Source: Candidatus Woesebacteria bacterium (GTDB taxonomy: Bacteria > Patescibacteriota > Microgenomatia > UBA8517). From it: DNA of 64,000 nucleotides. The stretch covers positions 337,833 to 401,832 of the forward strand of contig CP055308.1 in the NCBI GenBank assembly GCA_013374855.1, given 5' to 3'. Numbering within the stretch: position 1 is the stretch's first letter; each line of letters begins with the position of its first letter. Below are positions 1 through 64,000 of this stretch, piece by piece. The position numbers were made by a program, and so were the translations under genes. A model generated the notes under the pieces. The model was not told the origin of the DNA. It made no database searches and was given only the letters and a program-made list of their open reading frames with translations.

Positions 1-833
1 ATGTAAGGGATTTGGTTTAATATTTTGGGCATACCAAACAGAATAATCTTAAGGTGTGAGGTAATATAAGACGGGTTGACTAAGCCTTTTTGGTACCAAG
101 GTTCATCAAATATATTTGGTATTAATGCATATCCTTTGTCTAGAATGGTTCCAAATCTTAAGTAATTATAGATGCTGTTGAAAAGAAAAAATGGTAGTAT
201 TCCTGATAATAATTTTAGAATATTTTTGGTGTTTTTTTCTTTTAGGTTAAAAATAAAAAAGGGAATTGAGATTATTGTGTGAACACGGCTTAGGTAGGCT
301 GATCCAACAAGAACACCTATTAAGAAGGAATTTTTATTCTCTAATAATTTTTCTATAGCAAGGAGAAGAAAAAGGCAGGCAGTGGTTTGGCCCAGATACC
401 AAGAGGAGCCGACAGAGGACATATACCAGATAATGCTTCCTGTTCCTATCATAAGGGAAGATAAAATGGCGAATTTTTGATCCCTCTTTATTTTCAGTGA
501 TATTCTATATATTGAGGTGGCTATTAAACCTCCAATTATGTGGGCTAGGAATTGTTGTTGGAAAAGATCGCCGAGAATTGCTCTAAATGGCAAAAGCAGT
601 ATTGCCGGCATTGGGGGGTGGACAATATAGAATCTTCCGTTATTTGGAATAAGTTCTGAAAACCATGGAGGGTTTTCCTCAATCCAATATTTTCCTTTCA
701 AAAAAGCATCAGCGAGGCGGGAGAAATAATCGTAGGGAGTTTTGCCTGTTGAGGTAAATGTGTAGAGAAGAAAATTGAACAAAAAAATTAGAAATTGAGA
801 AGTGCTTTTATTTTTTATTACCTTTTTGAACAT
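1..833 (-). CDS. Polytopic membrane glycosyltransferase, GT-C fold, PMT/ArnT (GT39-like). Start codon at 833..831; the C-terminus runs off the window edge.
   Basis: The minus-strand frame is continuous from the ATG at 833 to position 1. The protein is hydrophobic and multi-pass, with an HPPMPAILLLP motif resembling the HPPL.K loop of PMT/ArnT-family enzymes. It is divergent from the neighbouring GT gene. The ORF track does not list it because it is truncated by the window edge. Confidence 0.5.
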   Translation of the reverse strand, partial: MFKKVIKNKSTSQFLIFLFNFLLYTFTSTGKTPYDYFSRLADAFLKGKYWIEENPPWFSELIPNNGRFYIVHPPMPAILLLPFRAILGDLFQQQFLAHIIGGLIATSIYRISLKIKRDQKFAILSSLMIGTGSIIWYMSSVGSSWYLGQTTACLFLLLAIEKLLENKNSFLIGVLVGSAYLSRVHTIISIPFFIFNLKEKNTKNILKLLSGILPFFLFNSIYNYLRFGTILDKGYALIPNIFDEPWYQKGLVNPSYITSHLKIILFGMPKILNQIPY

Positions 834-891
834 ATTTTATGATATATCTTTTTTGGTTTATTTTGTTTTATAATAGCTTGATTTTTTTAGA

Positions 892-3321
892 ATGAAAAAG
901 GCTTTTTTTAAGTACAGATTGTTAATTTTATTTTTTTCTGCTTTATTTTTAAGATTAGTTCTTTCTTTTTTTGGAACTTATGAGGGAGATTTTTATACTT
1001 TTATTGGCTGGAGTTTTCGTTTGGTATCAAGACCGTTGCCTGATTTTTACAAAGAATGGTCTGATTATTTGCCTGGATATCTTTACATACTTTATATTCT
1101 TGGTCGGATAAGACAAACTTTTGCTTTTATTCCAAATGAGATTCTTTATAAGTTTCCTGCTATTTTTTCTGATTTACTTGCTGGTTTGTTGGTTTATAAG
1201 ATAGTTGCGGGTTTAAAGAATAAAACGATTGCTTTTTGGGTTTCTATTGCCTATCTTTTTAATCCTGCTGTTTTTGCTAACTCTACTCTTTGGGGGCAGG
1301 TAGACTCACTAACTGTTCTTTTTCCTTTGCTTTCACTTTATTTTTTTAACATTTCTTTGCCATTTTCTTCATTTTTTCTTGCTTTTGGTGCTTTAGTTAA
1401 AGTACAAGCAGCCTTAGCTTTTATTCCTATTATAATTTTGTTTTGGAGAAAAGGATTGGGTTTTTACAAGCTTGTTAATTATGGCACTATTTCTGTTCTT
1501 ACGATAACTATTCTATTCTTGCCGTTTTTACCTTTTGGCAAGGATCTGGTGGATTTGCCGTCCTTTATCTTAGAAAGGATTGGTGCAACACTTGGGCAGT
1601 ATCCCTATCTTTCGGTGAACGCTTTTAATTTTTGGGGCTTATCTGGTTTTTGGGAGCAGTATTCTGATTATTTTCCAAACATTTTTCCAATTTTCATTTT
1701 ATTATTTGTTTCTTTTCTTCCTTATTTTAGAGCAAGAAACAAGGAAGGTCTGGAATATGTTGTTTTATCTTTGGTTTTTGCTGTATCTTTTCTTTTTTTT
1801 CCAAGAATGCATGAGCGTCATATGCTTCCTCTTTTTGCTCCCCTTGCTATATCTTGTGCTTTTTACCCCTTACTGTGGATAGTTTATTCCTTTTATTCCT
1901 TTTTTTATTTACTTAACCTTCGTTACGCTTTTGTTTGGCTGACAGAAGAAAGAAAAGAGATATTTACCAAACTTGAGATTAATTTGATTATTGTTCTTCT
2001 TCTTGTCCTTTTTGTTTTTTGGCTTTGGGTTGTTTGGCAGGACAAGAGAGATAACTTTTTTAAGAATATTGCTAAGTATTTCGGAAGATTTAGGAAAAAT
2101 TTTTCTGAAGACTATAAATTTCCCAAGTTTAATATAAATTCTAAAAGGGCTAAGTTTTTTTTGATTTTGATCTTAGTTTTTGCCTTTTTCTCACGGGTTT
2201 ATCAGTTGGGAAGACCTCAGCGAGAGTATTTTGATGAGGTCTATCATGCTTTTACAGCTCGGCTTATGCTTAAAGGCGATCCTAAAGCATGGGAGTGGTG
2301 GAATCCACATCCGGAGGGTTTTGCCTATGAGTGGAGCCACCCCCCTTTAGCAAAGCTGGGGATGCAACTAGGTATGCTTGTTTTTGGAGAAAACGCCTTT
2401 GGCTGGAGGCTTCCAGCTGCTTTGCTTGGCACGTTGTCGGTTCTGTTGGTTTATCTTTTGGCAAAAGAAATTTTTAAAGATTATCTTGTTGGTTTATTTT
2501 CAGCTTTGGTGTTCTCTCTTGATGGGCTTTTTTTGGTGGCGAGCAGGATTGGGATGAATGATATTTATGTTCTGTTTTTTTCTTTGCTTTCTATATATCT
2601 TTTTATTAAAGATAAATATTTCTTTTCTGCTTTGGCTTTGGGTCTTGCGTTTTCTTCTAAGTGGAGTGCTTTATGGGTTTTACCTATTCTTGTTTCTTCA
2701 TTCTTTGTCTTCAAAAAGAGGGTGGCTCTTCCTTATCTTTGGTTTTTGGTTCTACCACCTCTTGTCTATGTTTCAAGTTATACTCAAATGTTTTTGACTG
2801 GACATTCTTTTGATATTTTTTGGGGAGTGCAAAAACAAATGTGGTGGTATCATACAGGACTAGAGGCAACTCATCCTTACACCTCACCTTGGTGGAGCTG
2901 GCCGTTTTTGTTACGACCTGTTTGGCTTTACACGAATTCTTTTCCTGACGGAAAAGTGGCAAATATTTACTTTTTAGGCAATCCTGTTGTTTTTTGGTTT
3001 GGTGTTTTAGCTGTGTTTTATTCTCTTTATCTTTCATGGAAAAATAGATTTAAAAAACTTGCTTGGGTTATTTTTTCTTATTTTGTTTTCTTTGTTCCAT
3101 GGGCAGTTGCTCCTCGCATTATGTTTTTGTATCATTATCTTCCTAGCGTTCCTTTTATGAGTATGGTTTTGGGTTTTGTTTTAAGAAGAGATTTTGATAA
3201 GGCTTTGATATTTTTTACAATTGCCGCTTTTGTCTTTGCTTATTTTTACCCCCATCTTACAGGTATTCCCATAACAAAAGCTCTCGATATTTCTTACTAC
3301 TGGTTTGATAGCTGGCGTTAG
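892..3321 (+). CDS. Two-domain polytopic membrane glycosyltransferase. The C-terminal half is a protein O-mannosyltransferase-like (GT39/PMT) domain; the N-terminal half is a second GT-C-like membrane domain.
   Basis: The 809-aa product has many TM helices. Its C-terminal half carries the PMT hallmarks YFDEVYHAFTA and HPPLAKLGMQLGMLVFGENAFGWRLP, matching the FDEVH / HPPL-K loop-1 motifs of GT39 enzymes. Confidence 0.7.
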   Translation: MKKAFFKYRLLILFFSALFLRLVLSFFGTYEGDFYTFIGWSFRLVSRPLPDFYKEWSDYLPGYLYILYILGRIRQTFAFIPNEILYKFPAIFSDLLAGLLVYKIVAGLKNKTIAFWVSIAYLFNPAVFANSTLWGQVDSLTVLFPLLSLYFFNISLPFSSFFLAFGALVKVQAALAFIPIIILFWRKGLGFYKLVNYGTISVLTITILFLPFLPFGKDLVDLPSFILERIGATLGQYPYLSVNAFNFWGLSGFWEQYSDYFPNIFPIFILLFVSFLPYFRARNKEGLEYVVLSLVFAVSFLFFPRMHERHMLPLFAPLAISCAFYPLLWIVYSFYSFFYLLNLRYAFVWLTEERKEIFTKLEINLIIVLLLVLFVFWLWVVWQDKRDNFFKNIAKYFGRFRKNFSEDYKFPKFNINSKRAKFFLILILVFAFFSRVYQLGRPQREYFDEVYHAFTARLMLKGDPKAWEWWNPHPEGFAYEWSHPPLAKLGMQLGMLVFGENAFGWRLPAALLGTLSVLLVYLLAKEIFKDYLVGLFSALVFSLDGLFLVASRIGMNDIYVLFFSLLSIYLFIKDKYFFSALALGLAFSSKWSALWVLPILVSSFFVFKKRVALPYLWFLVLPPLVYVSSYTQMFLTGHSFDIFWGVQKQMWWYHTGLEATHPYTSPWWSWPFLLRPVWLYTNSFPDGKVANIYFLGNPVVFWFGVLAVFYSLYLSWKNRFKKLAWVIFSYFVFFVPWAVAPRIMFLYHYLPSVPFMSMVLGFVLRRDFDKALIFFTIAAFVFAYFYPHLTGIPITKALDISYYWFDSWR

Positions 3322-3324
3322 TGC

Positions 3325-5190
3325 TTACAGAATTAGGGCAAGAGATATTATTATTAATAGAATACTTATCGTCATTCCCATCATTGTTGGTGTGGAGATA
3401 CCAGCATCTGGTAGAGGTTCATCTTCAGGGGTTGGAGTAGGTATAAAAGTTGGTCTTGGTGTAGAGGTTGCTGTGGATCTTGGTCTGGGTGTAGGTGTTT
3501 CTTCCTCAGGTGTAGGTGTTGGTGAAGGTCTGGGTGTAGGTGTTTCTTCCTCAGGTGTAGGTGTTGGTGAAGGTGTTGCCTGTTCCAAATCGAAGTACAG
3601 CGGTGTACATGCATCCTCCGATGTCTCACATGGGAAAAACTTTATTTCCGTTCCTGTCCAAAACACTTCGGAATTGTTTACTAATATTCCATGATCCCAT
3701 TGGTAGAAACCGCAGATGTTATTTATTATGGAAAATGTTGCTGTTTTGGTTTCTCCCGGTCCTAATGTAATTGTTTCCTGACTAGTGAAATATGGAGGAT
3801 TGTTTCCGTAAGAAACCAGAGTTTGCGAGTCGGTACAAGTTTTTATGTTTTTTTCTTTGTAGTAGTTACAGCTTAAAGCACCAGCGCCTTTTTCGGTTGC
3901 CAATCTTTCCTGCCCTCCTGATGGATCATGTGGTGGTACGGCTGGGTTGTCAAAGCAGTGATTTGCATTCCAAAAGATTTTTCCGTTGTGGACTATTGCT
4001 CTCCTTCTATATTCCTTTCCACCCCGCCATATGCTTGTATAATACCAATTTCCTACTATGTATCCATCTACCTGCCCTTGGATATCCCCTTCGCCCGGGA
4101 GAGAGGATAATTCTGCAGGTCCTTTCCATGTGGTATCGCTATCCCATTTTGGGGCTCCATTTTCTATTGGTATCTGTCTTGAATAACCATTGTTATTACG
4201 CCAAAAAACTTGGCCAATGTGAGGCTGGTTTTGGTTAAATGTGACGTATTGATGTAAACTCTGGAATCTACCGTTGCCGGGATATTTACTTATGTCTATC
4301 TCTTCCCATCTGAACTTATTTCCTTCCCAAGGCACGTCTGGTGTGTTTATAGGCATTACTCTTCTATAAGCTTTTGTTATATTGTTTGTTTCTCTCCATA
4401 TTTCTTCATAGATTGTGGAGTTAAATTCGAATATTGCTTCGGCTATTACGTCTCCTGTGCCAGGGTAGTTGCTTGTATTAATCTCTTTCCATTCACTCCA
4501 CTTTATATCAACTTGTTCATCCCCTCTCGAGGTACTATCAACAATAATACCACTCCTTTTGTAGTTTTTATTTCCTATCCACATTGATTCCCAAATTGTT
4601 CTTGTCTTTTCAACCCTAAAGCTTGATCCTGCACTTGGCACCCCATTGGCAGGCAGTTCTATGTTTTGCGGGCCACTCCATTCTGATTGTACTCCCTCGT
4701 AAAAAATCTGAGTAAACTTTCGATAAGCCTCTTCCAAGTTTCCACCACCTTGTGTTCGGATAAATTCATTTATATCCTCCGGATAGTAGAGGTCTGTACA
4801 TTTTCCTACAGGTAATCCAATGGTGTACATCTTATAGGGGAAGGCTAGTAGTCTCAGTGTTAAGTTTTGATTCGTTTTGTTTGTAATAGTGTATTTTTGT
4901 GTTAGCACTCCACCTGTTACTGGTCTTGCATCTGTTTGCCCGCCAGGCTTAAAGTAAGTATGAGACTCATAATTTCCCGGTCCTGTGTCAACAACAGTAA
5001 CCTTTAGTTTTTGGCTTTCAAGTATTGTGCCTGATGGTGCTGCTTCACTTTTTTCTGGTGTTGTAGGGGCAACAGGCTTTTGCCTTAGTTTGTACAATCT
5101 GATAGATATAAAAATTCCCAACCCAGAAAGGATTAACAACAGAAAACTTAATATTATTAGTTTAATTTTCTTTTTTTTCGTGTTTTCCAT
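3325..5190 (-). CDS. Large cell-surface protein with an N-terminal signal-anchor TM, a Pro/Thr-rich tandem-repeat linker, and a C-terminal sorting signal LPDAGISTPT followed by a TM.
   Basis: The 621-aa product begins MENTKKKKIKLIILSFLLLILSGLGIF. Its C-terminus reads ...TPSPTPTPEEETPTPRPSPTPTPEEETPTPRP...EPLPDAGISTPTMMGMTISILLIIISLALIL. It is the last gene of the minus-strand operon. Confidence 0.7.
   Translation of the reverse strand: MENTKKKKIKLIILSFLLLILSGLGIFISIRLYKLRQKPVAPTTPEKSEAAPSGTILESQKLKVTVVDTGPGNYESHTYFKPGGQTDARPVTGGVLTQKYTITNKTNQNLTLRLLAFPYKMYTIGLPVGKCTDLYYPEDINEFIRTQGGGNLEEAYRKFTQIFYEGVQSEWSGPQNIELPANGVPSAGSSFRVEKTRTIWESMWIGNKNYKRSGIIVDSTSRGDEQVDIKWSEWKEINTSNYPGTGDVIAEAIFEFNSTIYEEIWRETNNITKAYRRVMPINTPDVPWEGNKFRWEEIDISKYPGNGRFQSLHQYVTFNQNQPHIGQVFWRNNNGYSRQIPIENGAPKWDSDTTWKGPAELSSLPGEGDIQGQVDGYIVGNWYYTSIWRGGKEYRRRAIVHNGKIFWNANHCFDNPAVPPHDPSGGQERLATEKGAGALSCNYYKEKNIKTCTDSQTLVSYGNNPPYFTSQETITLGPGETKTATFSIINNICGFYQWDHGILVNNSEVFWTGTEIKFFPCETSEDACTPLYFDLEQATPSPTPTPEEETPTPRPSPTPTPEEETPTPRPRSTATSTPRPTFIPTPTPEDEPLPDAGISTPTMMGMTISILLIIISLALIL
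3482..3571. repeat. Perfect 45-bp tandem duplication (two copies) inside the PT-rich linker coding region; each copy encodes a 15-aa PT-rich unit.
   Basis: The unit ggtctgggtgtaggtgtttcttcctcaggtgtaggtgttggtgaa is seen twice back to back, with a degenerate third copy upstream. Confidence 0.8.
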
Positions 5191-5197
5191 TTTTTAA

Positions 5198-6394
5198 TTA
5201 ATTAATGTCTCCTATCCACCCTATGCCCTCGTGGTAGATAGCCGCTTTTACAGTAAAGTTGACCACACCTTCTGGTATTTTGTATTGATAATAAATTTCC
5301 TTCTCTTCTGGATTATCTGTTGGTTTTTCTTTTGAGGCATCGACTTCTACAGGATTTTCGTTATTGACTTTAAACTTTGCCTTTTTAAACATGTTTGGGT
5401 TTTTTGACTTTCCTGTTATTGTAAAGTAAACTGTATCACCCGGTTTCAGTTTTGATAAGGTTTCACTATTAAGTAATCTCCAATTATTATTTTCCATTTG
5501 ATAGGCTTTTACATCCAGACATTCGACACTACTATCTTGCTTCTCGCTTGATATTGTTCTTACAACACAGGCAGGCATAGGAACTGATATTGGTTGCCCT
5601 TCCTTTTGAAAGTATGCTGTTATAGAAAGGTTTGAGACTACCTTGCCTGTTAGCTCGTCTTTGACGAACAGTTCCTCGTAACGTAGTGTTCTTTTACCTT
5701 CAGTTCTGGGTTCTTTATTTGGGTCCTCAAAAATTAAAAGATGGCTTCCTGGCGGACATATGTCTTGAGCTGTTGTTATGTCTCCTCCATCTTTTACACA
5801 AACAGGTTTTGGGTTGTTTTCAGGTGGAGGATCGTATAGGTTATCCATGTTGTATACTGCATACATAAAATAGTTTGCAGGTTCTTTAGATGTAGAAGTT
5901 ATGGTGATAGTTTCACCGGGTTTTAATGTTTTCTTGTTGACGTTAGCACTTTGACAGAGATCTGGCCTTTGTGGTGAGGGTGTTGTTTGTGGTGTATTGG
6001 GCTTTCCACGGCAACATCCCTGACACATACCCTTTTTCTTGCATGTACCGTCATCGTTGCATAGTCTGTCTATTATTTCATCACATTTGTCTGTAGCTGC
6101 CTTTTCTCTTATGTTTTGAGATTGTTGGCTAAGATAAACCCCGGTTCCTAATCCTCCGATCATAAGAAGCAATCCAAGTATTGTAGCTATTATTTTTCTT
6201 TTTCTTGTAGATTTTTTCTTGCTAGTAGTGAATGAAATAGTGTTTGGAACTTGATAATTATCTGTACTTGGATTTTGGGGTGCGTTTGGGTTTTCCTTAT
6301 CTTGCAAAGGTGGTATATCAACAAGTGGATCATTATTGACGGGAGCTTGTGGGCTATTATTAACATTTAAATGATTTACTTTATTTTGATCCAT
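5198..6394 (-). CDS. Membrane-anchored Cys-rich surface protein with the TM-QQSQNIREKAA N-module and CARDB/Ig-like beta-sandwich repeats. It has no C-terminal sorting signal.
   Basis: The 398-aa product has a basic patch KKKSTRKRK, then the TM IIATILGLLLMIGGLGTGVY, then LSQQSQNIREKAATDKC. A Cys-cluster follows, and LKPGETITIT / LKPGDTVYFTIT beta-sandwich signatures are present. Confidence 0.7.
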   Translation of the reverse strand: MDQNKVNHLNVNNSPQAPVNNDPLVDIPPLQDKENPNAPQNPSTDNYQVPNTISFTTSKKKSTRKRKIIATILGLLLMIGGLGTGVYLSQQSQNIREKAATDKCDEIIDRLCNDDGTCKKKGMCQGCCRGKPNTPQTTPSPQRPDLCQSANVNKKTLKPGETITITSTSKEPANYFMYAVYNMDNLYDPPPENNPKPVCVKDGGDITTAQDICPPGSHLLIFEDPNKEPRTEGKRTLRYEELFVKDELTGKVVSNLSITAYFQKEGQPISVPMPACVVRTISSEKQDSSVECLDVKAYQMENNNWRLLNSETLSKLKPGDTVYFTITGKSKNPNMFKKAKFKVNNENPVEVDASKEKPTDNPEEKEIYYQYKIPEGVVNFTVKAAIYHEGIGWIGDIN

Positions 6395-6441
6395 ATATTT
6401 ATATTCCTACTTAATTTTTATTTTTGCAAGAGCTCTTTTGC

Positions 6442-7311
6442 TCAAAACACTATTGAAAAAAACGAGATTAGTATTAGCAGAATTCCTGTTGTTATACCTA
6501 AAAATGTGGGTGTGCTAACACCGGATTCTGGCTGTGGAAGGGGAGATGGTGTGGGTGTTTTTATGTTTATTTGTGTTTGGCTTGTTGGAAAGGGAGTGGT
6601 TGTTTTCTCTGGTTCTGTTGTATTTACCGGAGTTTTGTTACTTGGGGTGGGTGTTGTGGGCGTTTCTGTAGGTTGACTTGATTCTACTTTGTAATTTCCT
6701 GTGCTTGATGGTGTAAGGAGAATATCTTCTCCTGTTGTTTTGTTGGTTGCTTTTGTAGTAGTGGGCTCAAATACTAGAGTGATTGATCCTGGGTTATAGC
6801 CTTTGAAAGTAATAGTGGCAAGAATTTCTTCACCCGATGTCTTATATCCGGTGGTTGAGCTGTTTAGCCCACCAATACGGATTTCTGCTAAACCATCTGA
6901 AGCATCGTAGGTCTTTATTGGAAAGTTCCAACCCCCGTTAACTAAAAGGTTAGAATTAATTTGGATATTTTCTGCTTTTATTGGAGGTTCAGGGGAACTG
7001 TATTGATATGTTAGATTTATTGTAAGGGCTGATATGTAATTACCCGCAGTATCAATGAGTATATTTACATCGAAATTTTCATCCTTTTTGATAGTTTTAG
7101 TCTCTGGTGAAAGAAATACTCTCACTGTGCCTGTTGGCGTGGCGGCTTTTTCTCTTATTTCTTGATTCTTTTTGACCAAAATTATACCTATCGCTGTTCC
7201 GACCACAAGCGAAAGTATACCGAGAGTTATTAGTGCTATTTTTCCTCTTTTTCTGTTTTTTCTTTGGGTGATTATCTTATCTTCTTCCATCGTAAATTTA
7301 TTTGCCAACAA
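6442..7311 (-). CDS. Cohesin-like domain surface protein (scaffoldin-like) with an N-terminal TM-KNQEIREKAA module and a C-terminal PT-rich linker plus PQPESGVSTPT-TM sorting signal.
   Basis: The 289-aa product has a central ~130-aa segment FDVNILIDTAGNYISALTINLTYQY...GLAEIRIGG...SGEEILATITFKGYNPGSITLVF with a cohesin-type beta-sandwich pattern. The cohesin domain is approximately at 6744..7140. Confidence 0.55.
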   Translation of the reverse strand: MLANKFTMEEDKIITQRKNRKRGKIALITLGILSLVVGTAIGIILVKKNQEIREKAATPTGTVRVFLSPETKTIKKDENFDVNILIDTAGNYISALTINLTYQYSSPEPPIKAENIQINSNLLVNGGWNFPIKTYDASDGLAEIRIGGLNSSTTGYKTSGEEILATITFKGYNPGSITLVFEPTTTKATNKTTGEDILLTPSSTGNYKVESSQPTETPTTPTPSNKTPVNTTEPEKTTTPFPTSQTQINIKTPTPSPLPQPESGVSTPTFLGITTGILLILISFFSIVF

Positions 7312-7861
7312 TGAAATTCAGTTCTTTTCCGGAGTTATCTATAATTTTAGTTTCTTCACTTACGGCTATATTTTCCTTTTCAAATTCTTTACCAATATCT
7401 ATTGTTGCTAAAATCACTTCTTGATTGTTTCCAATTGTTAGTTTTTCTCCAATTATTACCCCTCCTAACTTGAAAATAGTTTTGTTTTCTTTGATCTCTA
7501 CATTTTTGATAGGAAATATGAAGCCATTTTTTGCAAGTTCGCTTTGGATTGATTGGTTGGTTAGGTTATATAAAGGTTCATCTAATATTACCTCCATAGT
7601 GAAAGCTCTAATATACTCTTCTTTTTCTCTAATGTTTTCGATAGAAATTATTATTTTTGTTTTTTCGGTCATTTTTGTCCTAAGTTTTAGTGGGGGTTCT
7701 TCTTGCGGAGGTGTATATATTTCTTCAATTTGTGTGTTAATGTTTTGCTCTTTTGGATACTCTTTTGATAAATATTTTGCTATGACACCAAACAAAGCAA
7801 CTATAAATATGGCCAGAGAAAAAGCAAGTGTTATATTCAAAGTTTTATTTCTGTTTTCCAT
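7298..7861 (-). CDS. Hypothetical N-terminally membrane-anchored protein in the surface operon.
   Basis: The 187-aa product has the N-terminal TM LNITLAFSLAIFIVALFGVIA. It is tightly packed between the dockerin and cohesin genes, with a 14-nt overlap with the downstream gene. Confidence 0.45.
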   Translation of the reverse strand: MENRNKTLNITLAFSLAIFIVALFGVIAKYLSKEYPKEQNINTQIEEIYTPPQEEPPLKLRTKMTEKTKIIISIENIREKEEYIRAFTMEVILDEPLYNLTNQSIQSELAKNGFIFPIKNVEIKENKTIFKLGGVIIGEKLTIGNNQEVILATIDIGKEFEKENIAVSEETKIIDNSGKELNFIVGK

Positions 7862-7866
7862 TTGTG

Positions 7867-9411
7867 TTAGTCTCCTTTAATGATAAATGATGACCAGTTT
7901 AAAGCAACAAGTGCTAAATCATCAATTGTGATATAACCATCTTTAGTTATGTCAGCCCCAATCATATTTTTATCTGATGCATTTACTTTTATTTTGAAGT
8001 CTGTATAGTATTTCAGTACGAGAGATATATCCTCTATGCTTATAATGTTGTCGTTGTTAGCATCTCCTGCTTTTAGTTCATCTTTGATGTCTGTGCTTTT
8101 GTCTATTATTGTATTGTTATTGCTTATTTGTACGTTGGCGAATTTTTTTCTAAGATGAGATACTCCTTTTATGTAAAGATTATAAGTACCGGCGGGGATA
8201 TTGTTTCCTTGTTCATCAGTTGAGAAATTAATTGTCCAGATTCCGTTTTCATCAACAGAAACGGGTGCTTGCCCGATCTTGTGAGTTTTCTCTTCGTTTG
8301 TAAGGGTGATGTAAGTATCTAATTGAGAGGGAATGTTTGATTTAATTTTTGTTGTAATCCCTTGTTGTCTGAAGAGAATTTTTATGTTTTCTGTGGGACT
8401 GCTTTTTGGGGAAACTGCTATTATCAGAGCATAATCATTAAAGTCGCATTCTGCTTTTTTAGCATAATCCCCCCAGCATTGTTGGGAGATAATTATTCCT
8501 CCCGAGCTTTGTGTCGTCTTGATTAAAGATGATACATCCTTTTCTTTGCACTTATTGTTTTCTGGTTTTATCCATCCTTCGAAGGGGTAAGGCCCACTAT
8601 CACTGCCAACGTCTTCTCCATAAATACAAAGTTTATCCCCGTTTTTGACTTGGACCCCCGTTACTATTACTTGATCCGTTTTTGTGTCTTTTGTGTCTAT
8701 CAATTTGTCATATTCGGTTAAACTGCAAGTTTGGCTGTTTTTCTTTAGGGCAATTTTGGGTGGGGTAGATTCTAAAAAGCTGGCAAAGGAAAGCAGGACT
8801 TCTCCATCGTTTTTTATGTCTAAAACTGTTGGATTTGGATTTTTATCGCAAGAGTTTTCACCTCCACCGCCTGATGATGTAGTACAAGTACATTTTGGTT
8901 TTCCATCGCTACCGCTTTGGTTTAAGGCAATGCATTTCTTACCACTTCCACAAGAATCTCCAGGATTTTTCCCTTGACATTTTGCAGCCGAAGCACTGCT
9001 GCATCCTGCTTGTGTTCCTCCACCACCTCCACCCCCGCCGCTACCTTGAGCCTGGATACATTTTCCATCTTGATATAAAGGTTTATCAGTGGGACAACAT
9101 GTTGTCAGACGTCCGCTTGTGGACATTATGCAATATATTGCTTCTGGTAAAGATTTGGGTAAATTGCAATCAGTGGCTGGGCAATAAGGATAGTCGCAGG
9201 CCGAGTGTTTGATGCATCTTTCTTGATTGCACATGTAACCTTTGGGGCAGCCAGCTCCAATTCCACAAAGACCTCTGTTGCCAGAATCACAGATCATCTC
9301 TGCCTTTTCTCTTATGTCTTGAGATTGTTGTGTTAGGACTATTCCAGATGTTGCTCCAATGAGCAGTAGGAGGGTGAAGAGGATTTTAATTATCTCTTTT
9401 TTTGTAATCAT
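7867..9411 (-). CDS. Cys-rich surface protein with the TM-QQSQDIREKA N-module, a poly-Gly run, a prealbumin-like beta domain and a C-terminal dockerin domain.
   Basis: The 514-aa product ends with two Ca-binding dockerin repeats, GDANNDNIISIEDISLVLKYY and ADITKDGYITIDDLALVALNW. It contains GGGGGGGG and many Cys. Its start overlaps the stop of the upstream gene by 1 nt. Confidence 0.7.
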   Translation of the reverse strand: MITKKEIIKILFTLLLLIGATSGIVLTQQSQDIREKAEMICDSGNRGLCGIGAGCPKGYMCNQERCIKHSACDYPYCPATDCNLPKSLPEAIYCIMSTSGRLTTCCPTDKPLYQDGKCIQAQGSGGGGGGGGTQAGCSSASAAKCQGKNPGDSCGSGKKCIALNQSGSDGKPKCTCTTSSGGGGENSCDKNPNPTVLDIKNDGEVLLSFASFLESTPPKIALKKNSQTCSLTEYDKLIDTKDTKTDQVIVTGVQVKNGDKLCIYGEDVGSDSGPYPFEGWIKPENNKCKEKDVSSLIKTTQSSGGIIISQQCWGDYAKKAECDFNDYALIIAVSPKSSPTENIKILFRQQGITTKIKSNIPSQLDTYITLTNEEKTHKIGQAPVSVDENGIWTINFSTDEQGNNIPAGTYNLYIKGVSHLRKKFANVQISNNNTIIDKSTDIKDELKAGDANNDNIISIEDISLVLKYYTDFKIKVNASDKNMIGADITKDGYITIDDLALVALNWSSFIIKGD

Positions 9412-10733
9412 TAGTTTGTAAAAAGCAGAACGCCACTTGCTGTAAACAATAGTAAACCGGCAAAAAGCAAAATTAAAGTAGGTGTTTTAACACCGGATTC
9501 GGGTTGGGCAGGGGTAGCTGATGGGCTTGCTATTTTTGGGGTAGGAGTGAAAGCAAGTGGTGTTGGTGTTAGACTTGCCGAAGGTGTGCTTTCAAAAGCA
9601 GGCTCATCTGTTTCTGCAGCTTTGATTGTAAAGTTTCTCACAATGTTTCTTAAGATTCCGTTTTCGTCACGATAGGTGATTGTTATTTTGTGCTCCCCTG
9701 GAGACAGATTTTTGGGAGGGGACCATCTCCAAGTACCGTCGGATGATGCTCTTATGGTATCGGAAATCGGGCTTTCGGATTCTACCTTAATTGTTATTTG
9801 TTCTTGGGGAGGAGCTTTTCCAAAAAATTCTGGTTTGGTTGTGTAAATTGTTTCTCCGTCTTCTATGCTTTCAAGAGATACCGTTTTGTTTGTAGTTGTG
9901 TTTTTTTCATTTTCTTCAATGTCAAACCTTGGTTTCTTGGTTTTTTCTTCTGGTGTTTCAATTTCTGAGCTTGGCAGAGAAGCTTCTTGGTTTGTTGTTG
10001 TAGATGTTATGTTTGTAAAGTCGTGGTTTTCTCCCAATATCATTGGTGGGAGAGTTAAACCTGTTGCTAAATAAGCTTCTGCGGTTGATATTCCTTGGGG
10101 TCCTGCTTGAGCAATGATGGAGACTTTGAGGTTGGAAACTGATTGGAGATAATTACTTAAATTGCTGTCTAGAAGAGAGTTAATATTTATTATCCAATTG
10201 CCATTTCCTGATGTTGTAGTTGATAGAACTTGCGCTCCCTCTATGTTTAGGATTACAAGAATGTTTGTTGCTTCAGTTCCTGAAGCAGTGATGACTTTAC
10301 CTCCTATTCTTATATTGTCTGATGACGCATTGTTGAGTGGTGGTGCTGTCTTAACTTCCCATGCTTTTTGATTGTTGTCATACGTCTTGTCGTCTGAGAT
10401 TATTTTGAAAAAGTAATTTTTGTTTGGGGAAAGTCCTGAGATAGTTGATGAGTGTACAAAGCTTTTGCCTTCTATTTCATCTAGTGCTGTTTGGTTTAGA
10501 TTGTTTTCACTTTCTCCCCATATAACAAAACCTGTTGTTCTTTGAGAAGTTGTCCATATTACAGAAAAAGATGAACTTGTTATGTTTGTAATTTTTACAT
10601 CTTGAGGAGGATAATTTCCTTCAGCGCCAAGCCTAAATATTTGCCTTTGTTTGACAAGAATTACAGCTATGGGTAAACTTGTTATAAGCAGGAATAACCC
10701 GATTATTGTTGGTATTCTTATTTTGTCCATCAT
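9411..10733 (-). CDS. Fibronectin type III domain surface protein with the variant N-module TM-VKQRQIFRLGAEG and the C-terminal sorting signal AQPESGVKTPT followed by a TM.
   Basis: The 440-aa product has an FN3 signature PPQDVKITNITSSSFSVIWTT...GFVIWGE...ISGLSPNKNYFFKI, located at about 10358..10610. The C-terminus reads ...PAQPESGVKTPTLILLFAGLLLFTASGVLLFTN. Confidence 0.7.
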   Translation of the reverse strand: MMDKIRIPTIIGLFLLITSLPIAVILVKQRQIFRLGAEGNYPPQDVKITNITSSSFSVIWTTSQRTTGFVIWGESENNLNQTALDEIEGKSFVHSSTISGLSPNKNYFFKIISDDKTYDNNQKAWEVKTAPPLNNASSDNIRIGGKVITASGTEATNILVILNIEGAQVLSTTTSGNGNWIININSLLDSNLSNYLQSVSNLKVSIIAQAGPQGISTAEAYLATGLTLPPMILGENHDFTNITSTTTNQEASLPSSEIETPEEKTKKPRFDIEENEKNTTTNKTVSLESIEDGETIYTTKPEFFGKAPPQEQITIKVESESPISDTIRASSDGTWRWSPPKNLSPGEHKITITYRDENGILRNIVRNFTIKAAETDEPAFESTPSASLTPTPLAFTPTPKIASPSATPAQPESGVKTPTLILLFAGLLLFTASGVLLFTN

Positions 10734-11092
10734 TACTCCTCATCGATTTCATATTCACCTGTAATTTCATTCCTTTCAACAGGCTCTATTGTAGGCGAGG
10801 GGGTTTCCGTTTTTGGTGTAGGAGTGTTTTGTATGCTAACTTCTTTTGGGGTGGGGTTTGGTGTTTTAATTATTGTTTCCTTGAAACCGCCTTCTTCAAA
10901 GTGTTTTTTATTCTTTATTTTTTCTATTACTTCAAGTCCTACGTTTGGATCAACAGGTTGTATAATTTCTGGAGGAACAACAACAGGCAGAGGTTTTTTG
11001 AAAGTTTGGTAGATGCTATAAAATACCCAGCTTACCACAGTTATTGAGGTAAGGATTAGTGTAAAAACTGAATTTGGTAATTTTTTCGCCAT
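10733..11092 (-). CDS. Small Pro-rich membrane-anchored protein, in the PilP-like position downstream of pilO.
   Basis: The 119-aa product has an N-terminal TM and a PT-rich tail. Its start overlaps the pilO stop by 1 nt (TAATG), consistent with translational coupling. Confidence 0.4.
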   Translation of the reverse strand: MAKKLPNSVFTLILTSITVVSWVFYSIYQTFKKPLPVVVPPEIIQPVDPNVGLEVIEKIKNKKHFEEGGFKETIIKTPNPTPKEVSIQNTPTPKTETPSPTIEPVERNEITGEYEIDEE

Positions 11093-11820
11093 TATTGTTC
11101 TTTATCTATCATTTCCATATCTTCTTTTTTAGTGTTTTCTTGATTCTTTTTAATTTCTTTTTCTTTGCTTTCCATAAAGTATAATGCCTTTGCGTTTATG
11201 TTAAGGTTTAATGTCTCGCTATTAGAATCATCCTCGCTGTCTTTTTCTGGTTGCAGATTAAACTGATCGAATATTAGTATTCTTAAGAGGTTTTCGTAAG
11301 TTTGAATGGTTTTTATTAGATTTTCATATCGTCCTTTTATTGAAATACTTGTTTCAAAGTAGCTTGAATTTTCTGGTATTTTTGTTCTATCTACACCTAC
11401 ATTGGAATTGCCTGCCAAGATGATGTTTTTTGTGGATATTGATCTTATTTCAACTTCAGATTCATTTGAGGCAGCTTCGATTTGTCTTATTACTATCTCA
11501 GGGTCTGGTTTTGATGGCAAAGATGTGTCAAGCAAGGAAAGGCTACTTTCTTCTTGCGATAGTATTTGTTGTGCTTTTTGAAGATTTTTTATTTTTATAT
11601 CCATCTTTGACAAAGTCTCTTTTTTGGCTTTTATTTCTTTATTTATTTCTATTATGGTGTTGGCTGTTGGTTTCAAGGCAAAAACAGAAAAAATTACTAT
11701 TGCCAAGGATGTGAGTATTAATTCAACAAAGTTTCTAACATTTTCCTTTTCTTTGTAATAATTGTAGTTTTTCCAGAATAGGTTTTTGTATTGATTGTAC
11801 GTATTTCTCCAGCTTCTCAT
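11092..11820 (-). CDS. pilO: Type IV pilus assembly protein PilO-like.
   Basis: The 242-aa product has a short cytoplasmic N-terminus, one TM (LILTSLAIVIFSVFAL), a coiled-coil and a C-terminal domain (ISIKGRYENLIKTIQTYENLLRILIF) typical of PilO. It lies immediately downstream of pilN. Confidence 0.6.
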   Translation of the reverse strand: MRSWRNTYNQYKNLFWKNYNYYKEKENVRNFVELILTSLAIVIFSVFALKPTANTIIEINKEIKAKKETLSKMDIKIKNLQKAQQILSQEESSLSLLDTSLPSKPDPEIVIRQIEAASNESEVEIRSISTKNIILAGNSNVGVDRTKIPENSSYFETSISIKGRYENLIKTIQTYENLLRILIFDQFNLQPEKDSEDDSNSETLNLNINAKALYFMESKEKEIKKNQENTKKEDMEMIDKEQ

Positions 11821-11828
11821 ACTTTATT

Positions 11829-12419
11829 TTAATTTTCAGTTTTTTTCACTGGTATAGACAAACTGAATTTTAGTAGTTGACTATTTTCCTCGTCTGGTCC
11901 TATCTGTGACAGAGCGGTATTTTTGAATTCTTCTTGTGATTGAAGGTTAACAAGAATTTGAGCTATAGAATTTTCATCCTTTGCTATGCCAGAAATAGTA
12001 ATTTTTTCTTCGTTTAAGGCAATTGATGACAAAATTATTGTTGGAGGGATTTGACTTGTTAGTTTGCTTATGACCTCGGAAGGAATAATTTTGTTTGATG
12101 AAACCTCGCTTATGATAGAGGTTTTCTTTTGCACTTCTCTAATTCTGTTTTCGGTCTCTTTCATTGCTTTTATTTGTGCTTCTTTTTGTCTTATTTCTTC
12201 TGATAGGTCGGTGTTTTTAGCATCAAGCCAGAATCTAGACATGAAAGCGGAGATGACGAAAAGTTCAACTATTATTACCAGAGTTCTAAAAGTTGATAAG
12301 AACCAAACCAAGACTCTGCCTGCAGTTGTTTCTGAGAACTTGTCTTGAGGCAATAAATTTATTTGTTTTTCTTTCTTGCTTTTAAGGGCAGACATCAAAG
12401 AAATAATATCACAAAGCAA
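11829..12419 (-). CDS. pilN: Type IV pilus assembly protein PilN-like.
   Basis: The 196-aa product has the conserved N-terminal INLLP motif (the PilM-binding motif) followed by a TM, a coiled-coil and a periplasmic domain. Confidence 0.7.
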   Translation of the reverse strand: MLCDIISLMSALKSKKEKQINLLPQDKFSETTAGRVLVWFLSTFRTLVIIVELFVISAFMSRFWLDAKNTDLSEEIRQKEAQIKAMKETENRIREVQKKTSIISEVSSNKIIPSEVISKLTSQIPPTIILSSIALNEEKITISGIAKDENSIAQILVNLQSQEEFKNTALSQIGPDEENSQLLKFSLSIPVKKTEN

Positions 12420-12434
12420 TTAGTACTGGAAGTA

Positions 12435-12695
12435 TTATTTTTTGTTCTTTTTATTTTTTACAAGGGGTGTGATTTTTGAGATTTTGCTTTTAATTCTTGA
12501 AGCTTTGTTTTTGTGAATTGCTTTCTTTTTTGCTGCCTTGTCTATTTCTGATATTAGTTTTTTTAAGATTTCTGGATTTTTATCTTTTTTGAACTTTCTC
12601 ATTAAGATATCGATTTTTTTGAAGATCAATAAGTTTTTTGCCCGTTTTCTTAACGAACTTCGGAGGGCTCTCTTGGCTGTCTTTGTTACTGGCAT
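12435..12695 (-). CDS. rpsT: 30S ribosomal protein S20.
   Basis: The product reads TKTAKRALRSSLRKRAKN...AIHKNKASRIKSKISK, matching the bS20 signature. It sits 15 nt upstream of pilN on the same strand. Confidence 0.75.
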   Translation of the reverse strand: MPVTKTAKRALRSSLRKRAKNLLIFKKIDILMRKFKKDKNPEILKKLISEIDKAAKKKAIHKNKASRIKSKISKITPLVKNKKNKK

Positions 12696-12758
12696 ATATT
12701 GTATTTTTTTAAATTACTTTGTGAAGTATAATTCAGTTAAGTTTCATTTTCAACTACT

Positions 12759-14480
12759 ATGTTTGAGAAAATATTGGGAAAAAGCAAAAAATTTTTTTCC
12801 TCGCAGCAGACTTCGATTTTGTCGGCGGCATTTGTAATTATGGTTATGGTTATTTTTTCAAGAATTTTAGGCCTTGTAAGACAAAGAGTTCTTGCCCACT
12901 TCTTTAATGTAAATGAGCTTTCTTTGTTTTTTGCAGCATTTAGGCTTCCTGATACTTTGTTTGAGGTCTTGATTTTTGGCTCATTTTCTTCTGCTTTTGT
13001 TCCTGTTTTTGCACGGCTTGCGAAAAAAAATATTATAAAAGCTTGGGGTCTTGCCTCAAGTGTAATGAACGTTGGGCTCATTGTTTTTTTTGTTTTGGTT
13101 TTGGGATTTCTTTTTTTGGCTTCTCGTTTTTACTCCATTTTTGCACCAGGATTCACAACAGAAGATCAGGAGAAAATTGTTTATTTGAGCAGGTTTCTTT
13201 TTTTAGCACAAGGAATATTTGTTGCAAGTTATGTCTTAACGGGGGTTCTCGAGTCTCTCAAAAGGTTTTTGATACCTGCGCTTGCCCCTGTCTTTTACAA
13301 TTTGGGAATTATCTTGGGAACAATAGTTTTCTATTCTCGCTTTCATCTTTTGGCGCCTGTTTTGGGAGTAATTGTAGGAGCTGTTCTTCATTTTTTGATT
13401 CAATATCCTCTCGCGCATAATTTGGGTTTTCGTTTTAGTTTTCGCGTAAACGAAAAAGAAAGTTTGAAGAAAGTGGCAAAGCTTGCTTTTCCAAGGATTA
13501 TAGAGGTCTCTTTTTTGCAGGTTTCCAAAGTGGCAGAGCTCTTCTTTTCTTCTTTGATATCTTCTGCTTCCTATGCCTATTATACTTTTGCCAATACTCT
13601 GCAACTTTTGCCTGTTGGACTTATTGGGTTGTCCATTTCCAAGGCGGCTCTTCCGAGTTTCTCAGAAAAAGCTGATTCAAGGAAGGAGTTTGCTGATTTA
13701 TTTTGGAAAACTTTCAATGAGATGGTTTTTCTTATTTTGCCAATTTCTGCTTCACTTTTTGTATTAAGAATTCCTTTGGTAAGGCTTGTTTATGGCACTG
13801 ATATTTTTGATTGGGAGGCAACTGTGCAAACAGGTCTTGTTCTTTCTGCCTTTGCGGTAAGTATTACCTTTCAGGCGGTCAACTCTTTGATGTCGAGGGC
13901 TTTTTATGCCTTGCACGACACAAGAACTCCTGTTTTGGTTTCGGTTTTTTCTTTGATTGTTGTTGTGGTTTTGGACTTTGTATTTATAAGGGTCTTGGGT
14001 TTACCGATTTGGGGTTTGGCAGCCGCGTTTTCTTTGGCTAGTTTTTTGCAGTTTTTACTTCTTTTTTTTCTTATAAACAGGGAGTTTGGGGGGGGTTTTT
14101 TATTTGTTAACTTTTATCTTCTCTTTAAGAAATCTGTTGCTGTTTTGTTGTCTTCCTTCTTAATGTTTTTTATGTTGAAGTTTTTTGACAGAAGTGTGTG
14201 GGTGAAAGAACTTTCTTTTTTGGGGAAAACAAGTATTGCTGAGAAAATTTCTTTTGAAAGTTTTGTTTTGGATACTCGGTATACCTTTAATCTTTTGGTT
14301 CTGACAATTCTGGTCTTTCTTGTTGGATTTTTGTCATATATTGCATTTTCCTTGATTCTTGGGAACAGGGAAATTTACTCGTTTTATAGATTAATAAAGT
14401 CAAGATTGTTGCTTCAGTTTGATAGATTGAAGAGAGTTGAGATTAAGGAGGAAAGTGTTAATATTCCACCGGATCAATGA
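12759..14480 (+). CDS. murJ: Lipid II flippase MurJ (MviN family) with a C-terminal extension.
   Basis: The product carries SRILGLVRQRVLAHFF...AAFRLPDTLFEVLIFGSFSSAFVPVF and about 14 TM helices across 573 aa. Confidence 0.8.
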   Translation: MFEKILGKSKKFFSSQQTSILSAAFVIMVMVIFSRILGLVRQRVLAHFFNVNELSLFFAAFRLPDTLFEVLIFGSFSSAFVPVFARLAKKNIIKAWGLASSVMNVGLIVFFVLVLGFLFLASRFYSIFAPGFTTEDQEKIVYLSRFLFLAQGIFVASYVLTGVLESLKRFLIPALAPVFYNLGIILGTIVFYSRFHLLAPVLGVIVGAVLHFLIQYPLAHNLGFRFSFRVNEKESLKKVAKLAFPRIIEVSFLQVSKVAELFFSSLISSASYAYYTFANTLQLLPVGLIGLSISKAALPSFSEKADSRKEFADLFWKTFNEMVFLILPISASLFVLRIPLVRLVYGTDIFDWEATVQTGLVLSAFAVSITFQAVNSLMSRAFYALHDTRTPVLVSVFSLIVVVVLDFVFIRVLGLPIWGLAAAFSLASFLQFLLLFFLINREFGGGFLFVNFYLLFKKSVAVLLSSFLMFFMLKFFDRSVWVKELSFLGKTSIAEKISFESFVLDTRYTFNLLVLTILVFLVGFLSYIAFSLILGNREIYSFYRLIKSRLLLQFDRLKRVEIKEESVNIPPDQ

Positions 14481-14662
14481 GCAATTTAGAGGTAGTTCTA
14501 TCTATGTGAATGAAATTTGGAGATCATTCTAAAGTTGAAAATTAAGATTTTTTAGAGTTTTAACTTATGACTTATAATATAATTTAATTTTTACTTTTGA
14601 GTTGATATTCCACTTTCTAGAATTTTTAAGTTGTGGTTTTATTCTTTGAATTCTATGGGGTC

Positions 14663-14699
14663 TTGACAAGTTTTAGCACTCATATTATTATTCTGCTAA
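14663..14699 (+). promoter_or_regulatory. Sigma-70-like promoter (TTGACA...TATTAT) overlapping a CIRCE-like HrcA operator (TTAGCACTC-N9-TTCTGCTAA), upstream of hrcA.
   Basis: TTGACA is at about 14663-14668. The left CIRCE half TTAGCACTC is a perfect match; the right half matches GAGTGCTAA at 6 of 9 positions. An AAGGAGG RBS precedes the ATG at 14714. Confidence 0.6.
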
Positions 14700-14713
14700 A
14701 GGAGGATTTGTAT

Positions 14714-15439
14714 ATGTCTGATGTGCTAACTGCAAGACAAACTCAAATTCTTAAGGCTTTGATTGATGAGTATATAGAAACGGCAGAGCCTGTTGGGTCG
14801 GAGGTTCTTGAAAAGAAATACAACCTTGACGTATCCTCAGCCACAATAAGAAATGAAATGGCTGATCTTACTAAGATGGGCTATCTTAGACAGCCTCATA
14901 CTTCGGCTGGTAGAATGCCTACTTCGAAGGCAATGAAATTTTATATAAGCCAGCTTATGGAGGAAAAGAAAATGAGCTTAGCTGATGAAATTAAAGTTAA
15001 GGAAAAGGTGAGTGAAGTAAAAGATAATATAGATGAACTTATGGATGAAATGGTCCACAGTTTGGCTGAGAAGACATCATCTCTTTCTGTTGGGGTGGTT
15101 GATGATGGTAGAAACTGGGTTGCTGGTTTGCCCTACATTTTTAATAATCCTGAATTCAGAGATTTAAACTTGTGTGCAGGTGTTTTTTCATTTCTTGACG
15201 AAGAAGAGAGGCTTCTTGATTTGTTTTTCCAAAGGTTTCTTGGCAGTTCGCCAGTTGAAGTTTTATTTGGAGATGAGCTTGGTTTTCCTTATCTTGAGCC
15301 TATTGGAATAGTGGCTACTCACTTTAATATAAAAGGGCAAAGAGGCGCCTTGGGTGTTATAGGTCCAATGCGTCTGAGTTATCCTTATGTTGTACCACTT
15401 CTTCGTTATTATGGTAGTGTTGTAGAGGAGGTAGTTTGA
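14714..15439 (+). CDS. hrcA: Heat-inducible transcription repressor HrcA. The start was moved to the internal ATG that follows the RBS.
   Basis: The product reads MSDVLTARQTQILKALIDEYIETAEPVGSEVL. It heads an operon with grpE and dnaK. Confidence 0.85.
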   Translation: MSDVLTARQTQILKALIDEYIETAEPVGSEVLEKKYNLDVSSATIRNEMADLTKMGYLRQPHTSAGRMPTSKAMKFYISQLMEEKKMSLADEIKVKEKVSEVKDNIDELMDEMVHSLAEKTSSLSVGVVDDGRNWVAGLPYIFNNPEFRDLNLCAGVFSFLDEEERLLDLFFQRFLGSSPVEVLFGDELGFPYLEPIGIVATHFNIKGQRGALGVIGPMRLSYPYVVPLLRYYGSVVEEVV

Positions 15440-15888
15440 TGTCTATGAAAAAAATGAAAGGTAAAAAAGAAAAAGACGAGATTCAGGAGCTGCGTGGTCA
15501 ATTGGCTCGTGCGCTGGCTGATTATGATAATTTGCAGAAAAGGACAGAAAAGGAAAAACAAGAGTGGACAAAATTTGCCAATAAAGATTTGGTGTCAAAA
15601 TTTTTGCCGATTTATGATATGATTTTATCTGCGCAAAAGCATTTGGGTGATCCTGGTATTGCGATTGTTGTTTCTAATTTTGAAAATATATTGGCAGAGG
15701 AGGGAATAGAAATTATCCGCCCGAAAGTAGGCGAAAAATTTGACGAAGGTCTCCATGAAGCCTTAGATGTAGATGAAACAGATGATCCGTCAAAAGCAGG
15801 TAAAATATCATCTCTGGTTCTACCTGGTTTTAAGTTCAAAGATGGTATGATAATAAGACATGCTAAAGTTAATGTTTTTAGGAGTTAA
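15436..15888 (+). CDS. grpE: Nucleotide exchange factor GrpE.
   Basis: The product shows GrpE family similarity (LADYDNLQKRTEKE...KFKDGMIIRHAKV). Its start overlaps the hrcA stop. Confidence 0.85.
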   Translation: MMSMKKMKGKKEKDEIQELRGQLARALADYDNLQKRTEKEKQEWTKFANKDLVSKFLPIYDMILSAQKHLGDPGIAIVVSNFENILAEEGIEIIRPKVGEKFDEGLHEALDVDETDDPSKAGKISSLVLPGFKFKDGMIIRHAKVNVFRS

Positions 15889-15897
15889 AATAAAAAT

Positions 15898-17790
15898 ATG
15901 AGCAAAATAGTTGGAATAGATTTAGGAACAACAAATTCTGTAGTTGCTGTAATGGAAGCAGGCCGGCCTAAGGTCATACCTGCTTCTGATACCGGGCGCA
16001 ACATAACTCCTTCTGTGGTTGAGCCTGTTAAAAATTTGGTTGGAGATGTTGCAAAAAGGCAAATGATTTTAAACCCCAAGAATACGATTTATTCTATCAA
16101 GAGACTGATAGGACGTAGGATTGATGACGCTGAAGTCAAGAGAACAAAGGAAATGGTTCCTTATGAGATAGTGGCAGGCAAAGATGGTTCTGCGTGTGTG
16201 GAGGTAGAAGGTAAAGTTTATACTCCTCAGGAAATTTCGGCTCGTATTTTGATGAAGCTTAAGAAAGATGCGGAGGATTATTTGGGAGAAAAGGTGGAAG
16301 CGGCAGTGATTACAGTTCCCGCTTATTTTGACGATTCTCAAAGGCAGGCGACAAAACAAGCGGGAGAGATAGCCGGGCTTAAGGTAGAGCGTATTATAAA
16401 TGAGCCAACTGCCGCGTCATTGGCTTATGGATTGGATAAGAAAAATGCCCAGAAGATTGCAGTCTATGACTTAGGTGGTGGTACTTTCGATATTTCCATT
16501 TTGGAACTTGGCGAAGGTGTCTTTGAGGTGAAGGCGACAAATGGAGATACTCATCTTGGAGGAGATGATTTTGATGAGGCGATAGTTAACTACATTTGCG
16601 ATGAGTTCAAGAAAGAATATGCGGTTGACTTAAAAACTGACAGGCAAGCACTTCAGAGGATAAGAGATGCTGCTGAGAAAGCAAAAATTGAGCTTTCTGC
16701 GGCAGCTGAAGTTGAAATAAATCAGCCTTATATAACTCAGAAAGACGGTCAACCACTTCATCTTACAATGAAGTTAACGAGAGCAAAACTTGAAAGCTTG
16801 GTTGATGAGCTTATTCAAAAAACCATAAAGCCCGTGGAGGCTTGTCTAAAGGACGCCAAGCTTGACCCGTATGATATTGATGAGGTTATTCTGGTTGGTG
16901 GAATGACTAGGATGCCAAAGGTGGTAGAAACGGTTAAGAATTTCTTTGGCAAAGAGCCGAATAAGTCTGTTAATCCGGATGAGGTTGTGGCAGTTGGTGC
17001 CGCAATTCAGGCAGGGGTTCTTGGGGGCGAAGTCAAAGACATACTTCTTCTTGATGTTACACCGCTTACTTTGGCAATTGAGACATTGGGTAATGTAGCA
17101 ACGCCCATGATTCCAAGGAATACAACCATTCCGACTTCTAAGACGGAAATCTTTTCAACAGCTGCTGATAATCAAACACAGGTTGAGATACATGTTGTAC
17201 AGGGAGAGCGTCCGATGGCCTCAGATAATAAAAGTTTGGGGAGGTTTATTCTTGATGGTATTCCTCCGGCGCCTCGCGGTGTTCCACAGATAGAGGTTAC
17301 TTTTGATATAGACGCCTCTGGAATTTTAAAGGTTACAGCTAAGGATAAAGCAACAGGGAAAAGTCAAAATATAACAATAAGCGGGGCAATAGGGCTTTCT
17401 GAAGATGAGGTAAAAAGGATGCAGGAGGAAGCCGAAAAGCATAGGGCAGAAGATGAGAAGAAGGCAGAAAGGGTAAAAGCAAGGAATAATGCTGATGCAA
17501 TGATAGCCACTGCCGAGAAGGCGCTAAAGGACGCAGGGGATAAAGTGGCTGACGATGTTAAGAAAAATGTAGAGGAGAAGATAAAGGCGCTGAAGGATAT
17601 CTTGGAGACAGCAGAGAAAGATGAGCTTGAGGCAAAGACGAAAGAGCTTTCAGAAGTACTCTCAAGTATTGGGCAAGCTATGTATGGGCAAAATGCTCAG
17701 GCTCAAGATAGTACTGGAGACAAGACTGACCAAAAAGAAGATAAAAAAGGTGGTGATGGCAAAGTAGAAGAGGGAGAAGTGGTTGAGTGA
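15898..17790 (+). CDS. dnaK: Chaperone DnaK (Hsp70).
   Basis: The product reads [15 protein letters not shown]...DLGGGTFD...[14 protein letters not shown] and is Hsp70 along its full length. Confidence 0.95.
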
Positions 17791-17806
17791 TTTTAGAACT
17801 TGCAAT

Positions 17807-18115
17807 TCACTTTCTTGAAGAAGCAGGTTGATTTCCTTCAAGTATTCTTGCAACAACCTTCCCTATTTCTTGGGGAGTGTACCCTGCTTCAAGCATTCTT
17901 CTTGCAACCTCTTCTGCTCTTTGTTGAAGAGTGGGTTTCGGTTTCCCCTTTTTCCCTTTATTGCCCTCAATTGGTGGCTCGCCACTGATCATGTTCGCAG
18001 CGTCAATTCCAGCTTGGACTATTTCCTCTTTCTCTCCGAGGACAGCGGCAATTACAGCCCCTCTAAATTGAGGTAAATGACCCGCCCTTCGATCTATTTC
18101 TAATCTTATACTCAT
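17807..18115 (-). CDS. Hypothetical small Lys-rich protein, possibly with a helix-hairpin-helix. Its reality is uncertain.
   Basis: A 102-aa ORF lies in the dnaK-clpB spacer. It is slightly GC-richer than its neighbours, has no clear SD, and no confident family assignment. Confidence 0.3.
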   Translation of the reverse strand: MSIRLEIDRRAGHLPQFRGAVIAAVLGEKEEIVQAGIDAANMISGEPPIEGNKGKKGKPKPTLQQRAEEVARRMLEAGYTPQEIGKVVARILEGNQPASSRK

Positions 18116-18181
18116 CTTGGTTCTATTGTCGTATTATAGTTTTTTTGTTTTTAATTTCAACTATCTGTCAGATGTCAATTT

Positions 18182-18210
18182 GTACCTTTAAGGGAGCCTC
18201 CCTTAAAGGT
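18182..18210. promoter_or_regulatory. Perfect 14-bp inverted repeat with a 1-nt spacer (TACCTTTAAGGGAG c CTCCCTTAAAGGTA). It may be an operator or a bidirectional hairpin.
   Basis: The palindrome was read directly from the sequence. It lies immediately upstream of the CIRCE element of clpB and about 70 nt upstream of the minus-strand small ORF. Confidence 0.5.
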
Positions 18211-18216
18211 ATCATA

Positions 18217-18243
18217 TTTAGCAGTCAACTTGACCAAGTGCTA
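18217..18243 (+). promoter_or_regulatory. CIRCE (HrcA operator) TTAGCAGTC-N9-AAGTGCTAA upstream of clpB-dnaJ, embedding a TTGACC -35-like hexamer.
   Basis: Each half matches the consensus TTAGCACTC-N9-GAGTGCTAA at 8 of 9 positions. It lies about 45 nt upstream of the clpB start. Confidence 0.65.
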
Positions 18244-18286
18244 AATGTGATGTAATATCAGTTTTGTATTAGAATAAATAAAGTCT

Positions 18287-20437
18287 ATGGATGAGAGTTT
18301 GCAAAATCTGTTTAAAGCTCCTGATCCAAAGGAGGCGTTGGAGAAATACACTCTGAATCTGACAGAGGAGGCTCGTCGTGGCAAACTTGACCCTGTTATT
18401 GGCCGCGATGCTGAAATAAGAAGAGTGATGCAAATTTTATCGCGGAGGATAAAAAACAATCCTGTTTTGATAGGTGACCCGGGTGTTGGAAAAACAGCAA
18501 TTGTGGAAGGGTTGGCTTTAAGAATTGCAGCAGGCGAGGTCCCGGAGACTTTAAGGGGAAGAGAGCTTTTAGTCTTGGATTTTGCACTTCTTGTTGCGGG
18601 CACAAAGTTCAGAGGCGAATTTGAGGAAAGATTAAAGGCGGTTATCAAAGGAATTGAGGAAGGAGAAGGAAAGTATATTGTTTTTATTGATGAGCTTCAT
18701 ATATTGGTTGGTGGTGGACAGGCAGAAGGTGCCGTTGATGCGGCAAATATTTTAAAGCCTTCTCTTGCGCGGGGGACATTGCGCTTGATTGGCGCAACAA
18801 CAATTGAGGAATATAGAAAATATGTTGAAAAAGATGCGGCACTTGCCCGGCGTTTTCAGACAGTCTTGGTTGAAGAGCCTACAGTTGAAGACACAATTGC
18901 AATTTTACGGGGAATTAAAGATAAATACGAACTTCACCATGGAATAAGAATAACAGATGATGCGTTAATTGCTGCCGCTACCCTTTCGGATCGTTATATC
19001 ACTAACAGATTTCTACCGGATAAGGCGATAGATTTGATGGATGAGGCAGCGGCCTCAATAAGAATAGAAACAGAAAGTATGCCCTCCGAGCTTGATCTAA
19101 TGAAGCGTGAGTTGACGCGACTTGAGATAGAAAAAACTGCGCTAAAAAGGGAAAAGACAAGAGAAACACAAGAAAAACTCTCCTTTATTGAGGAGAAAAT
19201 TAGGAAGTTAAAAGAAGATATCAGCTTGTTTGAGGAAAGGTGGAGGAAGCAGAAGGAAATAATTGAAAAAATAAGGGCAACTCGTCTTGAAGTTGATAGG
19301 TTGAGGCTTGAGCTTGAGAAGGCTGAAAGAGAGGTTAATTTGGAGAAGGCGGCAGAGATTAAGTATGGGAAACTCCCTGTTCTTGAGGAAAAGCTAAAAG
19401 AGTTGCAGAAGGATTGGGATTTGATTCCTGAAAGCGAGCGAGTATTGCGCGAGGAAGTTGGTGAGGAGGATATAGCAAGGGTTGTCTCCAAAGCCACAGG
19501 TATTCCGGTGGGCAGGCTTCTTTCGGGAGAAAACGAGAAGCTAAAGAATCTTGAAGAAAGGTTGAAAGAAAGGGTTATCGGACAAGACGAAGCACTACGG
19601 CTTGTTGCAAATGCAATAAGAAGGTCACGCCTTAATTTAAGAGAGGGTAAGCGCCCTATTGGATCGTTTCTTTTTCTTGGGCCAACGGGTGTTGGTAAAA
19701 CTGAGACAGCTCGTGCTTTGGCTGATGCTGTATTTGACAGTGAGGATGCGATTGTAAGAATTGACATGAGTGAGTACCAAGAAGCGCATACTGTATCTCG
19801 CCTTGTGGGAGCGCCACCCGGGTATGTTGGGTTTGAAGAAGGCGGGCAGTTGACAGAAGCTGTAAAAAGACACCCCTATTCTTTAGTTCTCTTTGATGAA
19901 GTGGAAAAGGCTCATCCGCAAATTTTTAATATATTTTTGCAAATATTGGATGATGGGAGGTTAACCGATGGTAAGGGGGTAACTGTTGATTTTAAAAATA
20001 CGATTATCATAATGACTTCGAACTTGGGTAGCGAGCTTATTAGCCAGTCTTCTGTTAAAAGATGGGATGAAACGAAAAAACAAGTAGAAGCTCTTCTTTT
20101 GAAGTTTTTCCGGCCGGAGTTTTTGAATAGGATTGATCAGGTTGTTGTTTTTAAGCCTTTGGATAGAAGTATTATGGAGAAGATTGCTCAAAAAGAGCTT
20201 GGCAAGATAGGAGAAATACTCTCTAAGCGAGGGATTGATCTTGTTTATGGAAACGAGGCAATTTCCTATTTTGCCAATAAGGGTTATGACCCAGTTTTTG
20301 GGGCGCGCCCATTGAAACGGCTTTTGGAGGAAGAGATTTTGAATGAGGTGGCGATGTTTGAGATAGAAGGTAAACTCAAGAAAGGGAGTCAGTTAAAGCT
20401 TGTGGTAAAAGATGACAAGATATCTATCGTATTATGA
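18287..20437 (+). CDS. clpB: AAA+ disaggregase ClpB, a form lacking the N-terminal domain.
   Basis: The product has two AAA modules ([15 protein letters not shown]; [15 protein letters not shown]) and a middle coiled-coil M-domain. It is 716 aa and begins directly at the NBD1 linker. Confidence 0.9.
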
Positions 20438-21297
20438 ATGAAAAATCTGATTATTATGATATCTTAGGAGTTGGCAGAAATGCCTCGGCAGAGGAGATAA
20501 AAAAAGCTTATCGGAGGCTTGCTTTGGAATGGCATCCAGACAGACATAAAGATGATAAAGAGGTTGCTGAAAAGAAATTCAAGGAAATAAACGAGGCTTA
20601 TCAAGTCTTATCAGATCCTGAAAAGAGGGCAGCTTACGATCAGTTTGGTCATTCTGCTTTCTCACCGGGTGGGGCTGGGTTTTCTGGTTCCCCTTTTTCT
20701 CAATCCGGCCGCTGGGGTCCCTTTACTTATACTTATACTACCTCTGGCGGCTCTCCCTTTGAAGGTTTTGATTTTGGTGATCCATTTGATATTTTTGAAC
20801 AGTTTTTTGGGGGATCGCCTTTTGCAAGAACAAGAAGAGTTCCTCGCTATTCTATTACCCTTGATTTTATGGAAGCAGTTGAGGGTTGCGAGAAGGAAAT
20901 TGTAGTTGAAGGGAAAAAAAGGAGGGTAAAAATTCCAGCTGGTATTGATGAAGGATCACGCATTAATTTTGGCGACTTTATGCTTTCTGTGAATATCCGT
21001 CCACACCCAATTTTCGAGCGTGACGGAGCGGATGTTTATGTAAGAGTGAATATTCCCTACTCCTTGGCTGTTTTAGGTGGCGAAGTTGAGGTTCCAACCT
21101 TGGATGGGAGTGTTAAAGTGAGGGTAAGGGAAGGTACTAAGGCAGGCACACTGATGCGTCTTCGTGGCAGGGGCGTTAAGAGGTTGCGCGGTGCTGGTAG
21201 GGGCGATTTTTATGTAAAGTTTGATATTCTGGTGCCAGATAAGATAAAAGGTAATCAAAAGGCAGCGGTTCAGGCACTTAGAAAAGTAGGGCTTTAA
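20434..21297 (+). CDS. dnaJ: DnaJ-like co-chaperone (J domain, G/F region and C-terminal substrate domains) with no CxxCxGxG zinc finger; CbpA/type II-like.
   Basis: The product reads [32 protein letters not shown] and has a G/F-rich stretch. No Cys-rich Zn-finger repeats are present. Its start overlaps the clpB stop (ATGA). Confidence 0.8.
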
Positions 21298-22571
21298 ATT
21301 GCAAGAGCAATAGAGATTACCAAGAGCAGAATACTTATTCCGGTTCCTATTATGGTTGGGGTTGAACTACCAGCTTCAGGTAGTGATTCTTCCTTTACAA
21401 TTTGTTGTGGTGTAGAAGTAGGAGTTAATGTTTGTGTGATTGCTGTCCTTTCTGTTGGTTGAGGAGTTGGTGCATTAGTGGGTTGATTTGTATAGGTTGG
21501 TCCTAAGGTAGGTGTACTTGTAGGAGTAACTGTGGGAGATGCCGTTGGACTAGGACTTGGACTAGGAGTTGGGGTGAAGAGTAACTCACAAGTTAGTCCG
21601 GTCTGACAAAATCCATCTGGGCCTACATCAAGGCAAGCTCGTCTTGGCAGGCCTTCGCATGGATCTTTTGGAGGTCGTGGGCGTTTTGGAGGTTTTGTAG
21701 GTTGAGGCATTGGTGGAATTGTTGGTTCCGGTACCTCTGTGGGTGTAACCGTAGCGGTGGGTGTAGGCGTTGGGGGAAGTGTGGAAATGGGAGTCTCTGT
21801 GGGTGGCACTGGTGGTTCACAGTTTAGAACTCCAATATGTAGTCTTGTTTGATAAGAACCGCAGGCTTTTCCGCTTGTTGACTGGCTTGTGACAGTGATG
21901 GATTTTGATTCGTTGTGTCCCAATTCAAATGTCTCTCCCTTTGGCGGGTTGTTTGGATCGGGCTCGTCACATACTGGGTAGCCTTCAATAAATTCGCCAC
22001 AAGGGCTGTCGGGGCAGTAGTTTGATTCTGTAATTGTTCTTATTTCTGCCTTTTCATTCTCAAATCCCGGTTTGGCCTCGATAGTGATTGTCCATGTTGA
22101 GGAGTAGGAGGTTATGTTGTTTGTTTGTATTCCGTTGGGAGTACATTGCAATATTTGAGGACATTGAGTCTTTTCCTCCTCGCTGATGTAGACTTTGAAT
22201 TTTGCACAGTCTAGGACTTTGATAACATCCTCTGGTGGAATGAACGCTTTTTCTCTTATTTCTTGTCGTCTTTGGCTTAAGAATACTCCTGCTCCGATTC
22301 CCCCTGCCACTATCAGTAAGATTAAAATTGTGGCGATTATTTTCTTTCTGTACCTTGCCTTACTAGGTGGTTTTATGATGTTAGGCGCGAATGAGGAGGC
22401 AGAGGAGCCTGCGTTGGCCTTAGAAAAACCACTGCTACTTTTGCTACCTGTGTTGTGGGCTGGTATTACTTGTTGTTTTTCTTCCGGAGGCGGAGGAGGT
22501 GGTGGTATATCTGCCGTATCGGCAAAGAATGGGGTGTTATTATTGCTGTTCTCTTGGAGACTTGTTGCCAT
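21294..22571 (-). CDS. Surface protein with a long Pro-rich cytoplasmic tail, the [15 protein letters not shown]-module, Cys-containing beta domains, a PT-rich linker and the sorting signal [10 protein letters not shown] followed by a TM.
   Basis: The 425-aa product has an N-terminal region [35 protein letters not shown] paralogous to the 5198..6394 protein. Its C-terminus reads ...[31 protein letters not shown]. Confidence 0.7.
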
Positions 22572-22664
22572 ATCTTAATAATGAAGCATATCTTCTTTAG
22601 CGTCAAGTTTATGGTCTTGACAGTAACTTGGTAAGCTAGGAGAATTGAAAGTAGTAGGTCCGGA

Positions 22665-25600
22665 ATGAAAAAAATAGTTTTATTTTTGTTCTCTTTTGTT
22701 TTTCTTTTTTCTGCTAGTAGTGTTTTGGCAAGGAGTGTTTCTGTGTTTTCTCTGGAGCCAAGAATAGGTTCCTCTGCTGTTAGACAACCTGTTTCTTTCA
22801 AGGCTCGATACTTTTTTGATGGTGGAGTAAACAATATTTCCGAGCTTGGCATATGGTTTGATGTTACACAACCACTTGTGGGAAGGGTTAATTCTTCTGC
22901 CCATGGTCTTGTAAGAAATCAATCTGGTTCTTGGAGGTATTATGGTACAAGGTATAACGGTGGTGGTGACACCTGTGGGGGGAAATACCTCCAGCCTCGC
23001 CAGTGTTATCGTAATTATGTATGGGACATTGGTGGTTTTGATATTGGTTCCGGCAGTTGGATATATTTTAATCACGACGAGGAAATGCGTGATACGAAGG
23101 ACAAAACTCTAAATACGATAGGTGCCTATAGAGTTAAGTCAGTCAAGGTTATCGATGGTAATACAATGGAGGTCGAGTGGGAGTTTTATTTTGATTCCTT
23201 CTTTAAGGAAAGAGAGCTTGACGCCTATCTTGCTATTAGAACCGGTGACAACATCTCTTTGTCAACAGTCAATCCTCCCTTTTGGCATGCTGCTGGTAGA
23301 TGGAGGGTGAATAAAGGCGGAGGACAAATTTTGTTTGGTGATGACTTCGAATCAGGGTCCTTTTCTGGATGGAGAACTACCAAAAATCCTGGAGGGCAAG
23401 GAGAAGGCAGGGTCACCGCCTTCACGGATATGCATTATCTGGGTAGGCGTTCAGCTTTGTTGGATAATATTGCTTTTGAGAAAGATCTTGGTAACAATGT
23501 TCAAGGCAAACTATCACTTTGGTTTTATGACGATGGAGCATCTAACAATCCGTTTTACCTTGCGATTTCTACTCTTCCTGTTGAAAGGTGGAACGATAGG
23601 GGTGTTCATACGATAGCGGTTGGTTTTAATCCTACCTACTCCCCGCAAAATTATATTTATCGTGCAAGGATAGACAATTTGAATGGGGAGAATCTAGGTG
23701 CAGATTTGGAGTACCAGATGTTTGATACAAAAATAAAAAGAACTGTAGGTTGGCATAAGGTTGTTTTCTGGATTACCGATGTTGGTGCATGGGCGGAGAT
23801 AGATGATTTTGAGAGGGAAATTTTTCCTCATAACTTAATAACTCTTAAGGCGGAGGCAGACAGGACGAAAAACAAGAGAAGATCTCCTTGGGATTGGGAG
23901 ATGACAAGCTTTAGGTATATTAGGCTTCAAGCAGATAGGGGTAAACTGGTTGTAGATAATGTGGTTTTGGAGACTTTGCCACCGATGCCCGATATAAATA
24001 CCTCAGAAGGACTCCAAGACTATATGCTCCACGGGCTTAATAATTACATTGATGCGTATGAGCAGGTTCCTATGTGGGAGAATTTGGACAAGTGGTATAG
24101 CAATGATAATACTAAAGGTACGAGGTATGGTTGGTGGTTTGTCTCAATAAATAATTTAGCCCACGCCCTGTACTTTCGCTGCCGTTTTCTCGATTTACCC
24201 TTTGATTGCAACCAAGCAAATAGAATAGTGTCTTTTTGGTTTGAACATTACGACCGATGGAATCCCACAGCTGAGACACATGCATTTTTATCCTCTCTTC
24301 ACCTTGCCTCTTTTGCTAATAGTGGTTGGGAACATATGACACCTCATCTTCGAGCAGATCTTTACAAGAAAGCTATGTTTTCTTTTTACAATCCTATGCC
24401 GTCAAGCTATGACATTAATAAATCGCATCATATTGGTGACTCTACGGGGGAAGATTATCCATGGGGGCCAACAGCAGGACTTGCTCTTGCCTCTATCCTT
24501 TTTTCAGATCATCCCCACTCTCAGAGATGGCTGGATTTTAGTCGTATGGCGGCTATGAAAACTTTTTCTTACAACAAGGATGAACCCTGTAGTGTCTGTC
24601 CAGGAGGGAAGGTGGGTACGAAGACAATCTATGCCCCCGGTGAACAATTGAAAGATTGCGATCAAGATCCTGATAGGAGGAGTCGTTATGAATCCCAGGA
24701 TTGCCTTTGCCGAGGAGATAGAGCGATATTGCCGGCCAACCATGACCCGGGATACTATTTTGATAACCACAGTCTTCATCCCAATCCTGATTATGCTCTT
24801 GGTTCCCTTTCTGGTCTTACAGCTACTATTCGGTATTTTAAGTTACTTGGCAAAACTCCTCCCATTGAATACTACCACAATATCAAGGAAATTTGGGAGG
24901 TTCATAGGAAGTTTATTGACTTTAGGAGTAATCTTTATAACGGTAAGGAGATATATGCAATAAGAGAAAAAACTTTTTGTGACGGAGGTGTAAATGGTTC
25001 TGAGGATGTCTATTGGCCAGATAGAGGGCCAGATGTTAACCAAATTGGGAATCCTTTTAGAAATGGTTTTAGTGACTGGGGCAAATACCCTGGACTTGGC
25101 TTGAATTTTATAGAGAGCGTTGAATATGCTTTGGGTGCAGACGCTATTAACTACCAAGGCTTTAACCTTAAGGAAAGGCTTTCCAAAAATGCTTATTATA
25201 AGTATTTTGACACGATGGATTATCCTGTTAGCCTGCCTGCTAATTTTTCCGAAACTGGTCTTAATTGTCATTATGCTGCTCCTTTCTGCAATTACTCGCA
25301 ATACGAAGGAGGGATAGGTTATGACGTATTCAGGTTTAATAGGAATGACACGACCATACACCTTTTCAATACTTTCCGCTTTCATTCCTCCCTTCCCCTC
25401 AAAGTCTGTGAAGATAATATATTCAATGAAAAGGTCTGGACTTCTGGTGGTGGCATAAATTGGAATTGTGACAGCAATGTTAAAAAGGTTGGTAATACTT
25501 CTATTGTTATAAATTCTGATAACCCTGTTGATGCAGAGCTTTATTCTCCTTTGATTGAAGTTACGCCAAACAAGGAGTACTCTGTTTCATATTGGGTTAA

Positions 25601-26063
25601 AACACAAAATCTTCAGCCATCTGATTCAAAGGTATATGGAAGGATTATAGTAGCTCAGTATAAAGATGGAGTAAGGGAAATAGATGATGTATCAACTGAC
25701 AAAAGGATAGATACTGGATTTTCTCTAGGAGAGAATGTTTCAGGAACAACTGACTGGATTAAGAAAAGCTATACTTTCAAGACAACAGGTCAAACAAAAT
25801 ACATAAGGTTAAGAGCACCACTTGGTCTTCAAGGAAAAGCAAAAGGCAAAGTGTATTTTGATGACATAGTTGTAAAAGCCAAAGATACAACATCAGACTT
25901 AAACAACGATGGCAAAGTAGATATTTTTGACTACAACATACTAATCTCAAACTTTGGAAAAACAGGCTCTCCTGGATGGATACCAGCAGATATTAACAAA
26001 GATGGCAAAGTGGATATCTTTGACTATAATATTCTTGTAGGGGAGTTTGGAATTTTAGGGTAG
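22665..26063 (+). CDS. Large secreted modular enzyme-like protein: signal peptide, LamG/ConA-like jellyroll, alpha/alpha-toroid (possibly heparinase II/III or alginate-lyase-like) domain, CBM4_9-like module and type-I dockerin.
   Basis: The 1132-aa product starts with the signal peptide MKKIVLFLFSFVFLFSASSVLA|RS. It has an FGDDFESGSFSGWRTT jellyroll signature and a CBM4_9-like segment NIFNEKVWTSGGG...KVYFDDIVV. Its C-terminus carries the duplicated dockerin DLNNDGKVDIFDYNILISNFG...ADINKDGKVDIFDYNILVGEFG. The catalytic family is not resolved. Confidence 0.75.
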   Translation: MKKIVLFLFSFVFLFSASSVLARSVSVFSLEPRIGSSAVRQPVSFKARYFFDGGVNNISELGIWFDVTQPLVGRVNSSAHGLVRNQSGSWRYYGTRYNGGGDTCGGKYLQPRQCYRNYVWDIGGFDIGSGSWIYFNHDEEMRDTKDKTLNTIGAYRVKSVKVIDGNTMEVEWEFYFDSFFKERELDAYLAIRTGDNISLSTVNPPFWHAAGRWRVNKGGGQILFGDDFESGSFSGWRTTKNPGGQGEGRVTAFTDMHYLGRRSALLDNIAFEKDLGNNVQGKLSLWFYDDGASNNPFYLAISTLPVERWNDRGVHTIAVGFNPTYSPQNYIYRARIDNLNGENLGADLEYQMFDTKIKRTVGWHKVVFWITDVGAWAEIDDFEREIFPHNLITLKAEADRTKNKRRSPWDWEMTSFRYIRLQADRGKLVVDNVVLETLPPMPDINTSEGLQDYMLHGLNNYIDAYEQVPMWENLDKWYSNDNTKGTRYGWWFVSINNLAHALYFRCRFLDLPFDCNQANRIVSFWFEHYDRWNPTAETHAFLSSLHLASFANSGWEHMTPHLRADLYKKAMFSFYNPMPSSYDINKSHHIGDSTGEDYPWGPTAGLALASILFSDHPHSQRWLDFSRMAAMKTFSYNKDEPCSVCPGGKVGTKTIYAPGEQLKDCDQDPDRRSRYESQDCLCRGDRAILPANHDPGYYFDNHSLHPNPDYALGSLSGLTATIRYFKLLGKTPPIEYYHNIKEIWEVHRKFIDFRSNLYNGKEIYAIREKTFCDGGVNGSEDVYWPDRGPDVNQIGNPFRNGFSDWGKYPGLGLNFIESVEYALGADAINYQGFNLKERLSKNAYYKYFDTMDYPVSLPANFSETGLNCHYAAPFCNYSQYEGGIGYDVFRFNRNDTTIHLFNTFRFHSSLPLKVCEDNIFNEKVWTSGGGINWNCDSNVKKVGNTSIVINSDNPVDAELYSPLIEVTPNKEYSVSYWVKTQNLQPSDSKVYGRIIVAQYKDGVREIDDVSTDKRIDTGFSLGENVSGTTDWIKKSYTFKTTGQTKYIRLRAPLGLQGKAKGKVYFDDIVVKAKDTTSDLNNDGKVDIFDYNILISNFGKTGSPGWIPADINKDGKVDIFDYNILVGEFGILG
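25393..26052 (+). repeat. Copy 1 of a 660-bp perfect direct repeat (the partner copy is at 46898..47557), encoding the CBM4_9-like plus dockerin cassette.
   Basis: A line-by-line nucleotide comparison over the whole length is identical. The copies are offset by 21505 bp and both are in-frame C-terminal gene segments. Confidence 0.85.
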
Positions 26064-26181
26064 GCTCTTTTATTACTTGACAAGAAAGAAGTGATTAATG
26101 AAAATAAGAGTAATAGAACCAAAATTGGAAAAAAGGGATTGTTTTAACTAGAGTGTCATAGTGATATAAAGGTTAAGTAAT

Positions 26182-27237
26182 ATGTCATTTAAAACAAAAA
26201 GAAAGTTAAGTTTTGATATCCTTGGCAAGAATAAGATTGTTTCTCTTCTTTCTGTAATGCTTCTTGTTCTTGGTCTTGGAGCAGGTATTTTTGCTTTAAA
26301 CAGAAGTCTTGAGATGAGAGTTGGTGCAGGAGGGGGTTCTTTAAAACTTCTTTCTTCTTCAAATATCCCCACACAATCAGGCAGCGAATTTACCGTAGAT
26401 GTTTATTTGGATACAGGGGGTATGCAGGTAACAGCTGCTGACATTAAGGTAAGGTACGACAAAAACTTACTGGAAGGAAAAAGTATAACAAACACTGGTT
26501 TTCTGCCTACAAACCTTGTCAATGGAAATGTAGACAACAACAATGGAATAGCCTCTATAGTAATCGGATCAGAACCAACAAATCCCAAATCAGGTAATGC
26601 TGTTATTGCAAAGATGGTATTAAGACTAAAATCCAATCTTCCCCAATCAGGAACAACTATTTCTCTGGATAGATCAAGCGCTGTTGCTGCTATTGGAATG
26701 GAAGGGAATATAATTTCAACTTACACTGACCTTCTGGTAGCCCCCCCAACCCCTACGCAGGTACCTGCACCCACTTCGTCACCTCGTCCTACTAGCCTAC
26801 CTACCTCAACACCTGTTACACCGGGCCCCACTTCTATTCCATTTAATCCGGTCATAGAGGAAACTGTTCTTGATAAGTTCTTCCTGACTCTTAAAGGATC
26901 TGGTCTTGCTAGTCAAAATGGTGAGAGTGTGACGGTCAAGGTGAGGTATTTGGTTCAAGAGATGCCTAACAAGAAGCTCCTGGATCTTATTAGACCAAAA
27001 ACTTCCTGGAAAGAGCACACAGGTACTTACCCTGTTGTCTCTGAGGCTGGAAAGCAGGTTATTCGCATACCGGCAGATAACGTTCCTGGAATAACATTAA
27101 GAAGTGGTTGGGTAAATGTTTACATAAATGGAAAACAAGCAAAAATTATTTGGGGAGGTGGTGGTTGGGAAAACCCTCCAATGCCACAACCAAAGCCTCC
27201 AAAGAGGCCTTGGTGGAAATTGAGATGGTGGAACTAG
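26182..27237 (+). CDS. Membrane-anchored cohesin-like domain protein with a variant N-module TM-LNRSLEMRVGAGGG, a PT-rich linker and a C-terminal domain.
   Basis: The 351-aa product contains SGSEFTVDVYLDTGGMQVTAADIKVRYDKNLLEG...GNAVIAKMVLRLKS, matching the cohesin type-I pattern (YD..LE, GxxxIAxxxxK). The domain lies at about 26359..26737. The C-terminus ends PPMPQPKPPKRPWWKLRWWN. Confidence 0.6.
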   Translation: MSFKTKRKLSFDILGKNKIVSLLSVMLLVLGLGAGIFALNRSLEMRVGAGGGSLKLLSSSNIPTQSGSEFTVDVYLDTGGMQVTAADIKVRYDKNLLEGKSITNTGFLPTNLVNGNVDNNNGIASIVIGSEPTNPKSGNAVIAKMVLRLKSNLPQSGTTISLDRSSAVAAIGMEGNIISTYTDLLVAPPTPTQVPAPTSSPRPTSLPTSTPVTPGPTSIPFNPVIEETVLDKFFLTLKGSGLASQNGESVTVKVRYLVQEMPNKKLLDLIRPKTSWKEHTGTYPVVSEAGKQVIRIPADNVPGITLRSGWVNVYINGKQAKIIWGGGGWENPPMPQPKPPKRPWWKLRWWN

Positions 27238-27301
27238 AGTAAAGCTGCAGGTTTAGTCTAGGCATCTTTTTGCTTACCTTTGGTTATTGGTTAACCTCTT
27301 G

Positions 27302-27330
27302 TTGACTGTCTCTTTAACTACAGGTAAAAT
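27302..27330 (+). promoter_or_regulatory. Sigma-70-like promoter TTGACT-N17-TAAAAT upstream of nusA-infB.
   Basis: The hexamers and spacing were read from the sequence. It lies about 30 nt upstream of the nusA ATG. Confidence 0.45.
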
Positions 27331-27360
27331 TAGGTGGTCTTTTAAGGGTTACCTTATATT

Positions 27361-28425
27361 ATGATATCAAAAGTAGCTCGGACAGAGTTTTCTCAAGCAA
27401 TTAAGGCCTTGTGTATGGAAAAAGGGCTCGATGCCGCAGTGGTTCTGGAGGCGATAAGACACGCTGTTATTGCCGCATATAGGCGCGATGCCAAAGAAAG
27501 AGGCGAAGAGATAGGTGAAGATGTGGAGATTGATGCAAGAATAGATCCTTCAAACGGCGAGACAAAAGTCTTCATAGATGGCAAGGATGTTACCCCGCCG
27601 GGTTTTGGTAGAATTGCCGCTCAGACCGCGAAACAGGTGATTCACCAGAAGATACGAGAGGCAGAAAAAGATATGGTTATGAATGAGTTTAGAAGTAAAG
27701 TTGGAGGCTTGGTGTCTGGGATAATTTTGAGGTTTGAGGGTAAAGATGCAAGAGTAGATTTAGGTAAGACAGAAGGCATTTTGCCAAGTGGAGAGAGAAT
27801 AGCTACTGAAAGGTTAAATCTGGGAGAAAGGTTTACCTTTCTTCTGAAAGAGATACGAGATGGATCAAGAGGCGAGGAGATAATACTTTCTCGAGCCGAC
27901 CCCAAGTTTGTCTATGCTCTGTTTGCTCGCGAAGTACCAGAAATCTCTTCAGGTAGTGTGGAAATAAAATCAATAGTGCGCGAGCCTGGCTTGAGGACAA
28001 AGATGCTTGTCTATTCCAACCAACATGGTGTTGATCCAGTTGGCTCTTGTGTAGGACAAAAGGGAACAAGAGTTCAATCGGTTATGAGTGAGCTTGGTGG
28101 GGAGAGAGTCGATGTTATTCCTTATAGTGATGACGTAGCGGAAGTTATCAAAAACGCTCTTGCTCCTGCTGAAGGCCTGACTGTTAGATTGGATGAGGAT
28201 AGTAAGACAGCGTATATAAAGGCGTCTGAGGACCAACTCCCTCTTGCTATAGGAAGAGATGGTCAGAATGCTAGACTCGTAGCCAAGCTTACGGGTTGGA
28301 ACATAAAGGTTGAGAAGGGGGAGGAATCTGAAGAGGGCGAAAATGCTTCGGGCGATGGTTCCCGCGAAGACAAAGAATCTGAAGAAGAGAAAAGGGTGGA
28401 AAGTGAAGACGAAGGAAAAAAATAG
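27361..28425 (+). CDS. nusA: Transcription termination/antitermination factor NusA.
   Basis: The product has an N-terminal domain, an S1 domain and two KH domains (PGLRTKMLVYSNQHGVDPVGSCVGQKGTRVQSV...IGRDGQNARLVAKLTGWNI) plus an acidic tail. Confidence 0.9.
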   Translation: MISKVARTEFSQAIKALCMEKGLDAAVVLEAIRHAVIAAYRRDAKERGEEIGEDVEIDARIDPSNGETKVFIDGKDVTPPGFGRIAAQTAKQVIHQKIREAEKDMVMNEFRSKVGGLVSGIILRFEGKDARVDLGKTEGILPSGERIATERLNLGERFTFLLKEIRDGSRGEEIILSRADPKFVYALFAREVPEISSGSVEIKSIVREPGLRTKMLVYSNQHGVDPVGSCVGQKGTRVQSVMSELGGERVDVIPYSDDVAEVIKNALAPAEGLTVRLDEDSKTAYIKASEDQLPLAIGRDGQNARLVAKLTGWNIKVEKGEESEEGENASGDGSREDKESEEEKRVESEDEGKK

Positions 28426-28459
28426 TTTATGAGACTTTCCTTTTTAGTAGACAATTGCT

Positions 28460-29893
28460 ATGAAGACACAAGAAGAAACATTAAAGAGACCACCGGTGGT
28501 TGCCGTTTTGGGCCATGTTGATCACGGAAAAACCTCCCTTCTTGATGCGATAAGAAAGACTAATATCCAAGCAAAAGAAGTGGGGGGAATTACCCAGAGA
28601 ATAGGGGCCTCTGTTGTTAAGACTGATTCAGGAAGAGATGTTGTCTTTATAGACACTCCGGGACACGCTGCGTTTTCTAAGATGCGCTCATGTGGGGTCT
28701 CAGCTTCGGATATTGCCATTTTGGTTGTTGCAGCAGACGACGGTGTAATGCCTCAGACAAAAGAGTCAATTGAATATATAAGGGAAACGAATACTCCTTT
28801 CATAGTTGCTATTACAAAAGTGGATTTACCGTCAGCAAAAGTCGATGTTGTCAAAATGCAACTGTCGAAAGAAGAAATTTTGTTGGAGGGCGAAGGAGGA
28901 GATACTCCCTTTATTCTTGTTTCTTCGAAGACAGGGCAAGGAATAAAAGAGCTGCTTGATGTGATTTTGCTCCTTTGGGATTTGGACGATCGAGGTTTGG
29001 TAAACAATGGTGGGCTTAAAGCAGTAGTTGTAGAGACCAGTCTTACTAAGGCAGGGCCGTCTGTTTCGGTAGTAGTAAAAGAAGGAGTCTTGAGACTGAA
29101 ACAAGAGATTTTTGCAGGGACTGAGAAAGCGAGGGTGAGGGGTTTGATTGATGCTTATGGCAAGCCAGTGAGCGAAGTAAGAGCAGGATACCCAGCCCTG
29201 ATCTTGGGATTTGAGAAGCTCCCCCCTGTAGGTTGCTTGGTTTGTGATAAGATTTTGAGCTCTTCTGTTGTGCAGAATAGTTTGGAAGACAGATATCACC
29301 TTTCTTCTCAGAAGAAGAGCAAGCTAAACGCCATTTTTAAGGCGGAATCTCAAGGGGCGCTTGAGGCAGTTTTGTCAAGTATCCCAGAAGGCGTCTCGGT
29401 AATTGATTTTGGTGTTGGAGAGGTTACAAAGAATGACATCTTGCTTGCAAAGAGCACAGATTCTTTTATTTTTACATTTGGTGTTAAGTTGAGAAGCGAA
29501 GTGGTCAAACTTTCTGAAGCGGAAGGAGTGAAAATTGAGAATTTTGAGATTATTTATAGACTGGTTGAGAGAATCGAGGAAATCTTGTCTAAGAATGAGG
29601 AGAAAATTTTGGGCAAGGCTCAGATTTTGGCAGAGTTTCCTTTTGAAGACAAAAGGGTAGCAGGATGTAAGGTCTTGTTTGGGGAAATTAGCAAAAATGA
29701 TAGGCTCTTGTTAAAGCGAGGAGAAAATGTCTTGGGCGAAGTCAGGGTGCTGTCATTAAAGAAACAGAAAAGTGAGGTTGATAAGGTAACCCAGGGTGAG
29801 GAGTTTGGGATTCTTTTTGTGCCACAGCTTGATTTTAAGGTGCAAGATGTGTTAGTATTGGTCGCCCCTGCCAGTAATTTAGATGGAAAATGA
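28460..29893 (+). CDS. infB: Translation initiation factor IF-2 (a short form with the G domain and C-terminal domains only).
   Basis: The product reads [20 protein letters not shown]...FIDTPGHAAFSKMR...ADDGVMPQTKESI. It is 477 aa. Confidence 0.9.
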   Translation: MKTQEETLKRPPVVAVLGHVDHGKTSLLDAIRKTNIQAKEVGGITQRIGASVVKTDSGRDVVFIDTPGHAAFSKMRSCGVSASDIAILVVAADDGVMPQTKESIEYIRETNTPFIVAITKVDLPSAKVDVVKMQLSKEEILLEGEGGDTPFILVSSKTGQGIKELLDVILLLWDLDDRGLVNNGGLKAVVVETSLTKAGPSVSVVVKEGVLRLKQEIFAGTEKARVRGLIDAYGKPVSEVRAGYPALILGFEKLPPVGCLVCDKILSSSVVQNSLEDRYHLSSQKKSKLNAIFKAESQGALEAVLSSIPEGVSVIDFGVGEVTKNDILLAKSTDSFIFTFGVKLRSEVVKLSEAEGVKIENFEIIYRLVERIEEILSKNEEKILGKAQILAEFPFEDKRVAGCKVLFGEISKNDRLLLKRGENVLGEVRVLSLKKQKSEVDKVTQGEEFGILFVPQLDFKVQDVLVLVAPASNLDGK

Positions 29894-30797
29894 CCTTAGT
29901 GCTTACTTTGATAGAGCAACCTCTGTATTTATAGTTCTTCCTAAAAAACCATATTTTGATCAGGTTGCTGCCGGACTTTCTCTTTATCTTTCATTGTTGG
30001 GGAAAAAAGAGGTTTCTGTTATTTGTCCAAGCCCAATGCTTGTTGAGTTTAATCGTCTGGTGGGGGTGGACAAAGTCGTACAGCATCCTGTAGAAAGAAA
30101 CTTGGTAATCCGTTTTGCTGGGTATAACGCGATGGATATAGAAAAGGTTAATTCCGAGGTAAAAGATGAGGAGCTTTACCTTGTGGTTGTTCCTCAACCA
30201 AACGTTAAGCCTCCTACCAAAGAGCAAGTAAGCCTTTCATACAGTGGGGTGTCTTGTGATTTAATTGTTTTGGTGGGCGGGGCTGATGAATCGCACTTCC
30301 CTATTTTGGCAGATCCAGAGGTGTTGGGGATTCAAAAGATTCATGTGGGCCTTCGTGACATTCGCCAAACTAAAGATAACAACATCCTCTCTTATGTTAG
30401 GAGTTCGTCTTCTGTTTCAGAGTTGGTGGCGGATATTATTCGTGAGCTTGGGCTTGAAGTTGATGTGGACACGGCGTCAAATCTAATAGCAGGGATTGAG
30501 GTTGGTAGTAATCATTATACATCTGAGGGAGTGACCGCTAACACGTTTCAGACGATAGCTGATCTTTTAAGGCTCGGTGGTAGGAGAACGAATTTGTTGT
30601 TTAGATCGACATCTTCTGTGGGGCAGTCTGGCGAGACTCTTCTTGACAAGACGGGCGGTGATAAGTTTTTACGAGGAAATCTTACCCCCGAGAGTGATAT
30701 ACAAGACAAAGGTAAGAGAGAGGCCCCGGAGGCAGATGAAAATCCGCCATCAGACTGGCTCGCCCCCAAGATATTTAAAGGAACATCGGTTAGCTAA
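29883..30797 (+). CDS. NrnA-like DHH/DHHA1-fold protein with degenerate catalytic motifs (likely a pseudoenzyme).
   Basis: The product is colinear with NrnA but the motifs are replaced: DxD becomes KKPYFDQ, the motif-II Asp becomes LVIRFAGYN, DHH becomes KIHVGLRD, GDTG becomes GIEVGSNH, and no GGGH is present. It sits in the canonical nusA-infB-(rbfA)-nrnA-(truB)-rpsO-pnp position. Confidence 0.55.
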   Translation: MENDLSAYFDRATSVFIVLPKKPYFDQVAAGLSLYLSLLGKKEVSVICPSPMLVEFNRLVGVDKVVQHPVERNLVIRFAGYNAMDIEKVNSEVKDEELYLVVVPQPNVKPPTKEQVSLSYSGVSCDLIVLVGGADESHFPILADPEVLGIQKIHVGLRDIRQTKDNNILSYVRSSSSVSELVADIIRELGLEVDVDTASNLIAGIEVGSNHYTSEGVTANTFQTIADLLRLGGRRTNLLFRSTSSVGQSGETLLDKTGGDKFLRGNLTPESDIQDKGKREAPEADENPPSDWLAPKIFKGTSVS

Positions 30798-30808
30798 TTA
30801 ATTACTTA

Positions 30809-30837
30809 TTGAGATGTTTATTTTTTCGTGATAGAAT
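30809..30837 (+). promoter_or_regulatory. Candidate promoter TTGAGA-N17-TAGAAT upstream of rpsO-pnp.
   Basis: The hexamers and spacing were read from the sequence. Confidence 0.35.
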
Positions 30838-30894
30838 TATTGTGTTGAAGTCAAGGTTTACCTCGTAGGAGGTTTACTTTGGCTATCGCAAGTT

Positions 30895-31203
30895 ATGGCG
30901 TTAACACCAGAGGAAAAAAAGAAAGTAATAGAAAGGTTTGCAAGAGAAAAAGGAGACACAGGTTCTCCTGAGGTGCAAATAGCTCTTCTTTCTTCTCAGA
31001 TAGAAAAACTAGTTAGTCACCTCAAAAGTCATCCTAAGGATGTTCATTCAAGGCGCGGCCTTTTGTCTATGATTGCCAAAAGAAGAAGGCTTCTTGTTTA
31101 TCTTAAAAGAAAGGATGAAGCGAGGTATCTCTCCTTGCTTGATAAACTAAAGGCAGAAAAAAAGGATTTAATTGATGAAAACTCTAAAAAGAATTCGAAG
31201 TGA
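30895..31203 (+). CDS. rpsO: 30S ribosomal protein S15.
   Basis: The product reads [51 protein letters not shown]. Confidence 0.9.
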
Positions 31204-33400
31204 GACAGAATTTGGGGGTAAGAAGTTAATTCTTACTTCGGGTGATTTGGCATTTCAGTCGTCAGGTGCCGTAATGGCTCAGTATGGTGAGACTGTAGTG
31301 CTTGCTGCTGTGGTTTTTTCTCCTCTTAGGGAAAAGCTTGGCTATTTTCCACTTTCAGTTGAGTATCAGGAAAGACTTTATGCTGGAGGCAAAATTAAAG
31401 GCAGTCGTTGGGTTAAAAGAGAAGGAAGGCCATCAGATGATGAGATCTTAAGCGGCCGTCTTATAGACAGAAGCATTAGACCACTTTTCCCCAAGGAATT
31501 TTCAGATTACGAGGTTCAGGTTACAGTGACGGTATTGTCCGTCGATCTTGAAAATAGCCCTGATATTGTTGCTGCCATTGCCGCATCTGCTGCTATTGAA
31601 GTTTCGCCAATTCCATGGGCAGGACCCGTGTCAGTTATTCGTCTGGGGCTTAAAGATGGGAAATTTTTGATTAACCCCACAACGTCAGAGCTTGAGTTGT
31701 CAAGTCTTGATTTGGTTGTTTCTACGACGGAAAACTCAGTTGTTATGATAGAAGCTGGGGCAAAGGAAGTTCCTGAAGAAAAGGTGGTCGAAGGTGTAGA
31801 GTTTGCAGTTAAGGAAGGCAAAAAACTTATTGAGTTTATTTCTGATTTTGCTAAAAAAGCAAGAAGCAAAGAAAAAATTAATCTCAGAGTTCTAGATGAC
31901 AAGGCATTTTTAGATAGAGTTGATAAGATAGCTGGCAGGGATATAGAAGAAATGGTAGTCAAGCTTGCTAGGAAAGAGATTAGTTATACCGAGGTTGATC
32001 AATATAAGAATTCCCTTGTTGAAAAGTTTGGGGAGGAAGAAAGACAACACCTGCACGAAGCTTTTGAGAAATTGATGTCCTTGAAATTTAGAAAAATGGT
32101 TTTATCAGGCAAAAGGCCTGATGGGAGGAGAAATGATGAGATAAGGCCACTTTCTGTTGAAGTTTCTGTCTTGCCACGCACTCATGGTTCTGCAATTTTT
32201 CGGCGGGGGCATACACAGGTCTTGTCAATAGCCACACTTGGTGCTCCGTCCTTGGAGCAATTAATCGAGACGGCCGAAGGCGAGGAGACAAAGCGTTATA
32301 TGCACCACTATGTAATGCCTCCTTATTCTTCGGGAGAAACAGGTAGAATTGGTGTTCCCTCAAGAAGAGAGATAGGACACGGTGCTTTGGCAGAAAGAGC
32401 ACTTTTGCCGGTTATCCCTCCTGAAGAGGATTTTCCTTACACGATAAGGGTTGTTTCTGAAGTTTTGTCGTCAAATGGTTCAACATCAATGGCTTCCACT
32501 TGCGGATCTACTCTTGCTCTAATGGATGCGGGTGTTCCTATTAAACGGCCAGTTTCCGGTATTGCTATGGGACTTGTGGTTGAAGATGAGAAAAATTTTG
32601 TTGTTTTGACAGACATTGCGGGAATTGAAGATGGAGCAGGAGATATGGATTTTAAGGTTGCAGGAACAGAAAAAGGTATAACCGCATTGCAGCTTGATGT
32701 TAAGACTTTAAAGCTTGTTCCATCTATTTTGTCCTCTGCTTTGGCTCAGGCAAAAAGGGCTCGTGGACAAATTCTTGAAAAAATGCTTTCTGTGATAGGG
32801 TCACCCCGGAAGGAAATTTCAATTCACGCACCCAAGATTAGGATGATTAAAATTCCACAAGATAAAATAGGCGATCTTATAGGTCCTGGAGGAAGAATGA
32901 TAAGAAATCTTATTGCCGAAACTGGGGCTCAAATTGAAGTAGAGGAGGATGGAACGGTGAATATTAGTAGTACCGATCCTGAGGCTGTAGAGGAAGCTAT
33001 CTTGAAGGTTGAACAATTAACTAAGGAAGCAAAGGTGGGTGAGATTTATGAAGGAACTGTTAAAAGAATAGAGCCATACGGTGCTTTTGTTGAGATTTGG
33101 CCTGGGAAAGATGGTATGGTTCATATTTCTGAGATGAGTAATGATTATGTTAATGACCCTCATGATGTTTTGAAATTGGAAGACAAGATCAAGGTAAGAG
33201 TTAAGGGGATAGATGAGATGGGTAGAATTAGCCTTTCCATGAAACTAGACGAGAAAGGTGAATCGCAAAGAAATGATTTTCCAAGAAAAGGAAACTGGCG
33301 TGAAAGTAGAAGCAAGACTAGAATAAAGAGAAGTTCTGGTGGGCCTCATTTTCCTACAAGCAGGCTCATTGAGGAATTTGAGAAGAAAAAGGGGTATTAA
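31172..33400 (+). CDS. pnp: Polynucleotide phosphorylase (PNPase).
   Basis: The product has two RNase PH domains, a KH domain and an S1 domain ([30 protein letters not shown]). Its start overlaps the rpsO 3' end. Confidence 0.95.
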
Positions 33401-33445
33401 TAACTTCTTTTTTGTTTTATCTCCAGATGCTATTATTGTATTATT

Positions 33446-34552
33446 ATGGCTGCTGTTTCCACAGATGATATTAGTGTTTATTCGCATAAAAATTTGGACG
33501 AGCCTCTTCCTGTTAGAGATGTAGAGCTTTTGAGACTTAAGTCTTTGGTTGATTCTTCCGATTGCCCTGATGAATTGAAAGAAAGAATAAACACAAGGTT
33601 GGGCCAACTTGATAGGTTGGTGAATTCTCCTTCATTTCTTGATGAGTATGACAGAATTTCCCGCTACATCGATTGGGTTATCAAAATCCCTTGGAACAAG
33701 ACCACTGAGGATATTTTAGATTTGGAAAGAGCCAAGAGAGTTTTAGATAGTCATCACTATGGTCTTGAGGAAATAAAAAATAGGATTCTTGAGTATATAT
33801 CGGTGATGAAATTAAAATCAGAAAAAGGCGAAAAAGATGAAGTTCTTAAAGCGCCCACCCTTTTTTTTGTAGGTTTAGTGGGTACAGGAAAAACGACCAT
33901 TGCTCCATCTATTGCCGAGGCTTTAGGAAGAAAGTTTGCTCGTATTCCTTTTGGTGGAATGGGAGACCCCCTTGACCTTCGTGGGCAATCGAGACTTCAT
34001 CTGGAATCAGAACCCGGTAAAATAATAAAAGCTTTAATTTCTGTTCAAAGCAAAAATCCGGTGATTCTACTTGATGAGATAGATCGTGTGACAGAACAGG
34101 GGAGAAGCTCTATTATGGGTGTTTTAGTTGAGCTTTTGGATCCAAAACAGAATTATGCCTTTGTTGACCATTATGTTGATTATCCGGTTGATCTTTCTCA
34201 GGTTCTGTTTATCGCAACTGCAAACAACACACATAATATTGCTACCGCAGTGATGGACAGGCTTGAGCCTATAAGCATGCCATCTTATTCGGATTCAGAG
34301 AAGATCGCTATTGCTGTTAATTATGTATTGCCTGAAAAGTTAAGATCCGCAGGTATACCAGAGGGGGTAATAAATGTGGCAGATGATGTTTGGCCAATTG
34401 TCGTTCGCCCGCTTGGGTATGACGCTGGTATTAGAACTTTGGAAAGAACAATAGATGGCTTAGTGCGTAAAGTAGCTAGACTTCTGGTTGAAGGAAAAAT
34501 TACCTCTATTAGAATAACAAAGGAAAATGCAAAGGAGTTTCTACCTCAATAA
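33446..34552 (+). CDS. Lon-like AAA+ ATPase module with no N-terminal LAN domain and no C-terminal Ser-Lys protease domain.
   Basis: The 368-aa product reads LDSHHYGLEEIKNRILEYISV...FFVGLVGTGKTTIAPSIAEALGRKFARIPFGGMGDPLDLRGQSR...PVILLDEIDRV...LDPKQNYAFVDHYVDYPVDLSQVLFIATANN...MDRLEP, colinear with the LonA ATPase core. It ends about 30 aa after the alpha-helical lid. Confidence 0.7.
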   Translation: MAAVSTDDISVYSHKNLDEPLPVRDVELLRLKSLVDSSDCPDELKERINTRLGQLDRLVNSPSFLDEYDRISRYIDWVIKIPWNKTTEDILDLERAKRVLDSHHYGLEEIKNRILEYISVMKLKSEKGEKDEVLKAPTLFFVGLVGTGKTTIAPSIAEALGRKFARIPFGGMGDPLDLRGQSRLHLESEPGKIIKALISVQSKNPVILLDEIDRVTEQGRSSIMGVLVELLDPKQNYAFVDHYVDYPVDLSQVLFIATANNTHNIATAVMDRLEPISMPSYSDSEKIAIAVNYVLPEKLRSAGIPEGVINVADDVWPIVVRPLGYDAGIRTLERTIDGLVRKVARLLVEGKITSIRITKENAKEFLPQ

Positions 34553-34558
34553 TATGTT

Positions 34559-35200
34559 ATGGATAAAGCTTTGGAATTAAAAGAGTTGAAAAGTAGAGCG
34601 CTTGAAGATAAAAATTTACCCTTAAAGAGCGGTGCAACGAATCTTGTTTTTGGAGTTGGAAACCCAAATGCTGAAATTCTTTTTATTGGAGAAGGTCCTG
34701 GTTATTGGGAAGATGTGAAAGCAGAGCCTTTTGTGGGACCTGCGGGGAAACTTCTAGATAAGCTTTTGGAATTAATAAAAATAAAAAGAAGCGATGTTTT
34801 TATTACTAACGTGGTTATGCATCGTCCCCCAAACAACCGAGACCCATTACCTGAAGAAATAGAAGCTTATAAACCTTATTTAGATGGGATAATAAGAATT
34901 ATTTCACCCCGTGTGATTGTGACACTGGGAAGGTTTTCTATGGCAAAGTTTTTGCCTAATGCCTTGATCAGTCGTGTTCACGGCAAGGATTTTTCTGTTT
35001 ATTTTGATGGTCTTAATATTGTGGTTGTACCAATGTATCATCCTGCTGCTGCTTTAAGAAATGGAGATATTATGATAAAAATAAGGGAAGATTTTTTGGG
35101 TCTGCCAAAAATCTTGGAGAAAGCACGATCGGTAAGGGATAAGGTTTATTTGGAAAAAAATAAAGAGGTTTTTGAACAAAAACAGATGGAACTATTTTAA
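34559..35200 (+). CDS. Uracil-DNA glycosylase, family 4/5-like.
   Basis: The product reads LVFGVGNPNAEILFIGEGPGYWED...GPAGKLLDKLL...VVPMYHPAAALRN. No Fe-S Cys cluster is evident. Confidence 0.7.
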   Translation: MDKALELKELKSRALEDKNLPLKSGATNLVFGVGNPNAEILFIGEGPGYWEDVKAEPFVGPAGKLLDKLLELIKIKRSDVFITNVVMHRPPNNRDPLPEEIEAYKPYLDGIIRIISPRVIVTLGRFSMAKFLPNALISRVHGKDFSVYFDGLNIVVVPMYHPAAALRNGDIMIKIREDFLGLPKILEKARSVRDKVYLEKNKEVFEQKQMELF

Positions 35201-35203
35201 ACT

Positions 35204-36850
35204 ATGGTTAGGTTTATAGCTTTATCTGGAACAACTGATGTTACGGAGAATTTTTATGTTTACGAGACAGAGAGAGATTTGATAGTTGTTGACTGCGGCG
35301 TTGGTTTTCCGGAACCGGATATGTTGGGAGTTGACCTTGTAATTCCTGATTTTTCTTATGTTCGTGATAAGAGAAATAAATTAAGGGGAATAATTATTAC
35401 CCACGGCCATGAGGACCACATTGGAGCGTTGCCATTTCTTATTTCTGAAGTTAGAGCACCTATTTTTTCAACAAAGCTGGTTGCCGGTTTTATTGGTCTT
35501 AAGATGCAGGATTATGGAATATCGAATTTCAGGGTAAATGTTTTTGATCCTGAAAAAGATAGCATCACCCTTGGAGATTTCAAAATATCACCATTTAGGA
35601 CATCTCATTCTATTCCAGACAGCGTTGGCTTTGTTATCGATACTCCTGAAGGGAAAATGGTTCATGCGGCAGATTATAAATTTGATTGGACACCGGTTGA
35701 CGGACGACCCTTTGACATATCAAGACTTTCTTTGCTTTGTTCAAACGGGATTTTAGCTGTCCTTTCTGATTGCCTGGGATCAACATCGCCGGGTTATACC
35801 GAAAGTGAAAAGAATATAGAGGCAAGAATCGGAAGCATAGTTTCGGAGGCAAGGGGTAGAGTATTTTTTACCACCATATCCTCAAATATTTCAAGAATAA
35901 GACAAGCTTTAAATGTAGCTTCTCGGACAAGAAGGAAAGTGGCAATTCTTGGCAAGTCTATTGATTCAAAGGTAAAGGTTGCCAGTCAATTGGGTTATCT
36001 TGATCTGCCGACAAGGTTGGAGAGAAGTGTTAAAGATCTTGAAAGACTGCCGGATGATAAGGTTATGATAATTATTTCAGGGAGTTATGGTCAGCCTGGT
36101 AGTTCCCTTTACCGTTTGGCATTGGGGGAGCATGACCTTTTGAAACTCAAGGAGGGTGATGTTGTAATTTTTTCTTCAGATCCCGCTCCTCCTGGGTCTA
36201 AGGCCAATGTTGACTTTGTTGTTGATAGATTAATTGAAAAAGGAGCTATTGTTCACTATTATGATATTCAGGAAGACTTGCATGTTTCAGGGCACGGAAG
36301 CCAAGAGGATATTAAACTTCTTCTTTCTTTAACCAGACCTAAGTTTGCTATACCCATAGGAGGAACCATTAGGCATATGAGGGCTTTTTCTGATCTTGCT
36401 CAGAGTGTGGGCATAAGTAAGAATTCAGTTTTTGAACTCCACGATGGGGAATCGGTTGAATTTAGAGATGGACGTGCCGTTAAAGGAGCAAAGTTTGAGA
36501 CAAGAAATGTTTTAGTTGATGGTTTGGGAATCGGAGATGTTGGAGAGGTTGTTCTGCGGGATAGAAATGTTCTTGCTCGCGAGGGAGTGGTTATAATTCT
36601 TTTGCAATTTGACGGATCTAAGAAAAAGATTGTAAATCAACCTGAAATTATAAGCAGAGGTTTTGTCTTTGAAAGAAAGCAAAAAGTTTTGTTGGAGAAA
36701 GCCTCTTCTGATTTTTTGTTTTTCTTGAGGAAAAGAATTAATTTAGACAGAAAATCTTTGAAGGATTTGGCAGTTGATTTTTTTGAGCGGTATTTCTTCG
36801 AAAAAACTGGCCGTCGGCCGATGGTGTTGCCCTTGGTGGTAGAAGTTTGA
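35204..36850 (+). CDS. rnj: Ribonuclease J (metallo-beta-lactamase/beta-CASP).
   Basis: The product reads IITHGHEDHIGALPFL, and the beta-CASP and C-terminal domains are conserved. Confidence 0.9.
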   Translation: MVRFIALSGTTDVTENFYVYETERDLIVVDCGVGFPEPDMLGVDLVIPDFSYVRDKRNKLRGIIITHGHEDHIGALPFLISEVRAPIFSTKLVAGFIGLKMQDYGISNFRVNVFDPEKDSITLGDFKISPFRTSHSIPDSVGFVIDTPEGKMVHAADYKFDWTPVDGRPFDISRLSLLCSNGILAVLSDCLGSTSPGYTESEKNIEARIGSIVSEARGRVFFTTISSNISRIRQALNVASRTRRKVAILGKSIDSKVKVASQLGYLDLPTRLERSVKDLERLPDDKVMIIISGSYGQPGSSLYRLALGEHDLLKLKEGDVVIFSSDPAPPGSKANVDFVVDRLIEKGAIVHYYDIQEDLHVSGHGSQEDIKLLLSLTRPKFAIPIGGTIRHMRAFSDLAQSVGISKNSVFELHDGESVEFRDGRAVKGAKFETRNVLVDGLGIGDVGEVVLRDRNVLAREGVVIILLQFDGSKKKIVNQPEIISRGFVFERKQKVLLEKASSDFLFFLRKRINLDRKSLKDLAVDFFERYFFEKTGRRPMVLPLVVEV

Positions 36851-36892
36851 TCTTCATTAAACAACTTTTGTTTTCTTTGGTATATAATTAAC

Positions 36893-39013
36893 TTGCAGAT
36901 GCCAAAAATTAAGAGATTGAAAAGAGCAAAGCAGAAGAAGTCTTTTGAATTTAAGTTAAAGAGAGCAACAGTTTACTCTATCGTTCAGCTTTTAATGTTT
37001 TCTTTTACAGTTCTTTTGATTATTTCTTTCTCTCGTCAGGGTAAGCTGTTGGTGATTGTGAACGATTTGTTGATGAATTATTTTTCTTGGACTTCAGTGT
37101 TTCTCCCATTTATTTTCTTAGTTATGGGGCTTTTATTCTCCCGCTTTAAGACCCCTCTTTCCCAGCCTAATGTAGTGGTAGGTTCTATTCTTTTTTTTAT
37201 TTCAATTATGGGTTTGACTAAAGCGGGGGTTTTAGGTAGGAGTCTTTGGGAGGGAATTGAGCTTTTGTTGACAAAGCCGGGAGCTTTTTTTTCTCTTCTA
37301 ACAGGTTCACTTGTTGGTTTAGTAGTTCTTCTTAACATTCCGTTTGAGGTAGCTTTGTCTTTTGTTTTAGATACTTTTAGAGTCCTAAGGGATTCTCTTT
37401 TTGGATCAAAGATAGGAGTGAAGAAGGGGTTATTAAATAAAAGGGGGAACATAAAAATTGGTGGTTTAGTACCCTCAGTCAATACAACCGCAAGTGCAGA
37501 AACAGTTCAAAGTCAGGGTGGTGCAATGTCTGGTTTGGGTTTAAGTTCCACGTCGGTTATAACAAATCAACCTGGAAGCAATGAACCTTGGAGATATCCT
37601 GACATTTCTATTTTTTCAACTACACAATCCGGTGTTGCTGATAGAGGAGATGTCAATGAAAATGCGGCTATTATAGAAAAAACATTGGATGATTTTGGTA
37701 TATATGCAAAAGTTGTTGAAGTTAATTATGGGCCAGCGGTTACCCAGTATGCCATTCAGGTTGCCTCCGGCACAAAGCTTTCAAAAATTACGGCACTAGA
37801 GCGAGATTTGGCTTTAGCTCTGGCCGCTCCGACAGGTACTATAAGAATCGAAGCACCCATTCCTGGCAAAAGCTTGGTTGGTATAGAACTTCCCAATCGC
37901 AAACCAGAGTTTGTTTCAATACGTCAGATGCTTGAATCTGATGTTATGGCAACAAACCCTTCCAAACTTTTGGTTGCATTAGGTCTTGATGTAACCGGTA
38001 AGCCTGTTGTAGCTGATTTGGGAAAGATGCCTCACGTTTTAATAGCAGGACAGACTGGTGCAGGTAAGTCAGTTTGTCTTAATACTTTTCTGGCATCTCT
38101 TCTTTTCCGATCATCTCCGTCTGAAGTAAAACTTGTGCTTGTAGATCCTAAAAGAGTCGAGATGGTCCACTATACAGGTATTCCTCATCTTTTAACGCCT
38201 GTAATCACTGATTATAACGAGGTTATTAATGTTTTGCGGTGGGTTGTAGACGAAATGGAAGCAAGGTACAAAAAGTTTGCTGAAGTGGGAGCCAGAAATA
38301 TTGATACCTACAACGAGATGTCTGGGTTCCAATCTATGCCATATATAGTAGTAGTGGTTGATGAGCTTGCTGAGATAATGCTTTTTTCACCGGTTGAGGT
38401 AGAAGAAAAAATTACAAGGATTGCCCAGAAGAGTCGTGCTACAGGAATTCATATGGTTCTTGCCACCCAGAGACCTTCGGTTAATGTTATTACCGGGCTT
38501 ATTAAGGCTAATATTCCCTGTCGTATAGCCTTTAAAGTTGCGTCGCAAGTTGACTCACGTGTTATTCTTGATCTACCTGGTGCAGAAAAACTTTTAGGTA
38601 GAGGAGATATGCTTTATTTGCCTCCAGATCAGGCAAAACCAATTCGTATTCAAGGTGCTTTTGTCTCCGATAAAGATATTCTTAATCTTACCTCTTACCT
38701 TAAAAATTTGGGTGTTACCCCTCAGTATGTAGAAGAAGCTACTAAAGCACCGGCAGGTGGAAGCTCAGTTAGTTTTCAGTCAGGGGGTAAGATGGACGAG
38801 AGATTTGCAGAAGCGGTGAGGCTTGTTTGCCAGTATGATAGGGCGTCAACTTCTTTATTACAGAGAAGAATGTCTATTGGTTATTCTAGGGCAGCCAAAA
38901 TTATTGATCAACTAGAAGAGGCGGGAGTGATTAGCTCACCTCAGGATGGTTCTAAAAGAGAAGTTTTAATAAGTGATGCTGAGGATTTTCTCTCATCTTT
39001 TGGTAAAATGTAG
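36893..39013 (+). CDS. ftsK: DNA translocase FtsK/SpoIIIE.
   Basis: The product has N-terminal TM helices, the motor domain VLIAGQTGAGKSVCLN...VVVDELAEIM...ATQRPSV, and a C-terminal gamma winged-helix (LLQRRMSIGYSRAAKIIDQLEEAGVIS). Confidence 0.9.
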   Translation: MQMPKIKRLKRAKQKKSFEFKLKRATVYSIVQLLMFSFTVLLIISFSRQGKLLVIVNDLLMNYFSWTSVFLPFIFLVMGLLFSRFKTPLSQPNVVVGSILFFISIMGLTKAGVLGRSLWEGIELLLTKPGAFFSLLTGSLVGLVVLLNIPFEVALSFVLDTFRVLRDSLFGSKIGVKKGLLNKRGNIKIGGLVPSVNTTASAETVQSQGGAMSGLGLSSTSVITNQPGSNEPWRYPDISIFSTTQSGVADRGDVNENAAIIEKTLDDFGIYAKVVEVNYGPAVTQYAIQVASGTKLSKITALERDLALALAAPTGTIRIEAPIPGKSLVGIELPNRKPEFVSIRQMLESDVMATNPSKLLVALGLDVTGKPVVADLGKMPHVLIAGQTGAGKSVCLNTFLASLLFRSSPSEVKLVLVDPKRVEMVHYTGIPHLLTPVITDYNEVINVLRWVVDEMEARYKKFAEVGARNIDTYNEMSGFQSMPYIVVVVDELAEIMLFSPVEVEEKITRIAQKSRATGIHMVLATQRPSVNVITGLIKANIPCRIAFKVASQVDSRVILDLPGAEKLLGRGDMLYLPPDQAKPIRIQGAFVSDKDILNLTSYLKNLGVTPQYVEEATKAPAGGSSVSFQSGGKMDERFAEAVRLVCQYDRASTSLLQRRMSIGYSRAAKIIDQLEEAGVISSPQDGSKREVLISDAEDFLSSFGKM

Positions 39014-39018
39014 CTTCT

Positions 39019-39654
39019 ATGCAGACAATAGGAAGTTTTCTTAAAAAAGAAAGAATATCTCGTAAAGTTTCTCTTGAGGATTTGGAGAGAAAAACTAGAA
39101 TTAGAAAGGAAATCCTAGAGTTGATAGAAAAGGAAAAATGGGATTCTTTGCCTGAATACCCAGTTGTTTTAGGTTTTGTAAAGAATATTTCCAAGAGTCT
39201 AAAGCTAGAAGTAAATAAAGCTGTTGCGCTTTTAAGAAGAGACTATCCCCCTAAGATAATTTCTTTAAAAAAGCAGGAACCGGTCGTTTCTTTAAAGAAA
39301 GGTTTTATTTGGGGTCCTAAAACAACTTTTATTTTTGTGTCAGTTTTGGTTGGAGTTTTAATATTATCTTACATATTATACCAATTGAGATTATTTTATA
39401 GCCCACCCTATTTGGAAATTTATACTCCAAAAGATGGACAGGTCTTGAATATTAGTGAAGTTGAAGTTACTGGTAAGGCTAATCCTCAAGCTACTGTGGA
39501 AGTGAATGATTTCCCTGTTGAATTATCGAAGGATGGTTATTTTAGATTTGGGTTATCTTTGGAAGAGGGAAATCAGGTCATAACTGTAAGAGCTAAATCA
39601 AGATCAGGAAAAGTTAAGGAAGTTATTCGAAGTGTGATTGTAGAACGAAAATAG
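39019..39654 (+). CDS. RodZ-like protein: an N-terminal XRE-type HTH, a single TM and an extracytoplasmic domain.
   Basis: The product reads FLKKERISRKVSLEDLERKTRIRKEILELIE, has one TM (FIFVSVLVGVLILSYILYQL) and a C-terminal beta-rich domain. Confidence 0.5.
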   Translation: MQTIGSFLKKERISRKVSLEDLERKTRIRKEILELIEKEKWDSLPEYPVVLGFVKNISKSLKLEVNKAVALLRRDYPPKIISLKKQEPVVSLKKGFIWGPKTTFIFVSVLVGVLILSYILYQLRLFYSPPYLEIYTPKDGQVLNISEVEVTGKANPQATVEVNDFPVELSKDGYFRFGLSLEEGNQVITVRAKSRSGKVKEVIRSVIVERK

Positions 39655-39668
39655 GATTTTATTAATTT

Positions 39669-39905
39669 ATGGATACCGCTCAAAAGGTTCTTACATTTGT
39701 GGCAATTTCTCTAACTGTTCTTTTTTTGGTGGTTGGACTGCAAGTTTTTTTGATAATTCTTGATTTAAGAAAAGCAATCAAGCGACTAAATGCAATTCTT
39801 GAAGATGCAATTTTGGGTGGTGGTTTGATAAGACCGGATAAACTTACAGGAGTTTTGGAAATGTTGAGGAAAAGTAAGAAAATAGAGTCACATGGAGAGA
39901 TTTGA
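39669..39905 (+). CDS. Hypothetical small membrane protein.
   Basis: A 78-aa ORF with one TM. It has a weak RBS and fills the rodZ-like to alaS gap. Confidence 0.35.
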   Translation: MDTAQKVLTFVAISLTVLFLVVGLQVFLIILDLRKAIKRLNAILEDAILGGGLIRPDKLTGVLEMLRKSKKIESHGEI

Positions 39906-39908
39906 TTT

Positions 39909-41720
39909 ATGATAACAACTGACGAAATTAGAGAAAAATACTTGAACTTTTTTAAAGAGAAGTCTCATTATGAGATACCAGCTTCTCCTCTTGTGCTTGA
40001 GGGAGATCCTACTACTCTTTTTACTTCTGCTGGAATGCAACCTTTGATACCTTACCTTAAAGGGGAACCTCATCCTAAAGGAAGGAGACTTTGCAATTCT
40101 CAGCCTTCCATCAGGCTTCAGGATATTGATGAGGTGGGTGACAATCGACATACCACCTTTTTTGAAATGCTTGGCAATTGGAGTTTGGGTGATTACTTTA
40201 AGAAGGAACAATTGGCTTGGTTTTGGGAATTTTTAACAGATATTCTTTCTCTCCCAAAGGATAAGCTTTATGTTTCTATCTTTGAAGGATTGAAAGATGA
40301 AAGGGGAAAAGTTGTTGTTCCCAAAGACGAGGAGTCTTACAAAGTCTGGCTTTCTTTGGGGGTGCCAGAAGAGAGAATATTTTTCTATGGATCAGAAAAA
40401 AATTGGTGGAGCAGATCGGGCGAGCCTATCTCTATGCCTGAAGGTGAAATAGGAGGGCCGGATTCTGAAGTATTCTATGATTTTGGTAAGCCGAGGCATG
40501 AAGGGTGTCATCCAAATTGCGATTGTGGCAGGTTTTTGGAAATAGGAAACTCTGTTTTTATGGAGTATGAGAAAAAAAATGGCAAGCTTGTTTTTTTGCC
40601 TGAGAAAAATGTGGATTTTGGTGGAGGGTTGGAGAGGCTTTCGATGGCAGCGAATAACATAGAAGATATTTTCTTGACCGATCCCTATTTAGGTGTAGTG
40701 CGTGCATTGGAGGGAATATCGGGCATAAAATATGATGACAATAATAGAAATAGGAGTTTTAGGGTAATTGCAGATCATCTGCGAGCATCAGTTAATATAT
40801 TATCTGAAGGTATCTATCCTTCAAACAAACTTCATGGATATGTTTTGAGGAGGCTTTTGAGAAGGTCGTTTTTGCATTTTTATTTCCTTTGTGGTTTTTC
40901 GGACTGGAAGTTGGACGAGATTGTCTTAACTTTGGAAAGTAATGAGAAGATAAAGAAGAATATTGAATTTGTTCAGGAATTGATTAAGGAGGAGGAATTG
41001 AAATTCAGAAGAATCTTGGATAGGGGGATAAAAATTATAGAAAAGGCAGTAAGGGATGGTGTAAAGATAGATGGCAAATTTGCTTTTGATCTTTATCAAA
41101 ATGAGGGTTTTCCTTGGGAGCTAACTTTGGAAATATCTCAAGAAAAGGGTTTGAATTTGGTTAGCGATGTTAAAGATCAATTCAAAAAGGAATTTGAGAA
41201 GCATCAAGAAATTTCAAGAAAGGCTTCTGTCGGTGTTTTTAAAGGAGGTTTGGCAGATCATTCATATGAGGTTGTAAAATTACACACTGCTACCCATCTT
41301 TTACACTCGGCATTAAGAAAAGTTTTGGGAGACTCTGTTTCGCAGAAGGGGTCGAATATTACTTCAGAAAGACTGCGATTTGATTTTTCTTTTCCTAGAA
41401 AACTTAGCGATGAAGAAATAAGGAAAGTTGAAACCTTGGTAAATAAAGTAATAACAGATAAGCTTCCTGTTTCTTGGGAAGAGAAGAAATTGGAAGATGC
41501 TATAGAGGAGGGAGCTCTTCATTTTTTTGCAGAAAAGTATGGAGATGTAGTTAAGGTTTACACAGTGGGTGATCCAAAGGGTGGGTATTTTTCTAAGGAG
41601 GTTTGTGGGGGGCCTCATGTAAAAAACACTTCAGAGTTGGGGTATGTTAGAATAATTAAACAAGAGAAGTTGGGGCAGACAGCTGTTCGTATTTATGCTG
41701 TAAATGAAGAAAAAAAGTAG
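39909..41720 (+). CDS. alaS: Alanine--tRNA ligase, a compact form (catalytic, tRNA-recognition and editing HxxxH domains; no C-Ala domain).
   Basis: The product reads DPTTLFTSAGMQPLIPYL...RHTTFFEMLGNWSLGDYFK and HTATHLLHSALRKVLG. It is 603 aa. Confidence 0.9.
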   Translation: MITTDEIREKYLNFFKEKSHYEIPASPLVLEGDPTTLFTSAGMQPLIPYLKGEPHPKGRRLCNSQPSIRLQDIDEVGDNRHTTFFEMLGNWSLGDYFKKEQLAWFWEFLTDILSLPKDKLYVSIFEGLKDERGKVVVPKDEESYKVWLSLGVPEERIFFYGSEKNWWSRSGEPISMPEGEIGGPDSEVFYDFGKPRHEGCHPNCDCGRFLEIGNSVFMEYEKKNGKLVFLPEKNVDFGGGLERLSMAANNIEDIFLTDPYLGVVRALEGISGIKYDDNNRNRSFRVIADHLRASVNILSEGIYPSNKLHGYVLRRLLRRSFLHFYFLCGFSDWKLDEIVLTLESNEKIKKNIEFVQELIKEEELKFRRILDRGIKIIEKAVRDGVKIDGKFAFDLYQNEGFPWELTLEISQEKGLNLVSDVKDQFKKEFEKHQEISRKASVGVFKGGLADHSYEVVKLHTATHLLHSALRKVLGDSVSQKGSNITSERLRFDFSFPRKLSDEEIRKVETLVNKVITDKLPVSWEEKKLEDAIEEGALHFFAEKYGDVVKVYTVGDPKGGYFSKEVCGGPHVKNTSELGYVRIIKQEKLGQTAVRIYAVNEEKK

Positions 41721-43991
41721 ATGGATCTAAAAAGATTTGTGTCTCCCAAAAAGGAAGTTGAAGAGAAGTACTGGTCTGTCGTTATAGAGCCGGATTGGGT
41801 TCAAAGTGGAATCTGGATTGCTCAAGACGGCAAAGTGGAAGTGCTTTCTTTTAGCAAACCTTTGCCATGGAGCGGCGAGGAAAATCTGGTAGATGTAGTT
41901 GATTCTTCCCTTTCGGTTTCTGTTGGTAATTTGGCAGAAGATGATTTGGAAATATCGAAAACTGTTTTTGGGCTTTCGTCGTCTTGGGTAACTCCTGATG
42001 GAGGAATCAAACAAGAATATCAAGACCTAATTAAGAATGTTTGTCAGGAGCTGTCTCTAAAGCCTGTGGGCTTTGTGGTTTTAAGTGAAGCTTTAGCTTT
42101 TTATTTTAAGTCAGAAGAGAAAGTTCCACTTAATGCTATTATTGTTGGTTTGGGAGAGAAAAATGTGTCTGTTTCTCTTTTTATTGAAGGGGTGAACAAG
42201 GGTGAGGTAATAGTCTCTAGAAGTCTCTCGGTAACTGACGATATTGCTGAAGGCCTTTCTCGGTTCTTGCAAGTTTCCTCTTTTCCTCCAAGAATTCTCC
42301 TTTTTAATGGTCGTGAGGGAGAGTTAGAAGATGTGTTGCAAGAGATAACATCAGTTGATTGGTCTGGGTTTGAGGGAATTAGTTTTTTGCATCTTCCCAA
42401 GGTAGAGGTAATTGATCTTGAAGAGAAAATAAAAGCGGTTTCGCTTGCTGGGGGAGTTGAGCTTTTGGGGGCAACTTCTGTGTTAATAAAAGAAGCAGGA
42501 AAAGAAGTTTCTTTTGATGTTGAGAAGGAAATAGGTTTGGCGGAAAGCAAGGAAACTGATGATTCTGGTTATCAGGATGAGAAGTCTTTGCAGGGGGATA
42601 ATTTTTCTTCTGTTGAAGGTGATGTTGGGTTTGTGGTTGATAAAGACATAAAAGAGATTGGAGAGAAGGTGATAGGGAAACAAATTTCTCGGGATGGTTT
42701 TAAGGAAAATTTTAAAGAAATTGATGGTGGTTTTGAAGAAGGTTTTCAGCCAGTTAGAACTGAATTGCCAGGAGGAGATATGTTTGAAAAAAATCTTGGT
42801 AAGAGAGGATTTATATTTCGGAATATTTTTAAAAAACAACTTTCATCTATTTCACTTTTTTCTTATAAAACACCAATCTTGGTTGGTATTGTTACTTTCA
42901 TACTGGTTTTTCTGGGTTTTTTTGTGGCGTGGTGGTTTTTACCGAAAGCTTCGGTTATAGTCTATCTTTCGCCTAAAAAGATAGAAAGTAAACAAGAGGT
43001 TGTTTTTGATGCAACAGCCAAGGATGTTGATTTGAGGGCAAAAACTATTCCTTCCAATTTAATCAAAAGAGAACAATCGGGAGAAAAGACAATACCAACC
43101 TCAGGTACAAAGCTAACGGGCGAGAAAGCAAAGGGTAAGATTGTGATATATCGAACCGGTTCTCAGTTGTCTTTAGATAAGGGAACGAAAGTCCAGAATT
43201 CATCAGGGCTTACCTTTGTTTTGGATGAAGATGTTACAGTTGCAAGCGGAAGCGCATCTTCACCAGCAAAAACAGAAGCTCAAGTAACGGCTGCAGATAT
43301 TGGGTCGGAATATAATCTAGCTTCCGGTGAATCCTTTACCATTGGCAATTATCCCTCGAGTGAGATTGAAGCCAAAAATGAAGAGTCTTTTAGTGGTGGT
43401 TCAAGTAGAGAAATTAGCTCTGTATCCTCTGCCGATTATGATAATGTGCTTTCTGAATTAAAGAAGGAGCTGAGAGACAAGGCAATTTCTGCTATTAAGA
43501 GTTCGCTTTCTTCAGATGATTATTTGATAGAAGAAACTTTAATTGAGAATGAAAAGCAGAAAGTTTATGATCATAAGATAGGTGACGAAGCAACTAGCCT
43601 AAAACTTAGCTTAACAATGGAGTTTTCTGCTTTTTCTTTCAAGAAGTATGATATGTTTGAATTTTCAAAGGAAATCTTGAAGGATCAAATTACTTCTGGA
43701 TATGTGTTAAGGGAAGGACAGTTGTCTTTAGGTTTTGATGTCAAAGAGATTAAAAATGATAAGGCTTTTATCTTGGCTTCATTTTCTGCAAATTTGTTAC
43801 CCGCTATTGACGCTGATCAAATAAAGAAAAAAATTGTGGGAAGAAAAATTAAGTTTGTTGAAGATTATTTAATAAAAGAGTCGGGTTACGAAAAGGTTAA
43901 GATTGATATTGTTCCTGGTATTTTTAACAGATTTGGGTTTCTACCCCATGTCTCAAATAATATAGAAGTTGGATTTGAATCCTCGCGTTAG
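41721..43991 (+). CDS. Fusion protein: an N-terminal cytoplasmic FtsA/PilM-like actin-fold domain, a central TM, and a ~350-aa extracytoplasmic domain of unknown function.
   Basis: The N-terminus (YWSVVIEPDWVQSGIWIAQDGKVEVLSFSKPLPW...KPVGFVVLSEALAFYF...AIIVGLGEKNVSVSLFIEGV) follows the SHS2/actin-like pattern of PilM/FtsA. The TM is TPILVGIVTFILVFLGFFVAWWFL, and a Ser/Lys-rich ectodomain follows. Confidence 0.55.
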   Translation: MDLKRFVSPKKEVEEKYWSVVIEPDWVQSGIWIAQDGKVEVLSFSKPLPWSGEENLVDVVDSSLSVSVGNLAEDDLEISKTVFGLSSSWVTPDGGIKQEYQDLIKNVCQELSLKPVGFVVLSEALAFYFKSEEKVPLNAIIVGLGEKNVSVSLFIEGVNKGEVIVSRSLSVTDDIAEGLSRFLQVSSFPPRILLFNGREGELEDVLQEITSVDWSGFEGISFLHLPKVEVIDLEEKIKAVSLAGGVELLGATSVLIKEAGKEVSFDVEKEIGLAESKETDDSGYQDEKSLQGDNFSSVEGDVGFVVDKDIKEIGEKVIGKQISRDGFKENFKEIDGGFEEGFQPVRTELPGGDMFEKNLGKRGFIFRNIFKKQLSSISLFSYKTPILVGIVTFILVFLGFFVAWWFLPKASVIVYLSPKKIESKQEVVFDATAKDVDLRAKTIPSNLIKREQSGEKTIPTSGTKLTGEKAKGKIVIYRTGSQLSLDKGTKVQNSSGLTFVLDEDVTVASGSASSPAKTEAQVTAADIGSEYNLASGESFTIGNYPSSEIEAKNEESFSGGSSREISSVSSADYDNVLSELKKELRDKAISAIKSSLSSDDYLIEETLIENEKQKVYDHKIGDEATSLKLSLTMEFSAFSFKKYDMFEFSKEILKDQITSGYVLREGQLSLGFDVKEIKNDKAFILASFSANLLPAIDADQIKKKIVGRKIKFVEDYLIKESGYEKVKIDIVPGIFNRFGFLPHVSNNIEVGFESSR

Positions 43992-44033
43992 TCTGATTTT
44001 GAAAAAATATTTGTTTTTGTTTAATATGTTTTT

Positions 44034-44744
44034 GTGATTGATATGAACTTACCCAAGAAAACTTTATTAAGACTTGTTTTTTCTTTTTTGCTTGGTCTAG
44101 TTGGAGTTTTGATATTGGGTTTCACTCTATATCCTATAATTTCTTATGAATTAAATAATAGGAGCAGTCTATCTGGTTTATTATCTCCTGTGGTAGAGGA
44201 GGATGTGGATATCTTTTATGAAAAGGATTACACAAAGGCAAGTAACTGGTTTGTAGGTGGAGCGAAGATAGAGGATTTTTCTTTGCCTAAAGTAGCTTTT
44301 TATAATCTATCTATCCCGAAGCTTAGGATTGAGGATGCAGTTGTTGCAATAGGAGGAGAGGATCTTAATGAGCACCTAATCCAATATCCGGGTACTGCTT
44401 TGCCTGGGCAAGTTGGGAATGCGGTTATATTTGGTCACTCAATTTTACCCCGTTTTTATGATCCTAAAAATTACATTTCTATCTTCTCGCTCTTACCTAC
44501 TCTTGAAAAGGGAGATTCTATTTTTGTTGTTTATGATGGTATCGAATATTTGTATAAGGTTGAGGATATGTTTGAGGTCACCCCAAACGATATTCAAGTC
44601 TTGGAGCAAAATCGTTCTGACTCTTATCTTACGCTTGTAACCTGCACTCCACCTGGAGATCCTCGAAAGCCAAAAAGGCTGATTGTAAGAGCAAAGATAG
44701 TTTCCAATCAAGCGAATAAGCAGACAGAGAATCTTAACATATGA
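44034..44744 (+). CDS. Sortase (transpeptidase) with an N-terminal membrane anchor.
   Basis: The product has the catalytic His (NAVIFGHSI), the TLxTC Cys motif (YLTLVTCTPPG) and a downstream conserved Arg (PKRLIVRA), after an N-terminal TM. Confidence 0.85.
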   Translation: MIDMNLPKKTLLRLVFSFLLGLVGVLILGFTLYPIISYELNNRSSLSGLLSPVVEEDVDIFYEKDYTKASNWFVGGAKIEDFSLPKVAFYNLSIPKLRIEDAVVAIGGEDLNEHLIQYPGTALPGQVGNAVIFGHSILPRFYDPKNYISIFSLLPTLEKGDSIFVVYDGIEYLYKVEDMFEVTPNDIQVLEQNRSDSYLTLVTCTPPGDPRKPKRLIVRAKIVSNQANKQTENLNI

Positions 44745-45121
44745 GGACTTTGGGCATTGATTTTGGTAAATCGAAGGTAGGACTGGCAATTTGCGAAGTA
44801 GACTTGCCTTATCCATTTGGGGTTTTGAAGTTCAGGAATGAAGAGGATTTGTTGGAGAAAATATTAAAGATTGTAGAAGAGGAAAAAATAGAAAGAGTGG
44901 TTGTTGGTGTTTCTGAGGGTAAGATGGGAGAGGAAGCATCCATTTTTGCCGATAAGCTAAAGGAGAGTCTTTCGGTTCCTGTTGTGTTGCAAGATGAGAC
45001 GTTGACGACACATGATGCTAAATATCTTTCTATAGAGGCAGGGATTAGCAGGAAGAAAAGGAAGAAAATGGAAGATGCTTATGCTGCTTGTTTGATTCTG
45101 GAAAAATATTTAAGATCTTGA
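44741..45121 (+). CDS. ruvX: Putative pre-16S rRNA nuclease / Holliday-junction resolvase-like YqgF (RuvX).
   Basis: The product reads MRTLGIDFGKSKVGLAICE...VVVGVSEG...LQDETLTTHDA and belongs to the YqgF/RNase H-like family. Its start overlaps the sortase stop. Confidence 0.85.
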   Translation: MRTLGIDFGKSKVGLAICEVDLPYPFGVLKFRNEEDLLEKILKIVEEEKIERVVVGVSEGKMGEEASIFADKLKESLSVPVVLQDETLTTHDAKYLSIEAGISRKKRKKMEDAYAACLILEKYLRS

Positions 45122-45141
45122 TGGCTGAGTTTTAGTCTTAT

Positions 45142-47565
45142 ATGGGCTTTTCTAAAAGGCTATTGTTAGTTGTCTTTTCTCTGTTATTGGTTTGTTTGTT
45201 CTCTGGCTCAGTTGCCCTAGCTAGGGAGTATCAGGAGATAATATTTAAAGATGATTTCAGAAACCTGTCTTCTTGGAACGCCTCTTTTGAACTTCCGAAC
45301 AGGGCGATGGTAGACGACTCACTGGGCTTTAGAAGTAATACTAGCTTGCTTATTGACTATGTTGAGGCGAAGGGTATTGTTAACTTAACTAAAGATCTTG
45401 GTAGTTCTTATTCCAATGTTTTAACCAGGGTTTTCTTCTACGACGATATGGATAACAGCTTGGGAACAATTGTTACCGTAAGTTCTGATAATAAACAACC
45501 TGGTTCCAACATCCCCTTCCATACAGGTATAGGTGTTATTACCAGTATATCTGATGATTATTATGTGGTGCGTCATAACGCTCTCGCAAACACTTTTGTA
45601 ACAGATATCAAAAGGAGTCGTGGTTGGCATATGTTTGAATTTGTAATTACTGATTTGGGGGTCTATTGCAAAATAGATAATGAGCTTGTGTTTAAGGAAG
45701 AAGGGAAAGATAAATTCTCTCCCCTTGTAAATAAAGATCAGAAAAGTCTAAAGCAGTTAGGAATAGTTTCTACGTGGGGTTTGACGGGTAAGGCTTGGTA
45801 TGACGAGATGTCTGTTATCAAGCCTTTTGATGGTGATTGGAAAAAATACCCCAAAATCTTATCCGCTTATCACTATGATATCTATAAGGATGTGGAATTC
45901 TCTAATCTATTTGATAGACCTTTATCTGATGATAATACGCTTCGTGCTCTTCTTGATACTTCTGCTGCATTTTATATTTATGGAAAATTGGAAAATGACG
46001 CGGATGCTGTGGGCAGAAGTTTGGAATTGTTTGGAAAGGTATTAAATGATGCGCGTTGGCGGAAAAGTGATGACTGGCAATTGGGAATAAAGATGGGCCT
46101 TCTGTTGCAGAACTCTGCGTTTATGTGGGAGGATCTTGACCCTCACGCTAGAGCTAAAGTGGTTGGTCTAGCTTACGATCGGCTGTACGAATATCTTAAC
46201 CCAAGTTATCAGTTCAGAGATCCTAAGAGTGGTTATGTATATGATTCAAAAGCTGAGGAAAACTCTTGGCATGCTTATTTCTTGGCACAGGCAGCTAACT
46301 ATTTGCCTGATTTTCCAGAAAAAGAGAGAATCGAAGAAAAAGCTCGTTGTTTCGCTTTCCATTCCATTACAACAGGGGAATCTAGATGTGGATTGACAAC
46401 GCAGACTGTTTATAAGGATTTCTCGTTGGAAAATCATGGTTTTCCACACCCTGTTTATGCAATAGCGACCATCCATCAGCTTGCAATGGGCGCATTGTCT
46501 TACGAGAGGGTGGGTAAACCGATACCGGGGGAGTTTATGCACAATGTTGTCAATCTCTATGAAAGATTCATTGAGGAACGGTTAGACTTGGGATCGTTTC
46601 ATACTAAGAATTCCCCCAAACCTGATTGGCTAGGAGCGCACAGGTCTTTATTCGTTAGCTCAGTTGGTTTTGAGTATTTGAGAAGGCTGGGGGTTAATCT
46701 GCGTTTTAATACTGAAGATGTTTTCAGAAAAATGAGTATCTTCTACTACGGTGTTCCTTGTGTCTGGATTGTAGATATGCAACAGCAGCAAAAGAATCCA
46801 GAACTGTTTCGTCTGGCTATGTTTTTGAATTCTATTTACGCTGGTGGTTATGCTAGTGCAGTTTCTACTGTGTTTGCCAATGAAGGATATTCTCTCTTTC
46901 CCCTCAAAGTCTGTGAAGATAATATATTCAATGAAAAGGTCTGGACTTCTGGTGGTGGCATAAATTGGAATTGTGACAGCAATGTTAAAAAGGTTGGTAA
47001 TACTTCTATTGTTATAAATTCTGATAACCCTGTTGATGCAGAGCTTTATTCTCCTTTGATTGAAGTTACGCCAAACAAGGAGTACTCTGTTTCATATTGG
47101 GTTAAAACACAAAATCTTCAGCCATCTGATTCAAAGGTATATGGAAGGATTATAGTAGCTCAGTATAAAGATGGAGTAAGGGAAATAGATGATGTATCAA
47201 CTGACAAAAGGATAGATACTGGATTTTCTCTAGGAGAGAATGTTTCAGGAACAACTGACTGGATTAAGAAAAGCTATACTTTCAAGACAACAGGTCAAAC
47301 AAAATACATAAGGTTAAGAGCACCACTTGGTCTTCAAGGAAAAGCAAAAGGCAAAGTGTATTTTGATGACATAGTTGTAAAAGCCAAAGATACAACATCA
47401 GACTTAAACAACGATGGCAAAGTAGATATTTTTGACTACAACATACTAATCTCAAACTTTGGAAAAACAGGCTCTCCTGGATGGATACCAGCAGATATTA
47501 ACAAAGATGGCAAAGTGGATATCTTTGACTATAATATTCTTGTAGGGGAGTTTGGAAGTGATTAG
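45142..47565 (+). CDS. Secreted modular enzyme-like protein, paralogous to 22665..26063: signal peptide, jellyroll, alpha/alpha-toroid-like domain, CBM4_9-like module and dockerin.
   Basis: The 807-aa product starts with the signal peptide MGFSKRLLLVVFSLLLVCLFSGSVALA|RE. Its last ~220 aa are identical to the 22665..26063 protein (nucleotide identity over 46898..47557). Confidence 0.75.
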   Translation: MGFSKRLLLVVFSLLLVCLFSGSVALAREYQEIIFKDDFRNLSSWNASFELPNRAMVDDSLGFRSNTSLLIDYVEAKGIVNLTKDLGSSYSNVLTRVFFYDDMDNSLGTIVTVSSDNKQPGSNIPFHTGIGVITSISDDYYVVRHNALANTFVTDIKRSRGWHMFEFVITDLGVYCKIDNELVFKEEGKDKFSPLVNKDQKSLKQLGIVSTWGLTGKAWYDEMSVIKPFDGDWKKYPKILSAYHYDIYKDVEFSNLFDRPLSDDNTLRALLDTSAAFYIYGKLENDADAVGRSLELFGKVLNDARWRKSDDWQLGIKMGLLLQNSAFMWEDLDPHARAKVVGLAYDRLYEYLNPSYQFRDPKSGYVYDSKAEENSWHAYFLAQAANYLPDFPEKERIEEKARCFAFHSITTGESRCGLTTQTVYKDFSLENHGFPHPVYAIATIHQLAMGALSYERVGKPIPGEFMHNVVNLYERFIEERLDLGSFHTKNSPKPDWLGAHRSLFVSSVGFEYLRRLGVNLRFNTEDVFRKMSIFYYGVPCVWIVDMQQQQKNPELFRLAMFLNSIYAGGYASAVSTVFANEGYSLFPLKVCEDNIFNEKVWTSGGGINWNCDSNVKKVGNTSIVINSDNPVDAELYSPLIEVTPNKEYSVSYWVKTQNLQPSDSKVYGRIIVAQYKDGVREIDDVSTDKRIDTGFSLGENVSGTTDWIKKSYTFKTTGQTKYIRLRAPLGLQGKAKGKVYFDDIVVKAKDTTSDLNNDGKVDIFDYNILISNFGKTGSPGWIPADINKDGKVDIFDYNILVGEFGSD
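46898..47557 (+). repeat. Copy 2 of the 660-bp perfect direct repeat (CBM4_9-like plus dockerin cassette).
   Basis: It is identical to 25393..26052 over its entire length by direct comparison. Confidence 0.85.
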
Positions 47566-47602
47566 CACTTGTTATTTATTAATGTTTGTGCTAACTTGAA
47601 TT

Positions 47603-47803
47603 ATGTTCAAAAACGTTATAGCTCCCATTCAGGCTTGGCTTTTGTCTCAAGGCAGGTGTGTGGGTTGTGGCAAGCCTCTTTCCAAGGGCAAAAGGGAGGG
47701 CCATATCCAGGGAACGGAAAAAGTAACCTGTTCCTGTGGTAGAATCTTTATCTATAACCCCAAAACAAAGTCTTACAGAAGGGCCCTTATAGAAGAAGTT
47801 TAA
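47603..47803 (+). CDS. Hypothetical small Cys4 zinc-ribbon protein.
   Basis: The 66-aa product has CxxC...CxC spacing (CVGCGKPL...VTCSCGRIF). It has no strong SD, and it overlaps an antisense ORF of equal length. Confidence 0.3.
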   Translation: MFKNVIAPIQAWLLSQGRCVGCGKPLSKGKREGHIQGTEKVTCSCGRIFIYNPKTKSYRRALIEEV

Positions 47804-47810
47804 CTTCTCC

Positions 47811-48797
47811 ATGAAGAAGTTTTTTTTCTTTTTATTGATTTTTTTAGTTATTTTTTTCTTTCTCTATCTTTGGTGGGTAAGTCTGGCTAAGCCGGCCTCT
47901 TCTGATCAGGTAAAAAAAAGGTTTGTTATAAAAAAAGGTCTTACTACGGCACAAATTTCTAAAAAGCTAGAGGAAGAGAATATAATTAGAAGTAGTTTTG
48001 CCTTTAAATTTTATGTTCAATTTAGAGGTCTTTCTGATAAGATAAAAGCAGGCGAATATAACCTTTCCCCCTCTGATAATTTGTACGAGATAGTGCATAA
48101 TTTAATTAAGGGCCCGGATCTTATTTGGGTTACTTTGCCTGAAGGATTAAGAATAGAGGAAATGGGCATAAAGTTGGCTAAGGATCTTGAAGTTCAAGAT
48201 AAAAAGGCATTTTATAAGGAATTTTTAAAGGCTTCTGCAGGTAAGGAAGGATATCTTTTTCCTGACACTTACTTATTTTCAAGAGAAACTTTGCCGTCTA
48301 ATATCGTTTCTATTCTTTATGATAATTTTAAGCGCAAAATTTCTCCGTTTGAGGCGGATATATCAAAATCAAACTTGAGTTTAAAGGAGGTTGTTATCCT
48401 GGCTTCAATAATAGAAAGGGAAACGAGAACAGAGGAAGAAAGGCCAATTGTTGCTGGTATTTTGTTGAAACGGCTTAAAGCTGGTTGGCCACTTCAGACT
48501 GATGCAACGGTTCAATATATAGTGGGGTCAAGAAATTGCAAGGAAGAACCATTTGATTGCAAATGGTGGCCTTTATTAGCGAAGTCTGATTTGGGGGTGG
48601 AAAGTAAATTTAATACTTATAAGATAAAAGGTCTGCCCCCCTCACCCATTGCTAATGCGGGGATTTCTTCAATAAAGTCAGTTATTTACCCAAAAGAGAC
48701 TTCTTATTGGTTTTATCTTCATGACAAGGATGGAAAAATCTATTATGCTACTTCTTTGGAAGAACACCAACAGAATATAAATCTTTATTTGAAATAA
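47811..48797 (+). CDS. mltG: Endolytic murein transglycosylase MltG (YceG family).
   Basis: The product has an N-terminal TM and YceG-family signatures (VTLPEGLRIEEMG...GYLFPDTYLF). Confidence 0.85.
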   Translation: MKKFFFFLLIFLVIFFFLYLWWVSLAKPASSDQVKKRFVIKKGLTTAQISKKLEEENIIRSSFAFKFYVQFRGLSDKIKAGEYNLSPSDNLYEIVHNLIKGPDLIWVTLPEGLRIEEMGIKLAKDLEVQDKKAFYKEFLKASAGKEGYLFPDTYLFSRETLPSNIVSILYDNFKRKISPFEADISKSNLSLKEVVILASIIERETRTEEERPIVAGILLKRLKAGWPLQTDATVQYIVGSRNCKEEPFDCKWWPLLAKSDLGVESKFNTYKIKGLPPSPIANAGISSIKSVIYPKETSYWFYLHDKDGKIYYATSLEEHQQNINLYLK

Positions 48798-49048
48798 GCA
48801 GAATTCAAAGTTAAAAGCTAGATTATAGGTATGTTTGTTTTAACTAATAGGAATTATCGATTGTGGCAAAATTTCAACTAACAAATTACAATGGATAAGA
48901 ATTGTTTGATTTAAAAGTTAAAAGTTGTAGCTAAATCAAAAATTTAATGATAGCTTTTGAATTGCTTTTCAAGAATAATTCTTAAATTCATGTAATGTTG
49001 TGATATAATGAACCAATCTTTTGGCTTTTTATAACAGTCTTTTCCCTA

Positions 49049-49076
49049 TTGACAAGATTTAAAATGAATATATAAT
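49049..49076 (+). promoter_or_regulatory. Near-consensus sigma-70 promoter TTGACA-N16-TATAAT upstream of rpoB. A second extended -10 (TGaTATAAT) lies at about 48991-48999.
   Basis: The hexamers were read directly. They sit in a 335-bp AT-rich non-coding spacer between mltG and rpoB. Confidence 0.5.
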
Positions 49077-49155
49077 CGCACCTAGGCGTATTTTTACGCT
49101 TTGTTTTGTTTGCCCAGTTTTTTGGGGCTTTTTGTGTTTAAGTGTCTCTTGCAAG

Positions 49156-52100
49156 ATGAATAAGAAAGACCAATCCAGAATTAATTTGGGGAAGGAATAT
49201 AAGGGATTACCTGAATTAGATTTAGTTTTAGTACAAAAGGAATCTTGGGAGCTTTTCCTGAAAGAAGGTATTTTGAACGAGATAAAAGAGATTTCTCCTA
49301 TTGAGGATTTTACAGGCAAGAATTGGGAGCTTTTTCTTGACAATCCTGTAATAGGTGAGCCTTCTATTACTCCCAAAAAAGCACTTGAAAAGGGTCTTAC
49401 TTATTCTGCTCCTCTTAAAGTTACTGCCACTTTGGTGAACAAAAGAAACGGGAAAAGAGTATCACAGGAAGTTTTTCTTGGAGAAATTCCCCAGATGACC
49501 GAAAGAGGAACCTTTGTAATAAGTGGTGTTGAGAGGGTGATCATAAATCAGCTTGTTAGATCTCCTGGTGTTTATTTTTCTGGTGAGCTTGATCCCTCTG
49601 CAGGTAGGATGCTTTATAAAAGCGAGATAAGACCTCTTTATGGAACGTGGTTAGAATTTGAGGTTTCAAAAAATGATGTAATTTCTGCCAGAATAGATCG
49701 CAGAAGACGTATAAATGCAATCACTTTTTTGAGGCTTTTTGGTGTTGAGTCAAATGACGAGATAAGGAGTCTTTTTAAGGCTGTTGATACTGATAGTCAG
49801 CATAAATATATAGAGAGTACCATTCAGCGTGATTTATCCACAAATAGAGAAGAAGCTCTTCTTGATTTTTACAGGAAGATGAGGCCTGGGGAGCCTGTTG
49901 TTTTGGAGAACGCTCAAAACCTTTTTGTTTCTATGTTTACTGATCCGCGCCGATATAGCTTTGGAGAGGTTGGACGCTATAAAGTTAATAAAAGATTGGC
50001 TCTTAACATTCCAAATGAAAGAGAAAATTTTGTTCTTAAAAAGGAGGATGTAGTGAGTGCTCTTGTCTACCTTATTAATCTTCAGAACGATGAAGGTAGT
50101 GTTGATGATATAGATCATCTGGGAAACAGAAGGTTAAGGCGAGTTGGAGAGCTTGTTGCTGTTAATGCTTTCAGACCGGGGCTTTTGAGGCTAGAGCGGC
50201 TTATTAAAGAAAAGATGAGTTTGATTTCATCTGCTGAAAATCCTACTCCTTCGGTTGTTATTAATTCGAGGCCTTTGGTTTCTTCATTAAATGATTTTTT
50301 TAGGCTTAGCCAGCTTTCAGCTATTCTTGACGATGCTAATCCGTTGAGTGAGATAGAGAATTTGAGAAAGATATCTGTAATGGGTACTGGGGGTATAAAT
50401 AAAGAGAGAGCTTCTTTTTCTGTTCGTGATATAGGTAGTTCTCAATATGGAAGAATAGATCCTGTTAAAACACCAGAGGGACCAAATATTGGTCTTGTTA
50501 CCCACCTTGCTCTTTATGCAAGAGTCAATAATTTTGGCTTTATAGAAGCGCCTTACAGAAAATTGGAGAAAGTGAAAATTGGAGGCAAGATAAAAGTTAA
50601 GTTAACAGATGAGATTGTCTATCTTACAGCAGATGATGAAGAAGATTATCATATTACTCATGCAGGTGTAGAGGTAGATGGGGAAGGGTTTATTATTGAG
50701 AATTGGATACCTTATCGTTATAAAGGTTCTGTTTTAGAAGGTCCTGTTGAAGAGGTTGATCTTATGGACATTACTCCACGTCAGGTTGTTGGTGTGTCCT
50801 CTTCTTTGATACCTTTTCTTTCTCATGATGAGGGAGCTCGTGCTCTGATGGGATCAAACATGCAGTGTCAGGCTGTGCCATTAGTTTTGCCACAAAGCCC
50901 GGTTGTTGGCACAGGGATGGAGGCTATTGTGGCAAAATCTGTTGGTAGATCAACAATCTCAAGATCTGATGGAGTGGTAGATTATGTTGATGCCGAGAGG
51001 ATAGTGATAAAGCTTGATGGCAAGTCCAATATGTCCTTGCACGAGGACGTTGAAGTCTCTGAAGATGGTAAGTATGAGACTTATTATCTTAATAAGTTTC
51101 AAAGAACCGCCAAGTCAACATGTTACAACCAAAGGGTTTTGGTAAAGAAAGGGCAAAGAGTCAGAAAAGGTGATATTTTGGCTGATGGGCCATCAACTGA
51201 AAATGGGGAGCTTGCCTTGGGGAGAAATTTGATTGTTGCTTATGCAATTATAGAGGGTTATGGTTATGAAGACTCTATATTGATTTCGGATAGGCTTGTC
51301 AAAGAGGATTTGTTAACTTCAATTACGGTTGAAGAATACGAAGCTGATCTTGTGGAAACAAAGTTGGGGCCAGAAGAGTTAACCCGTGATATTCCAAATG
51401 TTTCAGAGTCTGACCTTGCCAATTTAGCTGAAGACGGGATAGTTGTTATAGGTGCGGAAGTTGGCCCAGGTGATATTTTGGTTGGGAAAATTGCACCCAA
51501 AGGAGAAAAAGAACTTACATCGGAGGAACGATTGTTGAGAGCTATATTTGGTGAGAAAGCTCGTGAGGTTAGAGATACTTCTTTGCGGATGCCACATGGC
51601 GAAAGGGGTACTGTCATTGGTGTTCAAATATTAGATAGAGAACAAGGAGATGAATTGGGCCCGGGTGTTATTAAGAGAGTTATTGTCAAGGTTGCTCAGA
51701 TGAGAAAAATAGAAGTTGGTGATAAGGTTGCAGGAAGGCATGGTAATAAGGGTGTTATAGCTAAGATTTTCCCTCAGGCTGACATGCCTTTTATGGAAGA
51801 TGGAACACCGGTTGACTTGGTAATTTCTCCTCTTTCTGTTGTTTCCCGTATGAATTTAGGGCAACTTTTGGAGTGTCATTTAGGTCTTTCTCTTGTTAAG
51901 AAAGGTGTTAAAGTGGCGCTGCCTGTTTTTGATAAATTTGATGAAAATTTCCTTATTGAAAATTTGAAGGAATCTGGTTTCTCTCCTTTAGGGAAAGTGA
52001 GGCTTTATAATGGGAGGACAGGAGAACCTTTTCTTGAGGATACAACAGTGGGGATAGGATACATAATTAAACTTACCCATATGGTTGAGGATAAGACTCA

Positions 52101-52527
52101 TGCTCGTTCCACCGGTCCTTATTCTTTAGTTACCCAACAACCACTTGGAGGGAAAGCACAAATGGGAGGACAAAGATTAGGAGAAATGGAGGTTTGGGCG
52201 CTTGAGGCACATAGGGCCGCTTATACTTTACAGGAAATGTTAACTATAAAATCAGATGATATAGTTGGAAGAGCGAAGGCTTTTGAGGCAATAGTTAAAG
52301 GGGTTGATATACCAGAGTCTACAGTTCCTGAAAGCTTTAAGGTTTTGGTGAGAGAACTTAATTCCTTGTGTCTGTCGATTGAGGCAAAAGGAAATGTTTA
52401 TAAAGAGATGGATGAGATTCAAGGGAGTGAAAACTTAATTAAAGAAATAGGCTCTGCTGAGCAGGTTGCTTTGGCAGAAGAGGTCTTAAATCCCGAAGGG
52501 AATATGGAAGTTGAAATGTTGCAATAG
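49156..52527 (+). CDS. rpoB: DNA-directed RNA polymerase subunit beta. The start was moved to the internal ATG (MNKKDQ).
   Basis: The product is RpoB along its full length. Confidence 0.97.
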   Translation: MNKKDQSRINLGKEYKGLPELDLVLVQKESWELFLKEGILNEIKEISPIEDFTGKNWELFLDNPVIGEPSITPKKALEKGLTYSAPLKVTATLVNKRNGKRVSQEVFLGEIPQMTERGTFVISGVERVIINQLVRSPGVYFSGELDPSAGRMLYKSEIRPLYGTWLEFEVSKNDVISARIDRRRRINAITFLRLFGVESNDEIRSLFKAVDTDSQHKYIESTIQRDLSTNREEALLDFYRKMRPGEPVVLENAQNLFVSMFTDPRRYSFGEVGRYKVNKRLALNIPNERENFVLKKEDVVSALVYLINLQNDEGSVDDIDHLGNRRLRRVGELVAVNAFRPGLLRLERLIKEKMSLISSAENPTPSVVINSRPLVSSLNDFFRLSQLSAILDDANPLSEIENLRKISVMGTGGINKERASFSVRDIGSSQYGRIDPVKTPEGPNIGLVTHLALYARVNNFGFIEAPYRKLEKVKIGGKIKVKLTDEIVYLTADDEEDYHITHAGVEVDGEGFIIENWIPYRYKGSVLEGPVEEVDLMDITPRQVVGVSSSLIPFLSHDEGARALMGSNMQCQAVPLVLPQSPVVGTGMEAIVAKSVGRSTISRSDGVVDYVDAERIVIKLDGKSNMSLHEDVEVSEDGKYETYYLNKFQRTAKSTCYNQRVLVKKGQRVRKGDILADGPSTENGELALGRNLIVAYAIIEGYGYEDSILISDRLVKEDLLTSITVEEYEADLVETKLGPEELTRDIPNVSESDLANLAEDGIVVIGAEVGPGDILVGKIAPKGEKELTSEERLLRAIFGEKAREVRDTSLRMPHGERGTVIGVQILDREQGDELGPGVIKRVIVKVAQMRKIEVGDKVAGRHGNKGVIAKIFPQADMPFMEDGTPVDLVISPLSVVSRMNLGQLLECHLGLSLVKKGVKVALPVFDKFDENFLIENLKESGFSPLGKVRLYNGRTGEPFLEDTTVGIGYIIKLTHMVEDKTHARSTGPYSLVTQQPLGGKAQMGGQRLGEMEVWALEAHRAAYTLQEMLTIKSDDIVGRAKAFEAIVKGVDIPESTVPESFKVLVRELNSLCLSIEAKGNVYKEMDEIQGSENLIKEIGSAEQVALAEEVLNPEGNMEVEMLQ

Positions 52528-52533
52528 TGTAAT

Positions 52534-55500
52534 ATGGAACCATTATCTGACATCAAAGATCTTAAGGGTTTTAGCAGTTTAATGATTAGGCTTGCTTCTC
52601 CTGAAGAGATAAGAAAATGGTCTCGTGGTGAGGTAACTAAGCCTGAAACTATTAACTATCGCACACTTAGGCCAGAGAAAGATGGTCTTTTTGATGAAAG
52701 AATTTTTGGACCAACTAAAGATTGGGAGTGTTATTGTGGCAAGTATAAGAGAATTCGTTATAAAGGGGTAGTTTGCGATAAATGCGGAGTTGAGGTCACT
52801 TTATCGAGGGTAAGAAGGGAGAGAATGGGGCACATTAACCTAGCTTGCCCTATTGCCCATGTTTGGTACTTTAAAGGTGCTCCTTCTAAAATTTCTTTAT
52901 TGCTTGACATACCTCCTCGTTCGGTTGAACAAGTGATCTATTTTGCCCGTTATATTGTTATATTGTCTGACGATAAGGGTAAAAAGCAAGCACTTGAGAA
53001 TTTAGAAAAGGCAAGAAAAGAAAGGCTTGAGAAGATTAAAAATGATTATTCTGAGAAGAAGAAAGAGTTGCAAGATTCTGCATCTTCTGAGAAAGAGAAA
53101 ATTGACAAAAAGATAAAGAATAGGGAACAGGCATCTCTTGCCAAGATAGAGATTGATCTTGAATTGAGGAAGAGGGAACAAATACTTACAGAGGAATATA
53201 ATCTTAATGTGGAGAGGACAAATCAGTTGTTTAGTAACCTTTCGCTTATAGTCAAAAATTTGAGGGAGATGTCAATTCTTTCGGAGGAAGAATTGGAGCA
53301 ACTTGCCACTTATGATGCTTCTGATTTCTTTGAAGCAAAAACAGGAGCCGAGGCAATTCTTGTTGCTTTGCAAAAAATAGATCTTGAGAAGTTAGCTTTT
53401 TCTTTGAGGAAAGAACTAGGAGAAACAAAAGAGGATTCGCCTCGATTCTCCAAACTGACCAAACGATTGAAGCTAGTTGATGGGATGAGGATTTCAAAGA
53501 TTGACCCATCGTGGATGATATTAAGAGTAATTCCTGTCTTGCCTCCCGATTTAAGACCAATGGTTCAACTTTCTGGAGGTAGATTTGCTACAAGTGATCT
53601 TAATGATCTTTACAGAAGGGTAATAAACAGAAACAATAGGTTGAAGCATTTGATAAATCTGGGTGCACCTGAAATTATATTGAGAAATGAAAAGAGGATG
53701 TTGCAAGAGGCAGTAGATTCTTTGATTGATGCTTCGCAAAGAAAGGCAACTCGCCGGGGCAAGGGAAGACAACCTTTGAGGTCCCTTTCTGATATGTTAA
53801 AAGGGAAACAGGGTAGGTTTAGGCAAAACTTGCTTGGGAAAAGAGTTGATTACTCTGGAAGGAGTGTTATTGTTGTTGGGCCAGAGCTTAAGTTTTATGA
53901 ATGTGGTTTGCCAAAGGATATGGCGCTTGAAATGTTCAAACCCTTTGTATTAAGGGAAATTATCAAGCGGGGAATAGCTCCTAATGTGCGGAGTGCCAAG
54001 AATCTTTTGGAGAAAAAGCCTCCTGAAGTCTTTGATATTTTGGAAGAAATTACCAAGGATCATCCGGTTCTTTTAAACCGGGCACCTACTCTGCACAAAC
54101 TGAGTATTCTTGCTTTTTATCCTGTCTTAATTGAGGGGAGTGCTATAAGACTTCATCCTGCTGTTTGTAATGGATTCAATGCCGATTTTGACGGAGACCA
54201 AATGGCAGTTCATGTTCCGCTTTCCAAGAAAGCTATTGAGGAGGCTCGTAATTTAATGATGCCACAAAAGAATTTGCTTAAACCAGCTGATGGTTCACCT
54301 ATAGCTACACCCTCAAGAAAGGAGATGGCTTTGGGTATCTATTATTTAACAGTTGTGGATGAAAGAATTCCTAAATATGAGGGTGTTTTTGCTGATAAGG
54401 AAGAGGCATTGACCGCTCTTTCTTTAAGGAAAATAGGGGTAAGGCAGCTTATTTCAGTAAGATTGGAGGGAAAAATAGTGGAGACCACTGCTGGCAGGAT
54501 AATGTTTAACGAGATTCTTCCATCAGGTTTTGAATTTATGAACGAGGCTATTCACTCCGGGATTATTAAGGAGATATTTAATAAAGCCTTTAAAATTTGC
54601 ACCAACGATGAGTTGGTGGAGATGATAGATAATATAAAATCGCTTGGTTTTTATGGAGGTACAATTTCTGGTATTTCTTTTGGAATTTTTGATGCGGTTG
54701 TTTATCCAGACAAGGAAAAAATTATAGGGGAGTGTGAGAAAAAAGTGTCTGCTCTTGAAGAAAGTTATGCACAAGGCCTTCTAACTTTGGAAGAAAAGAA
54801 GAAACTAACCCGTGATTATTGGATAGAGGCAAGCGACTTACTAGCTGATAAGACTTGGGAGTTGATGGATAAGTATAACCCTATCAGAGTTGTTATTGAT
54901 GCAAAAGTTGGTAGGGCTTCCAGAGATCAGGTCAAGCAATTGGCCGCGATGAGGGGATTGGTAGTTGATCCTTTGGGCAGGCCTGTTGAACTTCCTATAA
55001 AGTCTAACTTTAGGGAAGGCCTTTCCATTCTGGAGTATGTTACATCGGGAAGAGGGTCACGTAAAGGGTTAACAGATACAGCTCTCAAGACTGCTGATGC
55101 AGGTTATTTGACAAGAAGACTTGTTGATGTGGCTCATGATGTAATAATAAGATCTGAAGATTGTGGTACAAATGAGGGTATATTAATCAATCTTACTAAT
55201 CTTAAGGTTTCAGATGCCATTTTCAAAATTGCTGGGAGGTTTTCGGCAAAGGATATATTGCACCCTAAAGATTCAAAAGTGATTGTGGCGGCAGGTGAAA
55301 TTATTGATGATGATAAAGCCGAAGAGGTGGTTGAAGCTGGAATTTCTGGTGTAGAGGTTTTTTCTCCTTTGACTTGTGAATTAAAGGCAGGAGTTTGTGC
55401 TAAATGCTATGGATGGGATTTGTCTAACAAAAAGGTGGTTGAATTGGGCACACCTGTTGGAATATTAGCAGCTCAATCGATAGGTGAGCCGGGAACACAA

Positions 55501-56274
55501 CTTACTTTGAGGACAAAGCATTCGGGGGGTATTGTGGGAGTAGACGTAACTCAAGGTCTTCCGAGGGTTGAGGAACTTTTCGAAGCAAGAACACCTAAAG
55601 TTACATCACCATTGAGTGAGATAACAGGAAAGGTGCGTATTAATGAAACTGATGAAGGGTGGAAAGTGGTTGTATTTTCTGTGCAGAAGCAGATAAAGGA
55701 GAAGAGAGAGTATATTATTTCTAAAACATTAGAATTAGCAGTAAGAGATGGCGAGGTTGTTGAAGCCGGTTCTCCTTTGGCTTATGCACCGCTTGATATA
55801 AGAGAAATCCTTTCAGTTAGCGGTTTGAAAAAAACTCAGGAATATATAGTAAGAGAGATACAAAAAGTTTATGAATCACAAGGCATACCTATACATGACA
55901 AGCATTTTGAGGTTATAGTTAGAAAAATGAGCAATAAAGTTAAGATAGTCACAGGAGGTGATACAATTTTCTTCCCCGGCGAGCTTGTTGACAAGTCTAC
56001 TTTTGAGCTAGAAAACGAAAGAATATTGGCATCTGGCGGGGAACCTGCAAGTGCACAACAGGTTATACTTGGAATCACTAGACGTGCTCTATACACAGAG
56101 AGCTGGCTTTCTGCTGCTTCTTTTGAACAAACTACTGATGTGTTAACAGAGGCTTCTCTTTTAGGAAAAGAGGACCCACTTCTTGGGTTAAAGGAGAATG
56201 TAATAATTGGTCGTCTAATACCCGTGACTAAAGAAGCTCTTGGCTTGCCTTCTAATTCTGATCTGGTAAAATAA
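52534..56274 (+). CDS. rpoC: DNA-directed RNA polymerase subunit beta-prime.
   Basis: The product has the Zn-binding CxxC motifs and the catalytic motif NADFDGDQM. Confidence 0.97.
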   Translation: MEPLSDIKDLKGFSSLMIRLASPEEIRKWSRGEVTKPETINYRTLRPEKDGLFDERIFGPTKDWECYCGKYKRIRYKGVVCDKCGVEVTLSRVRRERMGHINLACPIAHVWYFKGAPSKISLLLDIPPRSVEQVIYFARYIVILSDDKGKKQALENLEKARKERLEKIKNDYSEKKKELQDSASSEKEKIDKKIKNREQASLAKIEIDLELRKREQILTEEYNLNVERTNQLFSNLSLIVKNLREMSILSEEELEQLATYDASDFFEAKTGAEAILVALQKIDLEKLAFSLRKELGETKEDSPRFSKLTKRLKLVDGMRISKIDPSWMILRVIPVLPPDLRPMVQLSGGRFATSDLNDLYRRVINRNNRLKHLINLGAPEIILRNEKRMLQEAVDSLIDASQRKATRRGKGRQPLRSLSDMLKGKQGRFRQNLLGKRVDYSGRSVIVVGPELKFYECGLPKDMALEMFKPFVLREIIKRGIAPNVRSAKNLLEKKPPEVFDILEEITKDHPVLLNRAPTLHKLSILAFYPVLIEGSAIRLHPAVCNGFNADFDGDQMAVHVPLSKKAIEEARNLMMPQKNLLKPADGSPIATPSRKEMALGIYYLTVVDERIPKYEGVFADKEEALTALSLRKIGVRQLISVRLEGKIVETTAGRIMFNEILPSGFEFMNEAIHSGIIKEIFNKAFKICTNDELVEMIDNIKSLGFYGGTISGISFGIFDAVVYPDKEKIIGECEKKVSALEESYAQGLLTLEEKKKLTRDYWIEASDLLADKTWELMDKYNPIRVVIDAKVGRASRDQVKQLAAMRGLVVDPLGRPVELPIKSNFREGLSILEYVTSGRGSRKGLTDTALKTADAGYLTRRLVDVAHDVIIRSEDCGTNEGILINLTNLKVSDAIFKIAGRFSAKDILHPKDSKVIVAAGEIIDDDKAEEVVEAGISGVEVFSPLTCELKAGVCAKCYGWDLSNKKVVELGTPVGILAAQSIGEPGTQLTLRTKHSGGIVGVDVTQGLPRVEELFEARTPKVTSPLSEITGKVRINETDEGWKVVVFSVQKQIKEKREYIISKTLELAVRDGEVVEAGSPLAYAPLDIREILSVSGLKKTQEYIVREIQKVYESQGIPIHDKHFEVIVRKMSNKVKIVTGGDTIFFPGELVDKSTFELENERILASGGEPASAQQVILGITRRALYTESWLSAASFEQTTDVLTEASLLGKEDPLLGLKENVIIGRLIPVTKEALGLPSNSDLVK

Positions 56275-56285
56275 CTTGACACACT

Positions 56286-56720
56286 ATGCCTACAATATTT
56301 CAGCTAATCAGGAAAGGTAGAAAGCGGATTGTTAAAAAAACTAAAAAAGCTGCTTTGCGAAAGTGGCTTAATGCAAAAGATAGGACATATAAGGAGTATG
56401 ATTCTCCTTTTAAGCGGGGAGTTGTCTTGCAGGTTAGAACAATGACTCCCAAAAAACCCAATTCTGCCCTTCGCAAGGTTGCTCGTGTTAGACTTTCTAA
56501 TAAACAGGAAGTTACAGCCTATATTCCAGGGGAAGGCCATGAGTTGATAGAGCACGCTGTGGTTTTAGTAAGAGGTGGGAGAGTTAAAGATTTACCGGGT
56601 GTTAAATACCAGATAGTTAGGGGTAAGTATGATGCGACTGGAGTTGTTGGTAGAAAGACATCCCGAAGCCGTTATGGTGCCAAAAAGCCGTCCGGCCAGT
56701 CCCAGAGTGAGAGTAACTAA
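56286..56720 (+). CDS. rpsL: 30S ribosomal protein S12 (with an N-terminal insertion).
   Basis: The product reads [19 protein letters not shown]...[19 protein letters not shown]. Confidence 0.95.
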
Positions 56721-56726
56721 ATAATT

Positions 56727-57203
56727 ATGGCAAGGAGAAGAAGATCGAAACCAAGAGTAATAAAACCTGATCCTGTCTTTAAGAACAGGATGGTAGCAAA
56801 GCTAATAAATGTGGCAATGCGTGATGGAAAGAAAAGCGTGGCAGAGAAGCAAGTCTATCTTGCCTTTGAGATAATAAAGGAGAAAGAAGGTGATCCAATT
56901 TCTATTTTTTCAAAGGCTCTTGAAAACATAAAGCCTTCAATGGAAGTAAGACCCAGAAGGGTTGGGGGAGCCGCCTACCAAGTACCAATGCCGGTAAGAG
57001 GAGTAAGGAAAGAATCTTTGGCTTTAAGATGGCTGGTGGCAGGAGCTCGAGCAAGACCTAATAGGGATTATCGCACCTTTGCTGAAAAATTGGCAGCTGA
57101 AATTATGGATGCTGCAGCAGGTGAGGGATTTGCTGTTAAGAAAAGGCAGGATGTAGAGAGGATGGCAGAAGCAAATCGTGCTTTTGCACACTTCCGTTGG
57201 TAA
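56727..57203 (+). CDS. rpsG: 30S ribosomal protein S7.
   Basis: The product shows uS7 family similarity over its full length. Confidence 0.95.
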   Translation: MARRRRSKPRVIKPDPVFKNRMVAKLINVAMRDGKKSVAEKQVYLAFEIIKEKEGDPISIFSKALENIKPSMEVRPRRVGGAAYQVPMPVRGVRKESLALRWLVAGARARPNRDYRTFAEKLAAEIMDAAAGEGFAVKKRQDVERMAEANRAFAHFRW

Positions 57204-57209
57204 GCTTTT

Positions 57210-59384
57210 ATGTCCCAAGTTCAAGCGACTAAGAAAAAGGCAGCTTTGGTTTTTACGGCCACAAAGGACCGCAATCTTCCTATGGAAAAAATTAGAAACA
57301 TAGGAATTATTGCCCATATTGATGCTGGAAAAACTACAACCACAGAAAGAATTCTTTTTGAGACAGGGAGAACATATCGTTTGGGTTCTGTAGATGAAGG
57401 GACAACCGCTACTGACTGGATGGAACAGGAAAGAGAGAGGGGAATTACAATTGTATCGGCTGCTATTACCACTTTTTGGACTCTCAAAAAACAGACTTCA
57501 GTGGGTGAAGGTCAGTATAGGATTAATATTATTGATACTCCAGGCCATATTGATTTTACCGCGGAAGTTGAGAGATCGCTTCGAGTTTTAGATGGCGCTG
57601 TGATGGTTTTTGATGGTAGAACTGGGGTTGAAAGCCAGTCTGAAACTGTTTGGCATCAGGCTGATAAGTACAATGTACCAAGAATATGTGTTTTGAATAA
57701 ACTTAATTTAATAGGTGCTGATTTTGAAGGCAGCATCAAATCTATTCAGGAGAGACTAGGTGCGAATGCCGCTCCTGTTGTGTATCCGATTGGGATAGAA
57801 CATAGCCTAAGGGGGGTTGTTGATTTGGTGAAAATGAAAGCTTATACCTATTCTTCAATAGAAGATAACAAACTAATCGAAGAGGAGGTTTCTTCTGATT
57901 TGTTGGAAATTTGTCAAAGATACAGAAGCGAACTTTTGGAAAAGGTTGCAGAGTTTGATGATGATGTTTTGGCAAAATATTTAAATGGCGAGGAACTTAA
58001 AGAGGAAGAAATTAAGCGGGCAATTAGAAAAGGAGTAGTAAGCGGTAAGTTTTTCCCCATATTTGGAGGTGATAACCGAACTGCTACTGTTCAACTTCTT
58101 CTTGATGGTGTTGTTGAGTATTTACCATCTCCTGTAGATCTTCCGCCTGTAAAGGGAATTAATCCTAAGACAGGTCAGGAAGAATCAAGGGAATCAAAAT
58201 ATGAAGCTCCATTTTCAGCTTTGGCTTTTAAAGTAATGACCGACCCTCATGTTGGTCGATTGGTTTATCTTAGAGTTTATTCTGGAATTATTAAAACAGG
58301 ACAGCAGGTTCTAAACACAACGAAATCTGTTAATGAGAGAATTGGAAAGCTAGTTCTTCTACATGCTGACCAGAGGGAATTAATAGAAGAAGCTTATGCG
58401 GGAGAAATAGTGGCTGCGGTAGGCCTTAAGGATACAACAACGGGTCATACTTTATGCGATCCTGCAAATCCAATAGTTTTGGAATCTATAAAATTTCCTG
58501 ATCCTGTTATTTCTTTGGCTATAGAACCAGCTACCAAATCTGATCAGGAGAAAATGGGAATTGCTCTTAGCAAGCTTCTAGATGAGGACCCTACTTTTCG
58601 AGTTAAATCCAATCAAGAAACAGGACAAACAATAGTTTCTGGAATGGGTGAACTTCAGCTTGAAATTCTAGTTGACAGAATGAAGAGGGAATTTGGGGTA
58701 GAGGCAAAGATGGGCGCGCCACAGGTTGCTTATAGGGAAACTATTAAAAGGACAGGTAAAGGGGAAGGAAAATATATTAGGCAGACTGGAGGTAGAGGAC
58801 AATATGGACATTGTTTTGTTAGAATCGAGCCTTTGGGTAGAGGCGAGGGGATTAAGTTTGTTTCAGAAATAAAAGGTGGAGCGATTCCAGCAGAATTTAT
58901 CCCAGCGGTCGAAAAAGGTGTAAAAGAGAAGTTAGAGAACGGAATTCTTGCAGGGTATCCGATAACTGATATTGCAGTTTATCTTTATGACGGAACATAT
59001 CACGAGGTTGATTCTTCGGAAATTGCTTTCAAGATAGCAGGTTCTATGGCAGTGGAACAGGCGGCACGTCAGGCCGATCTTGTTCTTCTTGAGCCGATAG
59101 TAAAAGTTGAAGTGGCAACTCCCAAAGAGTTTATGGGTGATATTATAGGTGATTTATCTTCCAAGAGAGCACAAATTCAAGGTACAGAGGAAAAGGGTGG
59201 AATGACCTACATTTATGCTTTTGCTCCGCTGGCAGAACTCTCTGGTTATGTGACAAAGATCAGGTCTATTTCTCAAGGAAGAGCTGTTCCCTATATTGAA
59301 CCAAGTCATTATGAGGAAGTTCCTAAGAATATTGCAGATCAGATAATAGAAAAGGCTGGGAAAGTGGTAATGCCAAGAAGCTAA
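57210..59384 (+). CDS. fusA: Elongation factor G. The true start may instead be the internal Met about 23 codons downstream (MEKIRNIGIIAHIDAGKTTT).
   Basis: The product has the GTPase motifs and EF-G domains II-V. Confidence 0.95.
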   Translation: MSQVQATKKKAALVFTATKDRNLPMEKIRNIGIIAHIDAGKTTTTERILFETGRTYRLGSVDEGTTATDWMEQERERGITIVSAAITTFWTLKKQTSVGEGQYRINIIDTPGHIDFTAEVERSLRVLDGAVMVFDGRTGVESQSETVWHQADKYNVPRICVLNKLNLIGADFEGSIKSIQERLGANAAPVVYPIGIEHSLRGVVDLVKMKAYTYSSIEDNKLIEEEVSSDLLEICQRYRSELLEKVAEFDDDVLAKYLNGEELKEEEIKRAIRKGVVSGKFFPIFGGDNRTATVQLLLDGVVEYLPSPVDLPPVKGINPKTGQEESRESKYEAPFSALAFKVMTDPHVGRLVYLRVYSGIIKTGQQVLNTTKSVNERIGKLVLLHADQRELIEEAYAGEIVAAVGLKDTTTGHTLCDPANPIVLESIKFPDPVISLAIEPATKSDQEKMGIALSKLLDEDPTFRVKSNQETGQTIVSGMGELQLEILVDRMKREFGVEAKMGAPQVAYRETIKRTGKGEGKYIRQTGGRGQYGHCFVRIEPLGRGEGIKFVSEIKGGAIPAEFIPAVEKGVKEKLENGILAGYPITDIAVYLYDGTYHEVDSSEIAFKIAGSMAVEQAARQADLVLLEPIVKVEVATPKEFMGDIIGDLSSKRAQIQGTEEKGGMTYIYAFAPLAELSGYVTKIRSISQGRAVPYIEPSHYEEVPKNIADQIIEKAGKVVMPRS

Positions 59385-59393
59385 CTTTGCCTC

Positions 59394-59423
59394 TTGACAA
59401 ACTATTTTGTCCTTGATTATAAT
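59394..59423 (+). promoter_or_regulatory. Near-consensus sigma-70 promoter TTGACA-N18-TATAAT upstream of tuf.
   Basis: The hexamers were read directly in the fusA-tuf spacer. Confidence 0.5.
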
Positions 59424-59471
59424 CACGCCTAGTATTGAATGGGCCCTTGTGGTCTAAATTTTTTAAAAAAT

Positions 59472-60671
59472 ATGGCAGGAGAAGCAAGACAAAAATTTGA
59501 AAGAACAAAACCCCATGTTAATATTGGTACTATTGGTCATGTAGATCATGGGAAGACTACGTTGACTGCAGCTATTACCACTGTTCTATCAAAACAGCCT
59601 GGTAACAACACAAAGGCTTATAAGTTTGATGAAATAGATAGTGCTCCAGAAGAAAAAGCAAGAGGTGTTACAATAAATATTTCCCATCTTGAGTACGAGA
59701 CAGAAAAGCGGCACTATGCTCACATAGATGCGCCGGGTCATGCTGATTATATCAAGAATATGATTACTGGCGCTGCACAAATGGATGGTGCGATTCTTGT
59801 AATATCAGCAGCTGATGGTCCGATGCCCCAAACCAGAGAGCATGTAATCTTGGCTCGTCAAGTTAATGTTCCAGCTATTGTTGTGTTCTTAAACAAGGTA
59901 GATACAGTAGATGATCCTGAAATTGTCGATCTTGTTGAAGCTGACGTGAGAGAGCTTCTTAAAAAGTATGAATATCCTGGTGACGAAGTGCCTGTAATTA
60001 GAGGATCAGCTCTAAAAGCTCTTGAGGGTGATCCAGAAGCGGAAAAACAAATATTAGAGTTAATGAAAGCTGTCGATGAGTATATTCCTCAGCCTCAAAG
60101 AGATGTTGATAAACCTTTCTTGATGCCTATTGAGGATGTTTTCTCGATTAAAGGGAGAGGTACTGTTGTCACAGGAAGAGTTGAAAGAGGTAAATTAACT
60201 GTAAATGAAGAAGTTGAAATTGTTGGTCTTCGCTCTACTCAAAAAACTGTGGTTACTGGTATTGAGATGTTTAGAAAAACTCTAGATTATGCTGAAGCTG
60301 GTGATAACGTTGGGGTACTTTTGAGAGGAATAGAAAAGGATCAAGTAGAAAGAGGTCAAGTTGTGGCAAAGCCGGGAACAATTACACCACACACTGAATT
60401 TGAAGCGGAAGTTTATATCTTGAGTAAAGAAGAAGGCGGAAGGCATACACCATTCTTTTCCGGATACAAGCCGCAATTTTTCATAAAGACAGCAGACATT
60501 ACAGGAGAAATAACTTTGCCTGAAGGTATAGAAATGGTAATGCCTGGGGATAACGCTAAAATGAGGGTTAAACTTATTCAGCCTGTGGCGATGGAAGAAG
60601 GATTTAGGTTTGCAATTCGCGAAGGTGGAAGTACGGTTGGTGCGGGTGTTATAACCAAAGTTATTGCTTAA
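59472..60671 (+). CDS. tuf: Elongation factor Tu. The start was moved to [17 protein letters not shown].
   Basis: The product reads [15 protein letters not shown] and is EF-Tu along its full length. Confidence 0.97.
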
Positions 60672-60695
60672 TTTGCTCTTTGAGGCACTCTAACT

Positions 60696-61004
60696 ATGGT
60701 AGTAGGAAGCTTAAGAGTTAAGCTTAAAAGCTATGATCATCGGGTTTTGGATGAGGCTTCAGCCAAAATATTGGATGCGGCAATAGTTAGTGGTGCCAAA
60801 ATAAGGGGTCCAATTCCTCTCCCTACAAAAAGAAGTGTTATTTCTGTTGTCAAGTCTCCCTTCACCGATAAGAATGCGCAAGAACATTTTGAAGTACTTG
60901 TTCACAAAAGATTAATTGAAATAGAAAATCCTTCAGATAGAACCATAGACGCTCTTTCTAATCTTGAACTTCCTGCAGGTGTTTCTGTTGAAGTTAAAAT
61001 GTAG
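60696..61004 (+). CDS. rpsJ: 30S ribosomal protein S10.
   Basis: The product shows uS10 similarity (RVKLKSYDHRVLDEA...). Confidence 0.95.
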   Translation: MVVGSLRVKLKSYDHRVLDEASAKILDAAIVSGAKIRGPIPLPTKRSVISVVKSPFTDKNAQEHFEVLVHKRLIEIENPSDRTIDALSNLELPAGVSVEVKM

Positions 61005-61112
61005 TTTTTTATCGTTTACTTTCTTCTTGCCTCTTTTGTTACTCTTTGTTATAATTTATTTATCGTGGATAAAGTTCGTCATTAGCCACGGGTTTTTTAG
61101 GAGGCCAGATGG

Positions 61113-61133
61113 GGCGCCTTCGGCGCCTTTTTT
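61113..61133 (+). terminator. GC-rich hairpin GGCGCC-ttc-GGCGCC followed by a T6 tract, in the rpsJ-rplC spacer; an intrinsic terminator or attenuator candidate.
   Basis: The perfect 6-bp stem, 3-nt loop and trailing TTTTTT were read from the sequence. The element is unusually GC-rich for this genome and lies about 12 nt upstream of the rplC ATG. Confidence 0.45.
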
Positions 61134-61144
61134 GTGTCAAAAAT

Positions 61145-61879
61145 ATGATAAAGACATTGTTTGGAAACAAAGTAAAAATGGATCAAACTTTTATTGATGG
61201 AGTGCGTATTCCCATTACTTGGATATTGCTCTCTAAAGGAGTAGTAACTCAGGTCAAAGATGCTGAAACAGATGGTTACTTTGCTGTTCAATTAGGGTTT
61301 GGGGAGGCTGATGAGAAAAAAATATCTAAATCTATAAGAGGGCACTTGAAAAAAAGTGCTAAGGTTAGTAGTTTGCCTCGTGTTTTAAGAGAAGTAAGGC
61401 TTAAAAAGAGTGCAGAAGTTAAAATTGGTGATGAGATTGACCCTTTTGAGGTTTTCAAGGTTGGTGATGAAGTGGAAGTCTCTGGTGTTTCCAAGGGAAA
61501 GGGATTTGCTGGAGTAGTTAAAAGATGGAAGTTTGCTGGAGGTCCTAAAACCCATGGTCAATCCGACCGCCAAAGGGCACCTGGTTCTATTGGTCAAGGT
61601 ACTACACCGGGGAGGGTCTATAAAGGCAAAAGAATGGCAGGGAGGATGGGGCAAGAAACAGTGACTGTTAAGGGTTTGAAGGTAGTTTTAGTGAAGCCTG
61701 AAGAAAATTTGATTGCGCTATCTGGTCCCGTGCCCGGCAGGCCTGGTAGTTTATTGAAAATTACTAGAGCCAGGTCAGGTAGTCTTAAAGAATTAACTAG
61801 GGAAGTTGAACAGGTGCAAATGCAGCAAGAAGATACGGAAGAGAAAAAGGAGGAACAAAATGAAAATAAAGAAGAATAA
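61145..61879 (+). CDS. rplC: 50S ribosomal protein L3 with an acidic C-terminal extension. The start was moved to the internal ATG.
   Basis: The product shows uL3 similarity (KFAGGPKTHGQSDRQRAPGSIGQGTTPGRV). Confidence 0.95.
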   Translation: MIKTLFGNKVKMDQTFIDGVRIPITWILLSKGVVTQVKDAETDGYFAVQLGFGEADEKKISKSIRGHLKKSAKVSSLPRVLREVRLKKSAEVKIGDEIDPFEVFKVGDEVEVSGVSKGKGFAGVVKRWKFAGGPKTHGQSDRQRAPGSIGQGTTPGRVYKGKRMAGRMGQETVTVKGLKVVLVKPEENLIALSGPVPGRPGSLLKITRARSGSLKELTREVEQVQMQQEDTEEKKEEQNENKEE

Positions 61880-62525
61880 AAATAATATTCAAATTAATAT
61901 TTTCTCTAAGGATGGGGTTAAGAGTGGAAAAATTGTCTTGCCAGAGGATTTTGTTGTTAGTTATTCCCCTATTCTTTTAGGCCAATACCTTCGTGTTTTT
62001 GAGAACAATACCCACTCTAAGGTTCCTGTGAGGAAAACTCGATCGGCAGTTTCCATATCAAAAAGGAAAATTTACAGACAAAAAGGGACAGGCAGAGCCC
62101 GACATGGAGCAAGATCAGCCCCCATTTTTGTAGGCGGTGGTTTGGCGCATGGCCCCAAAGGTTTAAAGAGATTTTTGGCAATTCCATCTTCTTTCAAAAA
62201 GAAGGCGCTTCTTCTTGCGTTGAACTTAAAGGTAAAGGAAAATAAGTTGGTTTCTGTTTCTTCATTTTTTGAATTCAAGAAGATAAAAGAGGTCTTGGAA
62301 TTTATCAAAAAGGTTTCTGAGATTTTAAAGACAAGCACAAATAGAGTATTGTTTGTGACAACTGAAGATTCTTACAAAGAAACTTCTAGGAAATTTTCCA
62401 ATATAGCAGGCCTTGTTGTCAGGAATTATGCTAATATAAACGCTTACGATGTTTTTGTAAGCAATTTAGTTGTTCTAGAGTCGGGTTTATTTGAAAAAAA
62501 TAATAAAGAAAATGCTAAAAATTAA
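61860..62525 (+). CDS. rplD: 50S ribosomal protein L4. The start is at the ATG following the AAGGAGG RBS; the ORF track begins at an upstream TTG.
   Basis: The product shows uL4 similarity (KGTGRARHGARSAPIFVGGGLAHGPK). Confidence 0.9.
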   Translation: MKIKKNKNNIQINIFSKDGVKSGKIVLPEDFVVSYSPILLGQYLRVFENNTHSKVPVRKTRSAVSISKRKIYRQKGTGRARHGARSAPIFVGGGLAHGPKGLKRFLAIPSSFKKKALLLALNLKVKENKLVSVSSFFEFKKIKEVLEFIKKVSEILKTSTNRVLFVTTEDSYKETSRKFSNIAGLVVRNYANINAYDVFVSNLVVLESGLFEKNNKENAKN

Positions 62526-62793
62526 GCCAGTTATTACAGAAAAAAGTGTTGCAGAGGCAAAAAGAGGTAGTTATACCTTTTTTGTTCCAAGGTCTTTTAG
62601 TAAGTTTGATATTAAATCAGCTGTTTCATCCATTTTTGGGGTTAAGGTTAAGGAAGTTAAAACCTTGTCAGTTTCAAAATTGGTAAGGAGGGGTATTGGC
62701 AGGCTTCCAAAGAAAAGAATCTTTCTTAAAAAGGCAATAGTTAAGTTATATCCTAAAGAAAAAATAGATTTGTTTGAGATTAAGGAAAAGTAG
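62512..62793 (+). CDS. rplW: 50S ribosomal protein L23. The start was moved to the internal ATG ([12 protein letters not shown]).
   Basis: The product shows uL23 similarity. Confidence 0.9.
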
Positions 62794-62795
62794 AT

Positions 62796-63545
62796 ATGAA
62801 ACTAAAAGAAATTTTAAAGAAGAGTTCTGGTAGAAATTCTCAAGGGAAGGTGACTGTTAGGCACCAAGGTGGTGGTGTGAAAAGGTTTTTGAGAAGGGTA
62901 GATTTTAGGAGGGACAAAATAGATATACCAGCCACGGTTGAGTCTATAGAATATGATCCTAACAGGAATGCAAATATAGCCCTTGTTTGTTATAAAGATG
63001 GGGAAAGAAGATATATTCTTGCTCCTTTAGGCCTTAAAGTTGGTGATACTGTTATTTCTTCTGATTATGCTTCACTTGAGCCGGGAAACGCACTTCCTTT
63101 AAGTAAAATTCCTGTTGGTACTCAAATTCATAATATTGAGATCAAACCCGGTAAAGGGGGACAAATTGTGCGAGGTGCTGGGCTTTCCGCTTCTGTTTTT
63201 GGTAAAGAAAAAGATTTTGTTTTGGTGAAATTACCGTCGGGTGAGGTGAGGAGGTTTAATGGAGATTGTAGGGCTACCATAGGTCAAGTTGGTAATGAAG
63301 GTTACCGCAATATTGTTTGGGGTAAAGCGGGTCGAATCATAAGACGTGGCATAAGACCTACAGTTCGAGGAACAGCACAGCATCCCGCTTCTCATCCTCA
63401 TGGGGGAGGAGAGGGAAGAAGTGGAGTGGGAATGAAGCACCCTAAGACTCCTTATGGCAAACCTGCTGTGGGTAGAACCAGAAAGAAAAGAAAATATTCT
63501 GATAAGTTGATAGTTAAGCCAAAGAAGGCGGGCAATCATTCTTAA
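62796..63545 (+). CDS. rplB: 50S ribosomal protein L2 (a short form).
   Basis: The product shows uL2 similarity ([19 protein letters not shown]...[13 protein letters not shown]). Confidence 0.95.
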
Positions 63546-63553
63546 TTCAGTTT

Positions 63554-63835
63554 ATGTCAAGAAGTACTAAAAAGGGTCCATATGTAGATAAAAATCTTTT
63601 GAAGAAGATTGCGGCTGGCTTGGGAGACAAAAACAACCCTATCAAGACATGGGCTCGTTCGAGCCAAATACCCCCAGAGTTTGTTGGGAAGTATTTTAAA
63701 GTGCACAATGGTCGAGTTTTTATCGATGTTTTTGTGACTGAGGATATGGTCGGTCATCGGTTGGGGGAATTTGCACCAACAAGAACTTTTCGTGGTCATG
63801 GTCAGATGGTTAAGAGGATTATAGAAAAAACCTAG
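63554..63835 (+). CDS. rpsS: 30S ribosomal protein S19.
   Basis: The product shows uS19 similarity ([14 protein letters not shown]...[32 protein letters not shown]). Confidence 0.95.
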
Positions 63836-63844
63836 AAAGTAATA

Positions 63845-64000
63845 TGGAATTTAAAGCAGAACAAAAATATGCAAAGATTTCACCTACTAAGGTTAGACCT
63901 TTGGTGTTGAGAATTAAACCTATGGAAATAGGAGAAGCATTAGAAATTTTACCACTGGTTCCAAATAGAGGAGCATCTTTTTTAATAAAGGTTATCAAGT
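63845..64000 (+). CDS. rplV: 50S ribosomal protein L22, N-terminal fragment; the gene continues beyond the window.
   Basis: The product reads MEFKAEQKYAKISPTKVRPLVLRIKPMEIGEALEIL and sits at the expected S10-operon position after rpsS. Confidence 0.85.

Follow-up and report, generated by a model that had tools for sequence, protein, structure and literature searches.

The closest described relatives of the locus analysed here are the GT39 protein O-mannosyltransferases (Pmt) of Actinobacteria, such as M. tuberculosis Rv1002c and the enzymes of Corynebacterium and Cellulomonas. The M. tuberculosis enzyme favours Pro-rich Ser/Thr peptides (PMC12331936), and actinobacterial GT39 proteins load the Ser/Thr-rich linkers of secreted proteins with up to 65 hexoses (PMC11727336), in agreement with the premise, made in a preliminary description of this DNA, that such enzymes target Thr/Pro-rich regions of secreted proteins. 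A 2026 preprint reported that mycobacterial Pmt co-purifies with a separate GT87-like protein, ML2687c/Rv0051, which lacks catalytic residues, and that a β-propeller protein (ML0810c) and a DivIVA-like protein (ML1065) are further subunits of the complex (bioRxiv 10.64898/2026.07.15.738315). The same authors had already noted a GT39–GT87 translational fusion in Paenibacillus (UniProt V9WAU2), which they read as evidence for general dimerisation. The GT39–GT87-type pairing is, then, already known from other bacteria, and the Woesebacteria protein presented here is a further case, likened to the Paenibacillus one by the description given in the preprint.

A second set of relatives comprises ALG6 (GT57), Gpi14/PIG-M (GT50) and PimE (GT87), compact all-membrane GT-C enzymes that extend lipid-linked glycans (the N-glycan precursor, GPI and PIM). 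ArnT (GT83) belongs to the same GT-C superfamily, and the Pfam PMT_2 model spans both ArnT-like and PMT-like proteins. Woesebacteria-like organisms are generally described as devoid of LPS.

Gene Layout

The window, that is, the whole stretch of DNA that was analysed, comprises 64,000 nucleotides of a Candidatus Woesebacteria contig, and the glycosyltransferase genes occupy its left end:

1..833, minus strand: the 5'-terminal 277 codons of a 387-codon gene for a short GT-C-like membrane protein, divergent from the fusion gene
834..891, no strand: AT-rich spacer of 58 bp separating the divergent genes; promoters presumed
892..3321, plus strand: fusion gene of 809 aa, with an N-terminal ALG6/PimE-like GT-C module and a C-terminal GT39/PMT module
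892..2040 (aa 1–383), plus strand: N-terminal GT-C module, from the AF2 model, Foldseek and profile comparison
2041..2142 (aa 384–417), plus strand: linker between the modules, Lys/Arg-rich (9 K/R against 4 D/E), predicted to be cytoplasmic
2143..3318 (aa 418–809), plus strand: GT39/PMT module without a MIR domain, from Pfam, alignment and fold search

The open reading frame at 892..3321 is real. It is transcribed divergently from the partial gene at 1..833, across a spacer in which promoter-like matches did not rise above the shuffled expectation, and at its other end it meets a convergent minus-strand operon (3325..12419) at a distance of 3 bp. Since the products of this operon carry PT-rich tracts, the convergence on a PT-rich operon proposed earlier was borne out. 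The linker was modelled with low confidence (pLDDT <50 at residues 397–407), and the AlphaFold pTM of the whole protein was only 0.58, the relative placement of the two modules not being confident.

The C-Terminal Module Is a Divergent GT39 Member

The PMT loop-1 motifs that had been pointed out in the C-terminal half could be located: FDEVYHA at aa 447–453 (nt 2230–2250), with its DE dyad D448–E449 at nt 2233–2238, and HPPLAKL at aa 483–489 (nt 2338–2358). The expected confirmation of GT39 by family models was obtained as well, because three Pfam models exceeded their gathering scores, namely PMT (PF02366; 53.4 bits against a cut-off of 22.7, aa 426–604), PMT_2 (53.7 against 26.1, C-terminal half) and PMT_4TMC (PF16192; 76.1 against 32.4, aa 641–808, covering profile positions 3–202 of 202). 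In the alignment, D448–E449 matched the FDEVH motif found in yeast Pmt1 and in C. thermophilum Pmt4, and the dyad was invariant in 30 homologues and present in 55/55 fused representatives. PMT_4TMC is preceded by the HPYTSPWWSWPF segment and a β-hairpin (aa 661–694), the loop from aa 657 to 697 appearing in the model as a short hairpin; the HPY..WW.WPF segment, which stands before the hairpin implicated in the recognition of Pro-rich peptides, is conserved.

The top Foldseek match of this module was 9i5k_A (E 2.6e-12, target-normalised TM-score 0.67, rmsd 3.8), followed by 9e61 and 6p25. Overall, Pmt4, Pmt1 and Pmt2 (E 2.6e-12 to 2e-6) ranked ahead of ArnT (about 1e-4), with oligosaccharyltransferases (OSTs) at 3e-5 or worse. 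The C-terminal half groups with protein O-mannosyltransferases and not with ArnT: PMTs rank well above ArnT in the fold search, and PMT_4TMC, of which we know no report in ArnT, is present.

With actinobacterial Pmt, the module shares the combination of PMT and PMT_4TMC, the DE dyad in the first external loop, and the HPY..W.WP segment and hairpin ahead of the last four helices, and the same donor, polyprenyl-phosphate-mannose, would be expected. It also shares the absence of MIR domains, for which Pfam gave no match in the 809-aa protein, setting it apart from the MIR-defined eukaryotic PMT1/PMT2/PMT4 subfamilies. Unlike actinobacterial Pmt, the Woesebacteria module, a predicted enzyme, shares its chain with another GT-C module and belongs to a Patescibacteria/Woesebacteria-like host. 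In addition, the NCBIfam equivalog model for actinobacterial Pmt (NF058602) reached only 68.2 bits where 800 are required, with a match restricted to aa 476–575, a score so far under the cut-off that it denotes a divergent GT39.

The N-Terminal Module Has a GT-C Fold and a Conserved Aspartate

The second GT-C-like membrane domain that had been proposed for the N-terminal half was corroborated by a confident AF2 model (pLDDT 90, pTM 0.89). Foldseek matched it with a probability of 1.00 to ALG6, PimE, GPI-MT-I, ALG3 and OST subunits, with TM-scores (query-normalised/target-normalised) of 0.67/0.57 for ALG6, 0.61/0.61 for GPI-MT-I, 0.61/0.64 for ALG3, 0.63/0.65 for PIG-U and 0.56/0.59 for PimE, so that the fold shared with ALG6, Gpi14/PIG-M and PimE spans scores of 0.56–0.67. 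Profile comparison also related the module to ALG6 (profile A4 against 6snh, E 4.3e-11) and to GPI-MT-I (E 6e-5 in one search and 1e-9 with the family profile). In contrast, the module of the window protein itself passed no curated family threshold: Pfam returned no match even at E ≤ 10, and the gathering score of GT87 (PF09594) was not reached. Close relatives, stand-alone ones included, did pass Pfam GT87, whose cut-off is 25 bits, with scores of 33.1, 29.0 and 31.5, and PF09594 is precomputed for several homologues. The conserved positions of the module are the following:

988..990, plus strand: candidate catalytic Asp33, in the first external loop
1057..1080, plus strand: conserved motif WSDYLPGY
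1294..1308, plus strand: conserved motif GQVDS
within 1396..1407, plus strand: conserved K170
1804..1821, plus strand: conserved motif RMHERH

In the profile alignment, D33 stands opposite the Asp of the ALG6 sequence YGDFEAQRHW. This is residue 87 of a 562-residue chain, which we take to be native D69, on the assumption that the native protein has 544 aa and that the other 18 residues of the chain are a tag. D69 is the catalytic base of ALG6 (PMC12653191). D33 was present in 142/142 ungapped representatives of the N-module, K170, H307, E308 and R309 were near-invariant among the 150 representatives, and the Lys and H-E motif aligned with the K and HEK of ALG6. Given the alignment of Asp33 with the catalytic Asp69, the N-terminal module is probably catalytically active. 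It differs in this respect from the partner reported for mycobacterial Pmt, as it keeps the candidate catalytic Asp, Lys and His-Glu positions.

Distribution of the Fusion

At least 120 full-length Woesebacteria homologues of the 809-aa protein were found. In a survey of the best 150 cluster representatives of the N-module, 55 were fused to a PMT module, always in the order N-module then PMT and with linkers from 4 to about 500 aa, while 87 were stand-alone, although some of these may be fragments. Lachnospiraceae possess an independent fusion family with the same layout, and in Curtissbacteria-type loci the two modules are encoded by neighbouring but distinct genes, and the next gene is a GT2 one resembling polyprenyl-phosphate-sugar synthases. 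The two modules are thus recurrently fused or adjacent. The fusion had initially been called unusual, which holds in the sense that it has been little described; it is, however, abundant rather than rare.

The Divergent Minus-Strand Gene

The locus was also thought to contain two divergent GT39/PMT-type genes, the partial minus-strand gene being regarded as PMT/ArnT-like. The divergence and the GT39 nature of the C-terminal half of the 809-aa protein stand, but the minus-strand gene falls below curated thresholds. On the 1..833 fragment, PMT_2 scored 24.3 bits, under its cut-off of 26.1, and the full 387-aa protein, whose sequence was taken from the same contig, had no Pfam match. Only 1/30 members of its family matched PMT_2, and the family profile found no PDB relative. 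Comparison with the PMT half by hhalign gave a probability of 95.3% (E 2e-8, 200 columns), with Ser38–Arg39 opposite the PMT DE dyad, which is therefore missing. The NCBIfam model NF047440 (LA_3751/LA_3752 putative glycosyltransferase) reached 42.8 bits against a cut-off of 200 (E 3e-11). With no curated model above its cut-off and no DE dyad, a GT39 or ArnT-like identity was discarded, and the 387-aa protein is, as judged from its sequence, probably only a distant GT-C relative. Its family, of about 385 aa, is conserved in Microgenomates and mostly annotated as 'hypothetical', and it adjoins the N-module/PMT genes in most loci, Curtissbacteria included. A gene for a TMEM260-like protein lies just beyond the window edge.

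Neighbouring Surface Proteins

The convergent operon, and a sortase gene located outside the glycosyltransferase locus, contain the following features:

3325..5190, minus strand: 621-aa exported surface protein, its gene converging on the fusion gene, with an N-terminal membrane anchor, a PT-rich stalk and a C-terminal LPDAG plus hydrophobic helix
3382..3594 (aa 533–603), minus strand: PT-rich stalk of the 621-aa protein
5198..6394, minus strand: exported protein of 398 aa, from a family conserved in Woesebacteria, here with no strong PT tract
6442..7311, minus strand: exported protein of 289 aa whose PT-rich stalk (aa 204–271) is followed by a QPESG plus hydrophobic tail
7298..9411, minus strand: two genes with products of 187 aa and 514 aa, the longer one Cys/Gly-rich and with a weak dockerin match
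9411..10733, minus strand: 440-aa fn3/Big_13 surface protein (Pfam) with a PT/PA stalk (aa 380–409) and a QPESG plus hydrophobic tail
10733..12419, minus strand: three promoter-proximal genes, for a 119-aa PT-containing protein, a PilO-like and a PilN-like protein
11092..11820, minus strand: PilO-like gene (PilO, 36.2 bits, above cut-off)
11829..12419, minus strand: PilN-like gene (PilN, 47.7 bits, above cut-off)
44034..44744, plus strand: sortase gene (PF04203, 90.9 bits against a cut-off of 26.6)

The exported PT-stalk proteins next to the fusion end in putative sortase-type signals, and the sortase encoded at 44034..44744 is likely the processing enzyme for such LPx[SA]G-type tails. Homologues of the surface proteins, 54 and 64 of them, share a conserved LPx[SA]G or [LP]Px[TSA]G motif and, after it, a helix. 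The 64 belong to the fn3 family, whose window member is better conserved than any other surface protein of the block; in this family a basic tail is common, and it is absent from 4/4 tails of the window, that of the fn3 protein included. The NCBIfam sorting-signal models did not match the neighbouring PT-stalk proteins. A further PT-stalk protein with the same tail is encoded 18 kb away, at 21294..22571.

Possible Function and Alternative Explanations

These features can be integrated in a reading that we hold to be somewhat more probable than its negation: that the 809-aa protein unites in one chain two GT-C glycosyltransferases that depend on lipid-phosphate sugars, of which the PMT module would act on Pro-rich stretches and the N-module would elongate its product, with the neighbouring proteins as candidate substrates. 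The active-site loops of both modules would lie on the external side of the cytoplasmic membrane. The C-terminal module, as a bacterial-type GT39 protein O-mannosyltransferase without a MIR domain, would use polyprenyl-phosphate-mannose as its donor and place a hexose, most likely mannose, on Ser/Thr residues in unstructured proline-rich stretches of proteins emerging from the membrane. The ALG6/PimE/GPI-MT-I-like module would most likely work together with it; we favour a role in which it takes a further sugar from a lipid donor of that kind and adds it to the O-linked mannose, and in which it is also the dimer partner that PMTs seem to require. We infer the donor sugar, the elongating role and the identity of the substrates; the window ORFs that were compared with Pfam included no gene for a polyprenyl-phosphate-mannose synthase, and, as the mycobacterial GT87-like partner is reported to lack catalytic residues, elongation has no precedent there. 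The PT-stalk proteins next door, with their putative sortase signals, would be the most obvious candidate substrates, and the preference of actinobacterial Pmt for Pro-rich Ser/Thr tracts and S/T-rich linkers fits them, so that by analogy O-mannosylation of the PT stalks is a plausible hypothesis.

It could be argued that the N-terminal module is instead a non-catalytic partner, a built-in second protomer of a PMT pseudo-heterodimer with a role like that suggested for yeast Pmt2 or for ML2687c/Rv0051, recruiting acceptor peptides or stabilising the enzyme, so that only single mannoses would be added. The mycobacterial heterodimer, whose partner subunit is reported to lack catalytic residues, the interpretation of the Paenibacillus fusion as a sign of general dimerisation (bioRxiv 10.64898/2026.07.15.738315) and the fixed module order with a variable linker, as befits a tethered partner, all suit this explanation. 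We nevertheless regard it as unlikely, because the conservation of D33, opposite the ALG6 catalytic Asp, and of K170, H307, E308 and R309 would not be expected of a pure scaffold, and because the N-module is commonly found on its own, fragments aside. A similarly low probability was given to the notion that the acceptor is not a protein, and that the fusion, the 387-aa protein, the TMEM260-like protein and a LytR-CpsA-Psr (LCP) ligase make or decorate a glycopolymer of the cell wall or a lipoglycan to which the PT-rich proteins are irrelevant. LCP, two FemAB and MurJ genes do adjoin the cluster, related loci also carry genes of types usual in the glycosylation of extracytoplasmic polymers (YfhO, DUF2298, PIG-V-like and GT2), and the characterised relatives of the N-module (ALG6, PimE and GPI-MT-I) all work on lipid-linked glycans and not on proteins, whereas here the module is tied to a putative O-mannosyltransferase. 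Against this notion, PMT and PMT_4TMC score above cut-off, solved PMTs outrank both ArnT and the Emb arabinosyltransferases in fold, and the DE dyad and the segment before the Pro-rich-peptide hairpin are conserved. All GT39 members characterised so far, to our knowledge, mannosylate Ser/Thr residues of proteins.

A stronger challenge, to which we assign an appreciable probability although short of an even chance, concerns the substrates: the PMT could serve proteins scattered through the genome, as in mycobacteria, with the operon adjacency being only inherited gene order and the neighbours perhaps, or perhaps not, among its targets. The co-localisation, whose conservation in related genomes had been proposed as a check, was found in 53–58/63 Woesebacteria loci, where 116/581 of the genes downstream of the fusion are PT-rich and 3/434 of those upstream, but it failed outside them, since no PT-rich neighbours were seen next to the module pair in Curtissbacteria L081/L082 or next to the fusion in three Lachnospiraceae loci. 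Moreover, nearly all 80 loci share one collinear block (UvrD-FemAB-UvrD-LCP-GT-Cs-fusion-surface genes-PilO-PilN-S20-MurJ-HrcA-GrpE-DnaK); they are therefore not independent observations, and adjacency within so long a syntenic block may represent inherited order and not functional linkage. The distant PT-stalk protein at 21294..22571 also fits scattered substrates. On the other hand, the assignment of the neighbours as candidate substrates of the two-glycosyltransferase protein is favoured by the fact that the variable surface genes abutting the fusion turn over between genomes and yet stay PT-rich, with sortase-type tails, and by an unrelated locus (L048) in which a protein with long PT tracts likewise adjoins the fusion.

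The C-terminal module of the 809-aa protein

The 809-aa gene and the partial minus-strand gene at the window edge are divergent, with 58 bp between them, and the 809-aa gene converges with a 621-aa gene on the minus strand, their ends 3 bp apart.

892..3321, plus strand: ORF of the 809-aa fusion (N-terminal module, aa 1-383; linker; GT39/PMT module, aa 418-809)
Start codon at 833, minus strand, continuing off the window edge: ORF of the 387-aa gene (read at full length from the same contig)

A promoter and terminator scan of 600..3600 gave matches no higher than shuffled expectation, and a tRNA scan of the window gave none.

The motifs quoted as PMT loop-1 signatures in the preliminary description, FDEVYHA and HPPLAKL, were located in the 809-aa protein at aa 447-453 and 483-489, respectively, and the GT39/PMT class of its C-terminal half was borne out by several lines of evidence. 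This half scores above the Pfam gathering thresholds for PMT (53.4 bits), PMT_2 (53.7 bits) and PMT_4TMC (76.1 bits), and a phmmer search of the PDB retrieved the Pmt4 of C. thermophilum and the Pmt1 of yeast, whose DE dyads align with D448-E449. All of 30 homologues (49-71% identity) keep D448 and E449, along with many other residues of the loops. Pmt4, Pmt1 and Pmt2 are the best predicted fold matches (E 2.6e-12 to 2e-6) of the full-length AlphaFold model (mean pLDDT 85.6), ArnT and the oligosaccharyltransferases ranking clearly below them. An ArnT-like or other lipid A-modifying role was rejected, since this ranking, the PMT_4TMC match and the DE dyad point to a PMT. The protein lacks a MIR domain, as do the actinobacterial PMTs. 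However, it reaches only 68 bits with the NCBIfam actinobacterial Pmt equivalog model, whose cut-off is 800, and this score, together with the matches to the PMT family, makes it a divergent GT39 enzyme and not an orthologue of Rv1002c. An NCBI contig already contains an identical protein; the nearest relatives among the matches listed are Woesebacteria or other Patescibacteria MAG proteins, named 'glycosyltransferase family 39 protein' by NCBI. No polyprenyl-phosphate-mannose synthase was found by Pfam among the window ORFs scanned.

The N-terminal module

The N-terminal module matched nothing in Pfam with its own sequence, even at E<=10, and no NCBIfam name was obtained either, so its identity was taken from family profiles and a structure model. 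The model, based on an alignment of 14 N-module sequences (A1), is confident (pLDDT 90.1, pTM 0.89), and its predicted fold resembles ALG6, GPI mannosyltransferase I, ALG3, PIG-U and PimE, with TM-scores of 0.56-0.67; catalytic subunits of oligosaccharyltransferase also appear among the matches. Searched against the PDB, the A1 profile retrieved GPI mannosyltransferase 1 (E 6e-5), while a broader profile of 66 sequences (A4) retrieved yeast ALG6 (E 4.3e-11) and GPI mannosyltransferase I (E 1e-9). A second GT-C-like membrane domain in the N-terminal half, as first proposed, is therefore supported by both profile and fold. The stand-alone relatives of the module, of about 400 aa, pass the Pfam threshold for GT87; one of them, P0153, had no phmmer match in the PDB.

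The catalytic residues were considered on the A4/ALG6 alignment, since the placement of the DxD motif is ambiguous in that of A1 with GPI mannosyltransferase I. Asp33 falls opposite the Asp of the ALG6 motif YGDFEAQRHW, which is residue 87 of a 562-residue chain. Taking the native protein to be 544 aa long and the chain to carry an 18-residue tag, this residue would be native Asp69. Asp69 is the catalytic base of ALG6 (PMC12653191). Likewise, the DYLP motif, K170 and H307-E308 of the module align with DYPP, K and HEK of ALG6. Among the best 150 cluster representatives (50% identity), D33 is present in all 142 sequences that cover the position, K170 in 148, and H307 and E308 in 137 each. In PimE, a characterised GT87 enzyme, the base is an Asp at the tip of the first juxtamembrane helix, and a Lys and a His serve the phosphate; the same work places ALG6 and PimE in GT-C_A (PMC12041525), and an assignment of the module to the GT-C_B class was dropped for this reason. 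We conclude from profiles and predicted fold that the N-terminal module belongs to the ALG6/PimE/PIG-M type of GT-C enzymes, and the conservation of these residues suggests that it is probably active.

Topology and placement of the two modules

The N-terminus of the 809-aa protein is basic (MKKAFFKYR), and the 34-residue linker, modelled with low confidence, contains nine Lys or Arg. If the linker lies in the cytoplasm, as predicted, the D33 and DE loops would both face outward, which fits the lipid-phosphate-sugar mechanism, as this requires outward loops. Since the whole-chain pTM of the AlphaFold model is 0.58, in spite of confident individual domains, the position of one module relative to the other is not confidently predicted, and a fixed intramolecular arrangement like that of Pmt1-Pmt2 was dropped.

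Occurrence of fused and unfused forms

The preliminary description regarded the two-module fusion as unusual. The fusion is real, but it is not rare: the 986 significant matches include at least 120 homologues over the full length of about 800 aa (identity 49-71%, coverage 95-100%), and 55 of the 150 best N-module representatives are fused to a PMT, the N-module being first in every case. In the fused representatives, the linker varies from 4 to about 500 residues, with an F5/8 type C domain inserted in some. A further 87 of the 150 are stand-alone proteins. The N-module family comprises 8,100 cluster representatives at E<=1e-3, and relatives are encoded in 353 species-representative genomes.

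In two Curtissbacteria-type loci (L081 and L082), as well as in L057, N-module and PMT are encoded by adjacent separate genes.

L081 1975..6735, one strand: 388-aa GT-C-like, N-module (402-406 aa), PMT (445 aa), GT2
L082 5934..12980, one strand: the same series; behind the 388-aa gene, insertion of a YfhO-like gene in opposite orientation

The gene that follows the PMT in L081 encodes a GT2 protein (PF00535, 117 bits) with C-terminal helices typical of polyprenyl-phosphate-sugar synthases, and L082 holds a close homologue. These sets are the unfused form of the window enzyme, accompanied by its probable lipid-sugar donor synthase. A separate GT87 plus PMT family of about 1,040-1,130 aa, with a roughly 400-residue insert between the modules and 664 matches at E<=1e-10, occurs in Lachnospiraceae, Butyrivibrio and 'Clostridiales' MAGs (L085, L086 and L087), where the genes next to it have no relation to surface proteins. 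Protein O-mannosylation machinery therefore seems to be widespread in gut and rumen Firmicutes.

The recurrent fusion and the conserved adjacency are good grounds for taking the two modules to act jointly. This architecture is already on record: a preprint of July 2026 reports that mycobacterial Pmt co-purifies with the GT87-like protein ML2687c/Rv0051, said to be devoid of catalytic residues, and that GT39 enzymes of Paenibacillus form translational fusions with a GT87 enzyme (bioRxiv 10.64898/2026.07.15.738315). Both the annotation of the family as GT39 and the GT39-GT87 pairing are already known. The 809-aa fusion differs from those systems in its host lineage and in that the partner's active site appears to be intact. 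Our searches found no papers on PMT or GT39 in CPR/Patescibacteria, and nothing relevant on Woesebacteria and glycosyltransferases.

Many MAG records that carry the Woesebacteria syntenic block (within L006..L084) are titled 'uncultured Gammaproteobacteria bacterium', and others Methanosarcinales, Pseudomonadales or Alphaproteobacteria; for these TPA assemblies, the assigned taxonomy does not look reliable.

The 387-aa gene and its surroundings

The partial gene had been described as PMT/ArnT-like, and this would hold at the superfamily level at most. The full 387-aa product has no Pfam match, only one of 30 relatives touches PMT_2, and the family profile found no relative in the PDB. Using hhalign, the family aligned with the PMT half of the fusion family (aa 427-630, 95.3% probability); the HPP(L/M) motif is matched and the DE dyad falls opposite Ser38-Arg39. 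A sub-threshold match to the NCBIfam LA_3751/LA_3752 putative glycosyltransferase was also obtained. The family is conserved, about 385 aa long and mostly labelled 'hypothetical', and it adjoins N-module/PMT genes even in Curtissbacteria. Of the earlier observation, the part on the 809-aa gene is largely correct and that on the partial gene overstated. 'PMT' is a wrong label for the 387-aa neighbour, and plain 'GT39' is insufficient for the 809-aa family.

On the window's own contig (L001), the 387-aa gene is flanked by two genes located in the 6286..8794 region of that locus, just past window coordinate 1.

TMEM260-like GT-C, 474 aa (PF11028, 68.6 bits)
LytR-CpsA-Psr (LCP) ligase (98 bits)

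Animal TMEM260 is a protein O-mannosyltransferase. By hhalign, the 387-aa family showed no relationship to the TMEM260-like neighbour (2.4%). A UvrD-family helicase gene and two FemAB genes also lie just past the window edge. In other Woesebacteria, the TMEM260-like position holds DUF2298, YfhO-like or additional 387-aa family genes. The interval from the LCP gene to the fusion constitutes a GT-C 'cassette' of variable content.

The PT-rich proteins as candidate substrates

The operon downstream of the fusion is transcribed in the order PilN-like, PilO-like, 119-aa, 440-aa fn3/Big_13, 514-, 187-, 289-, 398- and, last, 621-aa. Tracts with at least 50% P+T per 20-residue window occur in the 621-, 289-, 440- and 119-aa proteins and in a further, 425-aa protein, and all five have an N-terminal membrane anchor.

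Relevant genes of the window

3325..5190, minus strand: PT-stalk protein, sortase-type tail
5198..6394, minus strand: Q-x-[I/F]-R-x-[K/G]-A motif
6442..7311, minus strand: PT-stalk protein, sortase-type tail; same motif
7867..9411, minus strand: 514-aa operon protein, weak dockerin; same motif
9411..10733, minus strand: PT-stalk protein, sortase-type tail; same motif
11092..11820, minus strand: PilO-like (36.2 bits)
11829..12419, minus strand: PilN-like (47.7 bits)
21294..22571, minus strand: 425-aa PT-stalk protein, sortase-type tail; same motif
22665..26063, plus strand: large dockerin-bearing protein (32.8 bits)
26182..27237, plus strand: cohesin-domain protein (35.5 bits)
41721..43991, plus strand: 756-aa Baseplate_J-like domain protein (32.6 bits)
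44034..44744, plus strand: sortase
45142..47565, plus strand: large dockerin-bearing protein (33.2 bits)

At their C-termini, the four PT-stalk proteins carry LPDAG, LPEAG or QPESG, then xxTPT and a hydrophobic helix, and in 54 and 64 homologues the tail consensus is LPx[SA]G...G.G.G...LLLAL* or [LP]Px[TSA]G plus helix and WKK. No NCBIfam sorting-signal model recognises these tails; they resemble sorting signals for sortase in a CPR-specific form, in which a basic tail is often missing. The PT-tract proteins have the appearance of surface proteins anchored to the wall and equipped with PT stalks. Bacterial GT39 enzymes act selectively on Ser/Thr segments rich in Pro (PMC12331936) and put many hexoses on S/T-rich linkers (PMC11727336). 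Considering these preferences and the features of the stalks, O-glycosylation of the latter is chemically reasonable.

The adjacency of fusion and PT-rich genes was evaluated in the 63 loci whose downstream sequence extends for at least 6 kb. Downstream sortase-type tails are present in 58 of them and PilN/PilO in 59, and PT-rich genes amount to 116 of 581 downstream as against 3 of 434 upstream. A single long collinear block, including UvrD, FemAB, S20, MurJ and HrcA-GrpE-DnaK, is common to these loci; they do not count as independent, and the Fisher p-value exaggerates the adjacency. The co-localisation underlying the initial proposal of glycosylation is found within Woesebacteria, where 53 of the 63 loci have a PT-rich protein downstream, but the Curtissbacteria loci have no PT-rich neighbours, and the test in an independent lineage, on three Lachnospiraceae loci, was likewise negative. 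In one unrelated locus, L048, the neighbour of the fusion is a protein of 1,346 aa whose PT tracts are long. Co-localisation is suggestive, no more.

Proposed mechanism

Most likely, the PMT module would start the O-mannosylation of exported Pro/Thr-rich segments, and the ALG6/PimE-like module, coupled to it in one chain, would extend the glycan or act as an obligatory partner. O-glycosylation of the PT linkers is plausible and agrees with known PMT specificity, the gene order lending weak support. A wider picture can be put forward tentatively, although we consider it rather unlikely: that Woesebacteria combine, in one chain, a PMT initiator and an ALG6/PimE-like extender which, with one to three additional GT-C genes and an LCP ligase, would decorate the PT stalks of sortase-anchored surface proteins; that, in CPR, it would be the first system of protein O-mannosylation; and that the GT87-like partner of mycobacterial Pmt would derive from an active extender. 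If true, very small uncultivated bacteria invest in dedicated surface-protein glycosylation, which bears on how they build their envelope and attach to hosts. The presence of a PMT and an apparently active second GT-C in one chain provides independent comparative support for the proposed bacterial PMT/GT87-like pairing, and glycan extension is suggested as a testable role for the GT87-like partner.

Other features of the surface-protein genes

The Q-x-[I/F]-R-x-[K/G]-A motif follows directly after the N-terminal membrane anchor in five exported proteins, in the forms QNIREKA, QEIREKA, QDIREKA and QIFRLGA, and recurs 48 times in related loci; it may represent a processing or recognition site. 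The cohesin- and dockerin-bearing proteins may constitute a system holding surface proteins together in a small-genome bacterium. The Baseplate_J-like gene lies directly upstream of the sortase gene, with no other phage-like genes among the window ORFs scanned. The PilN-like and PilO-like genes stand at the head of the surface-protein operon, with no PilM, pilin or secretion ATPase genes near them. Of 63 Woesebacteria loci, about 59 keep the PilN-PilO-119aa-fn3 protein block, a pattern suggestive of a dedicated surface assembly not described before.

Follow-up and report, generated by a model that had tools for sequence, protein, structure and literature searches.

Nine minus-strand genes lie 3' of the ribosomal protein gene rpsT and span positions 3325-12395 of the window, the whole 64-kb stretch of DNA that we analyzed (Table 1). 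They are as tightly packed as a preliminary description of this DNA had noted, with neighboring genes either overlapping by 1 nt or being separated by 5-47 nt. The pilO/G4, G4/G5, and G5/G6 junctions consist of a TAATG sequence with a 1-nt overlap, four junctions in the pilN-G10 run have gaps of 5-8 nt, and the widest gaps are those between rpsT and pilN (39 nt) and between G8 and G9 (47 nt). The rpsT gene itself is recognized by Pfam (Ribosomal_S20p, E 4.5e-9) and by TIGR00029 (E 1.6e-10). Upstream of it, two candidate promoters, TTGAAA-17-TATACT and TTCACA-16-TACAAT, agree with the consensus at 10 of 12 positions each, which is a consensus match only, and no convincing minus-strand terminator was found within the rpsT-G10 run.

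Table 1. Features of the pilN-pilO locus and of its surroundings (positions are those of the 64-kb window).
Feature	Position	Strand	Description
rpsT	12435-12695	-	ribosomal protein S20; first gene of the run
pilN	11829-12395	-	188 aa; ATG start, ORF extends to 12419
pilO	11092-11820	-	242 aa
G4	10733-11092	-	119 aa; at the "PilP position"
G5	9411-10733	-	440 aa; fn3/Ig, sortase-type signal
G6	7867-9411	-	514 aa; X-module and dockerin
G7	7298-7861	-	187 aa; weak G8 paralogue
G8	6442-7290	-	282 aa; cohesin family; ORF extends to 7311
G9	5198-6394	-	398 aa; Cys-rich, Ig-like
G10	3325-5190	-	621 aa; PT linker, sorting signal
Candidate promoters	12698-12753	-	two overlapping sigma-70-like matches 5' of rpsT
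murJ	12759-14480	+	lipid II flippase; divergent neighbor
PMT-family (GT39-type) GT-C glycosyltransferase gene	892-3321	+	convergent; 809 aa; single gene
Sortase gene	44034-44744	+	about 31 kb away

The run is flanked by murJ (PF03023, E 4.7e-69) and, at its 3' end, by a glycosyltransferase gene. Two convergent GT39-type genes had been described there; their orientation and family hold, but they are a single ORF. Residues 426-808 of the encoded protein match PMT_4TMC (E 3.5e-21), PMT (E 3.5e-14), and PMT_2 (E 3.6e-14), and the N-terminal half of the protein has no match. No sortase gene was found within the operon. The one located elsewhere in the window (PF04203, E 6.8e-26; TIGR01076, E 5e-16) has a visible TLVTC catalytic motif, matches no curated class, and probably processes the C-terminal signals described below. 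Sortases are near-ubiquitous in Microgenomates (PMC6744442).

By sequence, the first two genes of the locus encode a true PilN and a true PilO, in accord with the initial assignment of an INLLP-bearing PilN followed by PilO. PilN matches PF05137 (E 1.6e-12; score 47.7 bits, cut-off 22.8), PilO matches PF04350 (E 7.9e-9; score 36.2 bits, cut-off 22), and both are bitopic: PilN has an N-terminal KQINLLPQ sequence at residues 9-16, one TM segment, and the PilN domain, and PilO a TM segment, a coiled-coil region, the PilO domain, and a charged tail. The INLLP-type motif, which is of the PilM-binding type, has been retained by most of the roughly 30 PilN orthologues. A PilN profile search returned 385 matches at E <= 0.001, and all of the 120 matches listed are about 177-197 aa long and possess the PilN domain. 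In the type IV pilus machine, PilN, PilO, and the cytoplasmic PilM make up the alignment or stator part; here, pilN and pilO stand apart from all other pilus genes, none of which was found in the 64-kb window. The scan, which covered window ORFs from 130 aa up to below rpoB/rpoC size, found no pilM, pilB/T, pilC, or secretin gene, and the entire 64 kb is free of prepilin motifs, which agrees with the reported lack of adjacent pilM, pilin, secretin, and ATPase genes. A 756-aa protein that had been put forward as a PilM-like partner of PilN was rejected, as it matches Baseplate_J only and has no support as PilM.

Two further genes complete the conserved core of the locus. G4 is a bitopic protein whose TM segment carries an invariant W22 and Y28 in an alignment of 27 orthologues, followed by a conserved VPxE..P..P.LD segment and a disordered Pro/Thr/acidic tail; its early description as a Pro-rich protein at the PilP position is confirmed for tail and position, and neither a Pfam or PDB profile match nor similarity to PilP was found. 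The Cys-free G5 comprises an N-terminal TM/signal segment, an fn3-like domain, a middle beta-sandwich, a Big_13 domain, a PT linker, and a QPESGVKTPT sequence ahead of a hydrophobic stretch. Pfam detects fn3 (E 1.1e-8; as anticipated), Pur_ac_phosph_N (E 1.3e-8), and Big_13 (E 6.6e-10).

The dockerin and cohesin calls for G6 and G8 are likewise upheld, by structure and family profiles. G6 contains 24 Cys residues, an N-terminal TM-QQSQDIREKA module, a Gly run, and a C-terminal X-module plus dockerin. The last two together (residues 403-507) match an Acetivibrio scaffoldin X-module-dockerin (4wi0_B, E 2.3e-5) and a second scaffoldin XDoc structure (4u3s_B, E 5.2e-5). Two DxNxDxxIxxxD-type repeats are visible, and the match to Pfam Dockerin_1 (E 8.8e-4) is under the family cut-off. 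In G8, a TM-KKNQEIREKA module precedes a divergent cohesin domain, a PT linker, QPESGVSTPT, and a hydrophobic C-terminus. G8 itself has no Pfam match, but the profile of its family matches cohesin structures across the entire domain (6kg8_A, E 6.4e-8; 6kgc_A, E 7.5e-8), and Pfam finds Cohesin in 9 of 71 family members (best E 7.8e-14) and Gram_pos_anchor in two. G7, N-terminally anchored and devoid of a sorting signal, has no Pfam or PDB match and appears weakly cohesin-like from its relation to G8 (BLASTP E 4e-4 over 112 aa) and to the G8 family (hhalign probability 14%, E 0.002, 62 columns).

G9 consists of a Pro-rich cytoplasmic N-tail, a TM-QQSQNIREKA module, a Cys-rich region, Ig-like sandwiches, and a conserved C-terminal domain of about 105 aa, and lacks a sorting signal. 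Its proposed CARDB-like character is not supported since searches recovered a generic Ig-like sandwich only. G10 begins with a conserved signal/anchor, continues with a large W-rich repeat region and a long PT linker, and has LPDAGISTPT ahead of its hydrophobic C-terminus; no family or PDB match was obtained for its central region, and its relatives (147-414 aa, ending in ...LAL) are conserved only in the N-terminal 55 aa or so and in the C-terminal signal. The operon's signal, [LQ]P[DE][AS]G-x-x-TPT plus a hydrophobic C-terminus, occurs only in G5, G8, and G10. The type of signal reported earlier stands, but the operon holds three such proteins and not four, the fourth being encoded at 21294-22571. 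The pentapeptides QPESG and LPDAG are non-canonical, and the G8 and G10 signals are without the basic tail found in classic LPXTG substrates. The shared N-terminal TM-Q..Q.IREKA module, which had been noticed in several proteins, is present in G6, G8, G9, and the product of the gene at 21294-22571. Unlinked genes carry a TM-Q..R..A module as well, as do members across the large G8 family, so that it resembles a signal peptide typical of the lineage.

Rather than being dispersed in relatives, as was considered a possibility at the outset, the genes are kept together. Every PilN and PilO relative that we found, in 28 genome loci and 6 metagenome contigs, lies in this gene neighborhood, among them the eleven PilO homologues wherever a contig was available. 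The order MurJ, rpsT-pilN-pilO-G4-G5-(Cys-rich G9-type)-(sortase-signal G10-type), PMT recurs in nearly all loci and contigs that are long enough, with murJ constant in essentially all related loci and rpsT adjoining pilN in 27 of them. Translational coupling of pilN, pilO, G4, and G5 is maintained: median gaps in the clade are 1 nt for pilN-pilO, -4 nt for pilO-G4 and G4-G5, and 55 nt for rpsT-pilN. G5 was found in about 26 of the 28 genome loci (25-65% identity; absent from L016 and L029), with every domain conserved and the signal residues G414 and T419 near-invariant. Gene content 3' of G5 varies among genomes: membrane-anchored, Cys-rich G9-type and sortase-signal G10-type proteins are present in most relatives, and the minimal locus L018, from a complete genome (CP055307.1), reads rpsT-pilN-pilO-small ORF-G5-PMT. 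A convergent PMT orthologue (46-52% identity) occurs in at least 15 related loci, and in more distant relatives an LCP-family gene lies beside it. We take the run to be a cell-envelope locus that this uncultivated Microgenomates-group (CPR/Patescibacteria) bacterium inherited vertically. Cohesin and dockerin genes are not part of what is conserved, contrary to first impressions: the G6-G8 trio is confined to this genome and its three closest relatives (full-length G6 homologues only in L002-L004), and from this distribution it looks like an insertion into an older pilN-pilO-G4-G5-G9-type-G10-type locus.

Comparison with the type IVa alignment subcomplex PilM-PilN-PilO-PilP of Pseudomonas, Myxococcus, and Thermus reveals the same bitopic PilN and PilO, the INLLP-type motif, and adjacent, coupled pilN and pilO genes, here with the small G4 in the PilP position. 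However, the 64 kb yielded no pilM upstream, no pilQ downstream, and no other pilus gene, G4 has a TM anchor and neither PilP homology nor an HR domain, and the gene after G4 encodes an fn3/Ig protein with a sortase-type signal in place of the secretin. Type II secretion GspL/GspM share the bitopic architecture, and PilO weakly matches T2SS-M and GspM (E 0.0024-0.03), but the PilN and PilO families score best, and a GspL-type cytoplasmic domain, secretin, and pseudopilin were not found. In Actinobacteria, sortase-anchored surface glycoproteins such as Actinomyces oris GspA undergo Pmt- or LCP-dependent glycosylation before anchoring. The locus resembles these systems in its sortase-type signals, long Pro/Thr linkers, adjacent PMT gene, and the LCP-family gene of distant relatives; the signals here, however, lack the canonical LPXTG and basic tail, and glycosylation and anchoring are only predicted. 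Secretin-free, monoderm-type PilM/N/O machines are known from Clostridium perfringens and from loci 1 and 2 of Saccharibacteria TM7x (PMC11580942, PMC11623550, PMC6744442), but there pilM-pilN-pilO lie inside pilus loci, whereas pilN-pilO of the present locus are separate from such loci, come after rpsT, and head an operon for predicted wall-anchored proteins.

Our preferred reading, to which we assign a probability of roughly 55%, is that a pilus PilN/PilO pair has been set apart from pilM and coupled to lineage-specific extracytoplasmic partners and exchangeable wall-anchored cargo. PilN and PilO would still serve a pilus machine via a PilM encoded elsewhere, and in this cell, which lacks an outer membrane, G4 and G5 would be their partners on the extracytoplasmic side. 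A sortase-linked G5 would tie the pilus base to peptidoglycan, a job performed in diderm bacteria by PilP-PilQ/TsaP. The genes behind the core would provide exchangeable surface cargo on the same transcript. The convergent PMT-family enzyme probably adds O-linked sugars to the Pro/Thr linkers before sortase anchoring takes place. This reading is favored by PilN and PilO scores above cut-offs, the retained INLLP motif, the shared context of all PilN and PilO relatives found, the clade-wide pilN-pilO-G4-G5 coupling, the full-length conservation of G5, the sortase gene in the window, the minimal L018 locus, and the convergent PMT gene of most relatives together with the LCP-family gene of distant ones. 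It is further favored by the complete Microgenomates genome Ch65, whose single pilus locus lists PilA, minor pilins, and PilD, B, T, C, and M (PMC7143001). PilN and PilO are absent from that listing, which reflects the annotation in that paper and a different genome (PMC7143001); given also the kept INLLP motif, the simplest reading is that PilN and PilO of the present locus are ordinary pilus proteins encoded outside the pilus locus, and not the center of a new apparatus. The absence of PilP similarity in G4, the non-canonical signals, the lack of a sortase gene in the operon, and the two loci lacking G5 speak against our reading. No pilM, pilin, ATPase, or platform gene was found in the window, so that PilN and PilO of this genome are tied to a pilus machine only indirectly.

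CPR genomes are compact, which makes close packing by itself poor evidence of a joint complex. PilN and PilO might belong to the pilus, and G4-G10 might be secreted or wall proteins with no relation to it, kept as neighbors only through an ancestral order of envelope genes (MurJ, rpsT, pilNO, surface proteins, PMT, LCP). The functionally unrelated rpsT belongs to the same run, the flanking housekeeping genes murJ, hrcA, grpE, and dnaK are equally syntenic, the content 3' of G5 varies, and profile searches found no family link of G4 or G5 to pilus components. We nevertheless consider such mere neighborhood rather unlikely, as the pilN-pilO-G4-G5 coupling (1-4 nt overlaps) is still seen where protein identity has fallen to about 25-30%, with the rpsT-pilN spacing remaining loose, G4 and G5 are kept even in L018, and G5 evolves slowly relative to the cargo genes. 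The bespoke assembly or attachment system originally envisaged, with PilN/PilO co-opted as the platform of a pilus-independent apparatus that displays or assembles sortase substrates and cohesin/dockerin proteins, fits the domain calls and the linkage: across the 28 loci and 6 contigs, pilN-pilO are always linked to sortase-signal proteins and never to pilus genes, several cargo proteins share the TM-Q..Q.IREKA module, and the conserved cytoplasmic N-tails of G9-type proteins could contact a cytoplasmic partner. It appears improbable to us, however, since PilN retains its PilM-binding motif, a single PilN and PilO family was recovered with no trace of a second, pilus-linked paralogue set, most locus versions are without cohesin and dockerin genes, the operon has no sortase, ATPase, or other energy source, and the module also occurs outside the locus. 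If our preferred reading is correct, a cell that lacks an outer membrane would have, in this locus, a means of attaching its pilus base to the wall.

Where the trio is present, wall-anchored G8 would dock G6, as the sortase-linked single-cohesin protein ScaE of Ruminococcus flavefaciens binds the X-dockerin of ScaB or CttA (PMC5301203). This is favored by the XDoc of G6, the cohesin family of G8, and the ScaE precedent: G8 combines a single cohesin, a linker, and a sortase-type signal, and the neighboring G6 ends in an X-module plus dockerin. It differs in that the G8 cohesin is too divergent for Pfam, QPESG lacks a basic tail, binding is predicted, and the G6-G8 module is missing from most locus versions; as no glycoside hydrolase or CBM was detected, the module is not a cellulosome. 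The type IV pilus genes of C. perfringens also help to secrete a matrix protein through the wall (PMC11580942), which offers a possible functional parallel.

The minus strand from 3325 to 12695 holds ten consecutive ORFs, beginning with rpsT, whose S20 product scores above the curated cut-off, and continuing with pilN, pilO and seven genes that we refer to as G4 to G10. TAATG overlaps of 1 nt join pilO to G4, G4 to G5 and G5 to G6, gaps of 5-8 nt are found at four further junctions, and wider spacers separate rpsT from pilN (39 nt) and G8 from G9 (47 nt). Promoter-like hexamers, recognized as consensus matches only, directly precede rpsT. Within the operon we found no minus-strand terminator that was convincing; the terminator matches of our scan were not significantly above those in shuffled sequences. 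The 5' end of the operon adjoins the divergent murJ gene, and its 3' end lies 3 nt from the stop codon of a convergent gene for an 809-aa protein.

Positions of the operon genes and of the other features discussed in the text
Feature	Position	Strand	Remarks
809-aa PMT protein	892-3321	+	convergent with the operon
N-terminal half of the PMT protein	892-2151	+
G10	3325-5190	-	621 aa
G9	5198-6394	-	398 aa
G8	6442-7290	-	282 aa
G7	7298-7861	-	187 aa
G6	7867-9411	-	514 aa
G5	9411-10733	-	440 aa
G4	10733-11092	-	119 aa
pilO	11092-11820	-	242 aa
pilN	11829-12395	-	188 aa; ATG start, ORF extends to TTG at 12419
rpsT	12435-12695	-	86 aa
murJ	12759-14480		divergent from the operon
425-aa cargo-like protein	21294-22571	-	outside the operon
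Dockerin gene	22665-26063		3' end within direct repeat
Direct repeat, copy 1	25384-26052
Second cohesin protein	26182-27237	+	adjoins 1132-aa dockerin protein
756-aa protein	41721-43991	+	adjoins sortase gene
Sortase gene	44034-44744
Dockerin gene	45142-47565		3' end within direct repeat
Direct repeat, copy 2	46889-47557

Scanning one genome per species, we found 28 loci of this type, all of them in MAGs of the Microgenomates type of CPR bacteria, namely Woesebacteria, Shapirobacteria, Daviesbacteria and Gottesmanbacteria. Where a locus reaches far enough, the order is nearly always murJ on the opposite strand, rpsT-pilN-pilO-G4-G5, a gene for a Cys-rich, N-anchored G9-type protein, one for a short G10-type protein with a sorting signal, and the convergent PMT gene; more distant loci carry in addition an LCP-family gene and DUF2298 beside the PMT gene. 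The genes thus stay together in related genomes and are not dispersed, in keeping with the operon that the preliminary description had proposed. A complete genome (L018) possesses a minimal version, rpsT-pilN-pilO-small ORF-G5-PMT. Since G6, G7 and G8 are confined to the three closest relatives (L002-L004), these three genes are, as judged from their distribution, an insertion between G5 and G9. Read from gene content, the conserved unit is consequently a four-gene core, pilN-pilO-G4-G5, accompanied by exchangeable surface proteins, and not a cohesin/dockerin system. Several of the records carrying the locus (L006, L007, L009-L011, L016, L022-L025, L028 and L029) bear the title 'uncultured Gammaproteobacteria bacterium'; they are likely mislabelled, because neither the genes they contain nor the named relatives closest to them (Woesebacteria and Shapirobacteria) agree with these titles.

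The assignment of the two alignment proteins holds, as both exceed the curated cut-offs of their Pfam families: PilN matches PF05137 with 47.7 bits (cut-off 22.8; E 1.6e-12; profile positions 2-76 of 78), and PilO matches PF04350 with 36.2 bits (cut-off 22; E 7.9e-9; positions 5-143 of 145). The N-terminus of PilN, MSALKSKKEKQINLLPQ, contains an INLLP-type motif; KQINLLPQ, the predicted PilM-binding motif, lies in a short cytoplasmic segment that is followed by one hydrophobic TM segment, and INLLP or a near variant of it is kept in most of about 30 PilN orthologues. PilO has a bitopic architecture with a TM segment visible at about residues 31-50. A PilN profile search returned 385 matches at E <= 0.001, of which the best 120 are all close orthologues, the PilO search returned 11 detectable relatives, and PilN and PilO were each recovered as a single family in this way. 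Enrichment of PilM/N/O and of sortases in CPR bacteria has already been published (PMC6744442). The preliminary description had seen no pilM, ATPase or secretin gene next to the operon, and among the scanned ORFs of at least 130 aa in the window we indeed found none of these, nor a platform protein, a prepilin peptidase or pilins. The prepilin motif G-F/M-T-L-x-E is absent throughout the 64-kb window, and the Pfam-labelled flanks of the related loci contain no pilus genes. In a complete Microgenomates genome, the single pilus locus lists PilA, minor pilins and PilD, B, T, C and M, and PilN/PilO are not listed (PMC7143001), whereas Saccharibacteria keep pilM-N-O together (PMC11623550). Given the retained PilM-binding motif, the single PilN and PilO families, the published pilus locus in which neither protein is listed and this contrast with Saccharibacteria, we take the PilN and PilO proteins of the operon to be ordinary pilus alignment proteins that have been relocated.

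CPR bacteria are believed to depend centrally on type IV pili for host attachment and DNA uptake, and their pilus machine would have to be held in a walled envelope that possesses neither an outer membrane nor a secretin. The class-wide coupling of pilN-pilO-G4-G5 names two candidate wall-spanning parts of this machine, G4 and G5. Median gaps within the clade amount to 1 nt from pilN to pilO and -4 nt both from pilO to G4 and from G4 to G5, compared with 55 nt from rpsT to pilN; because this coupling persists, it suggests a physical partnership of PilN/PilO with G4 and G5. G4 is a small, Pro-rich bitopic protein with a conserved extracytoplasmic segment. Searches with G4 and 26 orthologues yielded no Pfam match, including PilP (PF04351), and no hit in a PDB profile search, and the TM-anchored protein is too short to accommodate the C-terminal HR domain of PilP lipoproteins. 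Membership of these 27 proteins in the PilP family is thereby ruled out, and G4 is a positional analogue only. G5 carries an fn3/Pur_ac_phosph_N domain at aa 42-116 and a Big_13 domain at aa 296-360, and shows in addition a weak CarboxypepD_reg-like match. With these three beta-sandwich domains and its sortase-type signal, G5 could, together with G4, join PilN/PilO to peptidoglycan, and such a bridge would be a functional stand-in for the PilP-secretin connection in a cell without an outer membrane.

We considered that PilN-PilO-G4-G5 might form a Microgenomates-specific envelope module in which sortase-anchored G5 links the alignment proteins covalently to peptidoglycan. Such a module would replace the PilP-secretin connection in these monoderm CPR bacteria and might also be the place where the co-transcribed wall proteins exit or are assembled. 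We give this reading a probability of roughly one in five. Synteny and gene spacing are what link the core mechanistically to a pilus machine. The proposed module predicts binding of PilM to PilN, an interface between PilNO, G4 and G5, and sortase linkage of G5. Neither this rpsT-led operon, with its pilN-pilO-G4-G5 core detached from other pilus genes, nor its sorting signal turned up in our literature search.

Two other explanations have to be set against the reading of relocated pilus proteins partnered by G4 and G5. The genes might keep a conserved order and share no machine at all, a doubtful reading that deserves serious attention: rpsT is part of the same run, and CPR genomes are generally compact, but the tight coupling is selective to the core. 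Should the genes merely be neighbors, our finding would shrink to an annotation of where pilN and pilO are located in this lineage. PilN and PilO might, on the other hand, have been co-opted to build a surface platform that operates independently of any pilus. Their absolute linkage to proteins with sortase-type signals would fit such a platform; we nevertheless regard it as quite improbable, since PilN retains the PilM motif, our searches recovered no second PilN/PilO family, and cohesin and dockerin are missing from most loci. Type IV pilus-dependent secretion through a Gram-positive wall has been reported for BsaC of C. perfringens (PMC11580942), and secretion of this kind could, by analogy, bridge the pilus-based and the co-option readings.

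The proteins encoded downstream of the core would represent wall- or membrane-anchored cargo. C-terminal signals are present in G5 (QPESGVKTPT), G8 (QPESGVSTPT) and the large PT-linker protein G10 (LPDAGISTPT), in every case with a stretch of about 20 hydrophobic residues behind them, and conform to the common pattern [LQ]P[DE][AS]G-x-x-TPT. Four such proteins had initially been counted in the operon; there are only three, and the fourth is the 425-aa protein encoded elsewhere in the window. The G and T of the signal are near-invariant among G5 orthologues, a basic tail is found in many of these orthologues and is absent from G8 and G10, and two members of a 71-member G8-family set matched Gram_pos_anchor. 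A sortase gene is present in the window, and G5, G8 and G10 are candidate sortase substrates with a non-canonical signal. A TM segment followed by Q..Q.IREKA is common to G6, G8, G9 and the 425-aa protein. As this pattern is the consensus of the entire G8 and G9 families, it appears to be a signal peptide or anchor typical of the lineage and not an operon-specific module. For Microgenomates, the locus documents both a non-canonical sorting signal and a signal-peptide module that several proteins share. The 425-aa protein is built like the operon cargo: a Pro-rich cytoplasmic N-tail, a Cys-rich region and long PT linkers are followed by a sorting-type signal with a hydrophobic C-terminus. It matches no Pfam or NCBIfam family.

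Both the cohesin and the dockerin of the preliminary description stood up to our searches, with an X-module plus dockerin (XDoc) in G6 and a cohesin in the G8 family, but they are absent from most relatives' loci and do not form a conserved unit. The last 105 residues of the Cys-rich protein G6 (aa 403-507) match the XDoc of an Acetivibrio scaffoldin (4wi0_B, E 2.3e-5; 4u3s_B, E 5.2e-5); two DxNxD..I..xD repeats are visible, and Dockerin PF00404 scores 19.9 bits, under its cut-off of 22.9 (E 8.8e-4). G8 itself has no Pfam match. Its family, with 512 matches at E <= 0.001 among 1.84 billion representatives searched, yielded a 71-member profile that matches solved cohesins along the entire domain (6kg8_A, E 6.4e-8), and nine of the 71 members reach Pfam Cohesin (PF00963). 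G7 resembles G8 with a pairwise E of 4e-4 and shows a weak similarity to the G8 family over about 60 residues (hhalign probability 14%), weakly pointing to a G8 paralogue and, possibly, a cohesin. G6 would dock through its XDoc on sortase-anchored G8, an arrangement mirroring ScaE-ScaB/CttA of Ruminococcus flavefaciens (PMC5301203). Unlike that system, the operon is devoid of any enzymes: neither G6 nor any other operon protein contains a glycoside hydrolase, a CBM or another catalytic domain, and a cellulosome is ruled out by this lack of carbohydrate-active enzymes. The locus illustrates how a lineage-specific, putative cohesin/X-dockerin docking pair can enter a pilN-pilO operon. The window encodes a second cohesin protein that is detectable by Pfam (E 1.4e-8) and ends in a Trp/Pro/Lys-rich tail (...PKPPKRPWWKLRWWN) without a sortase-type signal. 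No pairwise similarity to G8 was detectable, and the two cohesins are therefore distant. A 670-bp direct repeat, 99.6% identical between its copies, forms the 3' ends (the last ~223 aa, dockerin included) of two otherwise divergent dockerin genes, which suggests recent duplication or gene conversion of the C-terminal module.

G9 had been likened to CARDB proteins. A model built with 13 homologues is confident in the conserved C-terminal domain (aa 290-398) and nowhere else; as modelled, this domain is a generic Ig/fn3-like sandwich, and we rejected CARDB as its identity. G4 and G10 have no family or solved-structure match. Within residues ~200-420, G10 contains a W-rich unit of about 65 aa (W..W.EI..S.YPG.G ... 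Y.R) that is repeated to give three to four copies, which could form propeller blades or a lectin-like domain; the repeats have no family match, and the short G10-type proteins of the relatives do not possess them.

What had been read as two GT39 genes converging on the operon is one gene, whose product carries PMT and PMT_4TMC domains at residues 426-808. Its score against the NCBIfam equivalog is 68 bits versus a cut-off of 800, and by these domain matches the protein is a PMT/GT39 family member and not an assigned orthologue. The presence of such an enzyme alongside suggests that the Pro/Thr linkers might be O-glycosylated before anchoring. The polytopic N-terminal half of about 420 residues, fused ahead of the PMT domains, has no family or structure match. 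It may be a second GT-C-like module, because the length of the fusion (~790-840 aa) is kept in relatives.

The 756-aa protein has a predicted cytoplasmic N-region of about 390 aa, one TM segment at about aa 395-417 and, on the extracytoplasmic side, a Baseplate_J-like domain (Pfam, aa 464-564). Its earlier reading as PilM-like is unsupported by the Pfam, NCBIfam and PDB searches: Baseplate_J was the only Pfam family, NCBIfam gave no match, and phmmer against the PDB gave none at E <= 10. An exact look-up returned no record, the single-sequence AF2 model of residues 1-295 is unusable (pLDDT 36), and a metagenome scan recovered one relative (L033, 70% identical), too few for a profile.

The window as a whole is strongly strand-asymmetric. 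GC skew is positive in 31 of 32 2-kb windows, with a maximum of +0.34, and AT skew amounts to -0.22 to -0.32 at minus-strand genes and to about 0 elsewhere, the sharpest contrast being that between positions 1-14000 and 14001-64000. This asymmetry is reminiscent of the strand disparity in the Microgenomates genome Ch65 (PMC7143001).

Follow-up and report, generated by a model that had tools for sequence, protein, structure and literature searches.

Putative sortase-type sorting signals at the C-termini of four proteins encoded in a Candidatus Woesebacteria genome and of their relatives in the Microgenomates

The CPR/Patescibacteria form a very large and mostly uncultured radiation whose cell envelope and host attachment are poorly understood. 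A locus from one of its ultra-small members raises the question of whether a C-terminal tail common to four encoded proteins is a sorting signal and, if so, which kind of enzyme is likely to read it. The locus lies in a window of 64,000 nt, the window being the whole stretch of DNA analysed here, from a Candidatus Woesebacteria bacterium (GCA_013374855.1, CP055308.1, positions 337,833-401,832 of the forward strand). A sortase gene is present in the same window, and the proteins bearing the tail are hereafter referred to as substrates 1 to 4, in the sense of candidate substrates.

Translations of four minus-strand genes share a C-terminus of the form P-[DE]-[AS]-G-x-[SK]-TPT followed by approximately 19-20 hydrophobic residues, without a basic tail. 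Substrate 1 (3325-5190) ends in LPDAGISTPT-MMGMTISILLIIISLALIL, substrate 2 (6442-7311) in QPESGVSTPT-FLGITTGILLILISFFSIVF and substrate 3 (9411-10733) in QPESGVKTPT-LILLFAGLLLFTASGVLLFTN, each directly ahead of the stop codon. The predicted sorting signal of substrate 1 (3328-3414, minus strand) comprises LPDAG-ISTPT and 19 hydrophobic residues, extends 24 residues past the Gly, contains no Lys or Arg, scores 32.7 bits with the held-out tail HMM described below in a match reaching the C-terminus, and coincides with a match of the back-translated DNA pattern at 3386-3411. Those of substrate 2 (6445-6534, minus strand; QPESG-VSTPT; tail HMM 28.1 bits) and substrate 3 (9414-9506, minus strand; QPESG-VKTPT) likewise lead into a hydrophobic segment and match the DNA pattern, the tail of substrate 3 representing a longer subtype with 26 residues past the Gly. 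In substrate 4 (21294-22571, minus strand) the signal (21297-21383) carries 19 hydrophobic residues after the motif and 24 residues past the Gly, and the tail HMM match (38.2 bits) again reaches the C-terminus. From substrate 1 to substrate 4, the P1 residue is Ala, Ser, Ser and Ala, and the P4 residue Leu, Gln, Gln and Leu. A polar spacer of five residues (e.g. ISTPT) parts the motif from the hydrophobic residues, of which there are about 19.

The position of the motif within the window is far from random. A six-frame scan for P[DE][AS]G returned six matches, two of them antisense to the same DNA and four in frame, all four of the latter being 28-30 residues ahead of a stop codon; the back-translated DNA pattern occurs four times in the window, as compared to 0.00 expected from 100 dinucleotide-preserving shuffles. 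When all stop-to-stop segments of at least 80 aa were considered, these four were the only real genes of the window with a hydrophobic C-terminus. The remaining matches in that scan are short antisense ORFs. Pro, Thr and Ser make up 38-63% of the 60 residues preceding the motif against a background of 17%, Lys and Arg are missing past the motif in all four tails, and at the N-terminus of each of the four proteins basic residues lead into a hydrophobic segment, which is predicted to serve as an export leader. Apart from the tails, the window contains no signal of the sortase type. Thus, the four open reading frames with their C-termini, the Pro/Thr-rich linker ahead of each and the missing basic tail are all borne out in the window as the initial annotation had described them.

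The proteins carrying the tail differ in their cargo. Substrate 1 (621 aa) has a Lys-rich hydrophobic leader (IRLYKLRQ..VAPTTPE), a repeat-containing globular body and a Pro/Thr linker ahead of the tail, with TM segments at residues 7-25 and 597-615. Substrate 2 (approximately 289 aa) consists of a TM segment with a QEIREKA leader, a beta-sandwich, a Pro/Thr linker and the tail. Its body is probably a divergent cohesin-type beta-sandwich, as orthologues with 53-56% identity match the Pfam Cohesin model over nearly its full length at sub-threshold scores (19.7 and 14.3 against 24.1 bits); BLASTP found no significant similarity between substrate 2 and the clear cohesin protein that the window encodes along with three dockerin proteins. 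Substrate 3 (440 aa) contains Ig-like domains, matching Pfam fn3 at 35.6 bits and Big_13 at 39.8 bits. Substrate 4 (425 aa) has a long low-complexity N-terminus, a TM segment with a QEIREKA leader, a small Cys-containing domain and a long Pro/Thr linker before the tail. Cluster look-ups for the window proteins and for 10 tail-bearing proteins returned only 'hypothetical protein' or no annotation.

The genomic context of the tail genes is that of the cell envelope. A GT39/PMT-family protein O-mannosyltransferase (892-3321, plus strand; Pfam PMT, PMT_2 and PMT_4TMC) is convergent with the abutting gene of substrate 1, and a PMT gene adjoins tail-bearing genes in all nine genomes examined; this enzyme probably glycosylates the Pro/Thr/Ser linkers. 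An operon-like run holding substrates 3 and 2 is headed by the type IV pilus alignment genes (11092-12419), namely PilN (11829-12419, minus strand; Pfam PilN 47.7 bits) and a PilO-like gene (11092-11820, minus strand; Pfam PilO 36.2 bits), and the gene for substrate 3 directly follows those for PilN, PilO and a small TM protein. Substrate 3 is syntenic in all seven PMT loci from relatives (L201-L207). Substrate 4 is located away from the PMT block, approximately 18 kb from the PMT gene and between dnaJ-like and dockerin genes. Other cell-wall genes near the tail genes encode two FemAB proteins, an LCP protein, GT-C/PMT proteins and MurJ, and the multi-pass proteins of the window and of nine substrate loci are GT-C glycosyltransferases and MurJ.

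The occurrence of the tail beyond the window was examined by various sequence search methods. An alignment of the four tails searched against an index of 5.8 billion proteins gave 126 word candidates, none with E<=10, a null result due to the limitations of this search method that does not count against the motif. In a local test of a tail-only profile, genuine tails scored 13-16 bits after composition correction, equivalent to E of about 1e3 in a set of 1.84 billion proteins; therefore, full-length substrate 1 was used for the exhaustive search of that set, which recovered tail-bearing proteins by way of their linkers and tails. Approximately 44 database proteins with unrelated cargo bear the same tail, although these are not independent samples, having been recovered by similarity to substrate 1 and sharing its N-terminal leader. 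An alignment of 58 tails anchored on the Gly is given here along with 21 tails derived from synteny, which constitute an unbiased set. Pro occupies P3 in 55 of the 58 tails and in 20/21 of the unbiased set. At P1, Ala (40), Ser (14) and Thr (4) are found over the 58 tails, and Ser (12), Ala (6) and Thr (3) in the unbiased set, where P4 is Leu in 9/21. A Pro-Thr pair follows four to five residues past the Gly (Pro, at '+5', in 54/58 and Thr, at '+6', in 49/58); 45 of the 58 tails extend exactly 24 residues past the Gly, with a conserved ...LAL end, and only two have Lys or Arg within the last eight residues.

The syntenic fn3/Big_13 orthologues of substrate 3 end in QPISG, KYDSG, VPVSG, IPVTG, QPVSG, LPATG and KPESG where the window protein has QPESG, which indicates that the motif is positionally equivalent to LPXTG. 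The LPATG orthologue combines a canonical pentapeptide with a charged WKIADR tail, and WKTAEN and WKASEN also occur as basic tails among the orthologues. As judged from these alignments, it generalises to [L/Q/V/I]-P-x-[S/A/T]-G, a gap of three residues, P-T, a TM segment and the C-terminus, and has the appearance of a sortase pentapeptide with relaxed P1 and P4. The putative Microgenomates signal would thus be this pentapeptide, a polar spacer ending in Pro-Thr and a TM segment of about 19 residues, usually without a cationic tail. The narrower motif of the initial annotation, with its 'invariant TPT', holds in the window and is a local form of the broader signal, with relatives differing both at the Asp/Glu of position 2 and at the initial Thr of TPT; similarly, the lack of a basic tail holds for the four window tails and fails for those orthologues with charged ends.

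The specificity of the tail was assessed with an HMM trained on the database tails only and scored on held-out DNA. It gave 14 matches of at least 17 bits, all 14 reaching the C-terminus and all located in the window, in locus L017 or in the PMT loci, and no match in 7,115 ORFs from 119 unrelated genomes. The LPXTG-like yet departing C-terminal module is thus a genuine and recurrent one, confined by this HMM to C-termini in Microgenomates loci. The degenerate DNA pattern was scanned against genome contigs as a negative control and not as a measure of taxonomic distribution, the matches listed being mostly due to chance in high-GC genomes; one of the 120 matches listed, from Woesebacteria, has the C-terminal hydrophobic architecture. 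The curated sorting-signal HMMs of NCBIfam and Pfam, compared with the full proteins and with the isolated tails, gave no anchor-model match at E<=10 apart from one between tail 4 and the C-terminus of EF0750_LPXTG (E=0.07), and models of the PEP-CTERM, VPDSG, PGF and GlyGly types did not match the tails. Neither the tail nor the substrates of the Microgenomates sortase and their recognition signal are described in NCBIfam release 20, Pfam or the literature searched.

The membrane-anchored TLVTC sortase reported in the initial annotation is present at 44034-44744 (plus strand). It scores 90.9 bits with Pfam PF04203 (cut-off 26.6) and 58.7 with TIGR01076 (cut-off 39.35), and has a TM segment at residues 9-27 and an intact triad of His135 (FGHS), Cys204 (LTLVTC) and Arg215 (KRLIVRA), which is invariant across 28 homologues. 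The topology is predicted to be N-in with a single TM segment, which would place the catalytic domain outside the membrane. The best 50 PDB matches listed by Foldseek for the AF2 model are all sortases, spread evenly across classes A, C, D and E at 21-30% identity. The enzyme belongs to a family with more than 3,000 members in the Microgenomates, where the sortase has been noted before as near-universal. None of the NCBIfam class models was reached at its cut-off: class C scored 54 against 160, class E 52.6 against 160, class D 42.7 against 165, SrtD 44.9 against 140, class F 26.5 against 166 and class GN 19.9 against 158, and no class A or class B model is listed among the matches. Assignment to class C or class E was rejected, the scores being about one-third of the cut-offs. 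Peptides carrying the motif, namely EPLPDAGISTPT, LPQPESGVSTPT and ESLPATGDLTPT, are candidate sortase substrates.

Across the sampled loci the sortase resides in a fixed housekeeping block. Immediately upstream (41721-43991, plus strand) is the gene for a bitopic membrane protein of 756 aa with a Baseplate_J-like ectodomain (Pfam 32.6 bits) and one TM region at approximately residues 377-414, and 66 of 80 related loci have such a protein encoded upstream of the sortase. In the Woesebacteria genome, the tail genes share a contig of 802,554 bp with the sortase gene, and the two are likewise found together on Ga0395806_0000003; as both are general to the Microgenomates, this co-occurrence is not discriminating. 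In 80 metagenome sortase loci (744 kb), no tail-bearing ORF was found within 10 kb of the sortase, which neither supports nor weakens a link between the two, such separation being usual for housekeeping sortases.

Taken together, these observations make it probable that the tails are sortase-type cell-wall sorting signals, in a form particular to the Microgenomates (CPR/Patescibacteria), and the most likely enzyme to read them is the unclassified sortase of this lineage. The link between tail and sortase draws on analogy, co-occurrence and the orthologue series, and from these we infer that the sortase cleaves the tails. Among the points counted against this reading are that the cationic tail of canonical signals is missing in 56/58 tails, that Thr, which characterised substrates have almost invariably at P1, is uncommon in these tails and that the tails go unrecognised by the curated LPXTG models. 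The evidence favours a distinct sortase specificity, one of the two possibilities raised in the initial annotation, Ser and Ala being dominant at P1 and no class A-F or GN cut-off being reached. The other possibility, an exosortase-like mechanism, is not supported, in view of the spacer, the lack of any PEP-CTERM, VPDSG, PGF or GlyGly match and the lack of a candidate multi-pass protease in the window and the nine loci.

A mechanism can be proposed, each step of which is drawn by analogy with LPXTG/SrtA. The N-terminal hydrophobic leaders would direct Sec export, and the C-terminal helix would retain the protein in the membrane and present the pentapeptide immediately outside it. The sortase at 44034-44744 would then cut between P1 (Ala/Ser in the Woesebacteria genome) and the Gly, forming a thioacyl intermediate on Cys204, and pass the protein to an amine of lipid II or of a peptidoglycan cross-bridge. 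Genes for MurJ and for bridge-building enzymes of the FemAB type are located next to the substrate block. The GT39/PMT and TMEM260-like GT-C enzymes encoded alongside probably O-mannosylate the Pro/Thr/Ser linkers, which would be the stalks holding the cargo off the wall. The cargo would include the Ig/fn3 protein tied to the PilN/PilO operon, small Cys-rich domains and the probable cohesin of substrate 2, which could dock the dockerin proteins encoded nearby.

The possibility that the tails are uncleaved, permanent C-terminal membrane anchors, in which PxxG...PT is a structural or glycosylation element read by the GT-C/PMT enzymes and the sortase serves other substrates, is considered unlikely. 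GT-C/PMT O-mannosyltransferases act at the outer membrane face, and such a role would agree with the adjacency of PMT-family and tail genes in the nine genomes, with the short and constant distance of the Pro-Thr from the membrane, with the fixed 24-residue length and missing cationic tail, unlike typical sortase signals, and with a sortase that is never linked to the tail genes. However, the pentapeptide has the exact sortase form and is swapped for LPATG and IPVTG in orthologues, the tail of substrate 4 is remote from the PMT gene, and the PMT block, with its FemAB, LCP and MurJ genes, is devoted to the cell envelope in general, so that PMT adjacency is not tail-specific. Moreover, permanent anchoring would leave a near-universal and well-conserved sortase without a visible substrate in the window. 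A class C-like role for the sortase, in which it would mainly build covalent pili from these proteins instead of anchoring them singly to the wall, is very unlikely. Class C is nominally the best class-specific match, but its score is far under the cut-off and no better than that of class E; two of the substrates share an operon with PilN and PilO, but these belong to type IV pili and not to sortase pili. Many family members are small with conserved ends, against which stand the heterogeneous cargo proteins, the housekeeping block, as opposed to a pilin island, around the sortase and the lack of a YPKN-type pilin motif in the four translations when these were read by eye.

Since the analysis covered approximately 74 kb of the 802-kb genome, another sorting enzyme may be encoded elsewhere in it, and the greater part of the genome could accommodate an exosortase/archaeosortase-like enzyme, a rhomboid or a CPBP-type intramembrane protease as the one that processes the tails, a reading given little credence here. 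In its favour are the domain-like regularity of the tails (fixed length, ...LAL end), reminiscent of PEP-CTERM/PGF-CTERM signals, the x-P-[DE]-S-G form, which resembles the VPDSG-CTERM variant, and the Thr-rich, probably glycosylated linkers ahead of the tail, as in PGF-CTERM proteins. In contrast, signals processed within the membrane abut the helix without a spacer (Haft 2023), and a polar spacer of five residues intervenes here. The Arg-rich tails of such signals are also missing, the NCBIfam sorting-signal models fail to match even at E<=10, the window and the nine substrate loci contain no candidate multi-pass protease, and the literature searched has no paper tying such systems to the CPR.

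Under the sortase reading, a defined signal would make the wall-anchored surface proteome of the Microgenomates predictable from sequence, single out proteins that might serve an episymbiotic lifestyle as adhesins or in association with pili, and add to the enzyme repertoire a sortase accepting Ala/Ser at P1 with no requirement for a cationic tail, which may be of interest for the engineering of sortases with orthogonal specificity. A further proposal, advanced tentatively and judged somewhat doubtful, is that the Microgenomates sortase is a separate class with its own grammar, namely [L/Q/V/I]-P-x-[S/A]-G...P-T with a helix of fixed length and without a cationic tail, maybe in two coupled subtypes, LPxAG and xPxSG, and that together with GT-C/PMT O-mannosylation and LCP it builds a glycoprotein coat covalently linked to the wall and including a wall-anchored type IV pilus component and cohesin-dockerin display. 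In that case, one HMM could suffice to delimit the sortase-dependent surface proteins of thousands of uncultured CPR genomes.

Comparison with known systems helps to place the signal. With PGF-CTERM/archaeosortase A and PEP-CTERM/exosortase it has in common a short, regular and HMM-definable C-terminal domain borne in many copies per genome by many unrelated proteins with Thr/Ser-rich, probably glycosylated linkers; in those systems, however, the motif abuts the helix, the tails are Arg-rich and the enzyme is polytopic, whereas the Microgenomates tails have a spacer, no Arg cluster and no model match. In Ruminococcus flavefaciens, ScaE, a cohesin module that a sortase signal fixes to the wall, docks dockerin-bearing proteins. 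Substrate 2, as a probable cohesin in a window with further dockerin and cohesin proteins, is a possible parallel, although its cohesin assignment is sub-threshold, no cellulosomal enzymes are evident and the cohesin-dockerin pairing is only putative.

The single housekeeping sortase of Clostridioides difficile, SrtB, reads (S/P)PXTG signals and tolerates a non-Leu P4, a likeness to the QPESG, VPESG and IPESG of Microgenomates tails; unlike these, C. difficile retains the P1 Thr, and has a class B enzyme and substrates with charged tails. The class E/LAXTG system of the Actinobacteria (Streptomyces SrtE; Actinomyces oris SrtA with the glycosylated GspA) likewise combines a housekeeping sortase with a lineage-specific change of the pentapeptide. 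In A. oris, sortase substrates are glycosylated via an LCP enzyme before anchoring, and LCP and PMT genes flank the substrate block in Woesebacteria. The Woesebacteria sortase scores about as well with the class E as with the class C model, and Thermobifida SrtE is among its top structural matches; on the other hand, identity to solved class E enzymes is 25-28%, the cut-off of 160 is not approached, the altered position in the Microgenomates is P1 or P4 and not P3, and the Microgenomates tails are without a basic tail.

Compared with the LPXTG signal and SrtA-type housekeeping sortase of the Firmicutes, the Microgenomates system differs in several respects. Its P1 is mostly Ser or Ala, with Thr in 3/21 tails of the unbiased set, and its P4 is often Gln, Val, Ile or Lys; the tails have a conserved Pro-Thr, a near-fixed 24 residues past the Gly and no cationic tail; models of the TIGR01167 type and of Pfam miss them, and no class A cut-off is reached by the sortase. 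Staphylococcal surface proteins have LPXAG and LPXSG as accepted, minor natural variants (PMC3436756, PMC7137321). Both systems share the order of leader, cargo, linker, x-P-x-x-G pentapeptide, short spacer and C-terminal TM helix, a single-pass sortase with a His/Cys/Arg triad, and substrates that are many, unrelated and unlinked to the enzyme. The finding extends a well-understood sortase mechanism and is not a new principle.

Four minus-strand genes of the window encode proteins with a C-terminal tail composed of a pentapeptide (numbered P4-P3-P2-P1-Gly, Gly being P1'), a polar spacer and a hydrophobic transmembrane (TM) segment. On translation these genes end, as described in the initial annotation, in LPDAGISTPT (substrate 1, 3325-5190), QPESGVSTPT (substrate 2, 6442-7311), QPESGVKTPT (substrate 3, 9411-10733) and [10 protein letters not shown] (substrate 4, 21294-22571), each followed by the hydrophobic segment. 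The reported lack of a basic tail and the Pro/Thr-rich linker were likewise borne out, with Lys or Arg past the motif in 0/4 tails and 38-63% Pro+Thr+Ser in the 60 residues before it, as against 17% in the window's proteins. The four in-frame copies of P[DE][AS]G detected in a six-frame scan of the window each lie 28-30 residues ahead of a stop codon, two further matches being antisense readings of the same DNA, and the back-translated DNA pattern was observed four times in the window, for which shuffled sequence gave an expectation of 0.00. Among the window's real genes (stop-to-stop segments of at least 80 aa), a hydrophobic C-terminal ending is confined to the four substrates.

The recurrence of the tail was examined by a scan of 185,579 species genomes with the DNA pattern. 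Among the 120 arbitrary matches listed, 119 were chance matches, neither C-terminal nor hydrophobic, and one, in a Candidatus Woesebacteria MAG (locus L017), showed the full architecture, with a protein O-mannosyltransferase (PMT) gene followed by two convergent genes ending in PESGISTPA and LPDAGISTPT plus a TM segment. When substrate 1 was searched exhaustively with phmmer against 1.84 billion representatives, about 44 proteins were recovered that match the leader and/or the linker and tail only; these constitute a cassette family rather than independent proteins, since most also share the N-terminal leader of substrate 1. In the pooled set of 58 phmmer-derived and locus-derived tails, which is skewed toward query-like tails and is not phylogenetically independent, P4 is Leu in 47/58, P3 is Pro in 55/58, P2 is variable and P1 is Ala (40), Ser (14) or Thr (4). 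Pro at +5 (54/58), Thr at +6 (49/58) and a post-Gly length of exactly 24 residues (45/58) are also prevalent, while Lys or Arg occurs close to the C-terminus in only 2/58.

Seven more loci from different genomes (L201-L207), retrieved with PMT orthologues as anchors, were combined with the window and L017 into a similarity-unbiased set of 21 tails, where P3 is Pro in 20/21, P1 is Ser (12), Ala (6) or Thr (3) and P4 is Leu (9), Gln (4), Val (4), Ile (2) or Lys (2). The broader signal in these tails is [L/Q/V/I]-P-x-[S/A/T]-G-x-x-x-P-T ahead of a TM segment; as this consensus extends across the relatives, the motif P-[DE]-[AS]-G-x-[SK]-TPT proposed initially, exact in the window, is its local form. 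Across the window, L017 and L201-L207, Leu at P4 appears to pair with Ala at P1 (LPxAG; 6/9 vs 0/12, Fisher p=0.0015, confounded by orthology), and Ser or Thr at P1 appears to accompany a P4 of Gln, Val, Ile or Lys (xPxSG). This apparent covariation, orthology being a confounder, could reflect two subtypes of the signal or two modes of recognition. In one of the PMT-anchored loci, L206, from a Microgenomates genome, two near-identical uncalled ORFs (12433-13000 and 14293-14960) end in LPASGTDWPT and a TM segment, which suggests local duplication of tail-bearing cassette genes beside the PMT gene.

A tail HMM, a check proposed in the initial annotation, was trained on 37 database tails alone and used to scan all ORFs of held-out DNA. 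It matched C-termini only, with 14 matches at 17 bits or more (three in the window, two in L017 and nine in the PMT loci), all 14 ending at most a few residues short of the C-terminus. No match was obtained in 7,115 ORFs of 119 unrelated control loci (top score 14.7 bits, internal) or in 3,367 ORFs surrounding sortase genes.

The window derives from a small-genome CPR bacterium (source contig 802,554 bp). Substrates 3, 2 and 1 share one minus-strand run, outside which substrate 4 lies, in the order PilN, PilO, small TM protein, substrate 3 (fn3 and Big_13 domains), dockerin protein, 187-aa protein, substrate 2, 398-aa protein and substrate 1. A GT39/PMT protein O-mannosyltransferase gene (892-3321) is convergent with this run, and MurJ is located on its opposite side. 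The 10 kb just upstream of the window (L208) encode two FemAB-family proteins, an LCP (LytR-CpsA-Psr) protein and a TMEM260/PMT_2-like GT-C enzyme. The conserved envelope block beside the substrates, comprising two FemAB proteins, UvrD, LytR-CpsA-Psr, the TMEM260/PMT_2-like GT-C enzyme, a ~390-aa polytopic protein and the GT39 PMT, suggests that the Pro/Thr/Ser linkers are O-glycosylated and that the peptidoglycan cross-bridge is branched. All seven PMT loci (7/7) preserve the order FemAB, UvrD, LCP, GT-C, PMT, tail genes, fn3/Big_13 tail protein, PilO, PilN, S20 and MurJ. In eight genomes (window 9411-12419, L201-L207), PilN, PilO and a ~115-aa TM protein always precede the tail-bearing fn3/Big_13 protein, suggesting that the type IV pilus alignment complex of these bacteria, which have no outer membrane, has an associated component anchored to the wall. 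GC skew stays strongly positive over all 64 kb (0.01 to 0.32), independent of gene orientation, and AT skew shifts near 16 kb, at the flip of gene orientation, from about -0.27 to about 0; a similar monotonic cumulative GC skew has been reported for UBA1400-type Microgenomates genomes (PMC7143001).

The fn3/Big_13 protein, represented here by substrate 3, is syntenic in every genome and carries the tail at the same position in each, with the pentapeptides QPESG (window), QPISG, KYDSG, VPVSG, IPVTG, QPVSG, LPATG and KPESG. The LPATG copy, in L206, also bears a charged tail, WKIADR; thus, a canonical sortase signal and QPESG are interchangeable among syntenic orthologues, and this exchange is the strongest evidence in the analysis for the tails as putative sortase-type signals. 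In staphylococcal surface proteins, LPXAG and LPXSG are recognised as natural variants (PMC3436756, PMC7137321). The exchange favours the sortase half of the initial proposal, which had left open a distinct sortase specificity or an exosortase-like mechanism. Processing by an exosortase-like or other intramembrane system is disfavoured, as the tails contain a spacer (Haft 2023), lack an Arg cluster and match no sorting-signal model, and no candidate enzyme occurs in the loci seen, including ~74 kb of this genome. A permanent membrane anchor, with the motif read by PMT for glycosylation, would account for the missing cationic tail and for PMT adjacency in 9/9 genomes but leaves both the sortase-form pentapeptide and its exchange with LPATG unexplained, and is considered unlikely. 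Polymerisation of the proteins into pili by the sortase finds little support.

The membrane-anchored sortase with a TLVTC active site noted initially (44034-44744, plus strand) is genuine, with a Pfam Sortase score of 91 bits, an N-terminal TM segment and the sequence LTLVTC. It exceeds the generic models, and no class-specific model was passed (class C 54, class E 52.6 and class D 42.7 bits against cut-offs of 160-165, that for class E being 160); on these scores it lies outside the curated classes, class E included. Its catalytic His135, Cys204 and Arg215 are invariant across 28 family members, and its nearest neighbours among solved structures are class A, C, D and E sortases, at low and about equal similarity. 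The family, with over 3,000 members at ~60% identity, the closest being annotated as Microgenomates, Woesebacteria or Patescibacteria, has been reported to be near-ubiquitous in Microgenomates (PMC6744442). The sortase resides in a rigid housekeeping block (AlaRS, 756-aa bitopic protein, sortase, RuvX, YceG/MltG, rpoB, rpoC), with a tail-bearing gene within 10 kb in 0/80 loci; sortase and tail genes share a contig, ~25-45 kb apart, in this genome and in Ga0395806_0000003. Both are general features of the lineage, so such co-occurrence is not discriminating, and the link from tail signal to sortase is inferential. The 756-aa protein (41721-43991), directly upstream of the sortase in 66/80 related loci, crosses the membrane at one TM region (residues ~377-414), its N-terminal half being cytoplasmic and its ectodomain Baseplate_J-like, and may be a sortase partner.

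In the mechanism proposed, the proteins would leave the cytoplasm via Sec and be retained by the C-terminal helix, a five-residue spacer keeping the pentapeptide just outside the membrane. The sortase would then cut between P1 and Gly and move the protein onto a peptidoglycan cross-bridge amine; genes for FemAB-type enzymes and MurJ adjoin the substrates. O-mannosylation of the linkers by the adjoining PMT and GT-C enzymes is plausible.

Two types of conserved N-terminal leader, with the motif placed past the hydrophobic core, were observed, neither matched by any Pfam or NCBIfam model. Type 1 (...AIFTAIRLYQLRQxxVAPTAPESxPxAA) is present on substrate 1 (5050-5190) and ~40/44 tail-bearing database proteins, and type 2 (a TM segment, then Q(E/D)IREKA) on substrates 2 and 4, L017 3494-4330 and the tail-less dockerin protein 7867-9411. 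By analogy, they may act like the YSIRK-type leaders of LPXTG proteins. The body of substrate 1 (residues ~230-420) contains repeats of a WRG(N/G)QGYxRxVPIxxGxxxWxxAxxWSGP unit, covered by no Pfam family and also found in >100 tail-less database proteins from other contexts. The 64 kb, from a genome of ~0.8 Mb, also encode a clear cohesin-domain protein (26182-27237) and three dockerin-domain proteins (7867-9411, 22665-26063 and 45142-47565), which together with a probable cohesin in substrate 2 hint at a cohesin-dockerin system for surface display in a CPR bacterium. The latter two dockerin proteins, otherwise divergent, share a 100%-identical ~215-residue C-terminal module (CBM_4_9-like plus dockerin; 25400-26063 and 46900-47565), suggesting a recent transfer of the module or recent gene conversion. 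Gene 45142-47565, an insertion between ruvX and yceG, is missing from 80/80 related sortase loci.

The tail-bearing proteins are named 'hypothetical' at best in the source databases, and no description of a CPR sortase signal was found in the literature searched. What the signal would offer is a way to predict the surface proteome across a large uncultured radiation, together with a sortase whose preferences at P1 and P4 are unusual; it would not offer a new mechanism. We infer that the system works in the same way as LPXTG with a housekeeping sortase. The window signal departs from the canonical LPXTG signal in three defining respects: it lacks Thr at P1, has no cationic tail and matches no curated model.
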